Part shown: piece after piece, positions 1 through 64,000 of the stretch | Position numbering within the stretch: position 1 is the first letter of the stretch | How the letters are laid out: each line of letters begins with the position of its first letter | Source of the DNA: a virus | DNA length: 64,000 bases | Strand: one strand, 5' to 3' | Virus record (IMG/VR): IMGVR_UViG_3300045988_126562 | Notes under the pieces: generated by a model | Database searches by the model: none | What the model saw: the letters and a program-made list of their open reading frames with translations, nothing else | What the model was told of the DNA's origin: nothing | Position numbers and translations under genes: made by a program

Positions 1-30
1 TTCCATCGAAAACAGGTATCAAATAAGTAT

Positions 31-831
31 TCATTGTTGTTTGATGAAATTATCGAAATCATTAATAACCTTAATCATCTCTTTTGGTAATATTTCCAGA
101 GCGTAGTCTTTCATATCTTCATTCATTTCTTTCCAATAAGCATATGCTATGCTTCCAGATATTGCTCCTATTGTATCTGCATCCCCACCTAAATATATAG
201 CATTTCTAATACAACTCTCATAGCTGGTAGATTCTAGAAAACATCTAATAGCCTGGGGCACAGACCCTTCACAACTAGAGTCAAAGGTATATCCTTTTCT
301 TACTTTTTCAATAGGTGCATCAAAATCATAGTTTGGGTAATATTCAGAAGCAATATCAGTTAATTCTTTCTTTGTGTAACCTTCACGAGCAGACCATATC
401 AAATCAGCTACACAATTAGCTCCTATAATTCCTTTCTTATGATTATGTGTTATTTCTGCTTGTTTGGTAGAAAAATAAAGAACATCCTCATATTCATACA
501 AATATCCGCATGGACTAACCCTCATTGCCGAGCCATTACCATAACTACCATAAGGTTCTTTCTTGTCAGAAACTATCCATTTTTTAAATAATTTGCCGTA
601 TCCAGCATATGGATACTTACTACACCACTTTGATACAAAAGTTGTAAAATCAGGATTCTTTGGATTATGAATAATAGCTTCAGCTACACCTATTGTACAT
701 ACTGTATCATCAGTGAATTTCCCCTTATTTTCGAATAGGTCAAAACATGGACTATTTTGTCTAGATTTTTTAAATTCATAGGGCTGACCAAATATATCTC
801 CTACTATTGCTCCTAATAATAAGTTATTCAT
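31..831 (-). CDS. ADP-ribosylglycohydrolase family protein (ARH/DraG-like)
   Basis: 266-aa ORF with family-type motifs GAIVGDIFG, FTDDT, GNGSAMR and GGDADTIGAISG. Its start overlaps the stop of the upstream gene. Confidence 0.75.
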   Translation of the reverse strand: MNNLLLGAIVGDIFGQPYEFKKSRQNSPCFDLFENKGKFTDDTVCTIGVAEAIIHNPKNPDFTTFVSKWCSKYPYAGYGKLFKKWIVSDKKEPYGSYGNGSAMRVSPCGYLYEYEDVLYFSTKQAEITHNHKKGIIGANCVADLIWSAREGYTKKELTDIASEYYPNYDFDAPIEKVRKGYTFDSSCEGSVPQAIRCFLESTSYESCIRNAIYLGGDADTIGAISGSIAYAYWKEMNEDMKDYALEILPKEMIKVINDFDNFIKQQ

Positions 832-1106
832 GATTGAGTTTTTGCATATTTTAAATAAGACCCTGGAAACCTATACTGTAGTTTATTATAAAATACTATT
901 AAGTCATTTGTATTAGAATCACTACATAATGATGCTCCATTAGTAGCCGTTTCTAGCTTATAGGAATCAGAGTCCAAATCGTACAATATTACTCCTATAA
1001 AATCTCCATTTTTACTAAATACTAGAAATAAACCTTGATCTGCATTTCCATCACATAAATCTACCGTTTCATGAGAATCAGGTAGAACTACATCTAACAT
1101 TTTCAT
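828..1106 (-). CDS. hypothetical protein
   Basis: 92-aa ORF with stop/start overlaps to both neighbours, suggesting an operon. Confidence 0.5.
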   Translation of the reverse strand: MKMLDVVLPDSHETVDLCDGNADQGLFLVFSKNGDFIGVILYDLDSDSYKLETATNGASLCSDSNTNDLIVFYNKLQYRFPGSYLKYAKTQS

Positions 1107-2053
1107 AAGTTGATTTCTTTGATTGGTTTTAGGTTAAATGAGCTGGGAGTTATTTTTACACAATCCTTAGTTAGAATAATATTCTTACTAAGAGATTCTG
1201 CTGGATACATCCAGGTTTTAATTTTATTACTCTTTTCTAGTTGATTAATAAAATGAGCACCAAAGGACACATTTTTATATTTCCAAGGATCTTTATACAG
1301 AACATCTTCTAGATACTCCCATGTTCCTTCTTGTAATCCTTCTTTACTTCTACCAGATGGCATCAGTGGTAATAACACATGATAATAAATATTTTTACCA
1401 TATTCTTCTACCACTTTTAAAAACTCATCCACTGACTTATTATCTGATATAATGTGGTGTATGTTCACTTTTACATCAGATAAAGACAATAAATTGTTTA
1501 CGGCTTTTGTAGCTCTTTCCCTTAAAACCGGGTTACTAAAGCTAACAGCTACTCCACCACAATATTTAGATGTATACTCCAATATATTTCTAGCCAAAGA
1601 AGTAGACTCATCCGATAATACAATTCCGTTAGTAGTATAATTAGGGACTACTCCGCTATCATATACTGTTTTTAGAAACTCACAAAATTGAGGATGAATA
1701 GTAGGTTCTCCAGTAGAACCAATTGCTATTTGAAAAGGTTTCTCTGTAACAATAACATTAGTACTTTCTACCTGTTTATCTTCAGGGAATGTAGCCATCC
1801 ATTTTTTCCATGTTTCACAAATGTCTTGAAAATCAGTTCCTTTATTTGTAGCACTCACATAGCAGAATGGACATTCAGCATTACACCTAGTGTTAATACC
1901 TACGTCATAAAACTCACTTCTGTCAGGTTCCAATTCACTAGCTACCCCTTTACCTAATCTTACTGTTTTAAGATTATGCCAAATAGCATGATAATTCTTG
2001 TTAGGAAATTTTCTTACTTTAATCTTACTAAATAAATCTTCGTGCTTGTTCAT
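1103..2053 (-). CDS. radical SAM domain protein
   Basis: 316 aa with a CxxxCxxC cluster (CNAECPFCY), a GSTGEPT glycine-rich motif and TNG. Confidence 0.7.
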   Translation of the reverse strand: MNKHEDLFSKIKVRKFPNKNYHAIWHNLKTVRLGKGVASELEPDRSEFYDVGINTRCNAECPFCYVSATNKGTDFQDICETWKKWMATFPEDKQVESTNVIVTEKPFQIAIGSTGEPTIHPQFCEFLKTVYDSGVVPNYTTNGIVLSDESTSLARNILEYTSKYCGGVAVSFSNPVLRERATKAVNNLLSLSDVKVNIHHIISDNKSVDEFLKVVEEYGKNIYYHVLLPLMPSGRSKEGLQEGTWEYLEDVLYKDPWKYKNVSFGAHFINQLEKSNKIKTWMYPAESLSKNIILTKDCVKITPSSFNLKPIKEINL

Positions 2054-2057
2054 ATTT

Positions 2058-2426
2058 TTATAAAAAATCTATTGTATAATTTCCTGGTATATTATGAGTT
2101 TTAAGAACAGCTTCTAATCCTGCTCTATAAAAGGTGTCACAGTCTTCATATCCAGAACCATATGGCATTGTTATATCAATCCATGCTTCTGGAAGATTAT
2201 TCCACTCTTCCTCACTATACCATATTTTATCCTCATCCTCCTTCTTTCTATAATCAACTACTGGGTGTATTTCTGAATCACCATCTGTAGGTAAAATCCC
2301 ACTCAGTATTTCATAGATAAATTCGCAGACGTCCTTTTCAGCGCTAATAGTGCAAAATACTTCACTACTACTGTTTGTTATTATGTCTCCGAATGATTGT
2401 ATATTAATGCCGATATTCTGATGCAT
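2058..2426 (-). CDS. ITNSSSE-leader family paralog 1
   Basis: Track ORF 2058..2483 trimmed to Met20 (MHQNIGINIQSFGDIITNSSSEVF) by alignment with the five paralogs. Divergent acidic C-terminus. Confidence 0.6.
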   Translation of the reverse strand: MHQNIGINIQSFGDIITNSSSEVFCTISAEKDVCEFIYEILSGILPTDGDSEIHPVVDYRKKEDEDKIWYSEEEWNNLPEAWIDITMPYGSGYEDCDTFYRAGLEAVLKTHNIPGNYTIDFL

Positions 2427-2775
2427 AGCATTCACTCCTTGCATTGTCATAGACTTCTTCACATGTAGGAAAATGATCCTCAATCTTTACTATGTATAAA
2501 CCCTTTAAAGTATTAAATTCTTCAGAGTTATTATCTACGATTTCATCCCAATCATCAGTTCTCCAATTATATTTTATAGATAAGTAATTGCAGAACAACT
2601 CATCATATTCACTATGACTTTTTATCCAATCTAAATCTCCTATTGCACAAATATCTATGCACTCATCACTTATATTTCTATAATTGTCCACATAATATGG
2701 ATGCATTAGAAATACTTCCGAACTAGAGTTAGTTATCAAGTCACTGAATGATTGTATAGCACTTATAAATTTCAT
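2404..2775 (-). CDS. ITNSSSE-leader family paralog 2
   Basis: N-terminus MKFISAIQSFSDLITNSSSEVF; the rest is unrelated to its paralogs. Confidence 0.65.
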   Translation of the reverse strand: MKFISAIQSFSDLITNSSSEVFLMHPYYVDNYRNISDECIDICAIGDLDWIKSHSEYDELFCNYLSIKYNWRTDDWDEIVDNNSEEFNTLKGLYIVKIEDHFPTCEEVYDNARSECYASEYRH

Positions 2776-3302
2776 TGTTCTATTTTATTACCGTCATCAT
2801 CTACTATATAATCGTCTTCATTCCAGCTCAATAGCTTTACTACTCTCCCCTCTTTGTTTCTCGCTACTGGGCACTCGCAATCTACTACAAACAAATTTTC
2901 CAAAATCCAGTCTATAGTATGTGTAAACCCATGATCAATATCCACACTTATTTCCTTTTCTAGTTCTTCTAAAGGCTTCTTATTACCTATAGCATGTACT
3001 TCCTTAGTATATAAGTGTTTTTTGTTTTCGGGTATATAAGACAAATATTCTTGATAGTAATCATCAAAGGTTTTAACTTCTAATATACCTCCCATCCCTG
3101 AACTAATGTCATATTTTTCTTTTTCTTCATCTGACATTTCTACCCAATTTTCCCAACTTCCATTATACTTAAATTGGGAATGCACCTTCTCTATCAAGGA
3201 CTGTAATTCTTTTTTAGGCATATCAGTCCTAATACTGAATATTTCTGAACTGGAATTAGTTATTACATCTGAAATTGATTGGACTTTTATACTTAGTTGC
3301 AT
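2772..3302 (-). CDS. ITNSSSE-leader family paralog 3
   Basis: N-terminus MQLSIKVQSISDVITNSSSEIFSIRTD. Confidence 0.65.
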   Translation of the reverse strand: MQLSIKVQSISDVITNSSSEIFSIRTDMPKKELQSLIEKVHSQFKYNGSWENWVEMSDEEKEKYDISSGMGGILEVKTFDDYYQEYLSYIPENKKHLYTKEVHAIGNKKPLEELEKEISVDIDHGFTHTIDWILENLFVVDCECPVARNKEGRVVKLLSWNEDDYIVDDDGNKIEQ

Positions 3303-3574
3303 ATCTCTAGTACTTTTAATTGTTTATTTATAAGAGGAAGTTCTTCCTTATCTATAGATACCCAAATAGACCTTTTCAAATCTGACAGAAGAGAATCATA
3401 AGATAAGGAAAAAATTTCTTCAGTGGCTAAGTTCCTCTTACTCTTTTTTACTGAATTTTTATACTTGGAAAACATTTCTCCAAATGTATATGTTATTGGG
3501 GAATATCCTAATAACTCCTTTAGAAGATTTAGAACATTATCACTATACTCAACAATAGCTAGCATCGTAATCAA
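3293..3574 (-). CDS. hypothetical protein
   Basis: 93-aa ORF inside the paralog array; it lacks the shared leader motif. Confidence 0.45.
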   Translation of the reverse strand: MITMLAIVEYSDNVLNLLKELLGYSPITYTFGEMFSKYKNSVKKSKRNLATEEIFSLSYDSLLSDLKRSIWVSIDKEELPLINKQLKVLEICN

Positions 3575-4073
3575 ATAAGCCGTTGATCTTATTCAGGATA
3601 GCTGCATTATGTATGTTACTTGGATCCTTTGATTTAATAACATAGGAAGAATCATAATACCACTCTGGATCTGATTCATTATGTGATTTAGCAAATTCAT
3701 CCAAGCTTAAACTACCACAATTATTTACCATATAGTGGTATATTTTCTCTTCTACATCGGACGCATCACTCCAGAGTCTTTTAGAAACTTTATCATCATA
3801 ATTTTTTAATAATTCCTCAAGATCTGGATGTTTACCAGGATTTTCTTCTATTTCCTCTTTAGCTTCATCAACATACCATCCATCTGTATCTCCAACTTCC
3901 AAATTATATTCCACTTTTATAGTGAATAGATCGTCGCAGGTTAAATCAGATCCAGCAGATTTTAAAACAGCATTTATAATCTCTTTTACAGCTTCTGGGC
4001 TAGTAGCCCAAGTAAAGACGGATGTAGAGCTATTTGTAATTAAGTCTACGTATGATTGTATAATGTATTTCAT
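3549..4073 (-). CDS. ITNSSSE-leader family paralog 4 (variant motif)
   Basis: N-terminus MKYIIQSYVDLITNSSTSVF; acidic C-terminal part. Confidence 0.6.
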   Translation of the reverse strand: MKYIIQSYVDLITNSSTSVFTWATSPEAVKEIINAVLKSAGSDLTCDDLFTIKVEYNLEVGDTDGWYVDEAKEEIEENPGKHPDLEELLKNYDDKVSKRLWSDASDVEEKIYHYMVNNCGSLSLDEFAKSHNESDPEWYYDSSYVIKSKDPSNIHNAAILNKINGLFDYDASYC

Positions 4074-4086
4074 TTTACTTGTGTAT

Positions 4087-4749
4087 TTATCCCAGATGTA
4101 TATGGAATCCGTTTAGTAGTTCTGTGATTATATCAAAGGTATCATAAGGAATAGAATTGTCTTCTGTACTTATTATAAGAATTTTTCCATCTAAGTATTG
4201 TAAAGTTTCTTCTTCCTTTGGATTCCACCATGACGGTAATGGTTTTCCGGATTTTTCATATTCCTGAAAAAAGATTTTGCATTTTTCTAAAGCTCCTGGA
4301 ATTTCCATCACATCATAATAATCACACCCTCTTTTTCCTTCCATTTTATATCCTAATCCCTCTAAAAAATCGAAATATTCTATAAGAAACATATAGGTAT
4401 TTTTATAGTATTTTCCATCAAGATTAGATGCACTCTCCATTCTATACCTCGCTAAAGCGTATTCGTCTTCTAAATCTATAAACCATCCTTCTACTGTGCC
4501 ATAGTAACTTCCATATCCCCAATTTCCTTTATACATTAAAGTGTATGGGTCTGCTGGTCTATTATAAAAAGCCTTTCTGTAGTCATTCAAAGAAAATCTC
4601 ATAGGTTCTTCAAACCCAGTGGTTATTTCTTTAAGAACATTAAATACTTGCTCTTCAGTTAATTTCGTATCAGTTACGAATAATTCTGAAGAAGAATTGG
4701 TCACTACGTCACTAAAGGATTGTACAGGTATAATTAGCAAATTAACCAT
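4087..4749 (-). CDS. ITNSSSE-leader family paralog 5
   Basis: N-terminus MVNLLIIPVQSFSDVVTNSSSELF. Confidence 0.65.
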   Translation of the reverse strand: MVNLLIIPVQSFSDVVTNSSSELFVTDTKLTEEQVFNVLKEITTGFEEPMRFSLNDYRKAFYNRPADPYTLMYKGNWGYGSYYGTVEGWFIDLEDEYALARYRMESASNLDGKYYKNTYMFLIEYFDFLEGLGYKMEGKRGCDYYDVMEIPGALEKCKIFFQEYEKSGKPLPSWWNPKEEETLQYLDGKILIISTEDNSIPYDTFDIITELLNGFHIHLG

Positions 4750-5047
4750 AATATTCAGATGTTATATTTTGTGAGCCAAATATTAATTTAAGTATACTAG
4801 ATATGTCTTCTCCTACATTGCACATAACTGGATAACTTAATATCAATTCTCCAGGAGACTCTTCATAAATATCTCCAAGAATAGTATCATCGTCATCCTC
4901 TATATTATATCCCCATTTTTTAAGTATTTTATTCCATACTTCTCTGAAGGTTTCTGGAGATACGTCTGTGCGTATAGAAAATATTTCGGAACTAGAATTA
5001 GTTATTATATCTGAGACACTTTGTATATTTACTTTAAATCTTGTCAT
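4742..5047 (-). CDS. ITNSSSE-leader family paralog 6
   Basis: N-terminus MTRFKVNIQSVSDIITNSSSEIFSIRTD. Confidence 0.65.
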   Translation of the reverse strand: MTRFKVNIQSVSDIITNSSSEIFSIRTDVSPETFREVWNKILKKWGYNIEDDDDTILGDIYEESPGELILSYPVMCNVGEDISSILKLIFGSQNITSEYYG

Positions 5048-5065
5048 AAATACAAAAAGCTGCCC

Positions 5066-5641
5066 TTATTGGGCAGCTTTAATTAATTGGTAAAAATATT
5101 CTTTAGGAAGGATTACTACTTCCCCCTCACTAGACATATTAACCTGTCCTTCTTTTACATTCTGTTTATTCCAGAATATAACGAGAGGTTTATCTTTTAA
5201 TGGACAAGCCTCTGCTATAGCATGATAAGAAGGAGTAGGTTTAGTACATTTTATTTGAGCATAAAAGGGAAGTCTGCCAGATGGATCTATTAAATCCACC
5301 TTCATGTTATCCATTTTCTTACTTTCTCCAGCCGAAGTTACTAGTTCTGGATATCCCAGTTCTTTTAATTCATTTCTTATTTTATACTCATATGCTCTTC
5401 CCTTATTTTTAGCATATTTTCCTCCTCTTCTTTTGGTTTTTGCTTTTTCCTCATCACATTTAATACATCCGCTTCTTACTAAATGCGATTTTGCTTTTTG
5501 GGTAACTTCCCCATGTATAGGGCAAATAAACGTAAATGGTTCATCTAATCCTTTGTATTCAGAAGAGGAATAGTCATATTTGTCTCCATGTTTTGGTTTA
5601 CATTTTTTCTCGATAAATTCTTCAGTCGTGTATTTAGCCAT
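5066..5641 (-). CDS. putative nuclease with N-terminal Cys/His module
   Basis: 191 aa. N-terminal CPIHGEV...CIKC segment; C-terminal VDLID...QIKCTK resembles a PD-(D/E)XK-like core. Overlaps the primase 3' end by 97 nt. Confidence 0.35.
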   Translation of the reverse strand: MAKYTTEEFIEKKCKPKHGDKYDYSSSEYKGLDEPFTFICPIHGEVTQKAKSHLVRSGCIKCDEEKAKTKRRGGKYAKNKGRAYEYKIRNELKELGYPELVTSAGESKKMDNMKVDLIDPSGRLPFYAQIKCTKPTPSYHAIAEACPLKDKPLVIFWNKQNVKEGQVNMSSEGEVVILPKEYFYQLIKAAQ

Positions 5642-6621
5642 TGTATTCCGTCATTAATTAACTCGATCGTCTTATCTCTTCCATATTTTTTATAAAAATC
5701 TGAAATATCCTTTGCACCATAATGTTTAGGAATAAAAAGACAGTGACATCCGAATTTCTTCTTAATTTTGAACATGTTACTTATACCAGCTGAATCATTA
5801 TCATAAAAGACTACTATGACTTTAAATTTTCTCTTTAGTACTTCATACTGTTCTTCAGTTAAAAATAAGTTTTCAGAATTTGGAGCTATAGCTGTTATGC
5901 CTAATCCATATAAGCACATAACATCCTTCATGCTTTTAGTAATAACGCATAGATCCCCCGATTCAGGTAATTGTTTACTTCCTTGAATTAATTTAGATGG
6001 CCAATTAGATAAGAACCTAAATCTGGTTCTAAAAGGAAAATACATCCTCCATAATTCCATATTATTTTTGGATCCATAGTAATATCCAAAAATAAAATTA
6101 TTAGGAGATGAAGATGTAAAATAACCTCCATTTAGAAAAACTGATTTGCAAGAATATACATTAAATTTGCTCAGGGTAGATTCCTCTACTCCGTAAGATT
6201 TCCACCATTCCAATTCTTTTTTTGTAAATGGCTGTATTTGAGCTTGTAGAATACAAGATTCTGTTTCTTTAAGTATGTTTCCACTGTACTCTATAAGTTT
6301 TTCATGTTTTTTTAAATCCTTTCTATGTATAATTCCAAAATCATTAGCTATAATTTGTAAAGCTTTATGAAATGAACATCCATATTTATACATTACTAAA
6401 TTAAAACAATTTCCATAAAAATCGCCTCTAAAATCTTTAAAGATTAAGTCTCCACGCTTATTTTTAAAAAAAGCACATGTGGGATTTTCATCCTTCCTTA
6501 AAGGAGAACAAAACAACCCTTTGCCAACATGGACACCTAAATAGTGTTCCATAATGGCTTCTTGGGATAGTCTCTGTAATATTAATTCCTTAGTTATTGT
6601 TGGTTCAATTTGTATTTCCAT
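5545..6621 (-). CDS. DNA primase (Toprim-type)
   Basis: 358 aa with an N-terminal Cys segment (CSPLRKDENPTC) and acidic Toprim-like motifs (VITKSMKD, VVFYDNDSAG). Sits in the replication module. Confidence 0.55.
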   Translation of the reverse strand: MEIQIEPTITKELILQRLSQEAIMEHYLGVHVGKGLFCSPLRKDENPTCAFFKNKRGDLIFKDFRGDFYGNCFNLVMYKYGCSFHKALQIIANDFGIIHRKDLKKHEKLIEYSGNILKETESCILQAQIQPFTKKELEWWKSYGVEESTLSKFNVYSCKSVFLNGGYFTSSSPNNFIFGYYYGSKNNMELWRMYFPFRTRFRFLSNWPSKLIQGSKQLPESGDLCVITKSMKDVMCLYGLGITAIAPNSENLFLTEEQYEVLKRKFKVIVVFYDNDSAGISNMFKIKKKFGCHCLFIPKHYGAKDISDFYKKYGRDKTIELINDGIQWLNTRLKNLSRKNVNQNMETNMTIPLLNTKD

Positions 6622-6658
6622 ATACTATCAATTAAACCACAAAGTTACTAAGAAATTT

Positions 6659-7351
6659 TTATAACTCAAAATCTAATGGATCAGAGTCTTCTGCTTGAAC
6701 AGGTTGTCCTACTGCATTTGGTTTACTTGCTCCTGAGTCTAGGGAAGGCATCTTAGTAGGAGTAGCTGTCTCCATATCCTTCTTCCTATCCAGTTCGTAA
6801 GGAGTAAATCCTAGTTTCTGACCAATACAATTATTTGTAATAACTGCTTCTCCACCTGGCTCGAATACAGACAATAAATAAGGAAAACGAGGTTTATTGT
6901 CCTTATCTCCTATTAACTTAATTTTGGTCTGGAAACCAATTTTTGATTTGGTTTCTGATTCTAAGAACTTACATAACTTCTCAAATGTGGTACTTTTCCC
7001 AGATAATTTATTTAAGGCTTCTGGACAAACCTCAGCTAATAAATGTCCAATGGTTTTAGTAAATACCTCTAGATTAGAAGGATTCTCCATTTCATGTCCA
7101 TTGCTGTTTTTACGGGTAGTTCTTTTCTCATCTCCTGGTTTAGGTGCAAACAGAGTATGAGTAAATTGACCTTCATCGTTCTTGAATTTGATTCTAAGAA
7201 CTTCGTACTTCGCAGTAGGATCTTTCTTACCATCAAATTGTGCATATTCTACACCATCAAATTGTACATCGTGAATTTCCCAAGCTTTTAATAAAGGTAA
7301 AGAAGTTGATACATATTTTTCGTTGGCTCCAAATCCAATATTCATTTCCAT
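6659..7351 (-). CDS. hypothetical protein (possible ssDNA-binding protein)
   Basis: 230 aa in the replication module, with an acidic C-terminal tip DSDPLDFEL like SSB-type tails. Confidence 0.4.
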   Translation of the reverse strand: MEMNIGFGANEKYVSTSLPLLKAWEIHDVQFDGVEYAQFDGKKDPTAKYEVLRIKFKNDEGQFTHTLFAPKPGDEKRTTRKNSNGHEMENPSNLEVFTKTIGHLLAEVCPEALNKLSGKSTTFEKLCKFLESETKSKIGFQTKIKLIGDKDNKPRFPYLLSVFEPGGEAVITNNCIGQKLGFTPYELDRKKDMETATPTKMPSLDSGASKPNAVGQPVQAEDSDPLDFEL

Positions 7352-7366
7352 AATTGTGCAAATTTA

Positions 7367-7948
7367 TTAGAGTTCAAATTTAAATTCTTCAGTAATCTCT
7401 TCACTTCCGTCTCCATCTAATGTTGCTTCCATAGGAAGAACTTCTGGAATATCATCTTCAACTACTTTAATCTTTGGATCTACGCGTTTCTTTTTAGAGT
7501 CTTCTACGTAAGGAATATCAACCCCACCGTCCATGATAAATGTATCATTATTTAGTGGAATTAATTTAAATTCTGTACCGTGTTCAGCTAACTTAGTATT
7601 AGCTTTTCCTCTACAAGAAACAGTCTTGCTCTTAGTAAGTTTGTTTCCACTTTTACATCCGAAAACTTCATCCTTACCAATTACAGGAACTAACTTATCT
7701 TCATGTTTTTGGTATATTACAGAAATCCTATCTTCCCATTCTGCCCCTAAAACTTCTACAGCTTTAGAATTAAGAACTAATTTATTCTCTTCCAGAATAA
7801 CTATAGGCTCTGTACTACCATCATCTTTCATTACTGATTTAGCCTTTTTAGGAGTTGCTGCTCCTTCTTCGATTATCTCTCTGCTAATTGGAGTGTAATC
7901 TCCAGTTTCAGGATCAAAATCGAACTCTATCAACATTTTAACCCGCAT
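7367..7948 (-). CDS. hypothetical protein
   Basis: 193 aa, acidic. Its C-terminus EEFKFEL shares the FEL tip with the neighbour. Confidence 0.45.
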   Translation of the reverse strand: MRVKMLIEFDFDPETGDYTPISREIIEEGAATPKKAKSVMKDDGSTEPIVILEENKLVLNSKAVEVLGAEWEDRISVIYQKHEDKLVPVIGKDEVFGCKSGNKLTKSKTVSCRGKANTKLAEHGTEFKLIPLNNDTFIMDGGVDIPYVEDSKKKRVDPKIKVVEDDIPEVLPMEATLDGDGSEEITEEFKFEL

Positions 7949-8633
7949 TATACTCGCGTATTTTCTCTATAACGTATTCTAAATCGTTATCTATGTAAAG
8001 ATCTTCAAAACAACCAAATGGACTTTTGGCTGTATTTGTACCATCACTATTAGTCATAAACTTATATGCAATACCTCCATCATCATTTTTTCCAATGACT
8101 GTATATAAAACATAAGTAAATAAACCTTCTAGTACGATTACATTATCCAACATTTTACCTATGGTTTTAATCTTATAATTTGGATTCATTTCGTCCCCAG
8201 CATTCTCACTGTGAGTACAAACCACAAACATAAGATCATCACGCATATTCATAGCTTCTTTAAACACACTATACATATGTTGAGCCATTTCAGTAAACTT
8301 TTCGTAAGACTTTTCTTTAGCCCTATCCATAGCCTCAAACGACATCAAATACTGCATATCATCCAAAACTATAGTTTTAATATTAGGCATTTTACTATTT
8401 ATTAGCTTTAAAACAGTTCCAATTTTATCCACACTACTGGTTACGTAGTAATTACCTTCCCATGCTTTGGATTCTGGATCTTGCTTTAAGCTTTTATATT
8501 TAGCCTTAAATCCTCTAAACGGAAGAGGTTTACCGGTTGTACTTATGATGAAAGTTTCTTCTGGATTTAAATTACGAATAGAGGTGGATTTTCCACTCCC
8601 AGATGGACCAACGATTGCTATTAATTCAGCCAT
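7938..8633 (-). CDS. P-loop NTPase (AAA/RecA-like ATPase)
   Basis: Walker A GPSGSGKST and Walker B-like IVLDDM. Confidence 0.65.
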   Translation of the reverse strand: MAELIAIVGPSGSGKSTSIRNLNPEETFIISTTGKPLPFRGFKAKYKSLKQDPESKAWEGNYYVTSSVDKIGTVLKLINSKMPNIKTIVLDDMQYLMSFEAMDRAKEKSYEKFTEMAQHMYSVFKEAMNMRDDLMFVVCTHSENAGDEMNPNYKIKTIGKMLDNVIVLEGLFTYVLYTVIGKNDDGGIAYKFMTNSDGTNTAKSPFGCFEDLYIDNDLEYVIEKIREYNAG

Positions 8634-9746
8634 TTACATTACAAATTGATAATTTTTCTCAGAATTATCTATCTCAACTGGAGTATCTTTCTTTATTATT
8701 TCATCTTTTACTTGTTCTGGCCTACCATTTAAGGTTAAATATGGTTCATAATCATTTATTTCTTTACCTCTAGGAAGTTCTTTCCATACTCCTACATTAC
8801 CATAAAATCCATTGCCTATGGATACGTCTGTGTCTCCATATCTATTTTTTAATACTATTATAGCTCTAAAGGTATTTTCCAGCATACCTTTTATTTTATA
8901 GTCTTTATAAGTAACAAGTTTTTCCCTATGAGGATGAAATACAGCTAGTACTATTTCTGCATCTTCACTAGGTCCTCCACTATCTTTTATATCATCTAGT
9001 TGAGGCTCCTGAAATCCAGCATTTCTTCTATCCATAGAAGAACTTCCTCTATTCATTTGCATTAAAATAAGAGGACTTATACCACATCTGTTTCTAAGAG
9101 TAACTAAGTAATTGGAAGCTAAATCTATTTCTTCTTTTTTAGTTCTCCCTTTATCTTTCCTCATTAGTGCAATATGGTCTATTACTACTAAGATAACTTG
9201 ATTCTTATTATTAGGAATATATATTTTTCTGGTATCTGTTTCTTCAAATCGGCCATATTTACCTAGTTCTTTTAGAAGATGAGCATACATTCTATCAGCC
9301 GTTAAGCTTCTATCATATACTGTTATTATTTCTTCTATTCTATCCAACCAGTTTTTGGCATCTTTTACCAGTTCAAAATCCTCTTCAGAAAGAGTTTTAC
9401 CTCTTTTCTTGGAAAGAAGTTCCTTAAATGATAATTCTTTTCCATATTTTTCCCAAAGGTAGATACTTAAAAGTTTCACAAATAAAGCCTCAGCGGACAT
9501 TTCCAGAGAATAATATATAACTTTAAAATTCTCATTGTTTATATTATCCATTAAAGGCTTATATATATATGCATACAGAGCAAATGAAGTTTTTCCACTT
9601 CCAGTGGAGCCAAATATAAGAGAATATGTAGACTGAGTTACTCCGTCTATTACACTTTCTAACTTCGGTAAACCCATAGGTAAACCCCAGTTTTCCCCCT
9701 TCATTCCTTTCTCTATTTGCTCTAATACAGAATTTACTATCGACAT
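8634..9746 (-). CDS. DnaB-like replicative helicase
   Basis: 370 aa with Walker A GSTGSGKTSF and Walker B VVIDHIALM, in a RecA-like C-terminal domain arrangement. Confidence 0.65.
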   Translation of the reverse strand: MSIVNSVLEQIEKGMKGENWGLPMGLPKLESVIDGVTQSTYSLIFGSTGSGKTSFALYAYIYKPLMDNINNENFKVIYYSLEMSAEALFVKLLSIYLWEKYGKELSFKELLSKKRGKTLSEEDFELVKDAKNWLDRIEEIITVYDRSLTADRMYAHLLKELGKYGRFEETDTRKIYIPNNKNQVILVVIDHIALMRKDKGRTKKEEIDLASNYLVTLRNRCGISPLILMQMNRGSSSMDRRNAGFQEPQLDDIKDSGGPSEDAEIVLAVFHPHREKLVTYKDYKIKGMLENTFRAIIVLKNRYGDTDVSIGNGFYGNVGVWKELPRGKEINDYEPYLTLNGRPEQVKDEIIKKDTPVEIDNSEKNYQFVM

Positions 9747-10367
9747 TTATAATGATTTGATAGCATCCATGTTTATCACTTCGCCATCTCCATTTTGCAT
9801 TGCCTCTAAACTAAGCCAAGCTTGGGCTGATACAAATTCTGCCATACCCATATTTATAAGATTGCGTTCCTTGGCCCAGTCAAGTAAGGACATAATCTTT
9901 TTATGTGTTTCTGGATTATGTTTGATTGCTTTACCATATCCAAATTTTAAATCATCCAAATCTTTGAATTTTCTTCCAGGAGTTCTTAGCATGTGAGTTA
10001 CTCCGTTGATAATCATACTAACTGGATAATTATTGAATAAATCATTCCCCAATTCAGCAGAATATTTAAAATAATTATTTAGGAATATTTTATTAAATTC
10101 TACATCAGCGGGATCAAAAGATTGCCCCCTATCGGGAATTTTATAAGATTTGAGAATGACTCCCTTATTTTGAAGAGAAAGCATGACTTCTCTCAAATCT
10201 TGCCTATCAGATGTGGATAAATATCTAGCTAAATATTCTTTATGGTCTTCCTCCGCACTAGCTAGAAACAATAATCTAACAACTAACCACTCTTCAGCTG
10301 TTAGATGATATTTTTCGAGAACAGATAGCTCATTCTCTATAGTTAAACTTAACTTTTCCAAATACAA
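9747..10367 (-). CDS. hypothetical protein
   Basis: 206-aa ORF. The only available start is TTG, directly after an in-frame TAA. Confidence 0.45.
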   Translation of the reverse strand: MYLEKLSLTIENELSVLEKYHLTAEEWLVVRLLFLASAEEDHKEYLARYLSTSDRQDLREVMLSLQNKGVILKSYKIPDRGQSFDPADVEFNKIFLNNYFKYSAELGNDLFNNYPVSMIINGVTHMLRTPGRKFKDLDDLKFGYGKAIKHNPETHKKIMSLLDWAKERNLINMGMAEFVSAQAWLSLEAMQNGDGEVINMDAIKSL

Positions 10368-10479
10368 TTAGTTTAGATATTACAAAGTAATTATCTATCT
10401 AACTGCAATCAATTTATCCTCCTTTCAGAGTGTTGTCTTGCATATAAATTTGGAACCCTCCTATCAAAGTGTTTAGTTC

Positions 10480-10734
10480 CTATATGTCTCTATCACTTAT
10501 ATACATTCTTTTATTTGCCCAGTCAACGGATTTCTTTACTACATCAAGTAAAGAATCAGATTCGATGTACCAACACCTATACCCATCTTGGGTTATAGTA
10601 GCTTGCCAAATGAACTCTTCTGCACATGGGCCATCATAATCTTCCATATAGTCTAGGCAATTGATTCTTATATTCCAATACCCTATAAATCCTAAATCTA
10701 TAGTTATATCAGAATCTAAATCAGCTTGATTCAT
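10480..10734 (-). CDS. hypothetical protein
   Basis: 84-aa ORF ending in TAG. Confidence 0.45.
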   Translation of the reverse strand: MNQADLDSDITIDLGFIGYWNIRINCLDYMEDYDGPCAEEFIWQATITQDGYRCWYIESDSLLDVVKKSVDWANKRMYISDRDI

Positions 10735-10922
10735 AGTATTAGTAGTTGAGATAGTCTATTACAATCTAATTTAAAATCACCTATACTAGCTTCTAATATA
10801 TTGATTTCTCCTATTTCATAGTCTTTAAGTATAGATAAAAATCTATCCACACTAAGTTCTACATCTTCAGACTTAATCCATTCCCCACTACCTACCCTAT
10901 CATAGTATGTACATCTTATCAT
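10731..10922 (-). CDS. hypothetical protein
   Basis: 63-aa ORF with overlapping stop/start codons on both sides. Confidence 0.45.
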   Translation of the reverse strand: MIRCTYYDRVGSGEWIKSEDVELSVDRFLSILKDYEIGEINILEASIGDFKLDCNRLSQLLIL

Positions 10923-12172
10923 TAAAACCTAAATGTCATTTGTGTTTCCTTTTCTCGTTTCGGAGTATATTGTTCTCCAGATAAAAGTTTATCTAATCCC
11001 TCTTCATCAATGGTTATATAATTTCCAGTTGATGAATTTTGATACCATTTTTCTTCTACAGTGTTCTTTATTACTAAGGTAAATATAATAGCTTCCTCTT
11101 TCCCTTCAAAGATTCTTAATACTCTACCTAGTCTTTGTTCTTTTTTAGTTTGAGAACTATCGAATCCAAGTATAACTGCGATAGAAGCCTCTGGGCAGTT
11201 AAAGCCTTCATTTAATTTCATTACTGTATTAATAACTCCAGATCCAGGCTTTAAAAAATCTTCTATAGTAGCTCTACCTTGTTTAGCAGATGTTTTTCCG
11301 CTATAAACTTTTCCATAAGCTATCTTTTCAGCCATTTTTATTGTACTACTAAAGGTAATACATTTTTTGTCTTGATAGTGAGATAGTATTTTATTAGTAA
11401 CTTCTATTTTTCTTTGATGGTTTGCTATGAAAGCCTTTCTTTTTTGAAGATTTTGAGAAAACTGAAAAGTCATAGCTGTTACCTGTTTTCTGTAGTCAGC
11501 TTCTAATGCTTTATTTCTACACCTATCTTTTACTAATTGTTCTCTCTTTTTCCAGCCGTCAGGTCCAATTAAACTCATACATAATGAAAAATCATAATCA
11601 AAAAAGGAAAATGCCTCATAAAACTTCTCATTATATTTGTTATATTCAGATAAGTCTACATCAAGTACTACTTTATATTCTCTGAAGGATGATAGCCATT
11701 TATTCTTAATGGCTTCTTCCTTAGTTACAATATCTACTACTGGACAAAATTGTAATAAATAATTATGCATACCATCAACTCTTATAAGAGTTGCAGTTAG
11801 GCATAACAACATTTTATAGCGTACAACTTTAAATACTCTAATCAGAGTGGGAGCTAATATTTTATGACATTCGTCAATTATTAATAAATCGGTTATTATT
11901 TCTTTAGAATCTTTTGAAGACTCGTTCATGGTTACAACCTCGCAATTATAGCTGAATCCCCAATCCAATATTTCCGCATTCCATTGTTTTAATAATGGCT
12001 CATTTGGTACTACTATTAATACCTTCTTACTAGGATTTTTATTTAGGAATCTTTTAATAGCTAATAAAGCACACCTGGTTTTTCCATAACCAGTACAACC
12101 ATGAATTATTCCTTGACATTTGTTATCTACCCATTTTTGAACACTTAAAGATTGTCTTTCATCCCTTGTCAT
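10922..12172 (-). CDS. SF2 (DEAD/DEAH-like) helicase
   Basis: Motif I GCTGYGKT, motif II DECH, motif III TAT, motif VI QRLGRVLR. Confidence 0.8.
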   Translation of the reverse strand: MTRDERQSLSVQKWVDNKCQGIIHGCTGYGKTRCALLAIKRFLNKNPSKKVLIVVPNEPLLKQWNAEILDWGFSYNCEVVTMNESSKDSKEIITDLLIIDECHKILAPTLIRVFKVVRYKMLLCLTATLIRVDGMHNYLLQFCPVVDIVTKEEAIKNKWLSSFREYKVVLDVDLSEYNKYNEKFYEAFSFFDYDFSLCMSLIGPDGWKKREQLVKDRCRNKALEADYRKQVTAMTFQFSQNLQKRKAFIANHQRKIEVTNKILSHYQDKKCITFSSTIKMAEKIAYGKVYSGKTSAKQGRATIEDFLKPGSGVINTVMKLNEGFNCPEASIAVILGFDSSQTKKEQRLGRVLRIFEGKEEAIIFTLVIKNTVEEKWYQNSSTGNYITIDEEGLDKLLSGEQYTPKREKETQMTFRF

Positions 12173-12378
12173 AATAAAAAATTCTCCCTAACTGCGCTCT
12201 TGTCATTACGACGTGGACCGTATGCACTATTTTAGTTGGCAAGGAGGGCTCAGGTTTGGAGAATGCTTACTATAGCCCTTTATTCAGCATAATGCTAACA
12301 GCATTGTATATTGTTCTGGACTAAATTTATATATTCCAGAACTATAATACAGTAATTTTAATATTAATTTGTATAAAA

Positions 12379-13233
12379 TCATCCTACAAGATCATATCCT
12401 TTTTCGGAAGCAACCATTTCGATTTGCTCCATTCGTGATTCCCACTGAGAGATATGGAATCGAGCTTCATCGCTCAATGCAAATAAGATGACGTTTCTCA
12501 ACGTTTTTAATTGGTCAGTAGTTAACTCAGAATATTTCTTACTTTTAAGTAAGACCATAGCTCTTAATTGAGTATAACTCAGACCTTTAGGAGTAATATA
12601 AATGTTAATAGAAGGTTTTAGACCCAGCCTTTCTTTCACTACTTCAACTCTGTCCCTAGTAGTTCCGTCCTCATTTTTCACAGTTAAGTCTTTCAACTCT
12701 TGAGGTGAAAACCACAATCCTTGTTTCAATACAAAAGTTAAGGTAATATGTTGTTTATTAAATTTGCCAAGTCTGTCTAGGCATCCATCCATTACTAGAC
12801 TGATGGGTAACTCCTTAAATTCATCTGGACAACCACCTACAATAGCAGAAATAGGAACATTCTTTGTATCAGTGATTGAATCCTTATTATTGTCTAGAAT
12901 AGTTCTAATATCAGATAAAAAGTTAAATCTAGGTTTACCTTTTTCCTGCTCTAACCATCTTAGGAATAGCTCACAGTTACACCTTTCTATCTGATCTTTT
13001 ATGATATCAATTAATACATACCTTCCTGGATTTTGTTTGTCTTGATTGTATAACATAGATCTACAGTGAGCATAAAACGATTTTAGCTGACTTTCACTTG
13101 CATCAATCAATCTAATTTCTTCTTGTACTATTTCGCCATTAATTTCTTGTTTTCTACCTTTCCAGATAAAGCTTTTGATATCAGTTTTTTTGGACGCCAT
13201 TGCTTCTTCCAATCTCTCTCTAATTATTGTCAT
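12379..13233 (-). CDS. hypothetical protein
   Basis: 284-aa ORF. Confidence 0.55.
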   Translation of the reverse strand: MTIIRERLEEAMASKKTDIKSFIWKGRKQEINGEIVQEEIRLIDASESQLKSFYAHCRSMLYNQDKQNPGRYVLIDIIKDQIERCNCELFLRWLEQEKGKPRFNFLSDIRTILDNNKDSITDTKNVPISAIVGGCPDEFKELPISLVMDGCLDRLGKFNKQHITLTFVLKQGLWFSPQELKDLTVKNEDGTTRDRVEVVKERLGLKPSINIYITPKGLSYTQLRAMVLLKSKKYSELTTDQLKTLRNVILFALSDEARFHISQWESRMEQIEMVASEKGYDLVG

Positions 13234-13304
13234 ATGTTCTCTACTAAATTTTATTTCATCATTTTTTCATCTTGTTATTAATTAATCATCTTGTTATTAG
13301 TAGG

Positions 13305-13601
13305 TTATATCATTATGGTATCAACAACTACTTGTTTTTCTACAAAATCTATAAATTGATCTGAATCGAATCTATAGGGAACAAATATGTTATTGACTGG
13401 ATCATACCAGGTTTCTTTACCTGCAATTATTTCTTTATATTTCAGGTATCCTACAGCACCTAGTTTTATAGGAGGAGAATCCCAATTAGGAAATTTAGTA
13501 CATAATATATATTCACCAGTATCTATATTTTGAAACACATATTTAGTATAATCTCCCATTTCTCCTCTTCCTGCTAGTAATCTAGCATAAATAGTGTTCA
13601 C
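13305..13601 (-). CDS. hypothetical protein
   Basis: 98-aa ORF. Confidence 0.5.
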   Translation of the reverse strand: MNTIYARLLAGRGEMGDYTKYVFQNIDTGEYILCTKFPNWDSPPIKLGAVGYLKYKEIIAGKETWYDPVNNIFVPYRFDSDQFIDFVEKQVVVDTIMI

Positions 13602-13974
13602 GAACTAACTCATCTTCAGAAATTTCACTATCTTCAGAAGTAGCAACTACTTTGTAGGTAATCCAATTTTCTACTTCTTCATTATATCTTTCTGAAATTG
13701 TCTCTTCATCTTTGTCAGTTAATTCATCATCACAATCAAACCCCAATTCTTCAGCACAATCTTCCCAAGTCATTAGCCCATGAGACCCCTCATACATCTC
13801 ATACTCCTCTCTAGCAAGTTGATAGGCGTATTCTAATGCTTCTTCTTTATTGTCAGCCAAAATAGTAGAATAATATCTACTTCCTCCGAATCCCCCTTCT
13901 AATCCTACATAAATATTAAATTCTGTTTTATTCATCACATTCATATTTTCTACATCCATACTTAGCAAAATCAC
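13582..13974 (-). CDS. hypothetical acidic protein
   Basis: ORF ends in TAG. The real start is probably Met14 (13935), overlapping the upstream stop. Confidence 0.5.
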   Translation of the reverse strand: MILLSMDVENMNVMNKTEFNIYVGLEGGFGGSRYYSTILADNKEEALEYAYQLAREEYEMYEGSHGLMTWEDCAEELGFDCDDELTDKDEETISERYNEEVENWITYKVVATSEDSEISEDELVREHYLC

Positions 13975-14158
13975 ATCTAGTAACCTCTTGCCCTAAGAAA
14001 CATTTATATAATTTACATTTTGTACAACTTCTATCTGGAAATTTCCACTCTTTTCTATGTAAATCAGCTATTTCTTTTTCCTTTGCTTTACCAGTAAGTA
14101 TAACATCATCACTAACCTTTTTAGCCATTTCTCTTTCTTTTCGGTTTATAATTTTCAC
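13928..14158 (-). CDS. hypothetical Cys-rich protein
   Basis: 76-aa ORF. Confidence 0.45.
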   Translation of the reverse strand: MKIINRKEREMAKKVSDDVILTGKAKEKEIADLHRKEWKFPDRSCTKCKLYKCFLGQEVTRCDFAKYGCRKYECDE

Positions 14159-14357
14159 AAAAATTAAGAGCCTCTTCTAATGCTCTACTATAAGAGGTGA
14201 AACTACTAAACGTACATCCTTCATCTTTTTTAGAAAGCCAAGTCATTTTATCTTCCTTTCCTATCCTAACTCCAGCAGTCCACTCATGTTTACCCAAATG
14301 CAAAACTGGGAAAATACCAATTCTAAAGCCTTTTTCAGCCCACTCCTCTATACCCAT
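14121..14357 (-). CDS. hypothetical protein
   Basis: 78-aa ORF. Confidence 0.45.
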   Translation of the reverse strand: MGIEEWAEKGFRIGIFPVLHLGKHEWTAGVRIGKEDKMTWLSKKDEGCTFSSFTSYSRALEEALNFCENYKPKRKRNG

Positions 14358-14359
14358 CT

Positions 14360-14782
14360 TTACTTAATTATTAGCAAAAAAATAAGGGATGCACAAACTG
14401 TGCATCCCCCTATAATAAATAGCTTATTCTGCACTTTATACTTTTTCAACTCACCATCTTTTGCTAGTAAGATAGATTCATTGATATTATTTATCTCGTG
14501 CAGGTTACTTATTTGCTGATCCTTTACTACTAGTGATTGCTGTAGTATCGTGTTTGCTTCTTGTTGTAAACCTATTTTTCTTTCTAACTGTGGAATCTCC
14601 AATTTGAGTTTCTGATGTTCTAGAAAGATTAAATTTGTTTTCTTTAATTGAGTCGGAGTTATTACTATTAACGAATCCTGAGTCAATTTTGGATAGATAG
14701 CTTGAGAAAAACTGGGCATCATCGGCAATAGACTGATTAGTAATACTATCAAGACCTTTCTCATACCAATGATCAATTTCAA
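14360..14782 (-). CDS. membrane/coiled-coil protein
   Basis: Hydrophobic N-terminus, long heptad-like middle and a C-terminal TM segment (LFIIGGCTVCASLIFLLII). Starts inside the upstream ORF in another frame. Confidence 0.4.
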   Translation of the reverse strand: MKLIIGMRKVLIVLLISLLPMMPSFSQAIYPKLTQDSLIVITPTQLKKTNLIFLEHQKLKLEIPQLERKIGLQQEANTILQQSLVVKDQQISNLHEINNINESILLAKDGELKKYKVQNKLFIIGGCTVCASLIFLLIIK

Positions 14783-15014
14783 TTATTATTGAGTCAGATA
14801 CTCCTACTTCTCCTTTTAAACTATCAATCTTACTTGTTAAGTCTATATTTATAGTACTTAATGAGTCATTTACTAGTTTTAAAGAGTCTATTTTGTTTTC
14901 ATAGGGGATGGTATTCTCTACCCTTCCCCAGTTATAGTAACAGTATAAAACTACTACATTAGTTATAGCTAATAAGATAGCTATACTTATAGCAATTTTA
15001 TTAATCTTGCTCAT
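14505..15014 (-). CDS. N-terminally anchored membrane protein
   Basis: N-terminal TM segment IAISIAILLAITNVVVLYCYY. The last ~90 codons overlap 14360..14782 out of frame. Confidence 0.4.
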   Translation of the reverse strand: MSKINKIAISIAILLAITNVVVLYCYYNWGRVENTIPYENKIDSLKLVNDSLSTINIDLTSKIDSLKGEVGVSDSIIIEIDHWYEKGLDSITNQSIADDAQFFSSYLSKIDSGFVNSNNSDSIKENKFNLSRTSETQIGDSTVRKKNRFTTRSKHDTTAITSSKGSANK

Positions 15015-15471
15015 CTACTTTCTTACCTTCTGTATTCTTTTTAAGATAGCGTTCCTCCATCTCATTGTATCCTGGAATATATTTACCAGGAGCATATTGA
15101 ATGTCTGACACTACGCAATCTACAATCTGATGAGCCATTCTCATATTAAGAAGCAAAGAATTGGTACTTGTGAACACACAATTTGCCTTATCTTCCTTCA
15201 GGGCACGACCTTCAGCCAAAGTTTTTCCTAGTTCAGATTTAGCCTGATCATGTTCATGACAGAAAGAGATACCAATACGAAGAGTATTTTCCGGAAATTC
15301 CATGAAATCATCATCTTCCTTATGTCTTTGATTGAGCACTCCGTCTTCATTTTGAACTACTGTAGCCATAGTTACTCCATCTTTTTCATCAAGTAATACT
15401 CCACAGACAGTAAATGAACGTTCATTACCTTTAAAATCCTTAAACTTTGCTTCTTTAAAAATCTTTTTCAT
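15001..15471 (-). CDS. hypothetical protein
   Basis: 156-aa ORF. Confidence 0.55.
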   Translation of the reverse strand: MKKIFKEAKFKDFKGNERSFTVCGVLLDEKDGVTMATVVQNEDGVLNQRHKEDDDFMEFPENTLRIGISFCHEHDQAKSELGKTLAEGRALKEDKANCVFTSTNSLLLNMRMAHQIVDCVVSDIQYAPGKYIPGYNEMEERYLKKNTEGKKVDEQD

Positions 15472-15492
15472 ATCTTTATTTGTTTTAAAATG

Positions 15493-16158
15493 TTATTTTC
15501 TACCTAGTCCATTGTAAAAATCCAATATAGCATTTTCCTTACGGAGCCATGACGCTTCTTCCTTTGCCATATCAGATATAGTTCTGGAAATTGATTCCTC
15601 TTCTACTTGTTCTTTTACAAGTCTTCCTTCTTCCTCACTTTCTCCATTTAACCACTGAAAGGTAGCCCAATCAGCTTCTTTCAGAGCTTGGTCTACAATT
15701 TTGTTTATAGACATTGTAGTTTCTATTTCCCTATCTACTGTAGCCTCAAAAGGCATTATTCTGTCTTTTATATCTACATTAATAGGTGGAACAGGAGGAT
15801 ACTGAAATACAGCATCATTATCAGTTAAATATTTATATATCCATTCATGATGCAAATATTCCTCTTTAGCTCTGCCTATCCAATATATTTCTAATTTGGG
15901 TAAGCCTTCTACTGCAAAATAGTTAGCAAATGTTCTATACAGGCTATGATTAGCTAATTCTGCGGACATTTGTTTTACTAGCATTTCTATCATAGGAGTA
16001 CTTAATGTGCACTCTCTTCTAGACTTATCTATAATTTTGTTAGTGTAAGTCATAGTAGGTTCAGCTGCAACCGTCATTACTCCTTTATTTGGTGTGTCAA
16101 CCTGTATTGGATTTCCTCTTTCGTCTAGTTTTCTCATTAGTATATTCTGTAAAACCAT
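15493..16158 (-). CDS. ferritin-like di-iron carboxylate protein
   Basis: ELANHSLYRTFANYF...GRAKEEYLHHEWIYKYL matches the ferritin E..Y / EE..H helix pattern. The start may lie downstream at 16077. Confidence 0.55.
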   Translation of the reverse strand: MVLQNILMRKLDERGNPIQVDTPNKGVMTVAAEPTMTYTNKIIDKSRRECTLSTPMIEMLVKQMSAELANHSLYRTFANYFAVEGLPKLEIYWIGRAKEEYLHHEWIYKYLTDNDAVFQYPPVPPINVDIKDRIMPFEATVDREIETTMSINKIVDQALKEADWATFQWLNGESEEEGRLVKEQVEEESISRTISDMAKEEASWLRKENAILDFYNGLGRK

Positions 16159-16405
16159 TTGATATTAAATAATCTAGTGGAGCTTCTAACCAAGTAACAT
16201 ACTTAGATAAAATAAATCCATCCATTTTACAAAACTGAGGACTCTTATACTTTACAGGTTTGATAGCCGAAAAAAATCGGCTATCTACTATTTCAGACCT
16301 ATCTTTATAGTCTTTATACAGTGTAACTTCGTATAGAAATCGAGGTCCCACCTTTAACACGAGGTCTCCAGTAGGGGATTTCATTAGGTTGGTAGGTTCT
16401 TCCAT
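16097..16405 (-). CDS. hypothetical protein
   Basis: 102-aa ORF that overlaps both neighbours. Confidence 0.4.
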   Translation of the reverse strand: MEEPTNLMKSPTGDLVLKVGPRFLYEVTLYKDYKDRSEIVDSRFFSAIKPVKYKSPQFCKMDGFILSKYVTWLEAPLDYLISNGFTEYTNEKTRRKRKSNTG

Positions 16406-16751
16406 TCCATTGATATTTCAGTAATTTTCTGTTTGGATCTCTTTTTATCCGTAGCAGAATATCTGGAATATCAGCCTGATTGCACTGTATAGATTTGGTA
16501 TTTTCTCCATATACATAAACAATCAATTTACTGTAAACAGGAATGACTGGCTTTTCCCTAGAAGCCCACTTTTGGTTGTAAAACCCTCTTCCCTCTCTAC
16601 GACGAAGTTTTTTTAATTCACGTTTTTCCTCAGCCGTTTTGCTGAAATCACAAATCACTCTATTTTTAGGATGTAATCCTAAATCAATCATTAATTGCTG
16701 ATCATGTACATTTACTGGATCAAGCTCCTTTTTCTTCTGCTGTTTAGCCAT
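16314..16751 (-). CDS. hypothetical basic protein
   Basis: 145-aa ORF. Confidence 0.5.
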   Translation of the reverse strand: MAKQQKKKELDPVNVHDQQLMIDLGLHPKNRVICDFSKTAEEKRELKKLRRREGRGFYNQKWASREKPVIPVYSKLIVYVYGENTKSIQCNQADIPDILLRIKRDPNRKLLKYQWNGRTYQPNEIPYWRPRVKGGTSISIRSYTV

Positions 16752-16782
16752 AATTAATCTAAAATATTAAACAGTTAATAAG

Positions 16783-16868
16783 CTCGGACGGTAGGATTCG
16801 AACCTACGTGAGAGTTTCCTCTCGGCAGTTTTGGAGACTGCTGGCATTAACCACTCGCCCACGGCCGA
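16783..16868 (-). tRNA. tRNA with CCA anticodon on a class II (Ser-like, long variable arm) scaffold
   Basis: TCGGCCG-TG-GGC/GCC D arm, anticodon arm GCAGT-CTCCAAA-ACTGC, 17-nt variable arm (GAGAG-GAAA-CTCTC), T arm GTAGG-TTCGAAT-CCTAC, discriminator G. Confidence 0.75.
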
Positions 16869-16870
16869 AT

Positions 16871-17143
16871 TTAATCTTCCACCATTTTTTTCAATTCTTC
16901 CACTGCATTTTTATATTCTTTTATATATTCTTTCAATGTAGTAACATCTCCAGTTTTTTTACAAGCTCTATAGTGAGCTATATACTTTAATGCAGTTTCC
17001 AAAGGGATACCGTAACTAGGTTTTCCCATTTCCTCTCTTTCATTTGACTTTCCTTTGTTTACTTTAACAAGTAATTGTAAATCAAAGAAATGTCCTGTGT
17101 CACTAGTAGATTCTAGTATAAAGTCTGATTCTTCTATTCTCAT
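16871..17143 (-). CDS. hypothetical protein
   Basis: 90-aa ORF between two tRNA genes. Confidence 0.5.
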   Translation of the reverse strand: MRIEESDFILESTSDTGHFFDLQLLVKVNKGKSNEREEMGKPSYGIPLETALKYIAHYRACKKTGDVTTLKEYIKEYKNAVEELKKMVED

Positions 17144-17159
17144 ACTTTTAAGTTATTTG

Positions 17160-17232
17160 AGTCCGGGATGGGACTTGAACCCATGATGCAGGTTTTGCAG
17201 ACCTGTGCCTTAACCAACTTGGCGACCCGAAC
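17160..17232 (-). tRNA. tRNA-Cys(GCA)
   Basis: Acceptor GTTCGGG/CCCGGAC, loop CTGCAAA, T loop TTCAAGT, discriminator U. Confidence 0.85.
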
Positions 17233-17267
17233 AAAAGGAGATTGATTTAACAATCTCCAACTAATTT

Positions 17268-18470
17268 TTATTGTTTCATTTTCTTAGCTACATCCATTAG
17301 CATATTCAAACCAACTGCATCCATTGCACTACCGCTTCCAGAATTGTTACCATTCATCATAATTTCTGGAACCCAACGTACATTAGATTTGCTAAGAGCC
17401 TCTGCTACACCTACAGTAGTTTTATATTGCCACTCAGCTGCTTCCTGAGGAGTTAAACCAGCCTGTACTTTAAGACGATTAGCTTCAGCCTCAGCTTTAC
17501 CTTCCTCAATAATTTTCTTAGCTTTTTCAGCTGCTTCTTTTGCTTGTAATTGAGCTACCTCAAATGCTTGCTGAGCTTTTGTCACCTCTACAGCCTTAAT
17601 TTTTTCCTGCTCCCACTTTGCAGATTCTGCGGCTGCTTTACCTTCCTCTGTAATTTGAATTGTACGCTGTACTGCCTCAGCTGCTTTAGCTTTAGCTGTT
17701 ACAATACTCATATCTGCTTCACGCTGTTTAGAAATCTGATCCAGAGTTGCTTTTTCATATTTCAAATCAGCAATAGATACTTGAGCTACACGTAATCCAT
17801 AGAAAGTAAATGGGCTTTCCTCCTGGCGTTTCAAACCATTTAAAGCAGTAGAATCAGATACTGTTTCTGCTACTTTAGTAATTTGTGTTTCATTAGTTAG
17901 AGGATTAATAGTCTCAATTTCTCTAATTGTAGTTTTATAAATACCGGAATTAAGTTGATCTGTAATATACTGATACAAATCGGTTCTTTTCTCACTAACT
18001 GACTCCAATGAACTCATCAAAGGACCACAAGCAATAATAACCTTTCCGATAGTAGGTTTAATTAAGTCGTTTACCAAACGATCCATTGAACCATAATGAA
18101 TTTGGATTCTTTCCAAATATTTAGGTTCAGTAGGCAACTCAATTCTAAGAGAGCCTAAAACATAACCCTTACCCTTGTCATTGTAAGTGATAGGCATTGC
18201 AGGACTTTCTGCATCATCAGGAATGAACAAATTACCGTTCCCATCTTCTGAAATTTGATTGAACCAAATTTGAGAAGTCTTGTCATAAATAGTTACCGTT
18301 CCCATCTTCTGAAATTGGAATCCCCCATTTGTCCAATATTCTAAAGTTCCAGTAAACGGAATTTGATTGATTCCAATTTGTTTCTTATCCATGTCTTCTC
18401 CTAATTTTGGAATCATACATAAAAATGCGAAAACTACTACTGCAATAAGTGCCAATACACCTTTTCTCAT
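17268..18470 (-). CDS. SPFH/band-7-like membrane protein
   Basis: 400 aa with an N-terminal TM segment, a central band-7-like region and a long Ala/Glu/Lys coiled coil (AKAKAAEAVQ...AEKAKKIIEEGKAEAEA). Confidence 0.55.
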   Translation of the reverse strand: MRKGVLALIAVVVFAFLCMIPKLGEDMDKKQIGINQIPFTGTLEYWTNGGFQFQKMGTVTIYDKTSQIWFNQISEDGNGNLFIPDDAESPAMPITYNDKGKGYVLGSLRIELPTEPKYLERIQIHYGSMDRLVNDLIKPTIGKVIIACGPLMSSLESVSEKRTDLYQYITDQLNSGIYKTTIREIETINPLTNETQITKVAETVSDSTALNGLKRQEESPFTFYGLRVAQVSIADLKYEKATLDQISKQREADMSIVTAKAKAAEAVQRTIQITEEGKAAAESAKWEQEKIKAVEVTKAQQAFEVAQLQAKEAAEKAKKIIEEGKAEAEANRLKVQAGLTPQEAAEWQYKTTVGVAEALSKSNVRWVPEIMMNGNNSGSGSAMDAVGLNMLMDVAKKMKQ

Positions 18471-18498
18471 AAATCTTAATGTTTTAAAAAGTTATAAA

Positions 18499-18663
18499 AA
18501 ATATTTATTCAAAAATTACATAATAAAAGGGAATAATAATCCTTCTAAGCTTATATTCTCTATTGGAAATTCTAGGAACTACCCCTCCCATTGATAAAAA
18601 TAACCATACATAATAAATGACTAGTAAAGCCATTAGAAATGGCATTAGAAACTTAAAAATCAT
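18499..18663 (-). CDS. small hydrophobic protein (holin candidate)
   Basis: 54-aa sub-threshold ORF (MIFKFLMPFLMALLVIYYVWLFLSMGG...). ATGA overlap with the upstream stop; two genes away from the glucosaminidase. Confidence 0.35.
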
Positions 18664-18947
18664 AGTAATAATAATTCTATATCATTAATTTTTTCTGAAA
18701 TCATTTTACTATACCAATATTCCTTGGCTTTCTTTAATTCTTCTTGTGTTGTAAGATTACCAAAAATGCAATCTCTACAATACATTCCGCTACATGGAGA
18801 AGAATGCCTATTATTTTCATAGGCTACACTATAGTCAGACTCACCATCAGATTTTAGATTACATCTGACTCCTGTTGTATTGAGAAATTTATATTTTCTT
18901 CTAACTTCTTCAATTACTAATCTTGGACGTCTGTATTCTCTTTCCAT
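18660..18947 (-). CDS. hypothetical Cys-rich protein with C-terminal ELLLL
   Basis: 95-aa ORF. Confidence 0.5.
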   Translation of the reverse strand: MEREYRRPRLVIEEVRRKYKFLNTTGVRCNLKSDGESDYSVAYENNRHSSPCSGMYCRDCIFGNLTTQEELKKAKEYWYSKMISEKINDIELLLL

Positions 18948-19371
18948 ATCTTTTTTCTATTGATTTAACTTTAGCTATATAATTTGGATCCTCTGCATAT
19001 CCTATTCTTTTTAAAAATGCGTAATAGTCTCCTTTTTGATACTTATATTGTACCTTATTTTTATAGGCTTTTACACTAGATTGCCAAGTGTCAAAACGAT
19101 AATATCTCTTATTTCTAGAGTCATATAAACCGAATAGATTATTATGCTTAGTACACCCATCCGACTTATAATGACCAGTTTCTAAGATTGACTGAGCTAC
19201 TACTACATGTGCATGTTGTAATCCATAGTACCTAGCGCATTGATACACTAACTCAGGAGTGGGATTCTTAGCTGTCATAAACTCAGGAACTTTATGTTCC
19301 ATTCTTTTACTATTAGATTGTAAACTGAACATACAAACACATAGTAAAATAGTGAATAAAATTTTCCTCAT
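18910..19371 (-). CDS. N-acetylglucosaminidase-type cell-wall hydrolase (endolysin candidate)
   Basis: Signal-like N-terminus. AQSILETGHY...HNNLFGL...YAEDPNY pattern of the FlgJ/glucosaminidase family. Confidence 0.65.
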   Translation of the reverse strand: MRKILFTILLCVCMFSLQSNSKRMEHKVPEFMTAKNPTPELVYQCARYYGLQHAHVVVAQSILETGHYKSDGCTKHNNLFGLYDSRNKRYYRFDTWQSSVKAYKNKVQYKYQKGDYYAFLKRIGYAEDPNYIAKVKSIEKRYGKRIQTSKISN

Positions 19372-19396
19372 TTTATTTAAGTTAAGTTATATATAG

Positions 19397-19468
19397 TGAT
19401 CCTATCAGGAATCGAACCTGAATTTAAAGTTTAGGAAACTTTTGTTCTATCCATTGAACTATAGGACC
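19397..19468 (-). tRNA. tRNA-Arg(CCU)
   Basis: GGTCCTA/TAGGATC acceptor, loop TTCCTAA, T loop TTCGATT. Confidence 0.85.
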
Positions 19469-19474
19469 AATAAG

Positions 19475-19546
19475 TACCCCAACCAGGAATCGAACCTGGA
19501 CTGATTGCTTAGAAGGCAATTGTTCTATCCATTGAACTATTGGGGC
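19475..19546 (-). tRNA. tRNA-Arg(UCU)
   Basis: GCCCCAA/TTGGGGT acceptor, loop CTTCTAA, T loop TTCGATT. Confidence 0.85.
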
Positions 19547-19912
19547 ATTATATAACACAGAATTGCTACACTAATTTTACTTAGTCCCTGTAGATCTAAT
19601 TGCTAGCATAGGTGCTCTACAGATGTATCTCATTCGATTTATCCGGCCGGATTTACGAACTCTTGAATTGTAAGGTGGGTTTCCTCCCACGCTTCCGTGT
19701 TATAAAAAATAAGTAATTACCTAAGATCTCTAACAGATTAATACACTTGCTGTTAAAGATTACCTTAACCACCTCTACGCTTCCGTACCTTCACACCAGT
19801 GTATTGGTGTGGAAGCCTACCTCATTACTTTATTATATCTGCTTTCACGTATCAGACTAGTTCCTTCTTCTTGAAATCACGCTGAGATTCCACCCCAGAT
19901 GCCGGCTCGGAG
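19547..19912 (-). ncRNA. unassigned structured RNA candidate (366 nt)
   Basis: ORF-free and G+C-richer, flanked directly by tRNAs. Hairpins GTGGG-TTTCCT-CCCAC, CACACC..GGTGTG nested in GCTTCC..GGAAGC, and CTGTAGA..TCTACAG. Confidence 0.4.
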
Positions 19913-19984
19913 TGACCCCACAGGGATTCAAACCCTGATCGACGGATTAAGAGTCCGCAGCTCTAATCGTTGAGCTATGAGGTC
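19913..19984 (-). tRNA. tRNA-Lys(CUU)
   Basis: GACCTCA/TGGGGTC acceptor, loop CTCTTAA, T loop TTTGAAT. Confidence 0.85.
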
Positions 19985-19990
19985 AATTAA

Positions 19991-20137
19991 TCACGTTTCC
20001 ATAAAGGTATATCGTGATCCTATAATTGCCAAAATACTTAGTATTACAGATTTGACAGTTAATTTTTTAAACACATAATATATTAAAGCAAGACATATTA
20101 AACAAACTGTCAAGCATCCTAAAAGATATGTTACCAT
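19991..20137 (-). CDS. small two-TM membrane protein
   Basis: 48-aa sub-threshold ORF MVTYLLGCLTVCLICLALIYYVFKK...SILAIIGSRY between two tRNAs. Confidence 0.35.
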   Translation of the reverse strand: MVTYLLGCLTVCLICLALIYYVFKKLTVKSVILSILAIIGSRYTFMET

Positions 20138-20159
20138 ATAAATTATATTTATTTATTTG

Positions 20160-20230
20160 TTGGGCTACTGCGATTCGAACGCAGAAATACAGAACCAAAA
20201 TCTGTTGTGTTACCATTACACTATAGCCCA
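20160..20230 (-). tRNA. tRNA-Gln(UUG)
   Basis: U1-A72 acceptor TGGGCTA/TAGCCCA, loop TTTTGGT, T loop TTCGAAT. Confidence 0.85.
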
Positions 20231-20239
20231 AAATGGCAA

Positions 20240-20260
20240 GACTTATTTTTGAAATAAGTC
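20240..20260 (-). terminator. hairpin terminator candidate
   Basis: GACTTATTT/AAATAAGTC 9-bp stem followed by a T-rich tract on the minus strand. Confidence 0.45.
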
Positions 20261-20270
20261 CTGCTTTGTA

Positions 20271-20381
20271 TTATTTCTTTAACGATCCAGGTCTAGTAGT
20301 AGACGCTTGGTAATCCTTTGGTTGTTTATCCCACCAATCCTGTCTAGCTTTAAGCCTAGCTACTCTTTTCTTATATTTCAT
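20271..20381 (-). CDS. small basic protein
   Basis: 36-aa ORF MKYKKRVARLKARQDWW... whose ATG overlaps the upstream TGA (ATGA). Confidence 0.3.
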   Translation of the reverse strand: MKYKKRVARLKARQDWWDKQPKDYQASTTRPGSLKK

Positions 20382-21688
20382 CGTACTGCAATTTTATAAG
20401 TTTTATTGTCTACAACTACAAAATAAACTCCAGAATGTACATTTAAATTTACTCTGTCAGAGTCTGATACTTTGTTATAAATAACTCTACCAACAGTATC
20501 TATTACTCTTATGGATTTCTTAGATACATTACTAACCAAAATATTGCCATTAGAACTGACTACAATGACTTCCTGTAAAGTTAATTCTTCATTAGAAGTA
20601 GGAAATTCAGATTTGAATGTAAATGAAGCCGTGATAGTAGTATCATTAGCTACCACTAAACAGTTATACACCCCATCCATATCTGGCTTTACATATTCCG
20701 AAATAGTTAGTACATTTTTATTTGATTTTACTCCTTCTGGGAGAGTTTTCCCATCTTTGTTCCAAGTATAAGTAATTTTAGTAGGATTCAACGTTTCCAG
20801 TATATTCGTTTCTACTTTTAAGGAGACAGAATCATGATTAAATACTTCTACTTCCAAATCTTTAATGTTAGGATTTTCTACAGTAATAGTTTTACCATTA
20901 CTAGAAGTAGAGTAAATTGTATTGGTTACATCGAATTTAGGATAAACTTCTAGTGTCTTAGTCCAAGTAAAAGGATACTCTCCAGTTTTATTTAAAACCA
21001 CCAAATTAATATCTTCAATAGTTTCATCTGGAATCAATTCAAAGTATCCAGAATCAGATTGTGCTATAATTTCATCATTTGATGATAACATATATTTTTG
21101 GATATCCAAGTCATTAACTGCTTTTACTGTAAATTTCGCAGTATCTCCAGAAGTCAATTTGATAACGTTGTCATCCATTCCATTTACTTGGAATGAACTA
21201 ACTAAGTCAGTAGGATTAGAAACCTTATTTAAATCCTTTAATATATGTAACGTAGCTACAGTATCACAAGTAAATCCATCAAATTCATTCCTACTATAAA
21301 AAGTTCCATATTCATCAGTAACGGATTTAGTTTCAATTTTATGAGTATAAAATAATTCTATGGTTCTAATATTCTGCCACGGATTCCATACATCAGGAAT
21401 TTCTTCCATATGTAGTAGTTTAGTTCCATCATCTAGTGTTGTAATAGCCTCTTTAGGTACTTTTTGAGCACATACTACATGCTTTCCTTGAGATTGGAAA
21501 TCTACTTCTAAATCACCAAATCCACAATACCAATTAACTTCTACATCTTTTAGATATGGATACTTCTCCGTATCTACCTTCAATTCATAATTGCCAGGTT
21601 TTCCTGGTTCAAACAACACCGTGTCTACCTGTGCATACGACATTGCAGTCATAAAGACTGCTACTAACATAAGTAAAAACTTCTTCAT
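20378..21688 (-). CDS. secreted repeat protein with T9SS-type C-terminal sorting domain
   Basis: Signal peptide MKKFLLMLVAVFMTAMSYA, Ig-like beta-rich repeats, and a C-terminus IRVIDTVGRVIYNK...GVYFVVVDNKTYKIAVR typical of Por/T9SS CTDs. Confidence 0.6.
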   Translation of the reverse strand: MKKFLLMLVAVFMTAMSYAQVDTVLFEPGKPGNYELKVDTEKYPYLKDVEVNWYCGFGDLEVDFQSQGKHVVCAQKVPKEAITTLDDGTKLLHMEEIPDVWNPWQNIRTIELFYTHKIETKSVTDEYGTFYSRNEFDGFTCDTVATLHILKDLNKVSNPTDLVSSFQVNGMDDNVIKLTSGDTAKFTVKAVNDLDIQKYMLSSNDEIIAQSDSGYFELIPDETIEDINLVVLNKTGEYPFTWTKTLEVYPKFDVTNTIYSTSSNGKTITVENPNIKDLEVEVFNHDSVSLKVETNILETLNPTKITYTWNKDGKTLPEGVKSNKNVLTISEYVKPDMDGVYNCLVVANDTTITASFTFKSEFPTSNEELTLQEVIVVSSNGNILVSNVSKKSIRVIDTVGRVIYNKVSDSDRVNLNVHSGVYFVVVDNKTYKIAVR

Positions 21689-21709
21689 TTAAAATAATTT
21701 AATTAAACC

Positions 21710-22204
21710 TTATTTTCTAATAAATTCCAATAATTTCTTTAAGCTGTCAGATATTTTATTCTCTATAGAATTAATTTGAAATATTACTTCTACATCTACT
21801 AAATATTCTGACGAGTAAGAATCTCCTAAACCAGTAGTACCTTCTAAATATCTAGTTCCTTTGGGAATTATACTTTTTACTACTCTAATATTCTGTCTAA
21901 CATTAGGATGAGGATGTGCAATAACTTGGCTATTACTCAAAATCATCATAATTATACTATCGATATTAGAATAAGTGTGTATTCCATCCCTAGTCTCCAT
22001 TTTATCATTTACATGAATGCCTAAAATATTAAAAGGTTCATTAGATTGCCTCTTTTCCCCTATTCGAGGAGCTTTAACATTTCTAATGGGAGTTACCCAT
22101 CTTCCATCATATCTTTCAATATAGAGTTTATAACACTCTACGTCTTCCTCTGATACTTTGAAAGTATCTTCTGTAAAAGACTCTGCTTTAATCTTTAAAC
22201 ACAT
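21710..22204 (-). CDS. hypothetical protein
   Basis: 164-aa ORF. Confidence 0.55.
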   Translation of the reverse strand: MCLKIKAESFTEDTFKVSEEDVECYKLYIERYDGRWVTPIRNVKAPRIGEKRQSNEPFNILGIHVNDKMETRDGIHTYSNIDSIIMMILSNSQVIAHPHPNVRQNIRVVKSIIPKGTRYLEGTTGLGDSYSSEYLVDVEVIFQINSIENKISDSLKKLLEFIRK

Positions 22205-22263
22205 AGTTTTATCTAGTTAATAATTAGTGGAGGAGGTGGGAGTCGAACCCACATCTCTGGATT

Positions 22264-22734
22264 TCAATAATGTGATGCGTTCTTACCAGAAAAAGTATCG
22301 GTTTGGGAATGACAATTAGGACATAGTAATCTAAGGTTTTCTATTCTATTATCCTTATTATTTCCATTAATATGGTCTAATTGTAATGATAGAGGCTTTT
22401 CTTGCCACTCATTAATACCACATATACTACACTTGTATTCTAGTAAATTAGATTCCAATAGCCTCTTCTTTAGAGAAGTGTTATTGGTGTAAGTAGAATC
22501 TTCTACTAGAATATCTTCTAAGGACTTATACCTTTCAGGTGAGTGATTTTTAGCATATCTATTAAAGTGGGATGTATCTATATCTAGCTCTCCTATCTTA
22601 TCTTTAATTAGTTTAGTAACTCCGCCTCCCTTTGACCTATAACCAAGCTTAAAAGCTATTTCGGAAACTGTCTCAGATTCTTTAACTATATTACTAAACT
22701 CTTCATCACTAAATTTACTTATTAAAGTTCCCAT
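22264..22734 (-). CDS. HNH homing endonuclease
   Basis: Track ORF trimmed to Met22 because the upstream codons translate tRNA-Phe. CSICG...LDHINGNNKDNRIENLRLLCPNCH. Its stop codon lies inside the 3' half of the split tRNA. Confidence 0.8.
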   Translation of the reverse strand: MGTLISKFSDEEFSNIVKESETVSEIAFKLGYRSKGGGVTKLIKDKIGELDIDTSHFNRYAKNHSPERYKSLEDILVEDSTYTNNTSLKKRLLESNLLEYKCSICGINEWQEKPLSLQLDHINGNNKDNRIENLRLLCPNCHSQTDTFSGKNASHY

Positions 22735-22739
22735 ATAGG

Positions 22740-22811
22740 TGGGACAGGAGGGAATTGAACCCCCAACGCCAGGTTCTTCAAACCTGCGCTCTACCATTGA
22801 GCTACTGTCCC
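22740..22811 (-). tRNA. tRNA-Phe(GAA)
   Basis: GGGACAG/CTGTCCC acceptor, loop TTGAAGA, T loop TTCAATT. Lies inside the insertion that splits the flanking tRNA. Confidence 0.85.
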
Positions 22812-22996
22812 TTTTATCTTAAAATCCAGCGCGAACTGACCACCTGCGCTACCCCTCCATTACGAGATCCATACTAATAGCCGACTATATTAGCGGTATC
22901 TCAACCTATCTTCTACTTTGGTCGTTGATAGGATAAAACTCCTCCTCTAGTGTGCATCAATATCCAAATTTAGAGAGGCAGTAGAAGGAAATATTT

Positions 22997-23323
22997 TTAC
23001 CAGCCATGACCATGCTCTCTTCTGTAAGCTTCAATTTGAGATTGCTCTCTTTCTATGCGGCAGTCTTTTATAAAGGTATCTTCTTTATCTTTACTAACAT
23101 TTTGTTCAAAAGTATTATTTTCTGGTAAATCAAGAAGATTTAAATCTATGGGAAAATCTGTACTATCAGCTAACCAATATATGTATTGCAAATCATAAGA
23201 TTTTATCCATCTCAAAGTCCTTCCTTTGTACTTTCCAAATTGAAGAGGCGAATCCAAATACGAAGATTTTAAATTTTTCAACTTATTAATTAGTTGAATA
23301 TATTCTTCTGAAGTAACTCTCAT
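22997..23323 (-). CDS. hypothetical protein with FGKYKGRTL...YIYWL motif
   Basis: Track ORF trimmed to Met22 (ATG just after the upstream stop). Confidence 0.45.
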   Translation of the reverse strand: MRVTSEEYIQLINKLKNLKSSYLDSPLQFGKYKGRTLRWIKSYDLQYIYWLADSTDFPIDLNLLDLPENNTFEQNVSKDKEDTFIKDCRIEREQSQIEAYRREHGHGW

Positions 23324-23324
23324 A

Positions 23325-23552
23325 TTAATGTTTATTACATAGACAATCTGGATCGTGAACTGTACCATAATTCGTTCCAGTAGCATTATTCAGCATGAAA
23401 GTTATATAATGATGTCCATTATAATAAAACTCTCTAGTTGTTGGAGCAGAATACACATTACCTGCTTTTACTGTAGTAAAAGAGTCAGAAATAACTATAT
23501 ACAGCATTAACGCTATTGATAAAGCTATTAATATCTTTAAAATCTTCTTCAT
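23325..23552 (-). CDS. small secreted/membrane protein
   Basis: 75 aa with a hydrophobic N-terminus. Confidence 0.5.
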   Translation of the reverse strand: MKKILKILIALSIALMLYIVISDSFTTVKAGNVYSAPTTREFYYNGHHYITFMLNNATGTNYGTVHDPDCLCNKH

Positions 23553-23577
23553 ATCTTATATATTTTACTAAATTTTG

Positions 23578-23648
23578 TGATTCCAGTCGGACTCGAACCG
23601 ACGTATTTGGTTTTAGGGACCAACGGATAGCCACTCTCCCATGAAATC
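23578..23648 (-). tRNA. suppressor tRNA, anticodon CUA (amber)
   Basis: GATTTCA/TGGAATC acceptor, anticodon arm TTGGT-CCCTAAA-ACCAA (C at position 33), T arm GTCGG-TTCGAGT-CCGAC. Confidence 0.75.
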
Positions 23649-23724
23649 CTGAGGCACTATTTTTGCAGTACAGTGCCAATTCATCTGACTCTTTGGTCAA
23701 CCACTCGCATCCCACCAGTTTGTT

Positions 23725-24036
23725 TCACCTGCCAAAGCCTTGTCCGTTGTAAGAGATTAATTTAAGGTTTTTAAAAAGTTTTCCAGAATCTGTAATTGCT
23801 ATTGCTGTAGTTTTATTATTTAAATCAGGCTCTTTGAATAAAGAAAAATCTCTGTTTAACAAATTTAATTTTTCTTTCCATTCTATTATATTAGCAGACA
23901 GATAGATTAAATACTGATTATTCCATTTTTGGTTAGGATGATCAATAATCCATTGAGCAACGGCATGTCCGCCTTGTACACATCCATATATAGGATTAAG
24001 ATTCTGATCTATCAGAACGTATAATCTCTCCTGCAT
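23725..24036 (-). CDS. PTH2-like peptidyl-tRNA hydrolase candidate
   Basis: 103 aa. YVLIDQNL...GCVQGGHAVAQW and C-terminal ...KEPDLNNKTTAIAI follow the PTH2 pattern (DL..GK.aAQ..HA ... T.laiGP). Confidence 0.45.
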   Translation of the reverse strand: MQERLYVLIDQNLNPIYGCVQGGHAVAQWIIDHPNQKWNNQYLIYLSANIIEWKEKLNLLNRDFSLFKEPDLNNKTTAIAITDSGKLFKNLKLISYNGQGFGR

Positions 24037-24496
24037 ATTTGTCTACTAAACTATTAACCGAATTAATAAACACCTTACCTAAATAAGTTTTTGAAATGTC
24101 AGATTTAGAATCATATGGATCTAAGCCAAAACCATTCCATCCACTTAGCCATTTAGCATGATTAAGAATAGATTTAATATAGTCCTCACTATTCGAAATT
24201 AAGTTATGTTTTAAAATAAAATAAGTGACATACATAACAAATAACTCATCCCTATTCTTCTTTACTTGGTAATCCGCATTAGTTCTAGTTTTATAGTCAT
24301 TCGATTTTCTGTCTGATTTAGCTTTAATTTGCTTAGCTACTAATTCTTTTATTGCTTGTTTCATTGCTTCCATAATAAGTAATTTAAATTGAGTTTTTAC
24401 AACTAATCTATTGATTTTTGATTTCAAAGGTTCAGGTAAAACTCTTATGGAGGCCATAATTTTCGCAGCAACGTCTACATGTGTTTCATCATTCAT
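23996..24496 (-). CDS. hypothetical protein
   Basis: 166-aa ORF. Confidence 0.55.
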   Translation of the reverse strand: MNDETHVDVAAKIMASIRVLPEPLKSKINRLVVKTQFKLLIMEAMKQAIKELVAKQIKAKSDRKSNDYKTRTNADYQVKKNRDELFVMYVTYFILKHNLISNSEDYIKSILNHAKWLSGWNGFGLDPYDSKSDISKTYLGKVFINSVNSLVDKYAGEIIRSDRSES

Positions 24497-24541
24497 AAAT
24501 TTTTAATTGTTTAACATCTGGAAACTAAAAGTTTTAATTTG

Positions 24542-24626
24542 TGTACCCTCTGGGACTCGAACCCAGCGTGGGATTACTCCCTCCGGATTAAAAGTCCGGT
24601 GCAGTAGCCAGCTCTGCTCAGGGTAC
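24542..24626 (-). tRNA. tRNA with UUU anticodon on a class II (long variable arm) scaffold
   Basis: GTACCCT/AGGGTAC acceptor, D arm GCAG-AGCTGGCTA-CTGC, anticodon arm CCGGA-CTTTTAA-TCCGG, 16-nt variable arm (GGG..CCC), T arm CTGGG-TTCGAGT-CCCAG, discriminator A. Confidence 0.75.
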
Positions 24627-24633
24627 AGATTAC

Positions 24634-24699
24634 AGGATTCATATAAACAGTCCAATATATCCCTAATATACTCTAGTTTAAATTTGCTGTAAGAATCCT
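24634..24699 (-). ncRNA. modular RNA unit (mini form)
   Basis: Closing helix AGGATTC/GAATCCT. 5' boundary TTACAGCAAAT, 3' boundary CCTGTAA. Confidence 0.45.
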
Positions 24700-24720
24700 T
24701 ATTTCTTTAATACAGTGATG

Positions 24721-24728
24721 CAAAGGTA
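24721..24728 (-). promoter_or_regulatory. Bacteroidota-type -7 promoter element candidate
   Basis: Minus strand reads TACCTTTG (TAnnTTTG) followed by CATCAC. The same TTTGCATCAC context recurs at 45112. Confidence 0.35.
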
Positions 24729-24811
24729 GTAATTCTTTTTTACTATTCCAAAATTTTCTATAAGATTTTTATACTAATAGTATACGTATATACTAAATAA
24801 GCGACCTATTG

Positions 24812-25237
24812 TTATAAGTCGCCTTTCTTTATTTTTTTATACAAAGAATAAGGAATTTCATTAAAATTTTCCTTCCCTTCTTCTCTTAATGCTATCATTT
24901 TTACTCCATTTCTGTAGAATACAGTAGGATCAGATTCCAATACATAGTTATCTTTTATATGATTCTCATTGCAATATTCATGGGAATTAAGAAACGGCAA
25001 AACAAGCTTAACCATCTCTCTTATAGGAATAGTAACTTCCTGCATCATAGGAATCCAGTTTGCACAGGTATTTACTGTATGAAGTGGAACGTTACTACCA
25101 GATATAGTTTGCATTCCAGAATTACCCATAAATCGTACATAATCATGGGCTACTATAATTCTTTTTTCTCTAGAAAAATCTAGATCTTCTAATTCTACTT
25201 CAAATTTTCTTTCACTAATCTGTTTTGTTATCTTCAT
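24812..25237 (-). CDS. hypothetical protein
   Basis: 141-aa ORF. Confidence 0.55.
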   Translation of the reverse strand: MKITKQISERKFEVELEDLDFSREKRIIVAHDYVRFMGNSGMQTISGSNVPLHTVNTCANWIPMMQEVTIPIREMVKLVLPFLNSHEYCNENHIKDNYVLESDPTVFYRNGVKMIALREEGKENFNEIPYSLYKKIKKGDL

Positions 25238-25253
25238 ATCTTAAAATTTAATG

Positions 25254-25594
25254 TGGACGATGAGGGATTCGAACCCTCGTCCTAACTACTTCTCAATAAC
25301 ATAGTATATGCGAAATTACCTTTTTATAGAAGGCTAACTAGGGGAAGCCGATTGGCATCCACTCCACCACTCCATTATAAGTTGGAGAACTATAGAAACC
25401 AATGGTCATTTCTGTTCCTAAGCTGACTTACACTCGACTCTCTTTGCAATTAAGCAGCGATACGAACTTCGTCGATTTCGCGAGAGAAAGAAATTGCATT
25501 ATTCTTTCCATTTAATTGTTTGTACTTATAAGGTAGTCACAACCTTTTCACCTATGTTACCGTTCGTCATAGCAGTCAAAAGCCTGTATCGCCC
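25254..25594 (-). ncRNA. ssrA: tmRNA (transfer-messenger RNA)
   Basis: The 5' GGGCGAT pairs with the 3' ATCGTCC-A, giving G3:U70 and A73. T arm GAGGG-TTCGAAT-CCCTC. Internal tag frame GCA ATT TCT ... GCT GCT TAA (25450..25497) encodes AISFSREIDEVRIAA. Confidence 0.8.
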
Positions 25595-25897
25595 TTATTT
25601 GCTATAGAATAAAATTTCTCCGTCAATGGTCTTTACTTCCCAACCACTACTTCTATAGAAATTTTCAACATTTCCTTCTTTATTATCCTGGAATGCTTTT
25701 CTTCTTTTATCCTTCTCGTCTCCACTATATTTAGTAAGTACTGCATCCATTATCTCTTCGGTACTTATACTAATAGGAGCTGAATCAGAAAATCTTTTTA
25801 CTAGAAGATCGTTTACTATTGCTATTACTTCATCATTTGCTAATTTAGCACGCAACTCTCTAGCTTTTCCAGGAGTTATAGGATCAACCTTAGCCAT
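25595..25897 (-). CDS. hypothetical protein
   Basis: 100-aa ORF. Confidence 0.55.
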   Translation of the reverse strand: MAKVDPITPGKARELRAKLANDEVIAIVNDLLVKRFSDSAPISISTEEIMDAVLTKYSGDEKDKRRKAFQDNKEGNVENFYRSSGWEVKTIDGEILFYSK

Positions 25898-25898
25898 A

Positions 25899-26297
25899 TT
25901 ATAATTCTTTTTGACTAGCTGTTACAGCCAATTTATCACATCTATTGTTATATTTATCATCTTTATGCCCCTTTACCCAAGTAAAAGTAACCATGTGATG
26001 AAACCTCATTGCCTTATCGAATCTCTTCCATAGGTCTACATTTTTTCTTCTTTGCCAACCCTTGACAGCACATCCAATAACATACTGTGAATCAGTTATT
26101 ATATTTAGAGCAGATGGTTCAGAAATGGATTCCATAGCTACTATACATGCCATCATTTCCATCTGATTATTTGTAGTATTAATATATGTCTTACTATATT
26201 CTAATACTTCATATCCATCTTTATCTACAATAATTAAGCCTATTCCTCCTTGCCCTCTGGCATAGGAATAGGCTCCATCGGTATAAACTGTATACAT
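25899..26297 (-). CDS. rnhA: ribonuclease H (type 1)
   Basis: YTDGA, NNQMEMMA, ITDSQYV and WVKGH...NRCDKLA supply the DEDD catalytic pattern. Confidence 0.85.
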   Translation of the reverse strand: MYTVYTDGAYSYARGQGGIGLIIVDKDGYEVLEYSKTYINTTNNQMEMMACIVAMESISEPSALNIITDSQYVIGCAVKGWQRRKNVDLWKRFDKAMRFHHMVTFTWVKGHKDDKYNNRCDKLAVTASQKEL

Positions 26298-26863
26298 TAG
26301 TAGATTACCAATGCTGATTTGGTCATATCAGAAGTTTGTAATTTATATACCTGCTTAATTGGAAGAATAATATTTCTATCCTCTATGTAAATTTCTGTAG
26401 TTTTGCCACAGTTTTTTCTTACCAAGTATTGTTGATATAGCCCTTCTCCTATGATATGATCAGAAGAAAAATCGGAAGGAGGGACAATAACATGATTAGT
26501 AGCCTGTTTCAACATCTCATTATTATAAGATAGTGAAGCTGATTCATCATATTCTACTACATTTTTAAACAAAGATCTTACTTTGTTTACTTTAGCAGGA
26601 TTAGCTTTATAGCTCACTCCTAGGAATGTAACATTCTCTGGCTCTTTACGCCATATTGTAGATGCCGTGTTCCAGGTAGCTAAATCAATAATCCCAAAGA
26701 GTAATGTAGATACTGGCCTTCTTACTTCGATGATGTTCTCAGAATTAATTCTTCCAGTTTCTGAAAAGAATAGTACATTGTCAAATGTTTTTACTGCAAT
26801 GCCTAGCACTCCAGTTTTAGTTTTTACTAAATCTCCTTGCTTTGCTACTAACTGCTTATTCAT
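26297..26863 (-). CDS. hypothetical protein
   Basis: 188 aa. Shares LGVSY and IGxGLY motifs with the upstream neighbour. Confidence 0.5.
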   Translation of the reverse strand: MNKQLVAKQGDLVKTKTGVLGIAVKTFDNVLFFSETGRINSENIIEVRRPVSTLLFGIIDLATWNTASTIWRKEPENVTFLGVSYKANPAKVNKVRSLFKNVVEYDESASLSYNNEMLKQATNHVIVPPSDFSSDHIIGEGLYQQYLVRKNCGKTTEIYIEDRNIILPIKQVYKLQTSDMTKSALVIY

Positions 26864-26864
26864 A

Positions 26865-27758
26865 TTATTTCTTTATTTTTAATGTTGCGTAATTTTGATA
26901 ATCCTCTCCTCCAATAGGCTGTTTAAATTTAACATATCCGGACACTCCATATATTTCTACTTTTGTATCATTAAAGCATACAACGGATACATCGCCCATA
27001 GAATGATTACTTAAAAATCCAATGAGTTCTGAATATAGTCCTTTTCCTATTGTTCTATTTTCTAGAAAATTCTTAGGAACTACAAGATAGAGTTTATCAC
27101 AAGTTTTAATATTTCTAATATTTTCCTCTTCTGATTTATCTCTATACCATTCTACTACTTCATATCCTTCTTGGGAAAGATAAGTAGCTGTTAAGTCTCT
27201 TCCAAAATACGGAGACATATAACTTACTCCTAAAAAGACTTTCACTTTTTGGATATTCATTCTGCTCCATACTACTTTGTACGAGTCAAATTCTCCAATT
27301 AATACCCCTCCTTCTGGATTTACTACTTTAGTTACTTTCTTCAAAAAGGAATCATTTACAACGGTTACACAATCCTTTGCTGGATTATAAGCCCTGAGCG
27401 TTCCTTTATAAGAGGAGATAACGTAAATACTTCCGTCCTCCAGTTTCACCATTTGTCCCTCAGATATGGAAGGAACATTGTTTTCTACCTCAACATCCCA
27501 AATTCCTTTAACAATCCAAAGAGATGCCTCAATTCCTTTTAAGAAGGAGGATACCATCCACTCCAACCATAAAATATCATCTAGAGTACATGCCATTTCT
27601 CCCTCTTTTAAACGAACGGCTCTTATCTTTTTTCCTAAAGATTTTGCTATAGGAGAAAGAGTTGTTACTATTTCTTCATCATTTTTGCATATGAAGTATT
27701 TACCTTCTAGATGCGTTTTGTAAAATTCTTGTTTAGTCATATTATTTAATTGTATCAT
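26865..27758 (-). CDS. hypothetical protein
   Basis: 297 aa. Its C-terminal part is paralogous to 26297..26863 (FLGVSY, IGKGLY). Confidence 0.5.
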   Translation of the reverse strand: MIQLNNMTKQEFYKTHLEGKYFICKNDEEIVTTLSPIAKSLGKKIRAVRLKEGEMACTLDDILWLEWMVSSFLKGIEASLWIVKGIWDVEVENNVPSISEGQMVKLEDGSIYVISSYKGTLRAYNPAKDCVTVVNDSFLKKVTKVVNPEGGVLIGEFDSYKVVWSRMNIQKVKVFLGVSYMSPYFGRDLTATYLSQEGYEVVEWYRDKSEEENIRNIKTCDKLYLVVPKNFLENRTIGKGLYSELIGFLSNHSMGDVSVVCFNDTKVEIYGVSGYVKFKQPIGGEDYQNYATLKIKK

Positions 27759-27777
27759 AAGTTTCTAATTTGAAAGG

Positions 27778-27864
27778 CGGAGAGCACTGGAATCGAACCA
27801 GACACCCATACGGAGTGCAATCTGCTTAGCAGGCAGTCCCTATCACCATCAAGGATTACTCTCC
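27778..27864 (-). tRNA. tRNA-Ser(GCU)
   Basis: GGAGAGT/GCTCTCC acceptor, loop CTGCTAA, long variable arm, T loop TTCGATT, discriminator G. Confidence 0.85.
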
Positions 27865-27913
27865 AAGTAAATTATGAGGAAAGCATTATTATGCCCCCCC
27901 CCATTTTCTAGAG

Positions 27914-28156
27914 TTACAGCTTAATCATGTCCTCAAACTTTTTAGCCATAGCACGATTGTCAGAGGCAATCTTATTCAGAGCTTCCATTTCTTCCTGAGC
28001 CTTTTTCATCTCTTCTTGCTTCTTAGCTGCCTGAGCTTGAGCTTTATCAGCTAAATTTAACAACTTAGTAATGGTCTTATTAAATATACTTAAGATTGCA
28101 TTACTTTTACTCAGCATATTAGCTGAACTTCTTGAAAACGGATTTGTAAAAATCAT
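27914..28156 (-). CDS. hypothetical coiled-coil protein
   Basis: 80-aa ORF. Confidence 0.5.
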   Translation of the reverse strand: MIFTNPFSRSSANMLSKSNAILSIFNKTITKLLNLADKAQAQAAKKQEEMKKAQEEMEALNKIASDNRAMAKKFEDMIKL

Positions 28157-28344
28157 AATCTTCTCTTACTTGTTAATTATTAGATATTATTTTAAATTTT
28201 TTATCAAAGGATAGACTATGTTTCTTTCTCCACATACTGTATCTATCCGGACAGAATCACTTCCCAGTAGGATATGGAAAGTCTTATATGAGTTCAATTC
28301 TCAAACGAGTCAGCGCTTTAAATTAACTCGTCATAGTCTATAAG
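28157..28344 (-). ncRNA. unassigned structured RNA candidate
   Basis: 10-bp closing inverted repeat ATAGACTATG/CATAGTCTAT enclosing the hairpins ACGAGT..ACTCGT and ACTTTCC..GGGAAGT. No ORF. Confidence 0.3.
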
Positions 28345-28391
28345 TGCCTTCAGTGGGACTCGAACCCACACGGCCGAAGCCACTAGATCCT

Positions 28392-29228
28392 CAAGCTATG
28401 AGTCTTAGCTTCGACTATGTCTTAACCATATCTTTCGACTTAGGTTGCTGGTATATAGTCTGTACACATTTATAAATTGGGTTGGGCGTCAGGTGTCCCT
28501 CCGTTGTTTTCAGCCTATGTTTTCAAGGCATCCTTCTTTTAAAACATACGAACAAAAACGAATGTTCCCAATTTAACTTAGCTCGGCGTTATTTACATTT
28601 ATAAGGCTGTAACCTTCACCGAATTAGCCAGCTTCTACTTCAAGAGTTTCCTCTTGAGCACTCAATACCTTTCCTGAATAATTGTCTGTTTGTGCATGAC
28701 AATTTGGACAAAGAACTTGTAGATTTTCTAAACGATTATCTGTATGAATTCCGTTTAAATGGTGTAATTCAAGTGAAATAGGATGTCCTAACCACTCAGT
28801 TAAACCGCAGCATTCACATTTATGTTCTTTTATTCCTTCAGACAGAAGACGATTACGGATATTATGAGAAGTCCATCCTGAATTTTCAATTAAAATTTCA
28901 GAAATGTCTTTCTTTTTGATTGACGGATGTTCTCCACTTTTTAATCCTTTATTCCATCGTGCTCCTGTAAAATGACTCATATCTAAATTTAATTGTTGTA
29001 TCTTCTTTTTTACTGTATTAAGATTACCTCCTTTTGGAGATATTCCGATAATTCTACACACTTCGGCGTAAGAATGTCCTTCTTTTACAGCATTAATAAA
29101 TTGTTCTTCTGTATATTTTTTACTTGCCATGGTATATTATTTTAATACACTATTATACTAATAAAAATTGTATACACAAAAAATAATTTTAACTTAATAC
29201 TTCCAATTAATTTAGATGTAATTTTTTT
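28392..29228 (-). mobile_element. group I intron with HNH ORF in the tRNA-Leu anticodon loop
   Basis: Exon ends in U and intron ends in G. The 3' non-coding part carries R/S-like elements GTACAGACTATATACC and TAAGACATAGTCGAAG (P7 pairing GACTAT/ATAGTC). Confidence 0.7.
28624..29130 (-). CDS. intron-encoded HNH homing endonuclease
   Basis: Paralog of 22264..22734. CECCG...LHHLNGIHTDNRLENLQVLCPNCH. Confidence 0.8.
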   Translation of the reverse strand: MASKKYTEEQFINAVKEGHSYAEVCRIIGISPKGGNLNTVKKKIQQLNLDMSHFTGARWNKGLKSGEHPSIKKKDISEILIENSGWTSHNIRNRLLSEGIKEHKCECCGLTEWLGHPISLELHHLNGIHTDNRLENLQVLCPNCHAQTDNYSGKVLSAQEETLEVEAG

Positions 29229-29277
29229 AAGTCTAGCGTGTCTACCAATTCCACCATGAAGGCTTTAACTCTTGGGT

Positions 29278-29610
29278 TTACAAGAGTAATAATAAAAATT
29301 CTTCTTCCACCGTATGACTGAAAGATAATTCCAATAGAGCCTTTTTAACTTTTATAAAAGCTTCTGTATCGCTAGAGTTCCATTCTGGCCATGCTCCACC
29401 TCCAGCCCTATATCCATATACTTTACTTAAAAAAGATTGATAGTCTCTTATTCCTAAGTCTTCGAATAATGAACATACTTTTGTACCAGAATGTCCAGTC
29501 ATAATTCTACCATCATTTAGAGTTTTACGCTCAACCACTTCTACGAATACAGACTTCTCCCTTAATTTAAATTCGTAGTGCTTTGTCCTTATTACAAATA
29601 CCTCTTCCAT
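29278..29610 (-). CDS. hypothetical protein with C-terminal EEEFLLLLL
   Basis: 110-aa ORF. Confidence 0.5.
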   Translation of the reverse strand: MEEVFVIRTKHYEFKLREKSVFVEVVERKTLNDGRIMTGHSGTKVCSLFEDLGIRDYQSFLSKVYGYRAGGGAWPEWNSSDTEAFIKVKKALLELSFSHTVEEEFLLLLL

Positions 29611-29626
29611 AAAACATATTATTTGG

Positions 29627-29700
29627 TGTTCCCCACCGGGATTGAACCGATAACCGCCTGATTATGAGTCAGGTGCTCTAACCAATTGAGCTAGGGGAAC
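29627..29700 (-). tRNA. tRNA-Met(CAU), elongator type
   Basis: GTTCCCC/GGGGAAC acceptor, loop CTCATAA, T loop TTCAATC. The 3' CCA is genomically encoded (29624..29626). Confidence 0.8.
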
Positions 29701-29708
29701 TTTAAAAA

Positions 29709-30785
29709 TTACATTATTTCTTTATCACAGTTAAACATAGACAATTCTATTCCTCTGAACTTAGAATATATTGGTTGAAGATCAGAAAAGCTACATTCTT
29801 TTAGATTGTTAATATAAGTTAGTTGGTCTTTGAGATCCCAACAAGTAAAACATATTTTGGAGGAAACGTTTATACCTTCTTTTTCCGTTATAATTCTGTT
29901 ACAATTAATGGAATGGTTAAGAAGATCTAAATCTAATTTAGCGTATTTTAAAGATCCTTGAAACTTATTATATACATTAATTTCTTCAGGATTAACAATG
30001 TTCTCTAGTGGTTCTGATAATATAGGCCCATTTCCATGTCTAGTTATATATATTCTAGATACATAATTTACTATTATATCTTTCACACCAATAGACTTTA
30101 TAATTTTATAAGCATTTTCTCCAGTTGTATTAGAAGGAGTAGTGTGTGGATAGAATCCAAATTTTTGATCTAGTAGTATTCCTTGAGATCCTTCAAATAT
30201 AATATTAGAAAAGCTAGGTTTTAAGAATCCTATTTTATTTCTTTTGAACCAGTTAATATAAGATTCTGCTAATTCTTCTATATTAACACAGGTTTCATTA
30301 TAATACTCTAATATAGAATTTAGCTTGGAGAGCAACACTTTTTTATTTTGACATTCTTCCACTGTAAGGGAGCAGCATTCCATAACTCTTTTAATAGCCG
30401 GCCAATATCCGGTTCCTACGGTTCCATGTTTTAAATTATCCTTATCTTTTCTTTGAAAAGATATATCCATAGGAGTAATTACTTGACATAAGGGATTATA
30501 TATTACCTTTGGAGTTACATTGAACTTTTCTAATAAAATTTTACTTTCAACTATAGCAGACAAGGGGTTTACAAAACAATACTCTGACCAATAAGTAGGA
30601 CATCCTTTAAAAGTTCCACTTCCAAAATTACTGAAAACGTGTTTTTTGTTTCCAGAAATAACTGTATGACCACTTTGTGATCCGCCACTAAATCTTACTA
30701 TAATGGAGTTTGAGTCAGATAGGTTATGCACTATCTGACCCTTGCCCTCGTCTCCAAAAAAGGCTCCTAAAACTATATGTATCAT
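29709..30785 (-). CDS. adenylosuccinate synthetase family protein, short form (PurA/PurZ-like)
   Basis: 358 aa with P-loop GDEGKGQ, RFSGGSQSGHTV, GTVGTGYW, FEGSQG and TRHGNGP. Confidence 0.7.
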   Translation of the reverse strand: MIHIVLGAFFGDEGKGQIVHNLSDSNSIIVRFSGGSQSGHTVISGNKKHVFSNFGSGTFKGCPTYWSEYCFVNPLSAIVESKILLEKFNVTPKVIYNPLCQVITPMDISFQRKDKDNLKHGTVGTGYWPAIKRVMECCSLTVEECQNKKVLLSKLNSILEYYNETCVNIEELAESYINWFKRNKIGFLKPSFSNIIFEGSQGILLDQKFGFYPHTTPSNTTGENAYKIIKSIGVKDIIVNYVSRIYITRHGNGPILSEPLENIVNPEEINVYNKFQGSLKYAKLDLDLLNHSINCNRIITEKEGINVSSKICFTCWDLKDQLTYINNLKECSFSDLQPIYSKFRGIELSMFNCDKEIM

Positions 30786-31675
30786 AAAAACGTGGGAAAA
30801 TCCTCTACTTTTTTAGATATACTTTCTGAATTACAATTTTTAATAGCATTTCCAATAATTTCTGGAATATTTTCTGAGTTAGAAGAAAGAAGATTGTCCC
30901 CTACTAATCTTTCCCATCCGTTCTTTATCCTGCTAAATGGATAACTTCCATCGGTACAGTGAATGTGAAATACGTGATATTGCTCTTGTGCTTTTTCCAA
31001 AGCTTCTTTAGCTGTAATATCACTACATCCATTTTCATATTGTAAATGTCTATGTAGATATGTACTTTTAATGCATTCGTGACAAGGCTCATCACCTATG
31101 GTAAATAAAAATCCTTTCTTTCCTCTTTTGAACCAAGCATCAGTTTCTGTATGATAACCAGCTATAATCCAGGATAAAAGATAACTTTCCCCACCATTTC
31201 CTCCACCACCTCCTTCAATATAGAAGGTCTTAAGAGAATTAACTATTTTTTCACTGTCAATTTCAAATTGGTCTACTTGAATTGGATAAGAGTCAGAATA
31301 ATGGTCTCCAATAGCCATAAATAAAATCTGTGGGTCTTGAACTCCAATTTCTTTTAAATATGACATTAGATGAGGAAATTGATTTTTGATTAGATTTAGA
31401 GGAATCCTACCCATAGATCCAGTTACATCAAAAGCTATAATAATAGGAGTAGTATTAGGATGTTCCTCACTATCTCTACATTCTCTTACTCCTACATTTA
31501 ACATTTCTTTAGGAACAGAAGTATTATGTATCCTGGCTCCCAAATTAAAGTCTGACGATAATTTATTGGTCTGTATATGAGAACTAAAAGTATCTCTGAC
31601 GCTAGAGGATGCAGTAATATTAGCATTCTTTGTAGCCGCCATATATGAGCATTCAGTATAAACTCCGTATCCCAT
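30782..31675 (-). CDS. von Willebrand factor A domain protein
   Basis: MIDAS-like AFDVTGSMG. Overlapping stop/start with the PurA-like gene. Confidence 0.55.
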   Translation of the reverse strand: MGYGVYTECSYMAATKNANITASSSVRDTFSSHIQTNKLSSDFNLGARIHNTSVPKEMLNVGVRECRDSEEHPNTTPIIIAFDVTGSMGRIPLNLIKNQFPHLMSYLKEIGVQDPQILFMAIGDHYSDSYPIQVDQFEIDSEKIVNSLKTFYIEGGGGGNGGESYLLSWIIAGYHTETDAWFKRGKKGFLFTIGDEPCHECIKSTYLHRHLQYENGCSDITAKEALEKAQEQYHVFHIHCTDGSYPFSRIKNGWERLVGDNLLSSNSENIPEIIGNAIKNCNSESISKKVEDFPTFL

Positions 31676-31677
31676 TC

Positions 31678-32010
31678 TTAATCCTCCTCTTTAAACCATT
31701 CATCGTAAGTATCTTGAGCTAACTTTAACTCAATTTCTTTATTTCTTAACTTCACTTTCAAGTTTTGTACTTGACTTACAAACTCTGATGGATTGAATGA
31801 CTTTGAAGCTAAAGTTAAAGAATCAGACGTTCTAACTGATAAATCTGTTAAAGAAGCCAATTCATTTTCTAATCCAAACTTCTCCTTCTTTAAGTTATTT
31901 ACCAGAGATTGTTGTTCCATCTCTACAATTTGAGCAATCTGATCTGCTCTTTTTACTAGCAAGGCATTGCCAGTTTCTGATAACATCTGCTTAAAATTTC
32001 CCATATTCAT
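31678..32010 (-). CDS. hypothetical coiled-coil protein
   Basis: 110-aa ORF. Confidence 0.5.
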   Translation of the reverse strand: MNMGNFKQMLSETGNALLVKRADQIAQIVEMEQQSLVNNLKKEKFGLENELASLTDLSVRTSDSLTLASKSFNPSEFVSQVQNLKVKLRNKEIELKLAQDTYDEWFKEED

Positions 32011-32153
32011 TTAATTATTATATAATTCCTATGACCTTTAAAAGTTGTATACCATATTATAACAGTATTCTTTTCTGTTATATCTACATATGGTCTTAAT
32101 ATTATATGTATATATAGCAAAATTACTATTAATATACAGAAAAGTACTATCAT
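32007..32153 (-). CDS. small hydrophobic protein
   Basis: 48-aa sub-threshold ORF MIVLFCILIVILLYIHIIL... whose stop overlaps the next ATG. Confidence 0.35.
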   Translation of the reverse strand: MIVLFCILIVILLYIHIILRPYVDITEKNTVIIWYTTFKGHRNYIIIK

Positions 32154-32158
32154 ATTTC

Positions 32159-32446
32159 TTATTTTCTAGAATATTTAACTTGTGACTCTTTAAAATATTC
32201 TTCATATTCCTCTGGATCTTTTATATATCTACTTTGACTTTTGAATCTATAGTCTAATATATAATCACACCAATCCCAATCGTTTACCAGCACTTTTGGA
32301 TGAGGAAGTTCGTAAGAATCTTTATCAATCAAATTTATTATATCTCTAACTTTTTGCCTAATTCTTCTTTTTATCTTTCTTCTAAACTCATTGTGACGAG
32401 CTATACCATGATCCTTATAAATAGGAACTTTTTTACTTTTAGACAT
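32159..32446 (-). CDS. hypothetical basic protein
   Basis: 95-aa ORF. Confidence 0.5.
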   Translation of the reverse strand: MSKSKKVPIYKDHGIARHNEFRRKIKRRIRQKVRDIINLIDKDSYELPHPKVLVNDWDWCDYILDYRFKSQSRYIKDPEEYEEYFKESQVKYSRK

Positions 32447-32467
32447 AAAGAAACAGATTTTAAGATG

Positions 32468-32539
32468 TAGCGACAGAAGGACTTGAACCTTCGACCAAGA
32501 GTTTATGATTCTCCTACTCTACCACTGAGCTATGTCGCC
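32468..32539 (-). tRNA. tRNA with CAU anticodon (Ile2/lysidine-type or Met)
   Basis: GGCGACA/TGTCGCT acceptor, loop ATCATAA, TTGGTC-GAAGG-TTCAAGT-CCTTC. Third CAU tRNA in the window. Confidence 0.7.
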
Positions 32540-32645
32540 ATACATAAGATGTAATATCAGTTTTAACCCTACCTTGGAACGGGAAAGTTTCCTTTCCCGT
32601 TGCTATTATTAGCACGCATGCGCTTTACACCTTAGTATTAACTTT

Positions 32646-33200
32646 TTATGAACACCAGCTGTATTTCAATATACCTCCATAGATGGCATCGAAATAGAGC
32701 TTTTTGAACTGCTCGCTAAAATAGTCTGCTATTTCTCTACTCCGGCAAGCGAAGCCGATACCGGCATCAGAACCGCTAGAATCATAATAAGCATCGAAAC
32801 AAGCGACGCCGCCATTATCATCGGCAGAAACATTAGAGCGCAGCCGGTATTTTTTACCTTCATAAAGAAATAGAGGATTACTTTCTATCTTATACTCTTT
32901 AGGAGTACTAGATTCTAGATATATTTTTAGCCAAGGATAATACCAAGCACCCTCTGTAAGATGGAATTTATGATCCCCATTCAATGCTCTTAAGATAGTC
33001 TCACATTTGATTCTTGCAGCTAGATGTTTGGGCATGTCATCAACATAGGATGGTCTTTCTTCTCCCAAGACTTTAAGTGCGTCCTCGTAGGTTTTAACTC
33101 TTTCTCTAATGTCAGAGTCTACAAAATCAATACTTTGAGTACTTTCGTTGTAAACTGGAATTTTACCCTCTGGGGCATTAATTGTAATTTGATAATTCAT
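32646..33200 (-). CDS. hypothetical protein
   Basis: 184-aa ORF. Confidence 0.55.
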   Translation of the reverse strand: MNYQITINAPEGKIPVYNESTQSIDFVDSDIRERVKTYEDALKVLGEERPSYVDDMPKHLAARIKCETILRALNGDHKFHLTEGAWYYPWLKIYLESSTPKEYKIESNPLFLYEGKKYRLRSNVSADDNGGVACFDAYYDSSGSDAGIGFACRSREIADYFSEQFKKLYFDAIYGGILKYSWCS

Positions 33201-33201
33201 A

Positions 33202-33408
33202 TTATTTAAGTTCTTTAAGTATGTCTTCGAATAAATTAGTAAATACTGCTTTTCTTAAACAGAATATAGTATTAATTACAGGAGTAAGAGCTATAATTAC
33301 TCTTGGAAGAGTTGGTCTTCCTAATTCTGTTTCTTCACGACACATATAATAACCAATAGTTCCCATTACAGATAATATCCATATAAAAAAAATAATTAAT
33401 CCTATCAT
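33202..33408 (-). CDS. small membrane protein
   Basis: 68 aa with two hydrophobic segments. Confidence 0.5.
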   Translation of the reverse strand: MIGLIIFFIWILSVMGTIGYYMCREETELGRPTLPRVIIALTPVINTIFCLRKAVFTNLFEDILKELK

Positions 33409-33432
33409 GTTTATTTTTGTTTTGCTAATTAG

Positions 33433-33506
33433 AGCCTCCTGTCAGACTCGAACTGACAACATCTTCATTACAAGTGAAGTGCAACTACCAATTGTGCTAA
33501 GGAGGC
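33433..33506 (-). tRNA. tRNA-Thr(UGU)
   Basis: GCCTCCT/AGGAGGC acceptor, loop CTTGTAA, T loop TTCGAGT. Confidence 0.85.
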
Positions 33507-34048
33507 AAGCTAGGCTAATTATACGGGTTAGCCTTTGATCCCTTTATAGTTTTTCGTCACGTGGAAACTACTAAACCCGGCATCCTGTCTTATATACCGC
33601 GTGAGCTGGCGGTCTATATATAGTATTGTAAAGAGTGTGCTGTTACACCAAATGCTCTAAGGGCGATTATTGACATTGAACGTATGTGCACAGTGACTTA
33701 ATGTATGCACTAGCTGACTTTCGTTCTCCTACTAACAGCTAAGGTATCACGTACCTCCCAATCTTAATTCCAGGCTCCTCCCGTACTATTGGAACTTATC
33801 AATAATTGGCTCCGACACTTAATATCACATTGAGCAACGTATAGGAACCCTTGTCATTTCAGACTTGGAATACTACTCTCCGAGATTAATGCTTGTACCT
33901 CCCTGCGGTTCTACGGAAGGACTAGTAAGTCCTATACCTTCACGCTTGTCCACATCATGTTAGCTATACATGACTTAAGGATATACCATAACTTCCGCTC
34001 GCAACTCTTTAAATGATGGCTACTTCCAAGCCTACATCCTCATTACAA
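33507..34048 (-). ncRNA. large unassigned structured RNA candidate (542 nt)
   Basis: No ORF of 60 aa or more on either strand. G+C-richer than its surroundings, with many local helices. Abuts a tRNA 5' end. Confidence 0.45.
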
Positions 34049-34318
34049 TTACTCTTCTATTTCTACTCTTGTTTCACTATAATTATCATTGAAAAGATCA
34101 CTATCAAGATCGATTCCTTGATCCCTGGCAAATAGAGATCCGTTAAATTTTAAGAAGTTTTTGATTGCTTCTTCATTCCAAACTTCGGGCAGATCCCAAT
34201 CCTCTGGAACTCCATCGTCAAGAGATGTTAAATCACTATTTTCAATACATTCTGCACAAGCAGCTGCTAAACCCTCTAAGGATTCAAAATCTAATACTGT
34301 ACTTAGTACTACTTTCAT
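34049..34318 (-). CDS. hypothetical acidic protein
   Basis: 89-aa ORF. Confidence 0.5.
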   Translation of the reverse strand: MKVVLSTVLDFESLEGLAAACAECIENSDLTSLDDGVPEDWDLPEVWNEEAIKNFLKFNGSLFARDQGIDLDSDLFNDNYSETRVEIEE

Positions 34319-34350
34319 CTTTAATTTAAAATTTTTGTTGTTATAAAAAC

Positions 34351-34480
34351 AAGTTAGTTTTACCAGAATAGGACTCGAACCTATAACCTCTTGATAAAAT
34401 TCAAGGCTCTACCAATTGAGCTATACGTCTCTGGATTTAAGTTGGTAGACGTAAATTTTTTATATTGCTGTTCCTAACTT
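34351..34480 (-). ncRNA. modular RNA unit with tRNA-like domain (non-canonical order)
   Basis: Closing helix AAGTTAG/CTAACTT and boundary GAACAGCAAT. Inside: acceptor-type hairpin TACGTCT..AGACGTA, D arm TA-GCTC-AATTGGTA-GAGC, hairpin CTTGA-ATTTTA-TCAAG, T arm ATAGG-TTCGAGT-CCTAT. Confidence 0.45.
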
Positions 34481-34641
34481 TATGTAATAAAAAATATGTA
34501 GAACAACGACTTAACATAAAAGCATAAGGACTTTTAGTCCAAAATCTAAGCTCCTTAAATTTGAATTTCTACAAATATTCCACTTTTTACGAGTTACATT
34601 TATCCTTGCCAGGCTAGGGTCAAAATATTTTATTTAAACAG

Positions 34642-34845
34642 TTAATCCCAATACCATATTTCTCTGCTCATAGCAAATCTCATAGATATTTTACCTTCTA
34701 AAGTCTTGAACCACTTTTTATGTCTAAAAAATTGGAATCTGCATTTTCCTTTTCTTCCTCCACAAACTTTATATTTCCATCTTCTGCTATGTGGGTTTCT
34801 TCCAATTTGTTTTCTAGTCATTTTCCATTTTTTACCGTAGCTCAT
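34642..34845 (-). CDS. small basic protein
   Basis: Track ORF 34642..34983 trimmed to Met47 because the upstream codons translate tRNA-Ser. Confidence 0.4.
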   Translation of the reverse strand: MSYGKKWKMTRKQIGRNPHSRRWKYKVCGGRKGKCRFQFFRHKKWFKTLEGKISMRFAMSREIWYWD

Positions 34846-34864
34846 AATTTCATTGATTTGGTAG

Positions 34865-34956
34865 AGGAGGAAGTCGGACTCGAACCGACACATCACTTTT
34901 ACATGATTACTGGGAGTTTTCAAGACTCCTGCCTTACCAATTAGGCTTATTCCTCC
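34865..34956 (-). tRNA. tRNA-Ser(UGA)
   Basis: GGAGGAA/TTCCTCC acceptor, arm GGAGT-CTTGAAA-ACTCC, long variable arm, T arm GTCGG-TTCGAGT-CCGAC. Confidence 0.85.
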
Positions 34957-35044
34957 ATTTGTGGACTCAACCGTAGTCCACATGGTGCGATAAGTGTTTT
35001 ATATTTTGCAGGGGCGCACTTTCCACTAACCCCGAACGGTAATT

Positions 35045-35344
35045 TTATGCCGCATACTCAAGTATACCTTCTCTTATTAAGTCTTTAGATTTTTGTCTTT
35101 CCTTTTTAATTTCTCTGTGATTATCCATTTGATCAGATACATAAGAGTTTGTTACAGCCGTTTTCTTTAATAATTTAGAAAACTTAACTTTATCCAAAAA
35201 ATCTGTAATAGATTCGCATCTTTTTCCTATTCTATTTCTTTTACTTGGATTGTCTTGATACCAGTAAGAGTAAGAATAATAAATTTTTCTAGCTCTTGAT
35301 AGCCATTTTCTTTTGGCTAATTCTCTTCTTTGCTCTCTATTCAT
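35045..35344 (-). CDS. hypothetical basic protein
   Basis: 99-aa ORF. Confidence 0.5.
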   Translation of the reverse strand: MNREQRRELAKRKWLSRARKIYYSYSYWYQDNPSKRNRIGKRCESITDFLDKVKFSKLLKKTAVTNSYVSDQMDNHREIKKERQKSKDLIREGILEYAA

Positions 35345-35369
35345 ATTGATAAAGTTTAAAAAAATTAAC

Positions 35370-35472
35370 AGAAGACTATGCCGACTTGCACTTACGGCTG
35401 GATTTGAACCAGTTTAATTTGAATTTCAGTCAAATTTGTGAACCATTTTATTTGATTTGCTGTAAGTCTTCT
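35370..35472 (-). ncRNA. modular RNA unit with T-loop hairpin
   Basis: Closing helix AGAAGACT/AGTCTTCT. Boundaries TACAGCAAAT and TCTGTTA. Inside: TTTGA-CTGAAAT-TCAAA and CTGG-TTCAAAT-CCAG hairpins. Confidence 0.45.
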
Positions 35473-35480
35473 TATAAATC

Positions 35481-35584
35481 AGGATACCTAAACTCAATTG
35501 TGCTCCAAATAGCAATTCTCCACATTGGTGAATATAAGACTCGAACTTATTATAACTAGTTACTGAATTTGCTGTCTGTATCCT
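35481..35584 (-). ncRNA. modular RNA unit with circularly permuted tRNA-like domain
   Basis: Closing helix AGGATAC/GTATCCT. Order: T arm ATAAG-TTCGAGT-CTTAT, acceptor hairpin ATTCACC-AATGT-GGAGAAT, D arm GCT-ATTTGG-AGC. Confidence 0.55.
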
Positions 35585-35734
35585 TGTTTGATGGATGCCA
35601 GCCGTTTCTATTCCATCATTGCGTACTACGTTGCTGGCTAACGTCTAAGACTTCCATGTCCTCACGTTATCTTAGAATTAGTGTGATTATTATTGCCTAG
35701 CTAATTTCTTAGCTGGGAGGATTACGCTAAAGAG

Positions 35735-35807
35735 TACCCCCAACGGGATTCGAACCCGTGACTTCACATCGAAAGTGTGACGACTTAAACCACTTGTCGA
35801 TAGGGGC
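35735..35807 (-). tRNA. tRNA-Glu(UUC)
   Basis: GCCCCTA/TGGGGGT acceptor, arm TCACA-CTTTCGA-TGTGA, T arm ACGGG-TTCGAAT-CCCGT. Confidence 0.85.
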
Positions 35808-35875
35808 ATATATAGGTTACTAATCTCACGATCCATAACCTATTAAATTTATTATGAACACTTTTTATTGTGTTT

Positions 35876-36973
35876 TTAATCCTGAGGAATACTCATCATA
35901 ATTGTAGCACGATTCCAATTATTTTCCTCATATTGTTGTACTTTATCTCCTTCAGCACTGACTACCAAACGAGATTCCTCTACTCCATATTTTACTAATA
36001 CCTCTTTCACTGATTCAGCTCTCTTTTTACTTAATTCCATATTATATTCTGGAGTTCCTGTATCAGCGTCTGCATATCCAGTAATAGAAATACGTATATC
36101 TTTATTATCCTTCAAATAAGTAGCTATGTTCTCTAAATTTGCCATTTGATCATCAGCTATCTTAGATGAATTGATAGTAAATCTTACTGTAGTAGGAGCC
36201 ACCTCTTTTAAAACAACAATATTTTCTACTGTTACAGTATCAATAGTGGTTACGACCTTTGGAGCTTTTTCACATTCCTGTCTAAGTTTATTGATTTCCT
36301 CATTTAGAGCGTCAATATCCTCTTGATCATAAGATGGGATGTATGTGAATCCTCTAGTCCCATCATGATTTTTAAACTTATATGTGATGCCAGCTGTTAA
36401 ATTACACATTCCATCATATCTAGCTCCTCCTACTACTCCGTCGAACTTATCATTAAGAGCAGACATATTTCCTTCTATATTAAGCTGAATAGATTTAGAT
36501 AGATCAACATTTACCTGAACTCCTACTCTAGGAACTACATAATCTCCTATTGGTAGTACTCCATTATCAAATGTATGTGCATAACCTACTCCTCCTATCA
36601 ATACTAAGTTAACTGGTCTGTCATAATTCTGAGAGAATAAATTTAACGGATTCAGCATTGCATCTAAGTAAAATCCATATCTGTTAATAACAGAAATTTC
36701 ATTTGTAGGAACAACATGATTCTGTCCCCACTCTCCTTGAATACGAGTTCCCAAAACTGGAGTCCAATATTTATTAAGGGAAACATTTACCGTTGGACCA
36801 AAAATTCTCTTTGTGTCCACTGATTTGTAATTATCCCCAAATGTGGCATTAGTTCCAGCTCCTACACTGATAGACCAATTATCAGTGAATTTATACTTCG
36901 GCATTCTTAACTCTTGTGCATTTAAGCACATAACGCTCATAAGAGCAATTAAAAGAAATAATACTTTCTTCAT
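35876..36973 (-). CDS. OmpA-family outer-membrane protein
   Basis: Signal peptide, beta-barrel-like N-terminal half and a C-terminal OmpA-like domain (ITGYADADTGTPEYNMELSKKRAESV). Confidence 0.75.
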   Translation of the reverse strand: MKKVLFLLIALMSVMCLNAQELRMPKYKFTDNWSISVGAGTNATFGDNYKSVDTKRIFGPTVNVSLNKYWTPVLGTRIQGEWGQNHVVPTNEISVINRYGFYLDAMLNPLNLFSQNYDRPVNLVLIGGVGYAHTFDNGVLPIGDYVVPRVGVQVNVDLSKSIQLNIEGNMSALNDKFDGVVGGARYDGMCNLTAGITYKFKNHDGTRGFTYIPSYDQEDIDALNEEINKLRQECEKAPKVVTTIDTVTVENIVVLKEVAPTTVRFTINSSKIADDQMANLENIATYLKDNKDIRISITGYADADTGTPEYNMELSKKRAESVKEVLVKYGVEESRLVVSAEGDKVQQYEENNWNRATIMMSIPQD

Positions 36974-37000
36974 CTTACTTGTTTAATTTAAAAAAAATAT

Positions 37001-37435
37001 TTATATACACTGTAGAAATTTTTCAATTTCCTCAACTATTTTATCATATTCTTCTTTAGATATTTCCTTTGCTATATCACTTTGTCCATAAGTTATATAA
37101 GGATTATTAAACCACAAAGGATTTATATGTCTATGCTTTTCTATAGACACCGAAATTTTATCTCTGCTTTTATACTTTTCATATAAAGTGTACCCAGAAT
37201 CAAAGTTTCTACTGTTTTGCTCAAATAGAGATTTGTCTATATAAACAAATCCAGTAACTTCAAAATTGAATTTCAGAATAAAATATTTCCCTATTAGATT
37301 TTCATACCATTTATTTTTATTTTCTTCTAGCTGCTCTAATTCTTTCTTTCTTTTCTTAGATTCCTCTTCTTCAGCTTCAATATATTCTTTTAGAGAGGCA
37401 TCTGGATGTATTCTGTAATAATCTTTCACATTCAT
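37001..37435 (-). CDS. hypothetical protein
   Basis: 144-aa ORF. Confidence 0.55.
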   Translation of the reverse strand: MNVKDYYRIHPDASLKEYIEAEEEESKKRKKELEQLEENKNKWYENLIGKYFILKFNFEVTGFVYIDKSLFEQNSRNFDSGYTLYEKYKSRDKISVSIEKHRHINPLWFNNPYITYGQSDIAKEISKEEYDKIVEEIEKFLQCI

Positions 37436-37456
37436 AGTAAAAATTCATTAATATTG

Positions 37457-37528
37457 TGGACACGGCGGGACTCGAACCCGATCCTCCTGAGTGCAAATCA
37501 AGCGCATTCCCAATTATGCTACCGGCCC
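37457..37528 (-). tRNA. tRNA-Ala(UGC)
   Basis: GGGCCGG 5' end with a G3:U70 pair, loop TTTGCAC, T loop TTCGAGT. Two mismatches in the acceptor stem. Confidence 0.7.
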
Positions 37529-37541
37529 ATAAAGCTGGATT

Positions 37542-37895
37542 TTACACCAGCAAAAGATCTTCTTCATTAGGAATATCCAGCACTATTGGATCAATTCCGA
37601 AATCAGAATACTCTATAATACTCATTGGAAGCCAACAGTTAGGTAAACAATCAAGATCTACCCTAAAAGAAGAATCACTAGTATCTACTTCTTCAATATC
37701 AGATAGTGTTAAAGGTGTAGATAATTCTAGAATATCAACATCTATACCTACTTCTTCGTCTTCATGTTCAAGCTCACAGCCTGCATATTCCCAACCTTCT
37801 TCTAATAATTCTTCCTCTGTCTTGATTCTAAATTTTCCAGATTCAATCAAAGCCAGAAATTCCGTTTCATTCAGATCTTTAACTTTCTTTCTCAT
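37542..37895 (-). CDS. hypothetical acidic protein with C-terminal EEDLLLV
   Basis: Track ORF 37542..37958 trimmed to Met22 because the upstream codons translate a tRNA. Confidence 0.5.
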   Translation of the reverse strand: MRKKVKDLNETEFLALIESGKFRIKTEEELLEEGWEYAGCELEHEDEEVGIDVDILELSTPLTLSDIEEVDTSDSSFRVDLDCLPNCWLPMSIIEYSDFGIDPIVLDIPNEEDLLLV

Positions 37896-37916
37896 ATTTA
37901 TAATATTGTGAATTTG

Positions 37917-38003
37917 CGCACGCGGAAGGGTTCGAACCTTCGATGGGGCTTTCGCCACGGTAGATTAACAGTCTACTGCCTTCGACCACTCGGCCACACG
38001 TAC
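37917..38003 (-). tRNA. tRNA with GUU anticodon on a class II (Ser-like, long variable arm) scaffold
   Basis: GTACGTG/CGCGTGC acceptor, Ser-type D arm GCC-GAGTGGTCGAA-GGC, arm GTAGA-CTGTTAA-TCTAC, 18-nt variable arm, T arm GAAGG-TTCGAAC-CCTTC, discriminator G. Confidence 0.75.
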
Positions 38004-38010
38004 TAGTAAC

Positions 38011-38076
38011 AGAATACTTTGTTTAGCTTGATAATTTAAAAGATTATTGCTTAAAATAAATTGCTGTAAGTATTCT
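38011..38076 (-). ncRNA. modular RNA unit (mini form)
   Basis: Closing helix AGAATACTT/AAGTATTCT. Boundaries ACAGCAAT and TCTGTTA. Confidence 0.45.
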
Positions 38077-38081
38077 TATAC

Positions 38082-38205
38082 AGATAACCATTGTTTTATA
38101 AACTGGCGCTCTACCAACTGAGCTATTACTAAGGCACTTCTTAGTAAATGAGGCTCGAACTCATGACTTCTAGTTGGGACAAACATAATTTGCTGTCGGT
38201 TATCT
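38082..38205 (-). ncRNA. modular RNA unit with circularly permuted tRNA-like domain
   Basis: Closing helix AGATAACC/GGTTATCT. Order: ACTAG-AAGTC-ATGAG-TTCGAGC-CTCAT, acceptor hairpin TTACTAA-GAAGTGCC-TTAGTAA, D arm TA-GCTC-AGTTGGTA-GAGC, then CCAGT. Confidence 0.6.
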
Positions 38206-38227
38206 AAATATTATTAACTTAACCGAG

Positions 38228-38302
38228 TAGGCTGCCCCAGATTTGAACTGGGAACCTTCTGAGTATCAGTCAGATGCTCTGACCAAGTTGAGCTAACAGC
38301 CT
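38228..38302 (-). tRNA. tRNA-Ile(GAU)
   Basis: AGGCTGT/GCAGCCT acceptor, loop CTGATAC, T loop TTCAAAT. Confidence 0.85.
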
Positions 38303-38309
38303 ATCTTCA

Positions 38310-38513
38310 TCAAGGAATATACTCCCTGATATTTCCTATTGCTACTTCACATTCTGAAGATGCAATATGTTTAGAATAATTAGCATCTTTTGCTAATGCT
38401 TCTCTACAATCTCTATCACAAGGGAACTTCGAGCATTCAAGTCTGCAAGTTCCTAAAAGCCTGCTGTGGTGAGATTTATCCCAAATCCACACGTCAAAAA
38501 TAAAATGTCTCAT
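38310..38513 (-). CDS. hypothetical Cys-rich protein
   Basis: 67-aa ORF. Confidence 0.45.
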   Translation of the reverse strand: MRHFIFDVWIWDKSHHSRLLGTCRLECSKFPCDRDCREALAKDANYSKHIASSECEVAIGNIREYIP

Positions 38514-38533
38514 TTTGCCAATATTTAAAGTTT

Positions 38534-38824
38534 TTATTTATATTTTTCTTTCCATTTTTCGCATTTGCGTTTCACTGACTTACCAAGTAAAGAAGGAAAT
38601 TCATCACCATACGTTAATCTTCCCAAATCTACTATATTTATTAATGTGTCTGCTAATTCATCACACAAATCCATTTCATTTATTTTCTTATAGCTAGATA
38701 ATCCTGTGATAGTACTGATAGCTCCCATCACTTCTCCAGACTCTTCTGCCAGTTTAATCGCAACATCCTGTATAGTCCTCCCATTTTTAATAGAAGAGCC
38801 TACTTCCATAATTTCTTTGATCAT
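38534..38824 (-). CDS. MazG-like nucleotide pyrophosphohydrolase (small)
   Basis: 96 aa. KLAEESGEVMGAI ... CDELADTLINIVDL matches the EExGE...ExxD pattern. Confidence 0.55.
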   Translation of the reverse strand: MIKEIMEVGSSIKNGRTIQDVAIKLAEESGEVMGAISTITGLSSYKKINEMDLCDELADTLINIVDLGRLTYGDEFPSLLGKSVKRKCEKWKEKYK

Positions 38825-39093
38825 TCTTCGATTATTCCTTTTTTAGGTACTGGTATTTTTACTATCCCAGTTCCATTACATGTTTCACATTCTGTTTCAT
38901 CACATAGTAAGCCCATCCCTAACGTACAAATGGCTAATCCAGCTTTCTGGCCCGTACTCATTTCTACACTCCCTGTTCCTTTACATTTTGGACAAATTTC
39001 TTCTACATATTGTCTTTTTGGAGTAGTTGGATTACTATGTGGGCAGTTTCCTGTACAGGAAACAGATAACAGGATAAATAACAAATATTTCAT
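38821..39093 (-). CDS. lipoprotein with DnaJ-type CxxCxGxG zinc-finger repeats
   Basis: Lipobox-like LLSVSC; CPKCKGTG and CETCNGTG. Confidence 0.5.
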   Translation of the reverse strand: MKYLLFILLSVSCTGNCPHSNPTTPKRQYVEEICPKCKGTGSVEMSTGQKAGLAICTLGMGLLCDETECETCNGTGIVKIPVPKKGIIEE

Positions 39094-39488
39094 ATTAATT
39101 TCAAATATAATGGTTTGTCTTTATTTTTTGCTACTTTAAATCCAATAGGAATTAGGGATCTTTCATATATTCTTCTAAGTCTATTGTTAGCTGGATATAC
39201 CAATAATACTTTTCCCTTTAAAAAATTCTTCCATATGTTATTGTTAATAAAGTTCATTAAACATTGTTTAGCCCAAGATAATGACTTCATTCCATCCTTT
39301 CCAACTATTAAGTTTTCTTGAAATCCATTCTTTCGTTTAGTAGCAATGTAAAAGGTGACGTTCATAAACCCTGGTTTTTTATATATTTCATAGATTTCCA
39401 AAGTTATTATTTGTCCATATTCATTCTTAGATTTGTAATAATATGAGTTTACATGCTCTCTATCTTTTTGTAGATCAATATCATACAT
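39090..39488 (-). CDS. hypothetical protein
   Basis: 132-aa ORF. Confidence 0.55.
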   Translation of the reverse strand: MYDIDLQKDREHVNSYYYKSKNEYGQIITLEIYEIYKKPGFMNVTFYIATKRKNGFQENLIVGKDGMKSLSWAKQCLMNFINNNIWKNFLKGKVLLVYPANNRLRRIYERSLIPIGFKVAKNKDKPLYLKLI

Positions 39489-39493
39489 ATTAA

Positions 39494-39970
39494 CTATCTA
39501 TTATTAATAATGTAATTTAGAGTTCCTTTACTAGAAATATTGTATTTATACATTAACTCCTTATAAGACATTCCATTTTGCCTATCCATTTGTATTTTAA
39601 GTACAGTGTCATCAGAGTATTTTTTATTAGCATTTGAAGATTTTTCTTGTCTTACTTTTTCTGAAATATCCATCATATTATCGGAACTCGTACCAATGTC
39701 TATATTTGAAATAGAATTATTTAGTAGGTTTCCATCTAAATGCCTAACTACTATATTATCATTATATATTTTTTCTCCGAATTTGCTATATGCTTGGAAT
39801 CTATGAAAATAAACTTTTATGATTTTTCCTTCTATTCTAAATGAAAAATATTTGTATTTACTCTTACCACTAGTTCCTACTGATTTATTATGTTTATTAT
39901 AAACTATTCCATCAGGAGTTATTGTATAACCTCTTTCTTTAGCTACTATTTCAAATTTACTGTAATCCAT
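39494..39970 (-). CDS. free-standing HNH (HNH_3-type) homing endonuclease
   Basis: FHRFQAY...VVRHLDGNLLNNSISNIDIGTSSDN plus a C-terminal HTH-like tail. Ends in TAG; lies next to tRNA-fMet. Confidence 0.65.
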   Translation of the reverse strand: MDYSKFEIVAKERGYTITPDGIVYNKHNKSVGTSGKSKYKYFSFRIEGKIIKVYFHRFQAYSKFGEKIYNDNIVVRHLDGNLLNNSISNIDIGTSSDNMMDISEKVRQEKSSNANKKYSDDTVLKIQMDRQNGMSYKELMYKYNISSKGTLNYIINNR

Positions 39971-40033
39971 GTATTATTAATAGAATTAGTTGATTATCCA
40001 GCTACACCACGTGGAGGTTTCTATTATGTAGCC

Positions 40034-40105
40034 TTGCGGAGGCAGGATTCGAACCTGCGACTTTCAGCTTATGAGGCTGACGAGCTACCTCTGCTCTACT
40101 CCGCG
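40034..40105 (-). tRNA. initiator tRNA-fMet(CAU)
   Basis: C1xA72 mismatch (CGCGGAG/CTCCGCA), loop CTCATAA, and close overall resemblance to the bacterial initiator layout. Confidence 0.8.
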
Positions 40106-40333
40106 ATGTTTGGTAGCTAATTTATATCCGCTACCCAGGGATATCTCTCTTACCAGTGAGACACGGACTCTTCTAACCGTAGAGCACGGCTGGTTACTGA
40201 CGCTCCAGACACGGCATTTAGACTGAAAATGTCGAAACAGTAATTGAAAGCCTACAATGGGAGGTCATTACTCTCCCACTTTCTAGTTGTTACCCTAGAT
40301 GTGCAATTCTACACCACATTGTGTCTTTCCTAG
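40106..40333 (-). ncRNA. unassigned structured RNA candidate (228 nt)
   Basis: G+C-rich and ORF-free, filling the exact gap between two tRNAs. Hairpins GGGAGAG..CTCCC and GGTAGC..GCTACC. Confidence 0.4.
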
Positions 40334-40405
40334 AGTCGGTAATGGGAATCGAACCCACATCTCCAGTTTGGAAGACTGGAGCACTAACCGTTGTGCTATA
40401 CCGAC
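40334..40405 (-). tRNA. tRNA-Gly(UCC)
   Basis: GTCGGTA/TACCGAC acceptor, loop CTTCCAA, discriminator U. Confidence 0.85.
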
Positions 40406-40490
40406 GATTTAATTAGTTTATAAACTGAAACGCACACTACTACTATGAAAGAAAACAATATAGACCATAAAAATACTCTAAACAGAAATA

Positions 40491-40736
40491 TTAACCATTC
40501 CATACTTTTCCAGATCGTATTTTAGAATATACTTTACTTAAAGCTTCATTTTTATATTTTGTAAGTTTCATTCTAGTTATAGCATTTGCAAATTCAGTTG
40601 GTCCCACCTTACTATAGAAATGAAAAGAACCATCTTTCCACTGAACCACAATTATAGAGCCTACTTTATAGGCTGTTTTAATTGGGCTTTTGAATGAGAA
40701 TTTAATATAAGATTTAATCTTGTTTATAACATTCAT
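40491..40736 (-). CDS. hypothetical protein
   Basis: 81-aa ORF. Confidence 0.5.
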   Translation of the reverse strand: MNVINKIKSYIKFSFKSPIKTAYKVGSIIVVQWKDGSFHFYSKVGPTEFANAITRMKLTKYKNEALSKVYSKIRSGKVWNG

Positions 40737-40751
40737 ATTAATAACAATTTG

Positions 40752-40826
40752 TGCTCCTTGTAAGATTCGAACTTACGACCACTTGAATGTAAGTCAAGCA
40801 CTCTAAACCAACTGAGCTAAAGGAGC
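40752..40826 (-). tRNA. tRNA-Val(UAC)
   Basis: GCTCCTT/AAGGAGC acceptor, loop CTTACAT, T loop TTCGAAT. Confidence 0.85.
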
Positions 40827-40834
40827 GATTAAGC

Positions 40835-40992
40835 AAGAGACCACCTTTTTTATTTGTTTTAAATCCAGGCTAAACTACTAACTTCTAGGTATTTCAGAAA
40901 GTTAGATAAGGATTCGAACCTTATTTCTTTGTCTAATTGAAATTTAATTAAAACTATAAAGATTAAGAAAATAATCTTGCTGTATGTCTCTT
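40835..40992 (-). ncRNA. modular RNA unit with circularly permuted tRNA-like domain
   Basis: Closing helix AAGAGAC/GTCTCTT and boundary ATACAGCAAG. Order: T arm TAAGG-TTCGAAT-CCTTA, extended acceptor hairpin TCTAACT..AGTTAGT, D arm TTTA-GCCTGGATT-TAAA. Confidence 0.55.
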
Positions 40993-41001
40993 TATAATAA
41001 C

Positions 41002-41119
41002 AGAAGACCTTTAAATACGTTGCTCTACCAATTGAGCTAAAATGAGTAAACTCATCTACAGGACTCGAACCTATAACCCACGGCTTACCAGGCTAAATAT
41101 ATATTGCTGCTAGTCTTCT
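41002..41119 (-). ncRNA. modular RNA unit: circularly permuted tRNA-Thr(GGU)-like gene
   Basis: Closing helix AGAAGAC/GTCTTCT. Order: GC-CTGGTAA-GCCGT-GGGTT-ATAGG-TTCGAGT-CCTGT-AGATGAG-T-TTA-CTCATTT-TA-GCTC-AATTGGTA-GAGC-A-ACG. Confidence 0.65.
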
Positions 41120-41125
41120 TTTACT

Positions 41126-41279
41126 TGGGAGAATTTCCTATCTCCCGCAATAAAGTGCTAAGGTATCATAATGAAATGAGGCTCAGCGGTTTCGACTTTA
41201 CTAGGATAGTTCACGATGTTTTGGCAATCATCTAACTATTGTCAACCTATTATTATGCCAAATTGTAGTTGACTTGTTG
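41126..41279 (-). ncRNA. unassigned structured RNA candidate
   Basis: Hairpins GGGAGA..TCTCCC, GTCAAC..GTTGAC and TTGGCA..TGCCAA. No ORF. Confidence 0.3.
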
Positions 41280-41352
41280 GGGAGAAGCTAAGAATCGAAC
41301 TTAGTCCTTTATATCCACAGTATAACGTTCTAGCCGTTAAACTACAACTCCC
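41280..41352 (-). tRNA. tRNA-His(GUG) with encoded G-1
   Basis: G(-1) opposite C73, loop CTGTGGA, T arm CTAAG-TTCGATT-CTTAG. Two U-U mismatches in the acceptor. Confidence 0.75.
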
Positions 41353-41537
41353 ATTTATATTGAAATGAAAACGACAGTTCTGCAAGAGGAAGAAAAGGTA
41401 GCTTACCTATTTATGATAGGTAATATACCCGTAGGAAGCATTCTGGGATCCATTTTCTCTAAGAATTTCCCAATTTTCCTAATTACTTTCTTCATAAACT
41501 GTAAAAATTTAGTTAAACATATAATTTATCTATGTAG

Positions 41538-41610
41538 CCGAAAGCGGGGGACTCGAACCCCAAACTCCACAGTGACAGTGTGGTATTATGCCAATTTCAC
41601 TACGCCTCCG
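41538..41610 (-). tRNA. tRNA-Asp(GUC)
   Basis: CGGAGGC/GCTTTCG acceptor (two G:U pairs), arm CCACA-CTGTCAC-TGTGG, discriminator G. Confidence 0.75.
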
Positions 41611-41722
41611 TTGTTGTAGCATCTATCCTCACGAACCAATGCTACTTTTATTTATTATCATGGCAAAATGATATACTTCACCTCAAAGTTTGATATTTCT
41701 ATCAGGGACAATGAGGGATTTG

Positions 41723-41816
41723 TGGGCCGAGAGAGATTCGAACTCCCCTACCGCAAAGTCCATACGACTATTTGTTAAAGCGGGGTGGATTTACAGTCCA
41801 CTGCCGTTATCGACCC
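41723..41816 (-). tRNA. atypical 94-nt tRNA-like gene with Tyr (GUA) anticodon arm
   Basis: GGGTCGA/TCGGCCC acceptor, perfect arm GTGGA-CTGTAAA-TCCAC, T arm GGGAG-TTCGAAT-CTCTC. Only 8 nt stand where the D arm should be, and the variable insert is ~35 nt. Confidence 0.5.
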
Positions 41817-41824
41817 ATTAATAC

Positions 41825-41891
41825 AGAGTGCAAAGATAGTTATTTTATTCCCAATAATAAAATTTAAATTGTTAATTGCTGTTAACACTCT
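41825..41891 (-). ncRNA. modular RNA unit (mini form)
   Basis: Closing helix AGAGTG/CACTCT. Boundaries TTAACAGCAAT and TCTGTAT. Confidence 0.4.
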
Positions 41892-41900
41892 TATTTTTAC

Positions 41901-41963
41901 AGAAACCTTTTGTGGTTATGTTCATTAATGGTAAACATTTATAAAATTTGCTGTTAGGCTTCT
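41901..41963 (-). ncRNA. modular RNA unit (mini form)
   Basis: Closing helix AGAAGCC/GGTTTCT. Boundaries TAACAGCAAAT and TCTGTAA. Confidence 0.4.
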
Positions 41964-42018
41964 TGTTTTTGGATTTATGCCTTATAGTGTCTTATAATTT
42001 TATTAGCTTCCGAATTAC

Positions 42019-42126
42019 GGGGCACTCTTCCACTTTTTATTATTTATATTCTACTATAATACATAAATCCGATAATTTAAATTAAAAGTAATGATAGATG
42101 TATGAAAAATTTGCTGTTTGTGCCCC
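42019..42126 (-). ncRNA. modular RNA unit (AT-rich insert)
   Basis: Closing helix GGGGCAC/GTGCCCC. Boundaries AAACAGCAAAT and CCCGTAA. Confidence 0.4.
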
Positions 42127-42147
42127 AAACGTCATCAAGATAATTTG

Positions 42148-42223
42148 TAGGGTAAGCGGGATTCGAACCCGCGATCTCTTGCTCCCAAAGCAAGCGCCCT
42201 AGACCGGACTGGACCACTACCCT
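42148..42223 (-). tRNA. tRNA-Pro(UGG)
   Basis: AGGGTAG/TTACCCT acceptor, arm CTTGC-TTTGGGA-GCAAG, T arm GCGGG-TTCGAAT-CCCGC. The 5' end overlaps the upstream TAG stop. Confidence 0.85.
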
Positions 42224-42911
42224 ATTGTTTATTTGTATAAACTTTAGCCTTGTCTACTATATTTCGTAAATCTGAAAACGAAGAAGCTTGCTCTATAAGC
42301 CAACCAAAATATACTTTTCTTTGTTTACTCATATTATTCTCTATTAGCTTATCTATTCTGTCACTAGTCTTAAGTTTCATCAAAGTGGACTTAGTTTCTT
42401 TAAAGCGGGCATCTATAATATCAGAAAGTTCTTTTTTCATTGCATTCTTTCTCTCTTGTAAAGATGCGCCAGAAATAGCAAATGCTGTCCTCACCTTTTT
42501 CTTTTCTCTATTAGTAAGACGACTAACGTCAAAACCATTATCAATAAGAAATTGATCATTATTTATATTAGCACTCCAAGATGCCACTTCTCTATCATCT
42601 ATTTTATTCTCCTCTGGCACATTAAGCAAAGTACTTAGAGTAGAATTAAATTTCTTTGCTGTTTTCAATAAGAGTAAGACTTCTGAATATGTGCAAAGTT
42701 GTACTGTTCTGCCCCAACAAACAGTGTATAGATTTTTCCGGTTGTTATGAGTAAGAATATATAAATGATTACTATGACAGGCCATTTCATTACTTGTATG
42801 ATCACTAACTCTCACTCTAAGCATTCCTATTACAAAGTATTCAGAGTTAGTATTTTGAGCCTTACTAGATTTAGAAGAAAGCTTTCTTAAAGCGTCATAA
42901 ATTTTGTCCAT
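42222..42911 (-). CDS. hypothetical protein
   Basis: 229-aa ORF ending in TAG, between the Ro-like gene and the RNA array. Confidence 0.55.
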   Translation of the reverse strand: MDKIYDALRKLSSKSSKAQNTNSEYFVIGMLRVRVSDHTSNEMACHSNHLYILTHNNRKNLYTVCWGRTVQLCTYSEVLLLLKTAKKFNSTLSTLLNVPEENKIDDREVASWSANINNDQFLIDNGFDVSRLTNREKKKVRTAFAISGASLQERKNAMKKELSDIIDARFKETKSTLMKLKTSDRIDKLIENNMSKQRKVYFGWLIEQASSFSDLRNIVDKAKVYTNKQ

Positions 42912-42926
42912 GATAATTTATATTAC

Positions 42927-42944
42927 GGGAGTCCGAAGACTCCC
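42927..42944 (-). terminator. strong hairpin (terminator/attenuator candidate)
   Basis: GGGAGTC-TTCG-GACTCCC immediately after the stop of 42950..44653. Confidence 0.45.
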
Positions 42945-42949
42945 AATTA

Positions 42950-44653
42950 CTAAATTGTTATCAGATTTAACAGTTCCTGATTCATAGCTGCCTCAAACAA
43001 CTCTCTAGCTGTTTTAGGTGTACTAGGTTCAGGATTTTCTGGAGTAGGTTCTTGTCCTAAAAGAAAAGCAATTCCTGAAGGATCTAAACCTCCCATATAG
43101 AAGAATCCCGGAGTATCTGCATACCCCTCGAATTTAGGTCTAATTTCTCTGCTGTAGGAACTGTTAGGTATATCCCACAGAACAATCTTGAAATCATCAA
43201 CATAGTCTTTAGGGAATCCAGCGTCTAGCAACTTTTTCTTGAATAAGGCAAAGTTCGTCTTTGATTCTTGTGTAGAATCTTGATAGCCATATCCATAATA
43301 TGACTGCCCTCTGTTAAATTCTCCATCGCTTACACATAACAATCCTTTTGGGAACTGATTAATAGGAGTTCCTTTTCTGAAAATTTCGACAAATAAGTCA
43401 GCGATTCCTAAGAAGTTAGTACTTCCATAAGATTCTGCCCTATCATTGAAATACTTCTCAGTAGGAGTTTTACCATTCCACAATCTCAATGTAGGTTTGC
43501 TAGCAAACTCCACATATCCACTCGCAAATGGCCCTTCTAACAAGTAAGAGAAGTAGAGAGCAATAGCTTTGGCAACGTCGTTACTTGATACATTAGTCCC
43601 ATTTACATTTGAACTCATAGACCCAGAGGTATCTCTCGCAACTAAGAAAGTTGACTTAGTATTCATTCCTTTCTTTGCTGTTTCAATAAGTCCTCCAAAC
43701 TGTTTATCTACAGTCATTTTCTTGTAAGTAGGACTATTATATTCAATTCCTTTGAATAACTCATATACATATCCAGTAAACTTGGCTACTGGTTGTTTTA
43801 GAATCCATTCTTCGTATGCGGTTTCTAAGTTATTATTCTTTAGGAAATTTCCAGAAACTAGCAAAGCCAGAGCACGACCATGCACAGTAGAAAAGTTTAT
43901 ATTCAACTTTCCCCTTGAGATTTGCTGTTGCCATTGATGAGCCGTTCCTGACACTTTCAATTGACGATATTGCTTATAGTTGAGAGAGTGATACTGGTCA
44001 GCCTTAAACTGTCCCTTACCAAACAATCTATGTGCAATATACTTTCCAATAATCGTATCCGCCTGTGCTTCCAAAGTACGGGCTTTAGAACGAGCTTTAA
44101 TAGTAGGAAGATATTTCTTTACTAAATTGCAAGTATTAGGATTTTCCAGACCAGCTAGAATAAAATCACCTAATGCTTTCCAATCTAGCACTTTTCCTTT
44201 CCACCCATGAAATTGAATATCATAGGACATCATTTGGAAAATATCCTTCCAACAACCAGCTGCTACAAACAAAGGAAGATTGTTATAGAATACTTCAGGG
44301 TAATTTATAGCCACCCAAATCATTCTCATAATCCCTTCATGCTTCATTCCCTGCCCTCGCTGAACAGAAGTGGTTTCTGAACCATCTAATAATTCAACCT
44401 TTCGAGTTACCAAACGAATATAGAATACCAATTTCATTGCATCAAGCTGATTGATATTCCATAATGTACGCATATCCTTATCAATATCAGCATAAGGACG
44501 CAACTGCCTGTACTGAGAAATTAAAGAAAACTGGTCTGTAAATGGATCTCCTGTAGAAGTTAATTTTACAGCACCATTGCCACTCAAAGTGATTTCTGCA
44601 ATACTCTTTACTGGTTCGTTGCCAAACAGATAGCTTTGTTTCTTGTCAAACAT
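42950..44653 (-). CDS. Ro60-like architecture protein: helical N-terminal domain + C-terminal vWA (MIDAS)
   Basis: 567 aa. N-terminal STGDPFTDQF...MKLVFYIRL...GCWKDIF pattern, which I recall from DUF2828-type proteins. C-terminal VARDTSGSMSS DxSxS MIDAS motif. Confidence 0.55.
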   Translation of the reverse strand: MFDKKQSYLFGNEPVKSIAEITLSGNGAVKLTSTGDPFTDQFSLISQYRQLRPYADIDKDMRTLWNINQLDAMKLVFYIRLVTRKVELLDGSETTSVQRGQGMKHEGIMRMIWVAINYPEVFYNNLPLFVAAGCWKDIFQMMSYDIQFHGWKGKVLDWKALGDFILAGLENPNTCNLVKKYLPTIKARSKARTLEAQADTIIGKYIAHRLFGKGQFKADQYHSLNYKQYRQLKVSGTAHQWQQQISRGKLNINFSTVHGRALALLVSGNFLKNNNLETAYEEWILKQPVAKFTGYVYELFKGIEYNSPTYKKMTVDKQFGGLIETAKKGMNTKSTFLVARDTSGSMSSNVNGTNVSSNDVAKAIALYFSYLLEGPFASGYVEFASKPTLRLWNGKTPTEKYFNDRAESYGSTNFLGIADLFVEIFRKGTPINQFPKGLLCVSDGEFNRGQSYYGYGYQDSTQESKTNFALFKKKLLDAGFPKDYVDDFKIVLWDIPNSSYSREIRPKFEGYADTPGFFYMGGLDPSGIAFLLGQEPTPENPEPSTPKTARELFEAAMNQELLNLITI

Positions 44654-44667
44654 TGTTTTATCTAATT

Positions 44668-44982
44668 TTATATTAAAAGTAAATATTCTTCATCATAACT
44701 TACAGAATCTGCAGAAGAGATTCCCAATTCCAAAACAAAATCATTCAGTGAACCAATTGTTACTCTTCTGTTTAGATCTGTCCACCTCCATTCCTCCGCA
44801 AATTTTCTAGAACCTGTAAGATAACTAGGCTCACATCCCGGAATTACAAGTACTGTTATTCCTTTTTCAAACCTGTTTTCTCCGATGTGTTCAAATCTTC
44901 TAAGTTTTAACTTAGTTTCTCTGATTTCCTCAAGATATTCAAATTCTTTCTTATCTCTACAATAAACAGCTTCTATAATCAT
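44668..44982 (-). CDS. hypothetical protein with C-terminal EEYLLLI
   Basis: Track ORF 44668..45078 trimmed to Met33 because the upstream codons translate tRNA-Leu. Confidence 0.5.
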   Translation of the reverse strand: MIIEAVYCRDKKEFEYLEEIRETKLKLRRFEHIGENRFEKGITVLVIPGCEPSYLTGSRKFAEEWRWTDLNRRVTIGSLNDFVLELGISSADSVSYDEEYLLLI

Positions 44983-44998
44983 AATATTTAAATTTATG

Positions 44999-45084
44999 TA
45001 CCGAGAGCGGGATTCGAACCCGCACAGCCCTTCCGGACTATCGGATTTTAAGTCCGATGCGTCTACCAGTTCCGCCATCTCGGC
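44999..45084 (-). tRNA. tRNA-Leu(UAA)
   Basis: GCCGAGA/TCTCGGT acceptor, arm TCGGA-CTTAAAA-TCCGA, long variable arm, discriminator A. Confidence 0.85.
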
Positions 45085-45111
45085 ATTAAGTTCTATTTGA
45101 ATTTAGTGATG

Positions 45112-45119
45112 CAAAATTA
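45112..45119 (-). promoter_or_regulatory. Bacteroidota-type -7 promoter element candidate
   Basis: Minus strand TAATTTTG (TAnnTTTG) followed by CATCAC, ~28 nt upstream of the tRNA-Leu 5' end. Confidence 0.35.
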
Positions 45120-45260
45120 CTACAAATTTTTTATATTCACAAGTAATTTACAGAAATTATTTTCCTTAATGCTTAACAAGTAAGAAGTTTTCCTTCCAAA
45201 TTTAAAATCGGATGTACTATATCTTCTTACTTGGTAGTTGATACTTATGGGATACAAAAA

Positions 45261-45626
45261 TTATAATTTAGTGATTTTCAATTCACACATAGATTTTTTC
45301 TCTATTAAAGATAACACTCCAAATATATCAGCAGCTACTCCTACTCCTGCTGATGAATCCCATACGTAATAAAGCTGAGGAAGGGACATTGTAGGATCTT
45401 CCTTGTTGTCCGTTTCCTGCAAAGGATCTTTTGACTCCCATATCTTCTTTACTGGATTCCAAGTCCAAGAATCAATATCCTTTTCTTCTACCATTAATGT
45501 GCCTTTTGGAATTTCTCCATCTGTCTTATCCATGTAGTCCTGTATAGCTTCTTCCTTAGTTAAAGCTCCAGACAGAAATTTTTTACAGATGCCATCAGGT
45601 GTTAATACAAAATACGTTTGATTCAT
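45261..45626 (-). CDS. hypothetical protein
   Basis: 121-aa ORF. Confidence 0.55.
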   Translation of the reverse strand: MNQTYFVLTPDGICKKFLSGALTKEEAIQDYMDKTDGEIPKGTLMVEEKDIDSWTWNPVKKIWESKDPLQETDNKEDPTMSLPQLYYVWDSSAGVGVAADIFGVLSLIEKKSMCELKITKL

Positions 45627-45627
45627 T

Positions 45628-45984
45628 TTACCATTTATATTTAGGTAAGTTAGTAATTACATAAATAAATTCTCCTAATGAGAAAACTGTTGATGATTTG
45701 TTTATACTGAACTCAGCCTGTCTTCCATCACTTGCAACAGTTTTAATAATAGTGCCATTTTTTCCTTCGTAGATTTTTACTACGTAGAACATAATACTGT
45801 TCCCTTCAAATACGAGTTGTATTGCCTCTAACTCTTCAATGAAGTTTAGCACTACAGGATCCACATTAACTCTAGTATATGATTCTATTGACTGATTCGC
45901 TTTGCCAGAATACATATAATTAAATGATTCTGCTTTTATTGTAAAACTAACAAGTAAACAGAATAAGATCAGTATCTTTTTCAT
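45628..45984 (-). CDS. secreted hypothetical protein
   Basis: 118 aa with an N-terminal signal-like segment. Confidence 0.55.
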   Translation of the reverse strand: MKKILILFCLLVSFTIKAESFNYMYSGKANQSIESYTRVNVDPVVLNFIEELEAIQLVFEGNSIMFYVVKIYEGKNGTIIKTVASDGRQAEFSINKSSTVFSLGEFIYVITNLPKYKW

Positions 45985-46209
45985 AACAACAATAATTCTT
46001 CTTCTACATTGTCATTAGGAGCTATCCAAACTTCACTCCATGTGTAGTGATTGCCTTTCAATTTGTATCCTTCCTCCGCCACAAATTTCAGATATAGTAG
46101 ATGTCACTCCTACGTACTTTTCCATATCAGGATTCCAATATAAATCATATAAGTGTTTTGGAACCTGAGTATATCCTACAATTTTAACTTTGTCACCTAT
46201 TTTAAACAT
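45981..46209 (-). pseudogene. frameshifted small gene (two sub-threshold ORFs)
   Basis: MFKIGDKVKIVGYTQ...SEICGGG (frame 1, stop at 46033) continues plausibly as ...AEEGYKLKGNHYTWSEVWIAPNDNVEEELLLL in the +1 frame to 45981. Confidence 0.35.
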
Positions 46210-46249
46210 ATAGTTATAATGGGAGGATTTTCACCTCCCTATTGTAACA

Positions 46250-46654
46250 TTATTCTTCTGTTTCTTTGTCCGCCACTTCTTCTTTGCCAGAAATGTCTTT
46301 GATCATTTCTAGATCTTCGGAATCCAAGCCTTCAACCATATTGGTTGGGAACATTTTGTTATGAACATTCACACAGATTTGTATTTTGCTAGCCACAACA
46401 CTCATTTTAATCACAATGTTGTATAACTCTTTTACCCATGAAGAAGGATCTTTCATATCTACTGTAAGAGAATTACTGTCTCTTTGACCCAAATCAGTGT
46501 GTTCGAACAATTTACTTTGAAGATTCCTAAATTCTTGCTTGTAGGATTCTACCTCCTGACGTGAGGTAGCTGATGTGTTACGGATTACGTTCTTTACTCT
46601 GGCTTCTAATGCTTTAGATCCAGTCAAGCCAATCATTGCTTCAAATGTTCTCAT
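46250..46654 (-). CDS. hypothetical protein
   Basis: 134-aa ORF. Confidence 0.55.
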   Translation of the reverse strand: MRTFEAMIGLTGSKALEARVKNVIRNTSATSRQEVESYKQEFRNLQSKLFEHTDLGQRDSNSLTVDMKDPSSWVKELYNIVIKMSVVASKIQICVNVHNKMFPTNMVEGLDSEDLEMIKDISGKEEVADKETEE

Positions 46655-46664
46655 ATTTTTCTTT

Positions 46665-46883
46665 TTAAAATGTTAATATTTTATTCTTACAAGATTGATA
46701 AATATCATCATCAACTAATTCTCTATAAATTTCCATAGAGTCCATGATTTCATAGAGTCTTTCCTCTTCGCAATATTTTATCTCTTCTTGCCATCGTTTG
46801 TTTCTCTCGTTTATTGATTCATTAGGTGACGTTATCCAAGTAAGAAGGATAATCGCCACCAATCCCAAAATAACTTTTTTCAT
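46665..46883 (-). CDS. small membrane-anchored protein
   Basis: 72 aa with an N-terminal TM segment. Confidence 0.5.
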   Translation of the reverse strand: MKKVILGLVAIILLTWITSPNESINERNKRWQEEIKYCEEERLYEIMDSMEIYRELVDDDIYQSCKNKILTF

Positions 46884-47110
46884 ATAGCAAGAATAGTTAT
46901 TTTGAGCCTCTCTTCAATAGATAAAGGAATGAATATTCCATTTATCCATACTTTCTCGATTTTGCCGTTCATAAAGTCCAATTGAATAGTATTGCCTTCA
47001 GTTGTTTTTACTGTGAGCAAATTACTTTCTATACTAGTGTATAGCGGAATGCCATATAAGATATTATCTTTTATAGCTGCCTCAAGCAAAAAATAAACAA
47101 ATGCAAACAT
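46880..47110 (-). CDS. hypothetical protein
   Basis: 76-aa ORF. Confidence 0.45.
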   Translation of the reverse strand: MFAFVYFLLEAAIKDNILYGIPLYTSIESNLLTVKTTEGNTIQLDFMNGKIEKVWINGIFIPLSIEERLKITILAI

Positions 47111-47304
47111 TATAAGTCGGATAATTCGTTAATTCTCTCAGAATCAACTTCTTGTATTGTTTCTAACTCGCCCATCAGAGCATTTTTTCTCTCAATAACA
47201 GATTTAGTACAGGGAAGTTCTCCTAAGTAAGCTATCTGTTCTTTTAAATACTGTATTCTACGAGAACGCTCATAAGAACCTATTCTCAACGAAATAACAT
47301 TCAT
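47110..47304 (-). CDS. hypothetical protein
   Basis: 64-aa ORF. Confidence 0.45.
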   Translation of the reverse strand: MNVISLRIGSYERSRRIQYLKEQIAYLGELPCTKSVIERKNALMGELETIQEVDSERINELSDL

Positions 47305-47531
47305 AATTTAATTATTTGAGGTTTGTCACATTTGATACTTTCCCTGGTTAGGTCATTTAATATGATTCCAGGAATGTCTTTGAGATTAGATTCTTCAGAA
47401 TAGTCTCTATCATAGTCTAGTTTTAAAGACTTATGCTTTAGAACTGTTCCTTTAGAATCCATGAATAGGTAGTTTACATAAATAAACAACTGAGAACAAT
47501 CTACTTCGGTATGATAGATTACTGTTTCCAT
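47301..47531 (-). CDS. hypothetical protein
   Basis: 76-aa ORF. Confidence 0.45.
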   Translation of the reverse strand: METVIYHTEVDCSQLFIYVNYLFMDSKGTVLKHKSLKLDYDRDYSEESNLKDIPGIILNDLTRESIKCDKPQIIKL

Positions 47532-47662
47532 TTCTCAATCTTGTTGTCAATTTTTGTATACCATTCTCCTTTTAGGAAAAATTTACAATTTCCATTTATT
47601 GTTTTACCTACCACTGCAAGCATAGTTGCATCTGGCAAGCTATCAAATTCCTTTTGAGTCAT
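47522..47662 (-). CDS. small hypothetical protein
   Basis: 46-aa sub-threshold ORF MTQKEFDSLPDATML... that fills the gap, with ATGA overlap to the upstream stop. Confidence 0.35.
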
Positions 47663-48066
47663 TCTCTTGATTTTAAAATCTTATTAATTTCAATAGATAG
47701 ATCTGCTAACTCATCATTTGACATATTTTCTAAGTTTATTTTCTTAGAATCAGATAAAGATACAGAAGACATCCAAGTAGGATTCCATAATACTCTATAT
47801 GTGAGACCGTAGCATTCTACTTTTACAAAAGGATGAGTATATGTGTTATCCAAGAATTTAATCTTTTCCACAAACGGCTCAGATACTATAGTACATTCTG
47901 GAGACACTGTTTCGTAAACTGGGCCAAATAGGTTGTTTCCTATAGGCTTATCTCCTCTACTAACTAATTGTCCTCCTTCGGATAGATTACCTTCACTATC
48001 ATAAATTCCTATATAGGAATTATCTTTTGGGTAATATAAATTACCTACTATACTTTTCTTATTCAT
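47659..48066 (-). CDS. hypothetical protein
   Basis: 135-aa ORF. Confidence 0.55.
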   Translation of the reverse strand: MNKKSIVGNLYYPKDNSYIGIYDSEGNLSEGGQLVSRGDKPIGNNLFGPVYETVSPECTIVSEPFVEKIKFLDNTYTHPFVKVECYGLTYRVLWNPTWMSSVSLSDSKKINLENMSNDELADLSIEINKILKSRE

Positions 48067-48337
48067 ATTCTTTGTACTCCGTTACATCTAACAAATCTAC
48101 TAATTCACCTTTTAACTTTCCATTAACAGCATATCCTATTCTGTCTTGGAAGTAAAATACTTCTATGTCTCCATATTTCTTTATGAGTTTTACTTTGTTT
48201 ATATGATCTCCAAAATCTACTACAATTTCGTTATCAAATGAAACAAAAAGTCTAGTTACCCATAAGATTACTGAAGCTATACATAATCCTAATATTAGAG
48301 AATCCATTATTTCCAACTGATTATGAATGAAACCCAA
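48059..48337 (-). CDS. membrane-anchored hypothetical protein
   Basis: 92 aa with TM segment LILGLCIASVILWVTRLFV. Confidence 0.5.
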   Translation of the reverse strand: MGFIHNQLEIMDSLILGLCIASVILWVTRLFVSFDNEIVVDFGDHINKVKLIKKYGDIEVFYFQDRIGYAVNGKLKGELVDLLDVTEYKEYE

Positions 48338-48447
48338 ATTAACGCAATGCCAAACTGAGTAGAGTCTACTCCTATAGCTACCATAGGAAAATCAGGCTGG
48401 CTAATAGTCAGCCTGATATTTTTGTATATTTTACATGTCATATTTTC

Positions 48448-48996
48448 TTAGAGCTTGATTAGACCAGAAATCATATTATCTCCAGAATCTCGATACTGAA
48501 TAAGATATGGATTTAATATTTTTAAGTATCTCCTGTCTCCAAAGTTATAGGAAACTGCGTTGGGAAGTATTGTAGTTTTGCATTCTGGAATATTAGATGA
48601 TAACCATTTGATGGTATCTTCCAATCCAGTTCTTCTAAGAGAAAAAGTAAAAGCTATATACTTATTGCGAACTGTATTCTTCTTCATTTTATTGTAAATG
48701 TAAAGAAGATCGTCACCATTACTTTTATAGGATTTACAGAAATCACAATCTACAAATGTAACCAAAGCTCTTTCCTGAAGCAGCAAATCAAATTCTCCTA
48801 TTATAGAATTTCTTCTAATAAATGGATTGACTGGATTAAAATCTACTAAAATTGTTCTTTGATTAATTGGAAGTATTTTTATGTATTCTTCTGGATGAGT
48901 TCCAGCTAATCCTAAAACTACTTTTGTAGATTTGATGTGTGAAAACAGATATTTCTGTACTGTTCTTTTTACTATTGCATTTAAATATTGTTCCAT
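48448..48996 (-). CDS. hypothetical protein
   Basis: 182-aa ORF. Confidence 0.55.
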   Translation of the reverse strand: MEQYLNAIVKRTVQKYLFSHIKSTKVVLGLAGTHPEEYIKILPINQRTILVDFNPVNPFIRRNSIIGEFDLLLQERALVTFVDCDFCKSYKSNGDDLLYIYNKMKKNTVRNKYIAFTFSLRRTGLEDTIKWLSSNIPECKTTILPNAVSYNFGDRRYLKILNPYLIQYRDSGDNMISGLIKL

Positions 48997-49041
48997 AATT
49001 TCTAACAGTTATTAATTTAACTAACGAAATTTATACAGTTA

Positions 49042-49296
49042 TCATTGATATGTAAAAATATGGTCTTTATATTGTGCAAGGGCACGATACATAGTACTTA
49101 ATGCCCAAGAAAGACCAATATCTTTTGTTTTCTGTGAGTCTTCTACTATTTCCTGTTTATAAATAACTTTTACAGAATTTTCTGATTCTTTCGCAAAAGC
49201 TATATTATTGTAAGAAAAACGGTCTTGAGTCATTTGGATATTTTCGAGAATAATACTTCTCTCAACAGTATTAAGTCTAAATTTTAATGTATCCAT
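49042..49296 (-). CDS. hypothetical protein
   Basis: 84-aa ORF. Confidence 0.5.
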   Translation of the reverse strand: MDTLKFRLNTVERSIILENIQMTQDRFSYNNIAFAKESENSVKVIYKQEIVEDSQKTKDIGLSWALSTMYRALAQYKDHIFTYQ

Positions 49297-49298
49297 AA

Positions 49299-49466
49299 TT
49301 ATATGATATTAAATCCAAATTCCTTCAACTGATTATAGTACCATCCATAATCAATTGATTCTTCATTTTTAACTGTATTATAGTAGTTTGCCAGAGTAAT
49401 CTTTTTAGCACTATTTGTAGTGCTATGATAAGCTCTTTCAATTTCTTTTAGTAATTTTTCTTTCAT
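49299..49466 (-). CDS. small hypothetical protein
   Basis: 55-aa sub-threshold ORF MKEKLLKEIERAYHS... Confidence 0.4.
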   Translation of the reverse strand: MKEKLLKEIERAYHSTTNSAKKITLANYYNTVKNEESIDYGWYYNQLKEFGFNII

Positions 49467-49628
49467 TTCTCTTATATGATTTGCACCTGAGACTTATTCT
49501 ACTACCTCCTCTATCATGTAATTATCCTCCCAAGGAGTAATCCCTATAGTATTTTAGATTACAATTATATTTAGTAAAATGAATAAGAAACAGGTGAATG
49601 CCGTAATTGTCAAATTGACAATTAGATT

Positions 49629-49865
49629 TTACTTTGTTCTAACTACATAACCATTCTCTTTCAAGAAATCTATGCAAGCTTTAATTGATTTTTGTTTCTC
49701 ACAAGATGCTGCGCATATGATTCCTTTTGCAGATGATATATTCCAGTTATTAAGATTAAATACACAATCTGTGCTATTTGTTATTCTTAAAACCCCAAAG
49801 ATTGTCATTGCTTTTGGAATGAACTCAGCATTCTCTAAATTTTGTTGTTTAAAAAATGAAATCAA
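49629..49865 (-). CDS. hypothetical protein (uncertain start)
   Basis: 78-aa ORF with only a TTG start. A 13-codon ATG mini-ORF just upstream in another frame suggests a frameshift. Confidence 0.35.
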   Translation of the reverse strand: MISFFKQQNLENAEFIPKAMTIFGVLRITNSTDCVFNLNNWNISSAKGIICAASCEKQKSIKACIDFLKENGYVVRTK

Positions 49866-49999
49866 GAAGCGTCATTTCCTTTTACTTCTAAAATTGTTGC
49901 CATGATTATTATATTTTATGAGTTAATAAAATTCAATTAAATAATCCTCTATATTTTCACAAACGAGAGGATTTAACAAAATGCAAACTTTAAAAAATG

Positions 50000-50070
50000 T
50001 TAGGAACAGTGGATTCGAACCACTAACCTCACCTTATCAGTGTGACGCTCTACCATTGAGCTAGTCCCTA
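50000..50070 (-). tRNA. tRNA-Ile(GAU), second copy
   Basis: TAGGGAC/GTTCCTA acceptor, loop CTGATAA, T arm AGTGG-TTCGAAT-CCACT. Confidence 0.8.
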
Positions 50071-50533
50071 AAAGTTCATATAAACCTTTCCCTACAGATG
50101 GGAATAGGACTTAGAAACTTAGAACTTGATAGACGAATTTGTACTTCATTCATCCAAGTTTTTTACTCCCAATTAGGAAGATTTTAGCTGGTGATTGCCT
50201 TATATAATAGTATCCAAGATTCACCACTTCAAGGATTATTGCCTCATTTTTACTAGTATTAATGAGGTCTTAAAGATATGAAAACGTTATATAGCTACCT
50301 AAAAAGATGTGGTTTTTAATTATGTATTTTGGATTCAAATAGCTAAATATATTCTATTTTCGAGAAAATGAGTATGGTCAGGATTTTAATAGGAATCGGG
50401 AGGGAGAATCACTCTGACATCCCGCAGCCTCCTCACTCTTACCTTGACCATGAAGATCATATACCTCACATTTCATTCTGCTCTCAAACTTCTATGTGAG
50501 TATCTAATCTTCATCTTAACTCATTTTATTATA

Positions 50534-50707
50534 TCAGAAAAAATCCACTACATAGATTCTATTATCTCGTCTCAAGATTTGAATGTATGTATAGGGAATA
50601 TCTCTATTAAACTGGTTATATTGCAGTATCTCCTGCTTACCATTATGATAGAGTACATTATTTTGGATTTTTCCAAACACTGTTTCAAGTTTTGGCTTTG
50701 AGTTCAT
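50534..50707 (-). CDS. small hypothetical protein
   Basis: 57-aa sub-threshold ORF MNSKPKLETVFGKIQNN..., more protein-like than the opposing plus-strand track ORF. Confidence 0.4.
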   Translation of the reverse strand: MNSKPKLETVFGKIQNNVLYHNGKQEILQYNQFNRDIPYTYIQILRRDNRIYVVDFF

Positions 50708-50738
50708 AGTTTTTATTTAGTGCTACATAAAAAAGATT

Positions 50739-50762
50739 GAAAGAGGGATTAATCCCTCTTTC
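50739..50762 (-). terminator. rho-independent terminator
   Basis: GAAAGAGGGA-TTAA-TCCCTCTTTC followed by a T run on the minus strand. Confidence 0.6.
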
Positions 50763-50868
50763 CTTCACCTTCTAACAATACCATACCATAGGCATTTACT
50801 TTGTACGGTTTATTTAACATAGGTTTAACACTTGTTTTCTTTTCTGTATTCTTTTTAGTCGTTTTCAT
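50749..50868 (-). CDS. small basic protein
   Basis: 39-aa ORF MKTTKKNTEKKTSVKP... ending inside the terminator hairpin. Confidence 0.3.
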   Translation of the reverse strand: MKTTKKNTEKKTSVKPMLNKPYKVNAYGMVLLEGEGKRD

Positions 50869-50937
50869 ATCTTTATATTTTTTAATAGTTTATACTTTGT
50901 TTATTGGCGGTTATACGATACCGCCAAACGAACTAAT

Positions 50938-51474
50938 TTAGTTTTTTGCTAAATCGGTTTTAATTGTTTCAGGAATAGCAACAATATCAAAGAAAGGATA
51001 ATCTTTTTTTGTCATGTTGCTAAAATCCATTTTATTAGCTGCTGCAATATAATCGGGTGCGCACATTGGTTTAATTTGTCCAACTTTAATACACAGACCA
51101 TTTTCAACCAATTTTTTCACCGCCTCAACCGCCGTATTTCCGTGTTTGTCAATACCGGTAATTTGATATTCCGGTGCGGTTGCATCATTTGTATTTGGGT
51201 ACAATTGGCGCAAAATTGCATTTGTTGAAACTGTGCCCTCTTTAACAAATTTTCCGTTTTCGTCATACAAGAAAGATACAAAAACTGCACCCTCTCGCGT
51301 ACTCCCGTTAATGTTGTAAGTTTTTCCGTAAACCTTTGCCGACGGAATAACGGTAAAACCATTACGATACAAGCCCGCACCGACGTTTGAAATAGGGCGA
51401 TTTGCTTTGTTTAACGTTTCTTCACTCGGATTTGCGTTTAAACCTTCTGCTTTGATAATTTTCAAAATTTCCAT
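50938..51474 (-). CDS. hypothetical protein in a G+C-rich island
   Basis: 178-aa ORF. Local composition is visibly richer in G+C than the rest of the window. Confidence 0.55.
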   Translation of the reverse strand: MEILKIIKAEGLNANPSEETLNKANRPISNVGAGLYRNGFTVIPSAKVYGKTYNINGSTREGAVFVSFLYDENGKFVKEGTVSTNAILRQLYPNTNDATAPEYQITGIDKHGNTAVEAVKKLVENGLCIKVGQIKPMCAPDYIAAANKMDFSNMTKKDYPFFDIVAIPETIKTDLAKN

Positions 51475-51673
51475 AAAAATAAATCTTTTTGTTGTTTGTA
51501 AATCTATTAGTTGAATTTGTGAGAATTTTTGTTTTTCTCTCGCTTCCTGGTGGGGGCCTTAAAGGGTAGTGTACTCCCCCTACCCCAACATATATTATTT
51601 CATTTTTTGAGAGTAGGTGGGGGGGGGATTATAAATCATCTATTGAACATTTGGAAATATGGAAAATATTTAC

Positions 51674-51681
51674 TATATTTG
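51674..51681 (+). promoter_or_regulatory. Bacteroidota-type -7 promoter element candidate
   Basis: TATATTTG (TAnnTTTG) 26 nt upstream of the ATG at 51707, at the strand-switch region. Confidence 0.35.
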
Positions 51682-51706
51682 CAGATAATTAAAACCAAAA
51701 ATAAAT

Positions 51707-52150
51707 ATGGCAGCAGAAAGGTACACAAGTAACATAAGTACTACAATTAACAAGGAGGTACATTCTTTATTGTGCCTAGTAGTTTATGAGTTAGAAAATA
51801 TGAAAACTTGTAAACTTACTAATGAGAGAGAGAAAAACTCACAGATTCTTTTATTAACTCCAGAGGAATTAAATATTGATGCCATCTGGAAGAAACTTAA
51901 TATTAACGAAGATTACTTAATTAGTAAAGTCATTACTTCTATACAAGTAATAGAGAAAGATGTAACTATTACGAATGTAGGTACAGCTGATGATTATGAA
52001 AACTACAACGTACATGTAGATGACGGACATATAAATGTAGATAATAATGTAGAAACAACTGTAACTAACAATGTAGATGTAAGTGTTACTAATAAGCCAC
52101 AAGTTTCACTTGACGAACCTATTGATGTAAGAGTAACTAATTTACCATGA
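51707..52150 (+). CDS. hypothetical protein
   Basis: 147-aa ORF; first gene of the plus-strand block. Confidence 0.55.
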   Translation: MAAERYTSNISTTINKEVHSLLCLVVYELENMKTCKLTNEREKNSQILLLTPEELNIDAIWKKLNINEDYLISKVITSIQVIEKDVTITNVGTADDYENYNVHVDDGHINVDNNVETTVTNNVDVSVTNKPQVSLDEPIDVRVTNLP

Positions 52151-52533
52151 AAAAACTAGAAATCTTAAATAAAGTTTCTTCTATGAGAGTTTCTGAATTA
52201 TTAGATTTTGTAAATGAATATGATATTTTATATGAGGATTACAAATTCTATTTTGAAAATTTGCTAGATGAAGGCATACTAGAGACTCCAGTAGAAAAAG
52301 TATGTACATTCTTAGAATTGTGTGATATATCCAATTTTATTGGGAATCAGAAAAAGTCTGATATTCCTCTTACTTGTAAATTCAGAATAGAAAAAATAGA
52401 TAAGTCTATACTTACTGTAGAAAAATTTACAGAAATTTATAAAGAAGATAAATCAAAAGCCGAAAAATTATTATATGCAGCTATGTTTGTAGATGATACT
52501 TTAAGTGCATACAAGAAAACATTTAATATATAA
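52147..52533 (+). CDS. hypothetical protein
   Basis: 128-aa ORF. Confidence 0.55.
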   Translation: MKKLEILNKVSSMRVSELLDFVNEYDILYEDYKFYFENLLDEGILETPVEKVCTFLELCDISNFIGNQKKSDIPLTCKFRIEKIDKSILTVEKFTEIYKEDKSKAEKLLYAAMFVDDTLSAYKKTFNI

Positions 52534-52541
52534 AAAGAAAA

Positions 52542-52575
52542 AGCCTGACACCTACAAATAGTGCCAGGCTTTTTT
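52542..52575. terminator. bidirectional rho-independent terminator
   Basis: AGCCTGaCAC..GTGcCAGGCT hairpin with A and T runs on both sides, between convergent genes. Confidence 0.65.
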
Positions 52576-53455
52576 ATTGTGTTGCTAATACTGGTTTATA
52601 ATTTCTAAATAAAGATTGTGTCATATTTAGTAACTCTCTACCAACTGTAGTTCTGTATTCATTAGCTTTATTATACGCTTCTATTATTCTTTTTGATAAA
52701 TTAGGATCTTTTGGAGACTCCATTCCTTTTATAGGATAGTTATACTCATCTATATAATTTTTCATTTGAGGACCATTAAACCTCCTTTGAGTTTTTACAG
52801 TCTTTTCTGGCTGTAATAGAACTTCTCCACTTAGAACTCCATCATATCCTTTAGATTTGGAATGTTTTATACCTTCATCGTACAATACATTAGATAGTCC
52901 CTTTCCTTGTTCAGTTTTAGCTACATTAATATATTCTGGCCTCATCCATTTTCTTCCAAATTCCTCTGCTGGACTCAATTCTATATCGGCTATTACTCCT
53001 TTCTTAGGAGTAGATAAAGATATTTTATCAATCCCAAACTTCTCTTTAGTTATAGTTTTAACTATATCATCAGCCTCAGATAGAGGAAGTTTTAGTGCTT
53101 TTATATTAATATACGGTAATGCCTCAAATGCTGCGGAACTCATAGCTTTCTTTAACAGAGCTTTATTTCCAGTTTTCTTATAATTAGAAGCAGCAGCTCC
53201 AATTCTTCCCATAGCTAATGCTGGAGATAATGGAGAGAAATCTAAAGCTGTTTCAGCAACTCTTATAATTGGCCTAGCTACTTTACTAGTTCCATTTCTA
53301 ACTACCTGTCCTAGATCTAAATTATTTCTTGGAGTTATAAGAACTTCTGGAAGGGATACTTCATAAGTATCTCCATTATAAGAATTAACTACTTGATTAT
53401 TTTCGTAGGCTTCTTTATATTCTCTAGTTCCGTATTTAATCTTTTTTGGATTCAT
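52574..53455 (-). CDS. hypothetical protein with GNAT-like C-terminal segment
   Basis: 293 aa. EQGKGLSNVLYDEGIKHSKSKGYDGV resembles acetyltransferase motif A. Confidence 0.4.
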   Translation of the reverse strand: MNPKKIKYGTREYKEAYENNQVVNSYNGDTYEVSLPEVLITPRNNLDLGQVVRNGTSKVARPIIRVAETALDFSPLSPALAMGRIGAAASNYKKTGNKALLKKAMSSAAFEALPYINIKALKLPLSEADDIVKTITKEKFGIDKISLSTPKKGVIADIELSPAEEFGRKWMRPEYINVAKTEQGKGLSNVLYDEGIKHSKSKGYDGVLSGEVLLQPEKTVKTQRRFNGPQMKNYIDEYNYPIKGMESPKDPNLSKRIIEAYNKANEYRTTVGRELLNMTQSLFRNYKPVLATQ

Positions 53456-53696
53456 TAGAATTTGTTTGTTTAAAAGGATTCCTATTTCTAAATGCAGATG
53501 TTACTGAATCAATTCCTAGTAATGCACAGCTAGACCAAAATAACATTTCAACTATATCAGGACTAGGTATAGCATGAAATAATGCCACAGCAGCAGATAT
53601 TAAACATAATATCCACCCTAAACATCCAGCCACTCTTTTACTAGAAGGATTTTTGCCTTCAGAAACAGTATCCCATATAAAAGTTTTAAAATCCAT
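53436..53696 (-). CDS. small membrane protein
   Basis: 86 aa with two TM segments. Confidence 0.5.
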   Translation of the reverse strand: MDFKTFIWDTVSEGKNPSSKRVAGCLGWILCLISAAVALFHAIPSPDIVEMLFWSSCALLGIDSVTSAFRNRNPFKQTNSNESKKD

Positions 53697-53697
53697 T

Positions 53698-55224
53698 TTA
53701 GAAATTGTACCTTCTAATTTGATTTTCCATATCTATTCCTTTTCCTTCTGGATTCCAATGCTTATCGGAAGAGTTTATGTTTTGTAATAAATATTTTCTC
53801 AACCCTCCATTTCCTCCTAACCAAGCTCCACCTAACATACCCCATCTGCTTATGCCTTTCGATTTAGCCGCCTCTATATCTTCTTTAGTGAAACCTTTTT
53901 CCATAGCTTTAGCTAAATTAATAGCTGCACGTATCTGTAATTTTGGATTGTTTAGGAATGTTTGAGTATCTACTCCTGCATAAGACTTAATATTATTATA
54001 CTTATTATCATCTTGCATAAATTGAAAATATCCCCATGCTGGGGCATATTTATTTTTTGCCTTACTATCAAACCCACTTTCATACTTAGCTACTGTAGTT
54101 AAGAAATCTCGATATTCAGCAGCATCGGGCATTTCAAATATTAATTCATCATATATCTTATTAAATGCATCATTACCTTTACTTGGGTTAGCCAGAGGAG
54201 TTTTTTTAACAATAGGCTCTTCTTTACTTACAGGAATTTCTTTTTGATCTTGTTTTTCTTCCTGTTCTTTGGGATTACCAAGTAAGTTGATAGATGCCGA
54301 ATTTTCTGTTCTTTCAAGGAACCTATCCAAATTGGATTTAGGAGTATAGTCTACTTCTGGCAATTTTATATTGGAAGTAGAAATATTATTCCAAGATACA
54401 AATATACTAGGATCAATGGATAATACTCCCCCACTCTGATTCTTTTTTACTCTATTATTAGTATATGTAGGTCTATCACTTTTGATAAACTTTTTTCTCA
54501 TATCCCTTTTAGAGTTTTGCTCCTCAGCATTCTTAACTAACTTGGATTTTTTTGGAGTAAATCTTCCTCCAAATTTATATTTATGATCTCTAAATAAAAA
54601 TGCAATCACGTTGGAATATTCTGCTCTTTTATCTAATGACACATTACTTTTAGGCCTCAATATATGTTCTCCTAATGCCTTAGTTTTATCAGTTATAGAG
54701 GAATTTGGATCCATGAATACATTTTTAGCTATTTGACCTCTTAAAGGTTCTCCATTTTTATTTGCCCAAGGAGTCCAGTTTGTAATAGTTACAGTTTGTT
54801 TTCCATTCTTATCTGGTTTTGTCAGATGCAATATTTCATCGTTAGCCTCTCCTATTATAAAATCGGTTTGAGATTCCGGAGTATTTCCATTTTTTTGAAT
54901 AAAATCACTATAGTCATTCCATCTATATTTATTCTCTTCTGTATTATCTATTTGGTAAATTCCATTTCCTCCTCCTTTTTTTGTTATAGTGTGATCCAAC
55001 CTACTTTCTTCTACTCCATTTCCTAAATAAGACACGTTATTTTTAAACGAAGTACTAACAGTAGGATTGTTTTTATGCAATAATTTTATATGAGAAAAGA
55101 TTCTAACTAAATTATTTATATTAACTCCTTTTTTTCCAAGAGCAGCATCGAGACTCCTATAAGGTATTAAATTTATATCAACTTCTTTCCTATTAGGAAA
55201 TTCTATTGGTTTTAATGGTTCCAT
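53698..55224 (-). CDS. protein with C-terminal lytic transglycosylase (SLT-like) domain
   Basis: 508 aa. VAKYESGFDSKAKNKYAPAWGYFQFM matches the ES...GxxQ transglycosylase motif. Confidence 0.6.
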   Translation of the reverse strand: MEPLKPIEFPNRKEVDINLIPYRSLDAALGKKGVNINNLVRIFSHIKLLHKNNPTVSTSFKNNVSYLGNGVEESRLDHTITKKGGGNGIYQIDNTEENKYRWNDYSDFIQKNGNTPESQTDFIIGEANDEILHLTKPDKNGKQTVTITNWTPWANKNGEPLRGQIAKNVFMDPNSSITDKTKALGEHILRPKSNVSLDKRAEYSNVIAFLFRDHKYKFGGRFTPKKSKLVKNAEEQNSKRDMRKKFIKSDRPTYTNNRVKKNQSGGVLSIDPSIFVSWNNISTSNIKLPEVDYTPKSNLDRFLERTENSASINLLGNPKEQEEKQDQKEIPVSKEEPIVKKTPLANPSKGNDAFNKIYDELIFEMPDAAEYRDFLTTVAKYESGFDSKAKNKYAPAWGYFQFMQDDNKYNNIKSYAGVDTQTFLNNPKLQIRAAINLAKAMEKGFTKEDIEAAKSKGISRWGMLGGAWLGGNGGLRKYLLQNINSSDKHWNPEGKGIDMENQIRRYNF

Positions 55225-55502
55225 TTTCTAGCATTGGCTGCGAATGTGGCTCTTTTTCTGATTGCTGGGTTAGGACTGTTCTTTCCTTTAGAAATACACT
55301 CAGAAGTTACTTTACCTCCACAATAATCAGTAAATTTGCCTCTATTCTCTTTTTTAATATGTATCTTATTTTTTCCTCCCTTTTCTAGCAATCTTTTCAC
55401 CGGGCCACCCTTTTTAAGGTACATAATCTCTTCCGAAGATAATTTACTAATGCGGTCCTTCAGAGCAGCCGCAATACGTTCATAAGACTTTTCGTTATAC
55501 AT
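55212..55502 (-). CDS. hypothetical basic protein
   Basis: 96-aa ORF. Confidence 0.5.
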   Translation of the reverse strand: MYNEKSYERIAAALKDRISKLSSEEIMYLKKGGPVKRLLEKGGKNKIHIKKENRGKFTDYCGGKVTSECISKGKNSPNPAIRKRATFAANARKWNH

Positions 55503-55660
55503 CGTTATTAAGTATTTTAAGGTTTTACTTTTTATGCTACGAAATTAGTCGTAAATTTGCACATAAACAAATGAATCTTAGATAACTGGAAAATGGAGGA
55601 ACTATAGAAGTAGTGAATTGTTAAACTAACTATATATTAACCCAAAAACAAAATAATTAG

Positions 55661-56350
55661 ATGGTATTAGATCTTTTTACAAAACTGTATTCGCTCGTAT
55701 CTCAATTAAGCTCGAATACTAAAAATCTCATTATTGTAGTGATGTTTTTCGTCATATCAATAATAGCTTATGAAGATTTAGGCAATAGAATAGTAGACGA
55801 TACAGTTAAAACTACTCTTGAGCTAAAAACAAAAGCGGAGAATTACTCTAAAGAGATGACACCTGCTATAAACGGACATGTATATCATATCTTAATGAGT
55901 GATCCGGATGCCTGTAATGTTATACTTTTAAGTTATCATAATTCCCAAACAAGCTCACAGGGATTCTCTTACTTGTATATTACTGGACTTACGGAGGAAG
56001 GAAGATGGGACATAACTAAGCCATATATAAGTAATTGGCATGAATTAAGTGCTATCAATTACGGCAATGAGCTAGATAGAATCCACAAACTCGAATATTT
56101 ACGAGTTGATAGTGTAGAAAATATGAAGGAGGAATATCCTAAGTTATATTTTAAGCTAAAAGAATGTGATGCATCTAGTGCGGCTTTTTATCCTATTCAA
56201 AGCAGGACTAACACCGCTGGTATGTTAGTAATGTTATACAAAAATACTAAGAAGTATGAATTAGGTTATTATATGAAAACTATAGAACCTTGTATGACTG
56301 AATTATATGACATACTTGACTACATGAAGAAACAAGAAAATATGAAATAA
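55661..56350 (+). CDS. membrane-anchored hypothetical protein
   Basis: 229 aa with an N-terminal TM segment. Confidence 0.55.
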   Translation: MVLDLFTKLYSLVSQLSSNTKNLIIVVMFFVISIIAYEDLGNRIVDDTVKTTLELKTKAENYSKEMTPAINGHVYHILMSDPDACNVILLSYHNSQTSSQGFSYLYITGLTEEGRWDITKPYISNWHELSAINYGNELDRIHKLEYLRVDSVENMKEEYPKLYFKLKECDASSAAFYPIQSRTNTAGMLVMLYKNTKKYELGYYMKTIEPCMTELYDILDYMKKQENMK

Positions 56351-56351
56351 T

Positions 56352-57272
56352 ATGAAGGTTGATAAAAGAAATGGTGAATGTTTGTACAATGATTTAGAAC
56401 ATGTGTACTGGAAAGAGAGTACTAATGAAAAGTATATCTCAGTGACTACCTTAATAGGTAGGTTTGAGGCTAAGTTTGATAAGGATTTTTGGTCCAAATA
56501 TAAAGCCTTAGAAAGGATATTAGGAAAAGAAAGATTCGCTTTAGAAAAAACTAAACTATTAAAGACTCATAAATTTGATATAGGAGTCTTAAGTGTATAT
56601 GACATTTCTGAAAAGGACTTTCTTAGTGTACAACAAGATATTCTTGATGAATGGGAACAAACTAACAAAGAGTCTTGTGAACGAGGAACAGCTATTCACG
56701 CACAATTAGAAGCCTATAGTAAAGGTGGAAAATTCAAGGAAAAAATAGTTCCTAAATTAAACAAGGACTTCGATAACTTTAATTGTTATGTTAATCCAGA
56801 TAAGAATGAACTTGTTAAGTCTATAGACAGAGGTATTCTTCCAGAATATTTAGTTTATAGAGAATCTGATGATGGGGTACTAAAAATAGCTGGTCAAATA
56901 GACCTTCTTATTAAAGACGGTAATGACATTTATATTGTAGACTATAAGACTAACAAAGAAATAAAAATGAAATCCGGATTTGATACTTCTACTAAAAGAA
57001 ACGCTATGATGCAGTATCCATTAAATAATCTTATGGATTGCAATTATATTCATTATACTCTACAATTAAGTACATATGCTTGGATGCTCCAAAAAATAAA
57101 TCCAGAATATAATGTAAAGGGTTTAATACTGGTTCACTATGATCACAATGGAAACGTCACTACATATCAACTTGATTATCTAAAATCTGATGTAGAAAGG
57201 ATGTTAGCTTATTACAAAACAGTAAGGAAAAGGGAGTTAGCAGAAGAACAAAGAAAAAGAATAGAATTTTAA
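56352..57272 (+). CDS. PD-(D/E)XK nuclease (RecB/Cas4-like exonuclease)
   Basis: GTAIHAQLE, GQIDLLIKDG..IYIVDYKT and YTLQLSTYAWML motifs. Confidence 0.6.
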   Translation: MKVDKRNGECLYNDLEHVYWKESTNEKYISVTTLIGRFEAKFDKDFWSKYKALERILGKERFALEKTKLLKTHKFDIGVLSVYDISEKDFLSVQQDILDEWEQTNKESCERGTAIHAQLEAYSKGGKFKEKIVPKLNKDFDNFNCYVNPDKNELVKSIDRGILPEYLVYRESDDGVLKIAGQIDLLIKDGNDIYIVDYKTNKEIKMKSGFDTSTKRNAMMQYPLNNLMDCNYIHYTLQLSTYAWMLQKINPEYNVKGLILVHYDHNGNVTTYQLDYLKSDVERMLAYYKTVRKRELAEEQRKRIEF

Positions 57273-57383
57273 CTACGGCAAGCATAGTAATAATAAAATA
57301 TGAATGGAGACGAAATTATTTATATTTCACACATTAAAACAGACCAGAATACTATATAATGCCGTAGTTAATAATTTTAAGTT

Positions 57384-57590
57384 ATGGACAAGTTAGTAGA
57401 AGAAAGGCTAAAACTTTGTAGAAAATGTCCACTATACAACAACGGAGTATGTAATCAACGTTTGTTTTACAATCCTCAAACGGGAGATGTAAGTAGTACA
57501 CCAAAAGGAGGATATACTTCTGGATGTGGATGTGTAATAAAATACAAAGTTAAATCTAGAGTAGAAAGATGCCCGGTAGGCAAATGGTAA
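57384..57590 (+). CDS. Cys-rich small protein
   Basis: 68 aa. LCRKCP...GCGCVIKYK...RCPVGKW; paralog of the next gene. Confidence 0.5.
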   Translation: MDKLVEERLKLCRKCPLYNNGVCNQRLFYNPQTGDVSSTPKGGYTSGCGCVIKYKVKSRVERCPVGKW

Positions 57591-57596
57591 GGATGT

Positions 57597-57815
57597 ATGA
57601 AGATACTAAGGAAATTTAGAAATATTATTATAGGAAACATAAATAATATTTTTAACTTAAACAAGGAAGTCAGTAATCCTAGAATGGATATATGTAATAG
57701 ATGTGAGTATGCTAAGGAGATATTAAAATTAGGTAAAATCTGTACGCAATGCGGATGTATATTAAAAGCAAAAACAACAGTAAAAGAAGAGCATTGTGTA
57801 TTAAATAAATGGTAA
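57597..57815 (+). CDS. Cys-rich small protein (paralog)
   Basis: 72 aa. ICNRCE...QCGCILKAK...HCVLNKW. Confidence 0.5.
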   Translation: MKILRKFRNIIIGNINNIFNLNKEVSNPRMDICNRCEYAKEILKLGKICTQCGCILKAKTTVKEEHCVLNKW

Positions 57816-57822
57816 TAAAATT

Positions 57823-58386
57823 ATGAATAATGGACAAATGAATTATGTAATGGGAGGAAACTCAGTAGCTATGTCAGGAGCTGAAACTATATCTGAAATG
57901 ACTAAAAAAGAAGCAGTTAGGGCGTTTAATGAAGCTAATAAAAAGGCTGAAGATGCTTATAGAAAAAATATTGATGCTCAAATAGCCAAGTCCAATGAGA
58001 ACAAAAAGAAAGCAGAGGATCTAGAAATTATGCCAGTAGGCCCATATATATTATTTAAATTATATACAGAAAATCCCTACGAACAAATAATTCAAACAGA
58101 CTCTGGATTAATTTTACCTTCTTTTGATGGAAGAGAATTAACTAAAGAAACAGGACAGTTAGAAAAACAACCAAAAGCTGTAGAAATAGGACATGTAATA
58201 GAAGTTGGGCCAGAAGTGGTAAATATTAAACCTGGAGATGACATAATGTTAAGAGCGGGAATGATATTACCTGTTCCATTTTTAAGACAGGGTTTTTGGA
58301 TTACTGGACAAAACAATGTACTAGTAGTAATTAATAAGGGATTAACTGACCGTTTTGACGAATATAAGAATAAAAAATTAAATTAA
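57823..58386 (+). CDS. GroES-like co-chaperonin candidate
   Basis: The C-terminal ~100 aa follow the Cpn10 pattern (MPVGPYILFK...TDSGLILP...GHVIEVGPEV...IKPGDDIML). Confidence 0.5.
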   Translation: MNNGQMNYVMGGNSVAMSGAETISEMTKKEAVRAFNEANKKAEDAYRKNIDAQIAKSNENKKKAEDLEIMPVGPYILFKLYTENPYEQIIQTDSGLILPSFDGRELTKETGQLEKQPKAVEIGHVIEVGPEVVNIKPGDDIMLRAGMILPVPFLRQGFWITGQNNVLVVINKGLTDRFDEYKNKKLN

Positions 58387-58628
58387 TGAAAATGGAAGAA
58401 AAAATATTTTTTAAGCCGGGTGATACAGTTATTCTGAAACAAAATATACCTAATAGACCAAAAATGGTAGTAGTTTGCAAGGTATCTTCTTACTTGAGGG
58501 ATCCTAAAAGTAATTATTTTAGAGGAATCAAGTGCAGATGGTTCAATAGCAACATGGAATTACAAGAAGCAGTTTTTAATACTAAAGACCTTCTTATAGT
58601 TGAATCAGCAGAAAATAGTAATAATTAA
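58386..58628 (+). CDS. hypothetical protein
   Basis: 80-aa ORF. Confidence 0.5.
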   Translation: MKMEEKIFFKPGDTVILKQNIPNRPKMVVVCKVSSYLRDPKSNYFRGIKCRWFNSNMELQEAVFNTKDLLIVESAENSNN

Positions 58629-58667
58629 ATATATAGGAAGGCATCAAAAGTGTCTTCCTTTTCGTAT

Positions 58668-59390
58668 ATGAAGGAATTGGATTCTAAGCAGAGAGCGTTC
58701 GTCCTGTATGCTGCTAAGATATTAAGATGCAAAGATGGGGACGAACTAAATAAGAAGATTCAAGCATTGTCAACAGATGAGCTTAATCAACTAACAACAT
58801 CATTCGATAAAATTTATAATCAACAAATGGAAAATAGTACATTAATGGCTAGGTTAGGCACTAAACTTAATTATATTAAAAAGCTTAACAACAGGTGTCC
58901 AGAAGGATATGAAGTAGAAGTATTTAGAGCAGGAGGTAAACCTTGCATGAGATGTAAAAAAATACAAGGGGCTATTCCAGTGGCTGCTCATAAAAATGGG
59001 AAAACTATTAATGATATTAAGTCAGAGATAGCTAAAGATAAATGTGGCAGCAAGATGAAAAAGAAAAAAATGGAATGTGGAGGGAAAACCAAATCAATGT
59101 GCGGAGGCTCGAAAATGCAAAATGGAGGCAAAGCGTATGATTCAAAAGAACATGAAAAATTGGTAAAAGATTATCAATCTGGTAAAATAAAACAAGGAAG
59201 CCCCCAGCATAGAAGGCTACAGGAATTAAACAGAAGTTCAGAAGCTGCTCATGACGAGGACAGAATAAGTAGACCTTCAAATTCAGGAAAGAAAACATTA
59301 ATGGAAAAGAATAAGAAAGCTATAAGATATAGAAAGCACGAAAACGGAGGAACTCTTACAGAAAATTTTAGAAATACTTATTTTAAATAA
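58668..59390 (+). CDS. hypothetical basic protein
   Basis: Track ORF 58650..59390 begins at GTG; the first ATG is Met7 at 58668. Confidence 0.5.
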   Translation: MKELDSKQRAFVLYAAKILRCKDGDELNKKIQALSTDELNQLTTSFDKIYNQQMENSTLMARLGTKLNYIKKLNNRCPEGYEVEVFRAGGKPCMRCKKIQGAIPVAAHKNGKTINDIKSEIAKDKCGSKMKKKKMECGGKTKSMCGGSKMQNGGKAYDSKEHEKLVKDYQSGKIKQGSPQHRRLQELNRSSEAAHDEDRISRPSNSGKKTLMEKNKKAIRYRKHENGGTLTENFRNTYFK

Positions 59391-59418
59391 GTAAATATAA
59401 ATAAATTAATGGACTAAT

Positions 59419-60000
59419 ATGAATGTGTTTACGTTTAATCATCAATTAAACAGAGTAGAAATTAATGAGGCAGAAATATTGCTAATTAAGGAATTTGCTC
59501 TTTTATTTGGGTTAGAGAGAAATAAAACTAAAGAGGATCCAACTGGAGTTAAAAAAACTAGAGCATTTAGAGAATTTACTTATATATGGCTTATGCTAGA
59601 TTGGAAATCTCCATATTCTGATTATCCAGAACAAGCCAGACATAAAGATGTAATGGTAGATGCAGGTTTAACTCAAGAAGAGTTTGATGATCCTATCTTC
59701 AGAGCAGCATGTAGAAAATATAGAGAGTTGCAAGAATCATCCATAACAGTAAAAATGTTTCAAGCTGCTCAAAATACAGTTATAAAATTTATAGATTACT
59801 TCAACAGTATTGATCCACAGGAAAGAGATCCAGTGACCGGTAAACCTATATTTAAAGTAAAGGATATTATGCTTGAAGTAAAAGGTTTATCTGAGGTAAA
59901 TGAAAATCTCAAAGCATTAGAATTACAAGTTAAAAAAGAACAATCTGGAGGAGAAGATGATGTTTTAGGAGATGTTAGAAGTGGAACTTTTGACGATTAA
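59419..60000 (+). CDS. terminase small subunit candidate
   Basis: 193-aa ORF immediately upstream of the large terminase. Assigned by position only. Confidence 0.35.
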   Translation: MNVFTFNHQLNRVEINEAEILLIKEFALLFGLERNKTKEDPTGVKKTRAFREFTYIWLMLDWKSPYSDYPEQARHKDVMVDAGLTQEEFDDPIFRAACRKYRELQESSITVKMFQAAQNTVIKFIDYFNSIDPQERDPVTGKPIFKVKDIMLEVKGLSEVNENLKALELQVKKEQSGGEDDVLGDVRSGTFDD

Positions 60001-60002
60001 TT

Positions 60003-62324
60003 ATGGCTAGAGGCAGAAAGAAAGGTTCTAAGTTAATAGAAGGAAAAGTAACTGAAGCTATTAATGAAGCTTTACCTGATAATATAAACCTTACTAAGGT
60101 AGGATTAGGATACAATATCCAAGTAAATGATGAGGCTTTAGAAGGATTTAGCTTGGTAACTAAAGAAAGTGTTGAGGAGGCTAGAAAACAGAATAGTCCT
60201 ATTATGTCTTCCAAAATAAATTGGGATGTTCCAATAGACCAAGAAATATCATACTTCGATTCTGATTTATCTTATGAACTTACTAAATATAGGCCAGTAA
60301 ATGAAACACAAGGATTAGATTTCAATCCTGATTGGTTTACTGAAGTTAGAGATTTGAAAGTTTCTTCTGGTCATTATACCCAATATAAACCTGGAACTAA
60401 ATCTCATAGAGATTTTTGGTCTGAGCAATATAGGAGGTGTATAGAGGGATATGAAGTAAATGGATATAGAATAACAGGAGATAACTACTTCTTTTTGAAC
60501 TTTTATAGGTTAATGAATGTAACAGACGTAAAAGTCGCTGGTAGTGGTCGTGAAGTAAGTTTTCCAAGATTTTTTTCTAAACAATATGAGTATTTTCATT
60601 ATATAGACTTATGCGAACATCTAAAAAAAGATGTATGTGCTTTAAAAGCTCGTGGAGTAGGATTTAGTGAAATAGCCGCATCATTAGGAGTTAGACTGTA
60701 TACAGTAAAAAGGGACATGCACATTATATATTCTGCGTATGCTGAAGGTAAGTTAAAACCACTATTAAAGAAATGTTGGGAACAGTTAGAATTCTTGAAT
60801 GTGGAAACAGAAGATGGAATGCGTCACGTACGGCAAAGATATAATAATGATATGCACAAAAAAGCCTCTAAGTTAAATAAACAGCGTGAAGAGTATGGAT
60901 GGAAATCTGATATACTAGGTATTGTAGTAGATAACCCAAATAAACTTAGAGGTGAGCGTGTGGACCGATTATTCTTTGAAGAAGCTGGTTCTAATCCTGC
61001 TTTATTAAAAACTTATATACAGGCTAATGCTCTTGTAGAAATATTAGGTAATAAGTTTGGTACAAGATTTGTATGGGGTACTGGAGGAGATAGTGGTCCA
61101 GCTTTAGCTGGATTATCAAAAATGTTTTATAATCCCAAGGGATATAATGTATTACCCCATAAACATAGATACTCTAAAACTGGTGATCCTGTAGAAACTG
61201 GGTATTTTATTCCAGCTTTTACTTTTGTAGCAGGAGATGGATATATTGATGATAGAGGAGTAACTCTAACTGAGAAAGCTAAGGCATACTATAATGAAAA
61301 GAAAAATGCTCTCGCAGAAAATGCTAAAGAGTATATAATGTTCTGTGCAGAGTATTGTTTTACTCCAGAAGATGCTTTAGCATTAGAAGGTGATAATCTA
61401 TTTAATAGAGAATTATTAGCTAATCAAAAAGCTGCTATAGAGTTACATAAAAGAGGCCCCAAACCAGTAAATGGGTATTTAGAGTATAAATTTAAAAATA
61501 ACGAACATGCTCAAGAAAATATAGAAGGATTTAAATTTATACCAAGTAATAATAGTAAATTACAAATATTGGAACATCCGATTAAGGGAGAAGATAATTC
61601 TATATTTAGAAATTTATATGTGGCTGGTATAGACGGTATAGACTTAGGGCAAAAAGAGACCTCCGACGCTACTAAAGATCCTTCTGATTTCTGTATAATA
61701 ATTCTTAAAAGAATGCAAGGAGTAAATCCTCCCATGCCAGTGGCTTATTATAAAGATAGACCACAGGACGTGAGAGAAGCATATAGAATTGCACTAAAAC
61801 TATTAGAATACTACAATTGCAAAGCAGTTCTTGAGTTTTCAAAGATAGGCTTTAAGAACTTTCTTGTAGACAAAAATATAGAACATAAGTGGTTAATGAG
61901 AAGAACAAGGGCCACTTTAGATGATCCTAACTCCGTTAGTAAACAATATGGAGTTCCAGCTAATGAAAAAACTATTCAACATCAATTAGAATTAATAGCT
62001 TCATTTGTAGAGGATTGGTGCGAACATATATGGTTTATAGATTTAATAAATGAATTACTAGAATATTCCTACGAGAATAAAAGAAAATTCGATGCTGTAG
62101 CAGCCTTTGGAATGTGTATGCTAGCAGATGAAGAGTTAATAGGAGTATTGCCAAGAGCTGATGAAGTTGTAAATAAAAAGTGGAGAAATGTTGGATGGTA
62201 TACAGATGAAAGAGGATATAAGAAATTTGGAGTAATTCCAGATAAGGACCAAATTACTCAGACAAATATAAGAAACGAATATGACCCATCAAGAGATAGA
62301 AGCAGCCGTCCTAGATACAATTGA
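60003..62324 (+). CDS. terL: terminase large subunit
   Basis: 773 aa with ATPase-like KARGVGFSE and DRLFFEEAG (Walker B plus catalytic Glu) and a nuclease-like VAGIDGIDLG. A portal-like gene follows. Confidence 0.7.
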   Translation: MARGRKKGSKLIEGKVTEAINEALPDNINLTKVGLGYNIQVNDEALEGFSLVTKESVEEARKQNSPIMSSKINWDVPIDQEISYFDSDLSYELTKYRPVNETQGLDFNPDWFTEVRDLKVSSGHYTQYKPGTKSHRDFWSEQYRRCIEGYEVNGYRITGDNYFFLNFYRLMNVTDVKVAGSGREVSFPRFFSKQYEYFHYIDLCEHLKKDVCALKARGVGFSEIAASLGVRLYTVKRDMHIIYSAYAEGKLKPLLKKCWEQLEFLNVETEDGMRHVRQRYNNDMHKKASKLNKQREEYGWKSDILGIVVDNPNKLRGERVDRLFFEEAGSNPALLKTYIQANALVEILGNKFGTRFVWGTGGDSGPALAGLSKMFYNPKGYNVLPHKHRYSKTGDPVETGYFIPAFTFVAGDGYIDDRGVTLTEKAKAYYNEKKNALAENAKEYIMFCAEYCFTPEDALALEGDNLFNRELLANQKAAIELHKRGPKPVNGYLEYKFKNNEHAQENIEGFKFIPSNNSKLQILEHPIKGEDNSIFRNLYVAGIDGIDLGQKETSDATKDPSDFCIIILKRMQGVNPPMPVAYYKDRPQDVREAYRIALKLLEYYNCKAVLEFSKIGFKNFLVDKNIEHKWLMRRTRATLDDPNSVSKQYGVPANEKTIQHQLELIASFVEDWCEHIWFIDLINELLEYSYENKRKFDAVAAFGMCMLADEELIGVLPRADEVVNKKWRNVGWYTDERGYKKFGVIPDKDQITQTNIRNEYDPSRDRSSRPRYN

Positions 62325-62595
62325 AAAGGCATATTGTGCTAAGTATGTAGGCAAAATAAAAGTAGAGAATTTAGTAGATTGTAATAAAAATATAATTGGA
62401 TACAAGCTTACTCTTGGATTGAATAATATAGAAAGACCTCTTACTATTCAAATGGAAGGAAATGTAGATCAGTTTCTTAAATATATAGAGAAAGAGCTAA
62501 GAAGTAGACATCTACATTACACTTCTTTTTATACTGGATATCAGATTATTCCGGAAGAGTGTAATATGGATACATCATGTGATTGTAAAAAATGA
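62281..62595 (+). CDS. hypothetical protein
   Basis: 104-aa ORF that overlaps the terL 3' end by 44 nt. Confidence 0.4.
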   Translation: MTHQEIEAAVLDTIEKAYCAKYVGKIKVENLVDCNKNIIGYKLTLGLNNIERPLTIQMEGNVDQFLKYIEKELRSRHLHYTSFYTGYQIIPEECNMDTSCDCKK

Positions 62596-64000
62596 AAAAG
62601 AAAACTGAGGATGAAATGATTGCCTGTATAAATAAGGCAATTACTGAATTAGTTTATCCTAAGTATAAATTACAAAAAGCTTATAACTATTACAATGGTG
62701 TAAGGGATGCTGAGCAATTTAGAGCTTTGGAAGAGAATTTTGGATTAGGTAATCCTACTTCTATAGAGTTTATACCTTTGATAAGGAAACATATAGATGC
62801 CTTAATTGGAGAATATTTAGAAACTCCTATTCTTCCAAAAGTTACTTGCAAAGATACTGGTACACTAACTAATATAGCTAGGGATAAACATCTTAAAATA
62901 GTAAAAGAAGTATTTAATTATTTAAAGGCTCACCTTAATAATTCTATACTAGCTTTTGTAGATGGAAAGAATATAACAGATAAAGCAGTGGAATCTCAAC
63001 TAAAAAAGATAATATCTGATATAGATAAAAATTATATATCAGAGTATGAGATAGCTGCACAAAATGTTTTAGAATATATAATGCAATCCAGAAATACAGA
63101 CTTAACGGAAAAGCTAAAAACTTTATTTAAGGATCTACTTATAACTGGATATGCTTACTATAGAGTAAAACCTTCTCCAGAAGGAAATAATATAGATATA
63201 GAAGTTCTTAATCCGTTAAATGTATTTATAGATAAAAACCCTGAATCTATATACATTAAAAATAGCTATAGAGCTGTAGTAAGAAAATGGCTGTCTAAGA
63301 CTCAAATACTTAATAAGTATGGAGAAATAATGGATAAAGATACTATAAAAGAATTAGAAGATTTATATGAAGGGATATATGATAATTCTACATATTATGT
63401 AAGAACATTTACTAACCAAGCTACTGGATATCCAGCTACAGATGGAATAGATGCAGGACAAGAAATAGTTCCTGGTTTCCCAGCTGATGAATACAGAGTA
63501 ACTAATTATAAACTTATTCCAGTATATGAAGTAGAATGGACTGAAACTAGAAAAGAAGATGGTAAGTTCGTAATGGATAGATATGAAGGAGTTAGGATAG
63601 GAGAAAGTATTTTCATACATTCGGATATATCTCAAAATGTTGTGAGAACTAAAGATAACCCTTCATTTTGTACTTTATCTACTAGTGGTATATATTATTC
63701 TACTAGAAGTGCTGAAGCCTATTCTTTAGTACTAGCTTGTGCTAATCTACAAGATAAGTATGATGTTCTCCACTTCTATAGGGATTCTCTAATTGCTAAT
63801 AGTGGTACTTCTGGAGACTGGCTAGATTTATCTATGCTACCGACTGTTCTTGGGGCAGATGTTCCCGAAAGATTGCAAAAATGGCTGGGATATAAGAAGG
63901 GAGGAGTAGCTTTAATAGACACCTCACAAGAAGGAAGGGCATTTAATAACAATACCTCCTTCGCAGGATTTGATGATACTATTAAAGCCCCAACTATACA
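62592..64000 (+). CDS. portal protein candidate (partial, runs off the window)
   Basis: ATG at 62592 overlaps the upstream TGA. I read no in-frame stop through position 64000, so it is absent from the track only because it is incomplete. Confidence 0.55.
   Translation, partial: MKKKTEDEMIACINKAITELVYPKYKLQKAYNYYNGVRDAEQFRALEENFGLGNPTSIEFIPLIRKHIDALIGEYLETPILPKVTCKDTGTLTNIARDKHLKIVKEVFNYLKAHLNNSILAFVDGKNITDKAVESQLKKIISDIDKNYISEYEIAAQNVLEYIMQSRNTDLTEKLKTLFKDLLITGYAYYRVKPSPEGNNIDIEVLNPLNVFIDKNPESIYIKNSYRAVVRKWLSKTQILNKYGEIMDKDTIKELEDLYEGIYDNSTYYVRTFTNQATGYPATDGIDAGQEIVPGFPADEYRVTNYKLIPVYEVEWTETRKEDGKFVMDRYEGVRIGESIFIHSDISQNVVRTKDNPSFCTLSTSGIYYSTRSAEAYSLVLACANLQDKYDVLHFYRDSLIANSGTSGDWLDLSMLPTVLGADVPERLQKWLGYKKGGVALIDTSQEGRAFNNNTSFAGFDDTIKAPTI

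What the first reader, a model, noticed from the sequence alone, without database searches (positions are those of the whole stretch)
41002..41119. Circularly permuted tRNA-Thr(GGU)-like gene
The unit contains, in this order:
- GC-CTGGTAA-GCCGT (the last two bases of the anticodon-stem 5' strand, a canonical 7-nt loop with U33, A37 and anticodon GGU, then the whole 3' strand)
- variable GGGTT
- T arm ATAGG-TTCGAGT-CCTGT
- acceptor 3' strand AGATGAG
- T + TTA linker
- acceptor 5' strand CTCATTT
- TA-GCTC-AATTGGTA-GAGC-A
- ACG

Joining the 3' ACG to the 5' GC would recreate a perfect ACGGC/GCCGT anticodon stem and a complete tRNA-Thr. The break point at position 29/30 is flanked on both sides by TATTTA.

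I know of permuted tRNA genes from a red alga and some archaea, where a splicing endonuclease and ligase process them. I am not aware of a phage or bacterial precedent. If the RNA is not re-joined, it is a tRNA mimic that retains an anticodon loop.
Basis: partly seen in the sequence, partly recalled or inferred. Interest (0 to 1): 0.8.

Follow-up and report, generated by a model that had tools for sequence, protein, structure and literature searches.

The report
Phage Y-like RNA mimicking a tRNA
The "circularly permuted tRNA" is real as a sequence pattern, but it is best read as a phage-encoded Y-RNA-like non-coding RNA whose middle imitates a tRNA, one of at least eleven related small RNAs lying near a Ro60-like RNA-binding protein gene.

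Summary
On the minus strand (41120..41000) the arms lie in the order anticodon-loop hairpin, V loop, T arm, closed acceptor-like hairpin, D arm, ACG. When de-permuted, ARAGORN calls the sequence tRNA-Thr(GGU).

It is most likely not a tRNA gene awaiting re-ligation. It matches Rfam YrlA (Y RNA-like) locally. It lies 1.8 kb downstream of, and on the same strand as, a 567-aa DUF2828/DUF7788 protein whose model matches Ro60/Rsr structures over its full length.

Its termini form a scaffold, AAG-stem-CUAGCAGCAAU...stem-CUGU. At least 11 modules in the window share this scaffold, most without tRNA features. So do 192 non-redundant modules flanking DUF2828 genes in other phage contigs.

The anticodon-arm mimic is conserved and covaries. 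It is a composite 5-bp stem (a hairpin plus pairs with the strand after the D arm) with a 7-nt loop of the form Y-U-NNN-A-A. It occurs in 20 of 38 phage elements and 20 of 56 bacterial YrlA-like elements.

The permuted-tRNA resemblance of YrlA and phage Ro60/Y-RNA systems are both published. Three things appear new: the DUF2828 partner, the ACAGCAA scaffold, and the scaffold's close match to Dictyostelium Class I RNAs.

The parts
41000..41120 (-). Whole predicted RNA module: AAG start, terminal stem, motif, tRNA-like insert, terminal stem, CUGU end.
   Evidence: Sequence, module scan, fold, consensus of 192 modules.
41112..41119 (-). Terminal stem, 5' strand AGAAGACU. It pairs with 41002-41009.
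   Evidence: The stem sequence differs in every homolog while pairing is kept.
41002..41009 (-). Terminal stem, 3' strand GGUCUUCU, followed by GU (41001-41000), so the end reads CUGU.
41103..41113 (-). Scaffold motif CUAGCAGCAAU, a variant of the family consensus C-U-U-ACAGCAA-U. It is the presumed protein-binding site.
   Evidence: ACAGCAA occurs 17 times on the minus strand and 0 times on the plus strand. (4-fold enrichment on the gene strand next to DUF2828 genes)..
41080..41093 (-). Anticodon-arm mimic. Hairpin GC-CUGGUAA-GC is continued by CGU. CGU pairs with ACG 41018-41020 to make a composite 5-bp stem nicked at 29/30.
41018..41020 (-). ACG, equivalent to tRNA positions 27-29. It pairs with CGU 41082-41080.
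   Evidence: pairs 41-121, 42-120 and 43-119 of alignment A5 covary.
41058..41079 (-). V loop GGGUU plus T arm AUAGG-UUCGAGU-CCUGU.
   Evidence: U48 pairs with A15; Porthos copy 3 has C48 with G15.
41040..41057 (-). Closed acceptor-like hairpin AGAUGAG-UUUA-CUCAUUU (7 bp).
   Evidence: It is 5-6 bp in the orthologs L126, L211 and L212.
41021..41039 (-). U8-A9, D arm GCUC-AAUUGGUA-GAGC, and A26.
42950..44653 (-). 567-aa Ro60-like protein (DUF2828 + DUF7788, i.e. a helical ring-like N-terminal part plus a vWA domain). It is the presumed protein partner.
   Evidence: Pfam and PHROG. AF2 model with Foldseek, where the top 8 hits are all Ro60/TROVE/Rsr. hhalign against a TROVE protein, 84.8%. Profile against PDB, top hits Ro60.
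38081..38206 (-). Second YrlA-like module. It has the same scaffold and T-AS-D order but a continuous anticodon-like helix with no hairpin.
   Evidence: CM R1 58.5 bits, sequence, Rfam YrlA 23.6 bits over the full model.
38011..38076 (-). Short scaffold-only module (AGAAUACUU-ACAGCAAU...AAGUAUUCU-GU). It resembles Dictyostelium Class I RNA.
   Evidence: Rfam RF01414 28.9 bits.
34351..34480 (-). Scaffold module whose insert is a tRNA-like domain in native D-AC-V-T order. Its D and T arms are nearly identical to those of the finding.
35370..35584 (-). Two tandem scaffold modules (35584..35481 and 35472..35370), each with a T-arm-like hairpin.
40835..40992 (-). Scaffold module immediately 3' of the finding. 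It contains a T-arm-like hairpin, AAGGUUCGAAUCCUU.
41825..42127 (-). Three more scaffold modules (42127..42018, 41963..41901, 41891..41825), lying between tRNA-Pro and tRNA-Asp.
24634..24699 (-). A further short scaffold module, next to tRNA-Lys.

Best explanation
The element is a phage-encoded, YrlA-type Y-RNA-like non-coding RNA of about 121 nt. It has two modules.

(1) A scaffold formed by its two ends: start AAG, an 8-bp stem, the single-stranded motif CUAGCAGCAAU directly after the 5' strand of the stem, and end CUGU. This scaffold is the common denominator of at least 11 RNAs in the window. It is inferred to be the binding site of the phage's Ro60-like DUF2828/DUF7788 protein, encoded 1.8 kb upstream on the same strand.

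(2) An effector domain that folds like a tRNA. It comprises a T arm, an acceptor-like stem closed by a loop, a D arm with the nucleotides needed for the tRNA elbow and Levitt pair, and an anticodon-arm mimic. The mimic is a 2-bp hairpin with a 7-nt C-U-NNN-A-A loop stacked on a 3-bp helix formed with the strand after the D arm.

The proposed mechanism rests on analogy with two systems: Ro60/Y RNA/PNPase in Deinococcus and Salmonella, and Thermus phage phiLo Ro60 with Yrl1/2 and host PNPase. By that analogy, the RNA would load onto the ring-shaped protein through the scaffold. It would use the tRNA-shaped domain to recruit, or to be handled by, tRNA-recognising host factors, re-targeting RNA turnover or quality control during infection.

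Shown here: the anatomy, the covariation, the family, and the genomic linkage to the Ro60-like gene.
Inferred: expression, protein binding, and the effector.
For: - Rfam YrlA local hit at 41015-41082(-): 35.7 bits, E 3.4e-6. The 76%-identical Enterococcus phage copy matches the whole YrlA model at 45.9 bits and lies 325 nt upstream of a DUF2828 'RNA binding protein' gene.
- Partner protein: DUF7788, DUF2828 and phrog_850 'RNA-binding protein'. Foldseek top 8 hits are all Ro60/Rsr/TROVE over 517-588 aligned columns. hhalign gives 84.8%. The top hits of the profile search against PDB are Ro60.
- Linkage: a CM of the tRNA-like core gave 148 hits in 90 sources, 89 loci encoding DUF2828-family homologs plus the window. 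Almost all are on the gene strand and most are within about 1 kb of the gene. ACAGCRA occurs at 0.445/kb on the gene strand, against 0.104/kb on the opposite strand and 0.137/kb in control loci, peaking in the 2 kb upstream of the gene.
- Scaffold family: 11 modules in the window and 192 non-redundant modules elsewhere with the same consensus ends and motif.
- Structure: 98.7% of cells paired and 11 of 14 pairs with compensatory changes.
- Anticodon-arm mimic: found in 20 of 38 phage elements, and preferentially with a 7-nt loop (other loop lengths give 0-7). Shuffles give a mean of 4.0, sd 1.8, maximum 12 of 38. U33 is present in 18 of 20 and A37 and A38 in 17 of 20 each.
- Literature: YrlA lies next to Ro60 on the same strand within 4 kb, including in phages, and M. 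smegmatis YrlA is cut by RNase P (PMC4201824). YrlA 'resemble circularly permuted tRNAs' (10.1101/312249). Phage Ro60 binds phage Yrl RNAs and host PNPase (PMC12135203).
Against: - The Rfam YrlA score (35.7) is far below the gathering score (69), and only model positions 23-88 match.
- The canonical Ro-binding motif GNCGAAN0-1G is absent.
- The partner is not recognised by Pfam TROVE. Its link to Ro60 rests on a medium-quality model (pLDDT 64.8, TM about 0.3) and on weak profile hits.
- Three tRNA genes and a 229-aa ORF lie between the protein gene and the RNA.
- No expression, binding or processing data exist.
- A 2-bp hairpin is thermodynamically marginal on its own. The MFE z-score of the whole element is only -1.29.
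Confidence: 0.72

Rival explanations
1. It is a genuine circularly permuted tRNA gene. The precursor's paired ends are cut, the ACG and GC ends are ligated into a circle, the acceptor loop is opened by RNase P/Z, and CCA is added. The product is a functional tRNA-Thr(GGU).
For: - The de-permuted sequence is a perfect ARAGORN tRNA-Thr(GGU) with a 7-bp acceptor stem.
- Orthologs de-permute to tRNA-Thr(UGU).
- The window has tRNA-Thr(UGU) but no GGU isoacceptor.
- The YrlA literature raises this possibility.
Against: - The same termini flank inserts with no tRNA features.
- The nick position and the 'anticodon' vary among homologs, including non-cognate-looking AUG.
- The acceptor-like stem is 5-6 bp in the closest orthologs.
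- The junction shows no bulge-helix-bulge.
- No ligase or splicing endonuclease was recognised in the window.
- Such processing is unknown in bacteria (10.1101/312249).
Confidence: 0.04
2. It is a two-piece tRNA-like RNA. As with M. smegmatis YrlA, RNase P cuts 5' of CUCAUUU and the new 3' end is trimmed and receives CCA. The two halves stay paired and bound to the Ro-like protein, and the product may even be charged.
For: - The acceptor-like stem here is exactly 7 bp, which is the determinant named for RNase P cleavage of M. smegmatis YrlA.
- The anticodon mimic carries G35-U36 both here and in three orthologs.
Against: - The 7-bp stem is not conserved; the orthologs have 5-6 bp and loops of only 3-4 nt.
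- S. Typhimurium YrlA and D. radiodurans Yrn1 are not cleaved.
- No experiment has been done.
Confidence: 0.12
3. It is a decoy. The tRNA-shaped domain, with its exposed anticodon-type loop, titrates host tRNA-targeting defence nucleases or other tRNA-binding factors, alongside the phage's 26 tRNA genes.
For: - The 7-nt Y-U-NNN-A-A loop is conserved while the triplet varies widely.
- The element is embedded in a large phage tRNA array.
Against: - The same anticodon-arm mimic occurs in 20 of 56 bacterial YrlA-like elements, so it is not a phage-specific counter-defence invention.
- Neither the partner protein nor its neighbour matches PADLOC.
- The idea is purely inferential.
Confidence: 0.08
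4. It is a non-functional relic of a tandem tRNA duplication (T arm of one copy, D arm of the next).
For: - A dimeric-tRNA origin has been proposed for YrlA.
- Other phage loci hold tandem tRNA-like genes with ACAGCAA inserts.
Against: - Compensatory changes occur in all helices across 11 elements from distant phages.
- The element is conserved at 76% identity between a gut phage contig and Enterococcus phages.
- Its position next to the Ro60-like gene is consistent.
Confidence: 0.03

Closest known systems
YrlA (Y RNA-like A; Rfam RF02553) of Salmonella, Mycobacterium smegmatis and mycobacteriophages
   Same: - T arm, closed acceptor-like stem-loop, then D arm.
- Conserved elbow nucleotides and a covarying Levitt pair.
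- The 5' and 3' ends pair into a protein-binding stem.
- Encoded on the same strand within 4 kb of a Ro60-type gene.
- Often lies among tRNA genes.
- Already described as resembling a circularly permuted tRNA.
   Different: - GNCGAAN0-1G is replaced by a (C)UUACAGCAA-type motif.
- The partner is a DUF2828/DUF7788 protein rather than a Pfam-TROVE Rsr.
- The score is about half the Rfam gathering score.
- S. Typhimurium YrlA 'lacks the anticodon loop'. This element carries a composite anticodon arm, a feature I also find in 20 of 56 bacterial YrlA-like elements.
Thermus phage phiLo Ro60 with Yrl1/Yrl2 (PDB 9KOP, 9L5Y; PMC12135203)
   Same: - A phage-encoded Ro60-type ring protein with several Y-like RNA genes beside its gene.
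- 9KOP is among the top Foldseek hits of the window protein.
   Different: - The phiLo RNAs carry the CGAA motif and, as described, no tRNA-like domain.
- Only two RNAs are reported there, against at least 11 here.
- That protein is a recognisable TROVE protein.
Circularly permuted tRNA genes (Cyanidioschyzon merolae, other algae, one archaeon)
   Same: - The 3' half lies upstream of the 5' half.
- The acceptor is initially closed.
- The ends are paired.
- De-permutation gives a perfect cloverleaf.
   Different: - No bulge-helix-bulge junction.
- The break lies within the anticodon stem, at varying positions.
- The ends belong to a scaffold shared with non-tRNA RNAs.
- No splicing endonuclease or ligase is known or seen.
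Dictyostelium Class I RNAs (Rfam RF01414; PMC7919456)
   Same: - The scaffold has every feature used to define the class: start AAG, a short stem joining the 5' and 3' ends, an 11-nt motif CCUUACAGCAA directly after the 5' stem strand, a variable remainder, and end CUGU.
- Sister modules of 63-67 nt fall within or just above the 42-65-nt size range.
- The best phage hit scores 39.3 bits against a gathering score of 41.5.
   Different: - Class I RNAs are known only from dictyostelid nuclei, with a DUSE promoter.
- They have no tRNA-like insert.
- The finding itself is 121 nt and its motif differs at 2 of 11 positions.
- Homology versus convergence is untested.
Deinococcus radiodurans Yrn1
   Same: A Ro-bound Y RNA with a T-arm-like module and a 5-bp 'anticodon arm'. 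The window's module 34480..34351 has the same native order of D and T arms.
   Different: Yrn1 has a 6-nt loop, no full D arm, and a metazoan-like Ro-binding helix.

Membership tests
YrlA / bacterial Y RNA (RF02553; Chen et al. 2014) | A T stem-loop 5' of a D stem-loop, with a closed acceptor-like stem-loop between them. | tested here: met
   CM R1 scores 72.2 bits.
YrlA / bacterial Y RNA (RF02553; Chen et al. 2014) | tRNA tertiary-interaction nucleotides conserved (G18G19, T-loop UUCGA, U8/A14, covarying Levitt pair 15:48). | tested here: met
   Sequence. A15:U48 here, against G15:C48 in Porthos copy 3, L211 and L212.
YrlA / bacterial Y RNA (RF02553; Chen et al. 2014) | Encoded within about 4 kb of a Ro60 ortholog and on the same strand. 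| tested here: inconclusive
   Distance and strand are met: 1.83 kb, minus strand. The protein is Ro60-like by fold and by profile. It is not a Pfam TROVE match.
YrlA / bacterial Y RNA (RF02553; Chen et al. 2014) | GNCGAAN0-1G motif near the 5' end. | tested here: not met
   The motif here is CUAGCAGCAAU. The family consensus is C-W-W-ACAGCAA.
YrlA / bacterial Y RNA (RF02553; Chen et al. 2014) | Reaches the Rfam gathering score (69 bits). | tested here: not met
   35.7 bits, model positions 23-88 only.
YrlA / bacterial Y RNA (RF02553; Chen et al. 2014) | Bound by the Ro60-type protein in vivo. | not testable with these tools
   Needs RIP or EMSA.
Circularly permuted tRNA gene | A 3' half upstream of a 5' half, with de-permutation giving a canonical cloverleaf. 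| tested here: met
   ARAGORN calls tRNA-Thr(GGU), 76 nt.
Circularly permuted tRNA gene | A bulge-helix-bulge (or equivalent) junction, with a splicing endonuclease and ligase available. | tested here: not met
   The junction is an 8-bp stem plus asymmetric linkers of 20 and 8 nt. No such enzyme was recognised in the window. The rest of the phage genome was not examined.
Circularly permuted tRNA gene | Break position, anticodon and 7-bp acceptor stem conserved in orthologs, as expected for a decoding tRNA. | tested here: not met
   The nick varies between 2+3, 3+2 and 4+1. The triplets vary. The acceptor-like stem is 5-6 bp in orthologs.
Circularly permuted tRNA gene | A mature re-joined tRNA is detected. 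| not testable with these tools
   Needs tRNA-seq or junction RT-PCR.
Dictyostelium Class I RNA (RF01414) | A short stem joining the 5' and 3' ends, with conserved ends AAG and CUGU. | tested here: met
   41120-41118 reads AAG and 41003-41000 reads CUGU. Consensus of 192 modules. Definition in PMC7919456.
Dictyostelium Class I RNA (RF01414) | An 11-nt motif, CCUUACAGCAA, directly after the 5' stem strand. | tested here: met
   The finding has CUAGCAGCAAU. Its last 10 nt match the Rfam consensus CUUACAGCAAU at 9 of 11 positions. Against the published 11-nt motif CCUUACAGCAA, the finding's ACUAGCAGCAA (41114-41104) matches at 8 of 11. Sister modules carry the exact CUUACAGCAA.
Dictyostelium Class I RNA (RF01414) | Length 42-65 nt and reaches the Rfam gathering score (41.5 bits). 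| tested here: not met
   The finding is 121 nt. The best window module scores 28.9 bits. The best phage module scores 39.3 bits (L002). None reached the gathering score in 13 loci.
Dictyostelium Class I RNA (RF01414) | Dictyostelid nuclear gene with an upstream DUSE element. | tested here: not met
   The context is a phage contig.
tRNA (RF00005) | A contiguous cloverleaf detected by tRNA models. | tested here: not met
   No ARAGORN call. Rfam tRNA scores 14.9 bits against a gathering score of 29.

The most novel reading that the evidence does not exclude
The scaffold that carries this tRNA mimic is the same RNA device as the Dictyostelium Class I RNAs. Those are abundant, developmentally regulated RNAs of unknown function that were thought unique to dictyostelids. 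Their missing protein partner would be a DUF2828/DUF7788 protein, that is, a divergent Ro60.

If so, phages, some bacteria and social amoebae would share a second Ro60/Y-RNA-type ribonucleoprotein system. In this system the ACAGCAA scaffold docks varied effector inserts, including complete permuted tRNA mimics with an anticodon arm.

One concrete lead: the unknown-function protein DDB_G0281243, pulled down with Class I RNA DdR-21, might be that partner.
Probability: 0.3. Interest if true: 0.85.

Novelty: new variant of a known kind. Interest (0 to 1): 0.55.

Why it matters
- It replaces an exotic reading (the first permuted tRNA gene in a phage) with a documented class, the tRNA-mimicking Y RNAs. 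This guards against a false claim.
- It extends that class. A large protein family without annotated function (DUF2828/DUF7788; 1482 homologs at E<1e-5 among the candidates scored) gains a fold-level assignment (Ro60-like) and a candidate RNA ligand family. These RNAs are numerous and unannotated in gut phage contigs, a cultured cyanophage (Lbo-JY46) and Enterococcus Schiekvirus phages.
- It shows that many YrlA-type RNAs, bacterial as well as phage, imitate the anticodon arm as well as the elbow. That narrows the search for their unknown effector to factors that read whole tRNAs.
- The scaffold's match to Dictyostelium Class I RNAs offers a directly testable hypothesis for RNAs whose function is still unknown.

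Tried and rejected
- Sigma-70 promoter and intrinsic terminator scans of 40700-44800 gave nothing above shuffles. The RNAs are probably processed from a long tRNA-array transcript.
- The TATTTA direct repeat at the break is not conserved in orthologs, so I treat it as AT-rich chance.
- 'Thr identity': the window has GGU and three orthologs have UGU, so G35U36 is kept. This is a single third-position-type change, and other homologs carry UCU, GUU, UGA, AUG and more. It is not significant.
- Sequence-only search of the 567-aa protein against PDB found nothing. Only the fold and profile searches reached Ro60.
- PADLOC and NCBIfam gave no hit for the partner or its 229-aa neighbour.
- Pfam on 40 window ORFs found no RtcB/Rnl ligase, splicing endonuclease, CCA-adding enzyme or PNPase.
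- No phage module reaches the gathering score of RF01414 or RF02553.
- MAFFT misaligned the terminal stems and acceptor hairpins, so these were judged by direct parsing instead.
- One element counted as carrying the anticodon-arm mimic (L200:4161) turned out to be the junction of two native-order tRNA-like genes. Removing it gives 19 of 37.
- I could not obtain Avesson et al. 2011, the Sim et al. 2020 review, or any Dictyostelium protein sequence.
Full report
**1. What is there**

The window's minus strand carries 26 tRNA genes and a tmRNA. The finding lies among them, between tRNA-His and tRNA-Val, and neither tRNA finder calls it.

Read on the minus strand, it runs:
- AAG, then AGAAGACU
- CUAGCAGCAAU motif, then linker AUAUAUUUA
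- GC-CUGGUAA-GC-CGU
- V loop GGGUU
- T arm AUAGG-UUCGAGU-CCUGU
- AGAUGAG-UUUA-CUCAUUU
- UA, then D arm GCUC-AAUUGGUA-GAGC
- A-ACG, then linker UAUUUAAA
- GGUCUUCU, then GU

When I joined ACG to GC and opened the acceptor loop, ARAGORN returned a 76-nt tRNA-Thr(GGU).

**2. What family the core belongs to**

A permissive Rfam scan matched 41015-41082(-) to YrlA, the 'Y RNA-like' family: 35.7 bits, E 3.4e-6, model positions 23-88. These positions cover the T arm, closed stem-loop and D arm.

The element is 76% identical over 106 nt to unannotated DNA in 18 Enterococcus phage genomes of about 150 kb (e.g. Porthos, a Schiekvirus). In phage Porthos, three such elements match the whole YrlA model at 29-46 bits. 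They lie just upstream of a gene annotated 'RNA binding protein'.

Chen et al. 2014 (PMC4201824) defined YrlA by four features:
- tRNA-like T, acceptor-like and D elements in this permuted order;
- a 5' GNCGAAN0-1G motif;
- a position within 4 kb of a Ro60 ortholog, on the same strand;
- presence in 254 bacteria and 22 phages.

Wang et al. (bioRxiv 10.1101/312249) solved the Salmonella domain. [quoted passage not shown] They even discuss the algal permuted tRNA genes.

**3. The protein partner**

A 567-aa ORF lies 1.83 kb upstream on the same strand (42950-44653).

- It hits DUF7788 (3.8e-8), DUF2828 (2e-4), weakly vWA_Ro60, and PHROG 850 'RNA-binding protein' (7e-26).
- A sequence search of PDB finds nothing.
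- An AlphaFold2 model (pLDDT 64.8) gives Ro60 proteins as its eight best Foldseek hits, over 517-588 aligned columns: Xenopus, human, D. radiodurans Rsr and Thermus phage phiLo Ro60 (E 3e-6 to 9e-5). vWA domains follow. TM-scores are low (about 0.3), as expected from a mediocre model.
- A profile of nine family members aligns to a bona fide TROVE+vWA_Ro60 protein at 84.8% probability.
- The same profile's best PDB sequence hits are again Ro60 proteins, though weak (E 0.009-0.1).

I therefore call the protein Ro60-like. The assignment is by fold and profile, not by Pfam membership.

Phage Ro60 binding phage-encoded Y-like RNAs and host PNPase has been shown experimentally for Thermus phage phiLo (PMC12135203).

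**4. Linkage**

I built a covariance model of the tRNA-like core only (A3/R1). I searched 90 sources: 89 loci encoding DUF2828-family homologs, plus the window.

It gave 148 hits. Almost all lie on the strand of the protein gene and most are within about 1 kb of it. Some hits are junctions of tandem tRNAs, and I removed these with ARAGORN.

The search also revealed a second YrlA-like element in the window, at 38103-38174(-), scoring 58.5 bits.

**5. The scaffold**

All these elements share their ends: a 7-10-bp stem of variable sequence, an ACAGCAA-type motif directly after the 5' strand, and G-U after the 3' strand.

A scan of the window found 11 such modules on the minus strand. In the window, ACAGCAA occurs 17 times on the minus strand and never on the plus strand. 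Their inserts differ:
- Two carry the permuted tRNA-like domain.
- One carries D and T arms nearly identical to the finding's, but in native order.
- Three carry only a T-arm-like hairpin.
- Five have no tRNA feature.

In 91 loci encoding DUF2828 homologs, ACAGCRA occurs at 0.445/kb on the gene strand. The opposite strand has 0.104/kb and control loci 0.137/kb. The motif peaks in the 2 kb upstream of the gene.

Across 192 non-redundant modules the consensus is AUAARG-stem-C(U/A)(U/A)ACAGCAA(W)UU ... stem-YYU-GU.

This is the main argument against the permuted-tRNA-gene reading. The ends are a device in their own right, used with many inserts.

**6. The anticodon-arm mimic**

I took 38 non-redundant phage elements, chosen only by their T/acceptor/D core. 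Twenty have a hairpin of h>=2 bp immediately 5' of the V loop, together with k pairs between the next nucleotides and the strand after N26, where h+k=5. For those twenty the loop is exactly 7 nt. Other loop lengths give 0-7 elements. Shuffled upstream sequence gives 4.0 +/- 1.8 elements (maximum 12 in 2000 shuffles). The loop is C32 (14/20), U33 (18/20), NNN, A37 (17/20), A38 (17/20).

On 11 full-length elements of the window's 2+3 type, both hairpin pairs flip compensatorily (31:39 is CG in 7 and GC in 4; 30:40 is GC in 10 and CG in 1). Overall, 98.7% of cells pair, against 28-40% for slid controls.

The closest orthologs (protein 65-74% identical) keep the same arrangement, with GC- or GG-CUUGUAA-GC/CC-CGU...ACG.

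So it is a general YrlA feature and not a phage novelty. It is probably the 'less-conserved stem-loop V' that Chen et al. drew as a variable arm. Because the hairpin is joined to the 2-3-bp helix with no linker, coaxial stacking into an anticodon-arm shape is plausible, but this is inference.

The Salmonella RNA that was crystallised lacks it.

One of the 20 phage cases (L200:4161) later proved to be a junction between two native-order tRNA-like genes. Removing it leaves 19 of 37.

**7. Why not a real permuted tRNA**

In addition to section 5:
- The nick position varies (27/28 to 29/30).
- The triplet varies (GGU, UGU, UCU, GUU, UGA, GAA, UUU, AUG and others).
- The acceptor-like stem is 7 bp here but 5-6 bp, with 3-4-nt loops, in the nearest orthologs.
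- The junction has no bulge-helix-bulge.
- Pfam recognised no RNA ligase, splicing endonuclease or CCA-adding enzyme among 40 ORFs of the window.

I leave 4% for this reading. I give 12% to the milder variant in which RNase P opens the 7-bp stem, as it does in M. smegmatis YrlA.

**8. Likely mechanism**

Shown:
- anatomy, covariation, multi-copy family and linkage to a Ro60-like gene.

Inferred from the Deinococcus/Salmonella RYPER work and the phiLo study:
- The modules are cut out of the long tRNA-array transcript. No promoter or terminator signal was found.
- The scaffold docks on the Ro60-like ring.
- The variable inserts select partners.
- For this RNA, the tRNA-shaped insert, now including an anticodon arm, is handled by host tRNA-recognising factors.

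A decoy role against tRNA-targeting defences is possible but unsupported.

**9. An unexpected resemblance**

The short modules match Rfam RF01414, Dictyostelium Class I RNA:
- 39.3 bits (gathering score 41.5; E 2e-4 in a 21-kb search, 4e-6 in a 451-nt search) for a module directly after the DUF2828 gene of Leptolyngbya phage Lbo-JY46;
- 26.2 and 30.7 bits for two of its neighbours (a third scores 19.2, E 0.53);
- 26.0 and 28.9 bits in the window.

Kjellin et al. 2021 (PMC7919456) define Class I RNAs by a short 5'/3' stem, an 11-nt motif next to the 5' strand, a variable remainder, start AAG and end CUGU. They conclude that the class is unique to dictyostelids. The phage consensus has all of these features.

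No phage module reaches the gathering score. I could not test whether dictyostelids encode DUF2828. Papers in the library mention the domain only in plants and a tardigrade.

One protein pulled down with Class I RNA DdR-21, DDB_G0281243, has unknown function. I could not obtain its sequence or the original paper. This is therefore a lead, not a result.

**10. Verdict**

The element is a divergent member of a known kind (tRNA-mimicking Y RNA of a Ro60-type system). It has a different scaffold motif, a different (DUF2828) protein family and a documented anticodon-arm mimic. Interest is moderate for the finding itself. It would be higher if the Class I RNA/DUF2828 connection holds.

Noticed in passing
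window 24634-42127, minus strand (11 modules; coordinates in 'parts'): A multi-copy family of unannotated small-RNA modules (AAG-stem-CUUACAGCAA-insert-stem-CUGU) is interspersed with the tRNA genes, often as tandem pairs about 9 nt apart. ACAGCAA occurs 17 times on the minus strand and 0 times on the plus strand.
   Followed up: yes
L002 (Leptolyngbya phage Lbo-JY46, PP438436) 6924-7275; window 38010-38075 and 35369-35471: Short modules score just under Rfam's threshold for Dictyostelium Class I RNA (best 39.3 against 41.5 bits). They share its start, stem, 11-nt motif and end. That class is published as unique to dictyostelids.
   Followed up: partly
window 34351-34480 (-): A scaffold module whose insert has D and T arms nearly identical to those of the finding, but in native tRNA order (D-AC-V-T), with a 6-nt anticodon-type loop and no proper acceptor stem. 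Rfam tRNA gives a partial hit of 34.7 bits.
   Followed up: partly
L200 4212-4330 and 4532-4649; similar long tRNA hits in L162, L178, L170, L150: Other DUF2828-encoding phage contigs carry tandem native-order tRNA-like genes of 110-130 nt, each with a 34-39-nt insert reported by ARAGORN at the anticodon region. In L200 4212-4330, the one read in sequence, the insert holds the ACAGCAA motif. This suggests the same architecture with the chain ends at the acceptor rather than at the extended anticodon arm.
   Followed up: partly
L213-L332 (bacterial genomes): Bacterial YrlA-like elements fall into motif classes. Many carry GCGAAUGC. Others, including Chitinophaga, Flavobacterium, Pontibacter and Hymenobacter but also a Hyphomonadaceae MAG, carry GUUACUUCG. 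Twenty of 56 have the composite 5-bp/7-nt anticodon-arm mimic.
   Followed up: partly
window 23577-23648 (-): A tRNA with anticodon CUA, which ARAGORN labels 'Pyl'. It is a possible amber suppressor and hints at TAG recoding in this phage.
   Followed up: no
window 25251-25594 (-): A phage-encoded tmRNA (tag GKNNAISFSREIDEVRIAA) lies within the tRNA array. Related contigs (L001, L129, L132) also carry tmRNA near their DUF2828 genes.
   Followed up: no
L129 6747-6819 and L130, directly after the DUF2828 gene: A normal tRNA-Thr(UGU) has anticodon loop CUUGUAA, which equals the loop of the YrlA-like orthologs. This is compatible with the tRNA-like domain having descended from a tRNA-Thr.
   Followed up: no
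window 42222-42911 (-): A 229-aa ORF lies between the Ro60-like gene and the RNA array. It has no hit in Pfam, PHROG, PADLOC or NCBIfam. Syntenic ORFs of 184-270 aa follow the gene in L126, L208, L209 and L210.
   Followed up: partly
window 31-831, 1103-2053, 29709-30785, 35876-36973 (-): Auxiliary genes: an ADP-ribosylglycohydrolase, a radical-SAM protein, an adenylosuccinate-synthetase-like protein and an OmpA-like beta-barrel protein.
   Followed up: no
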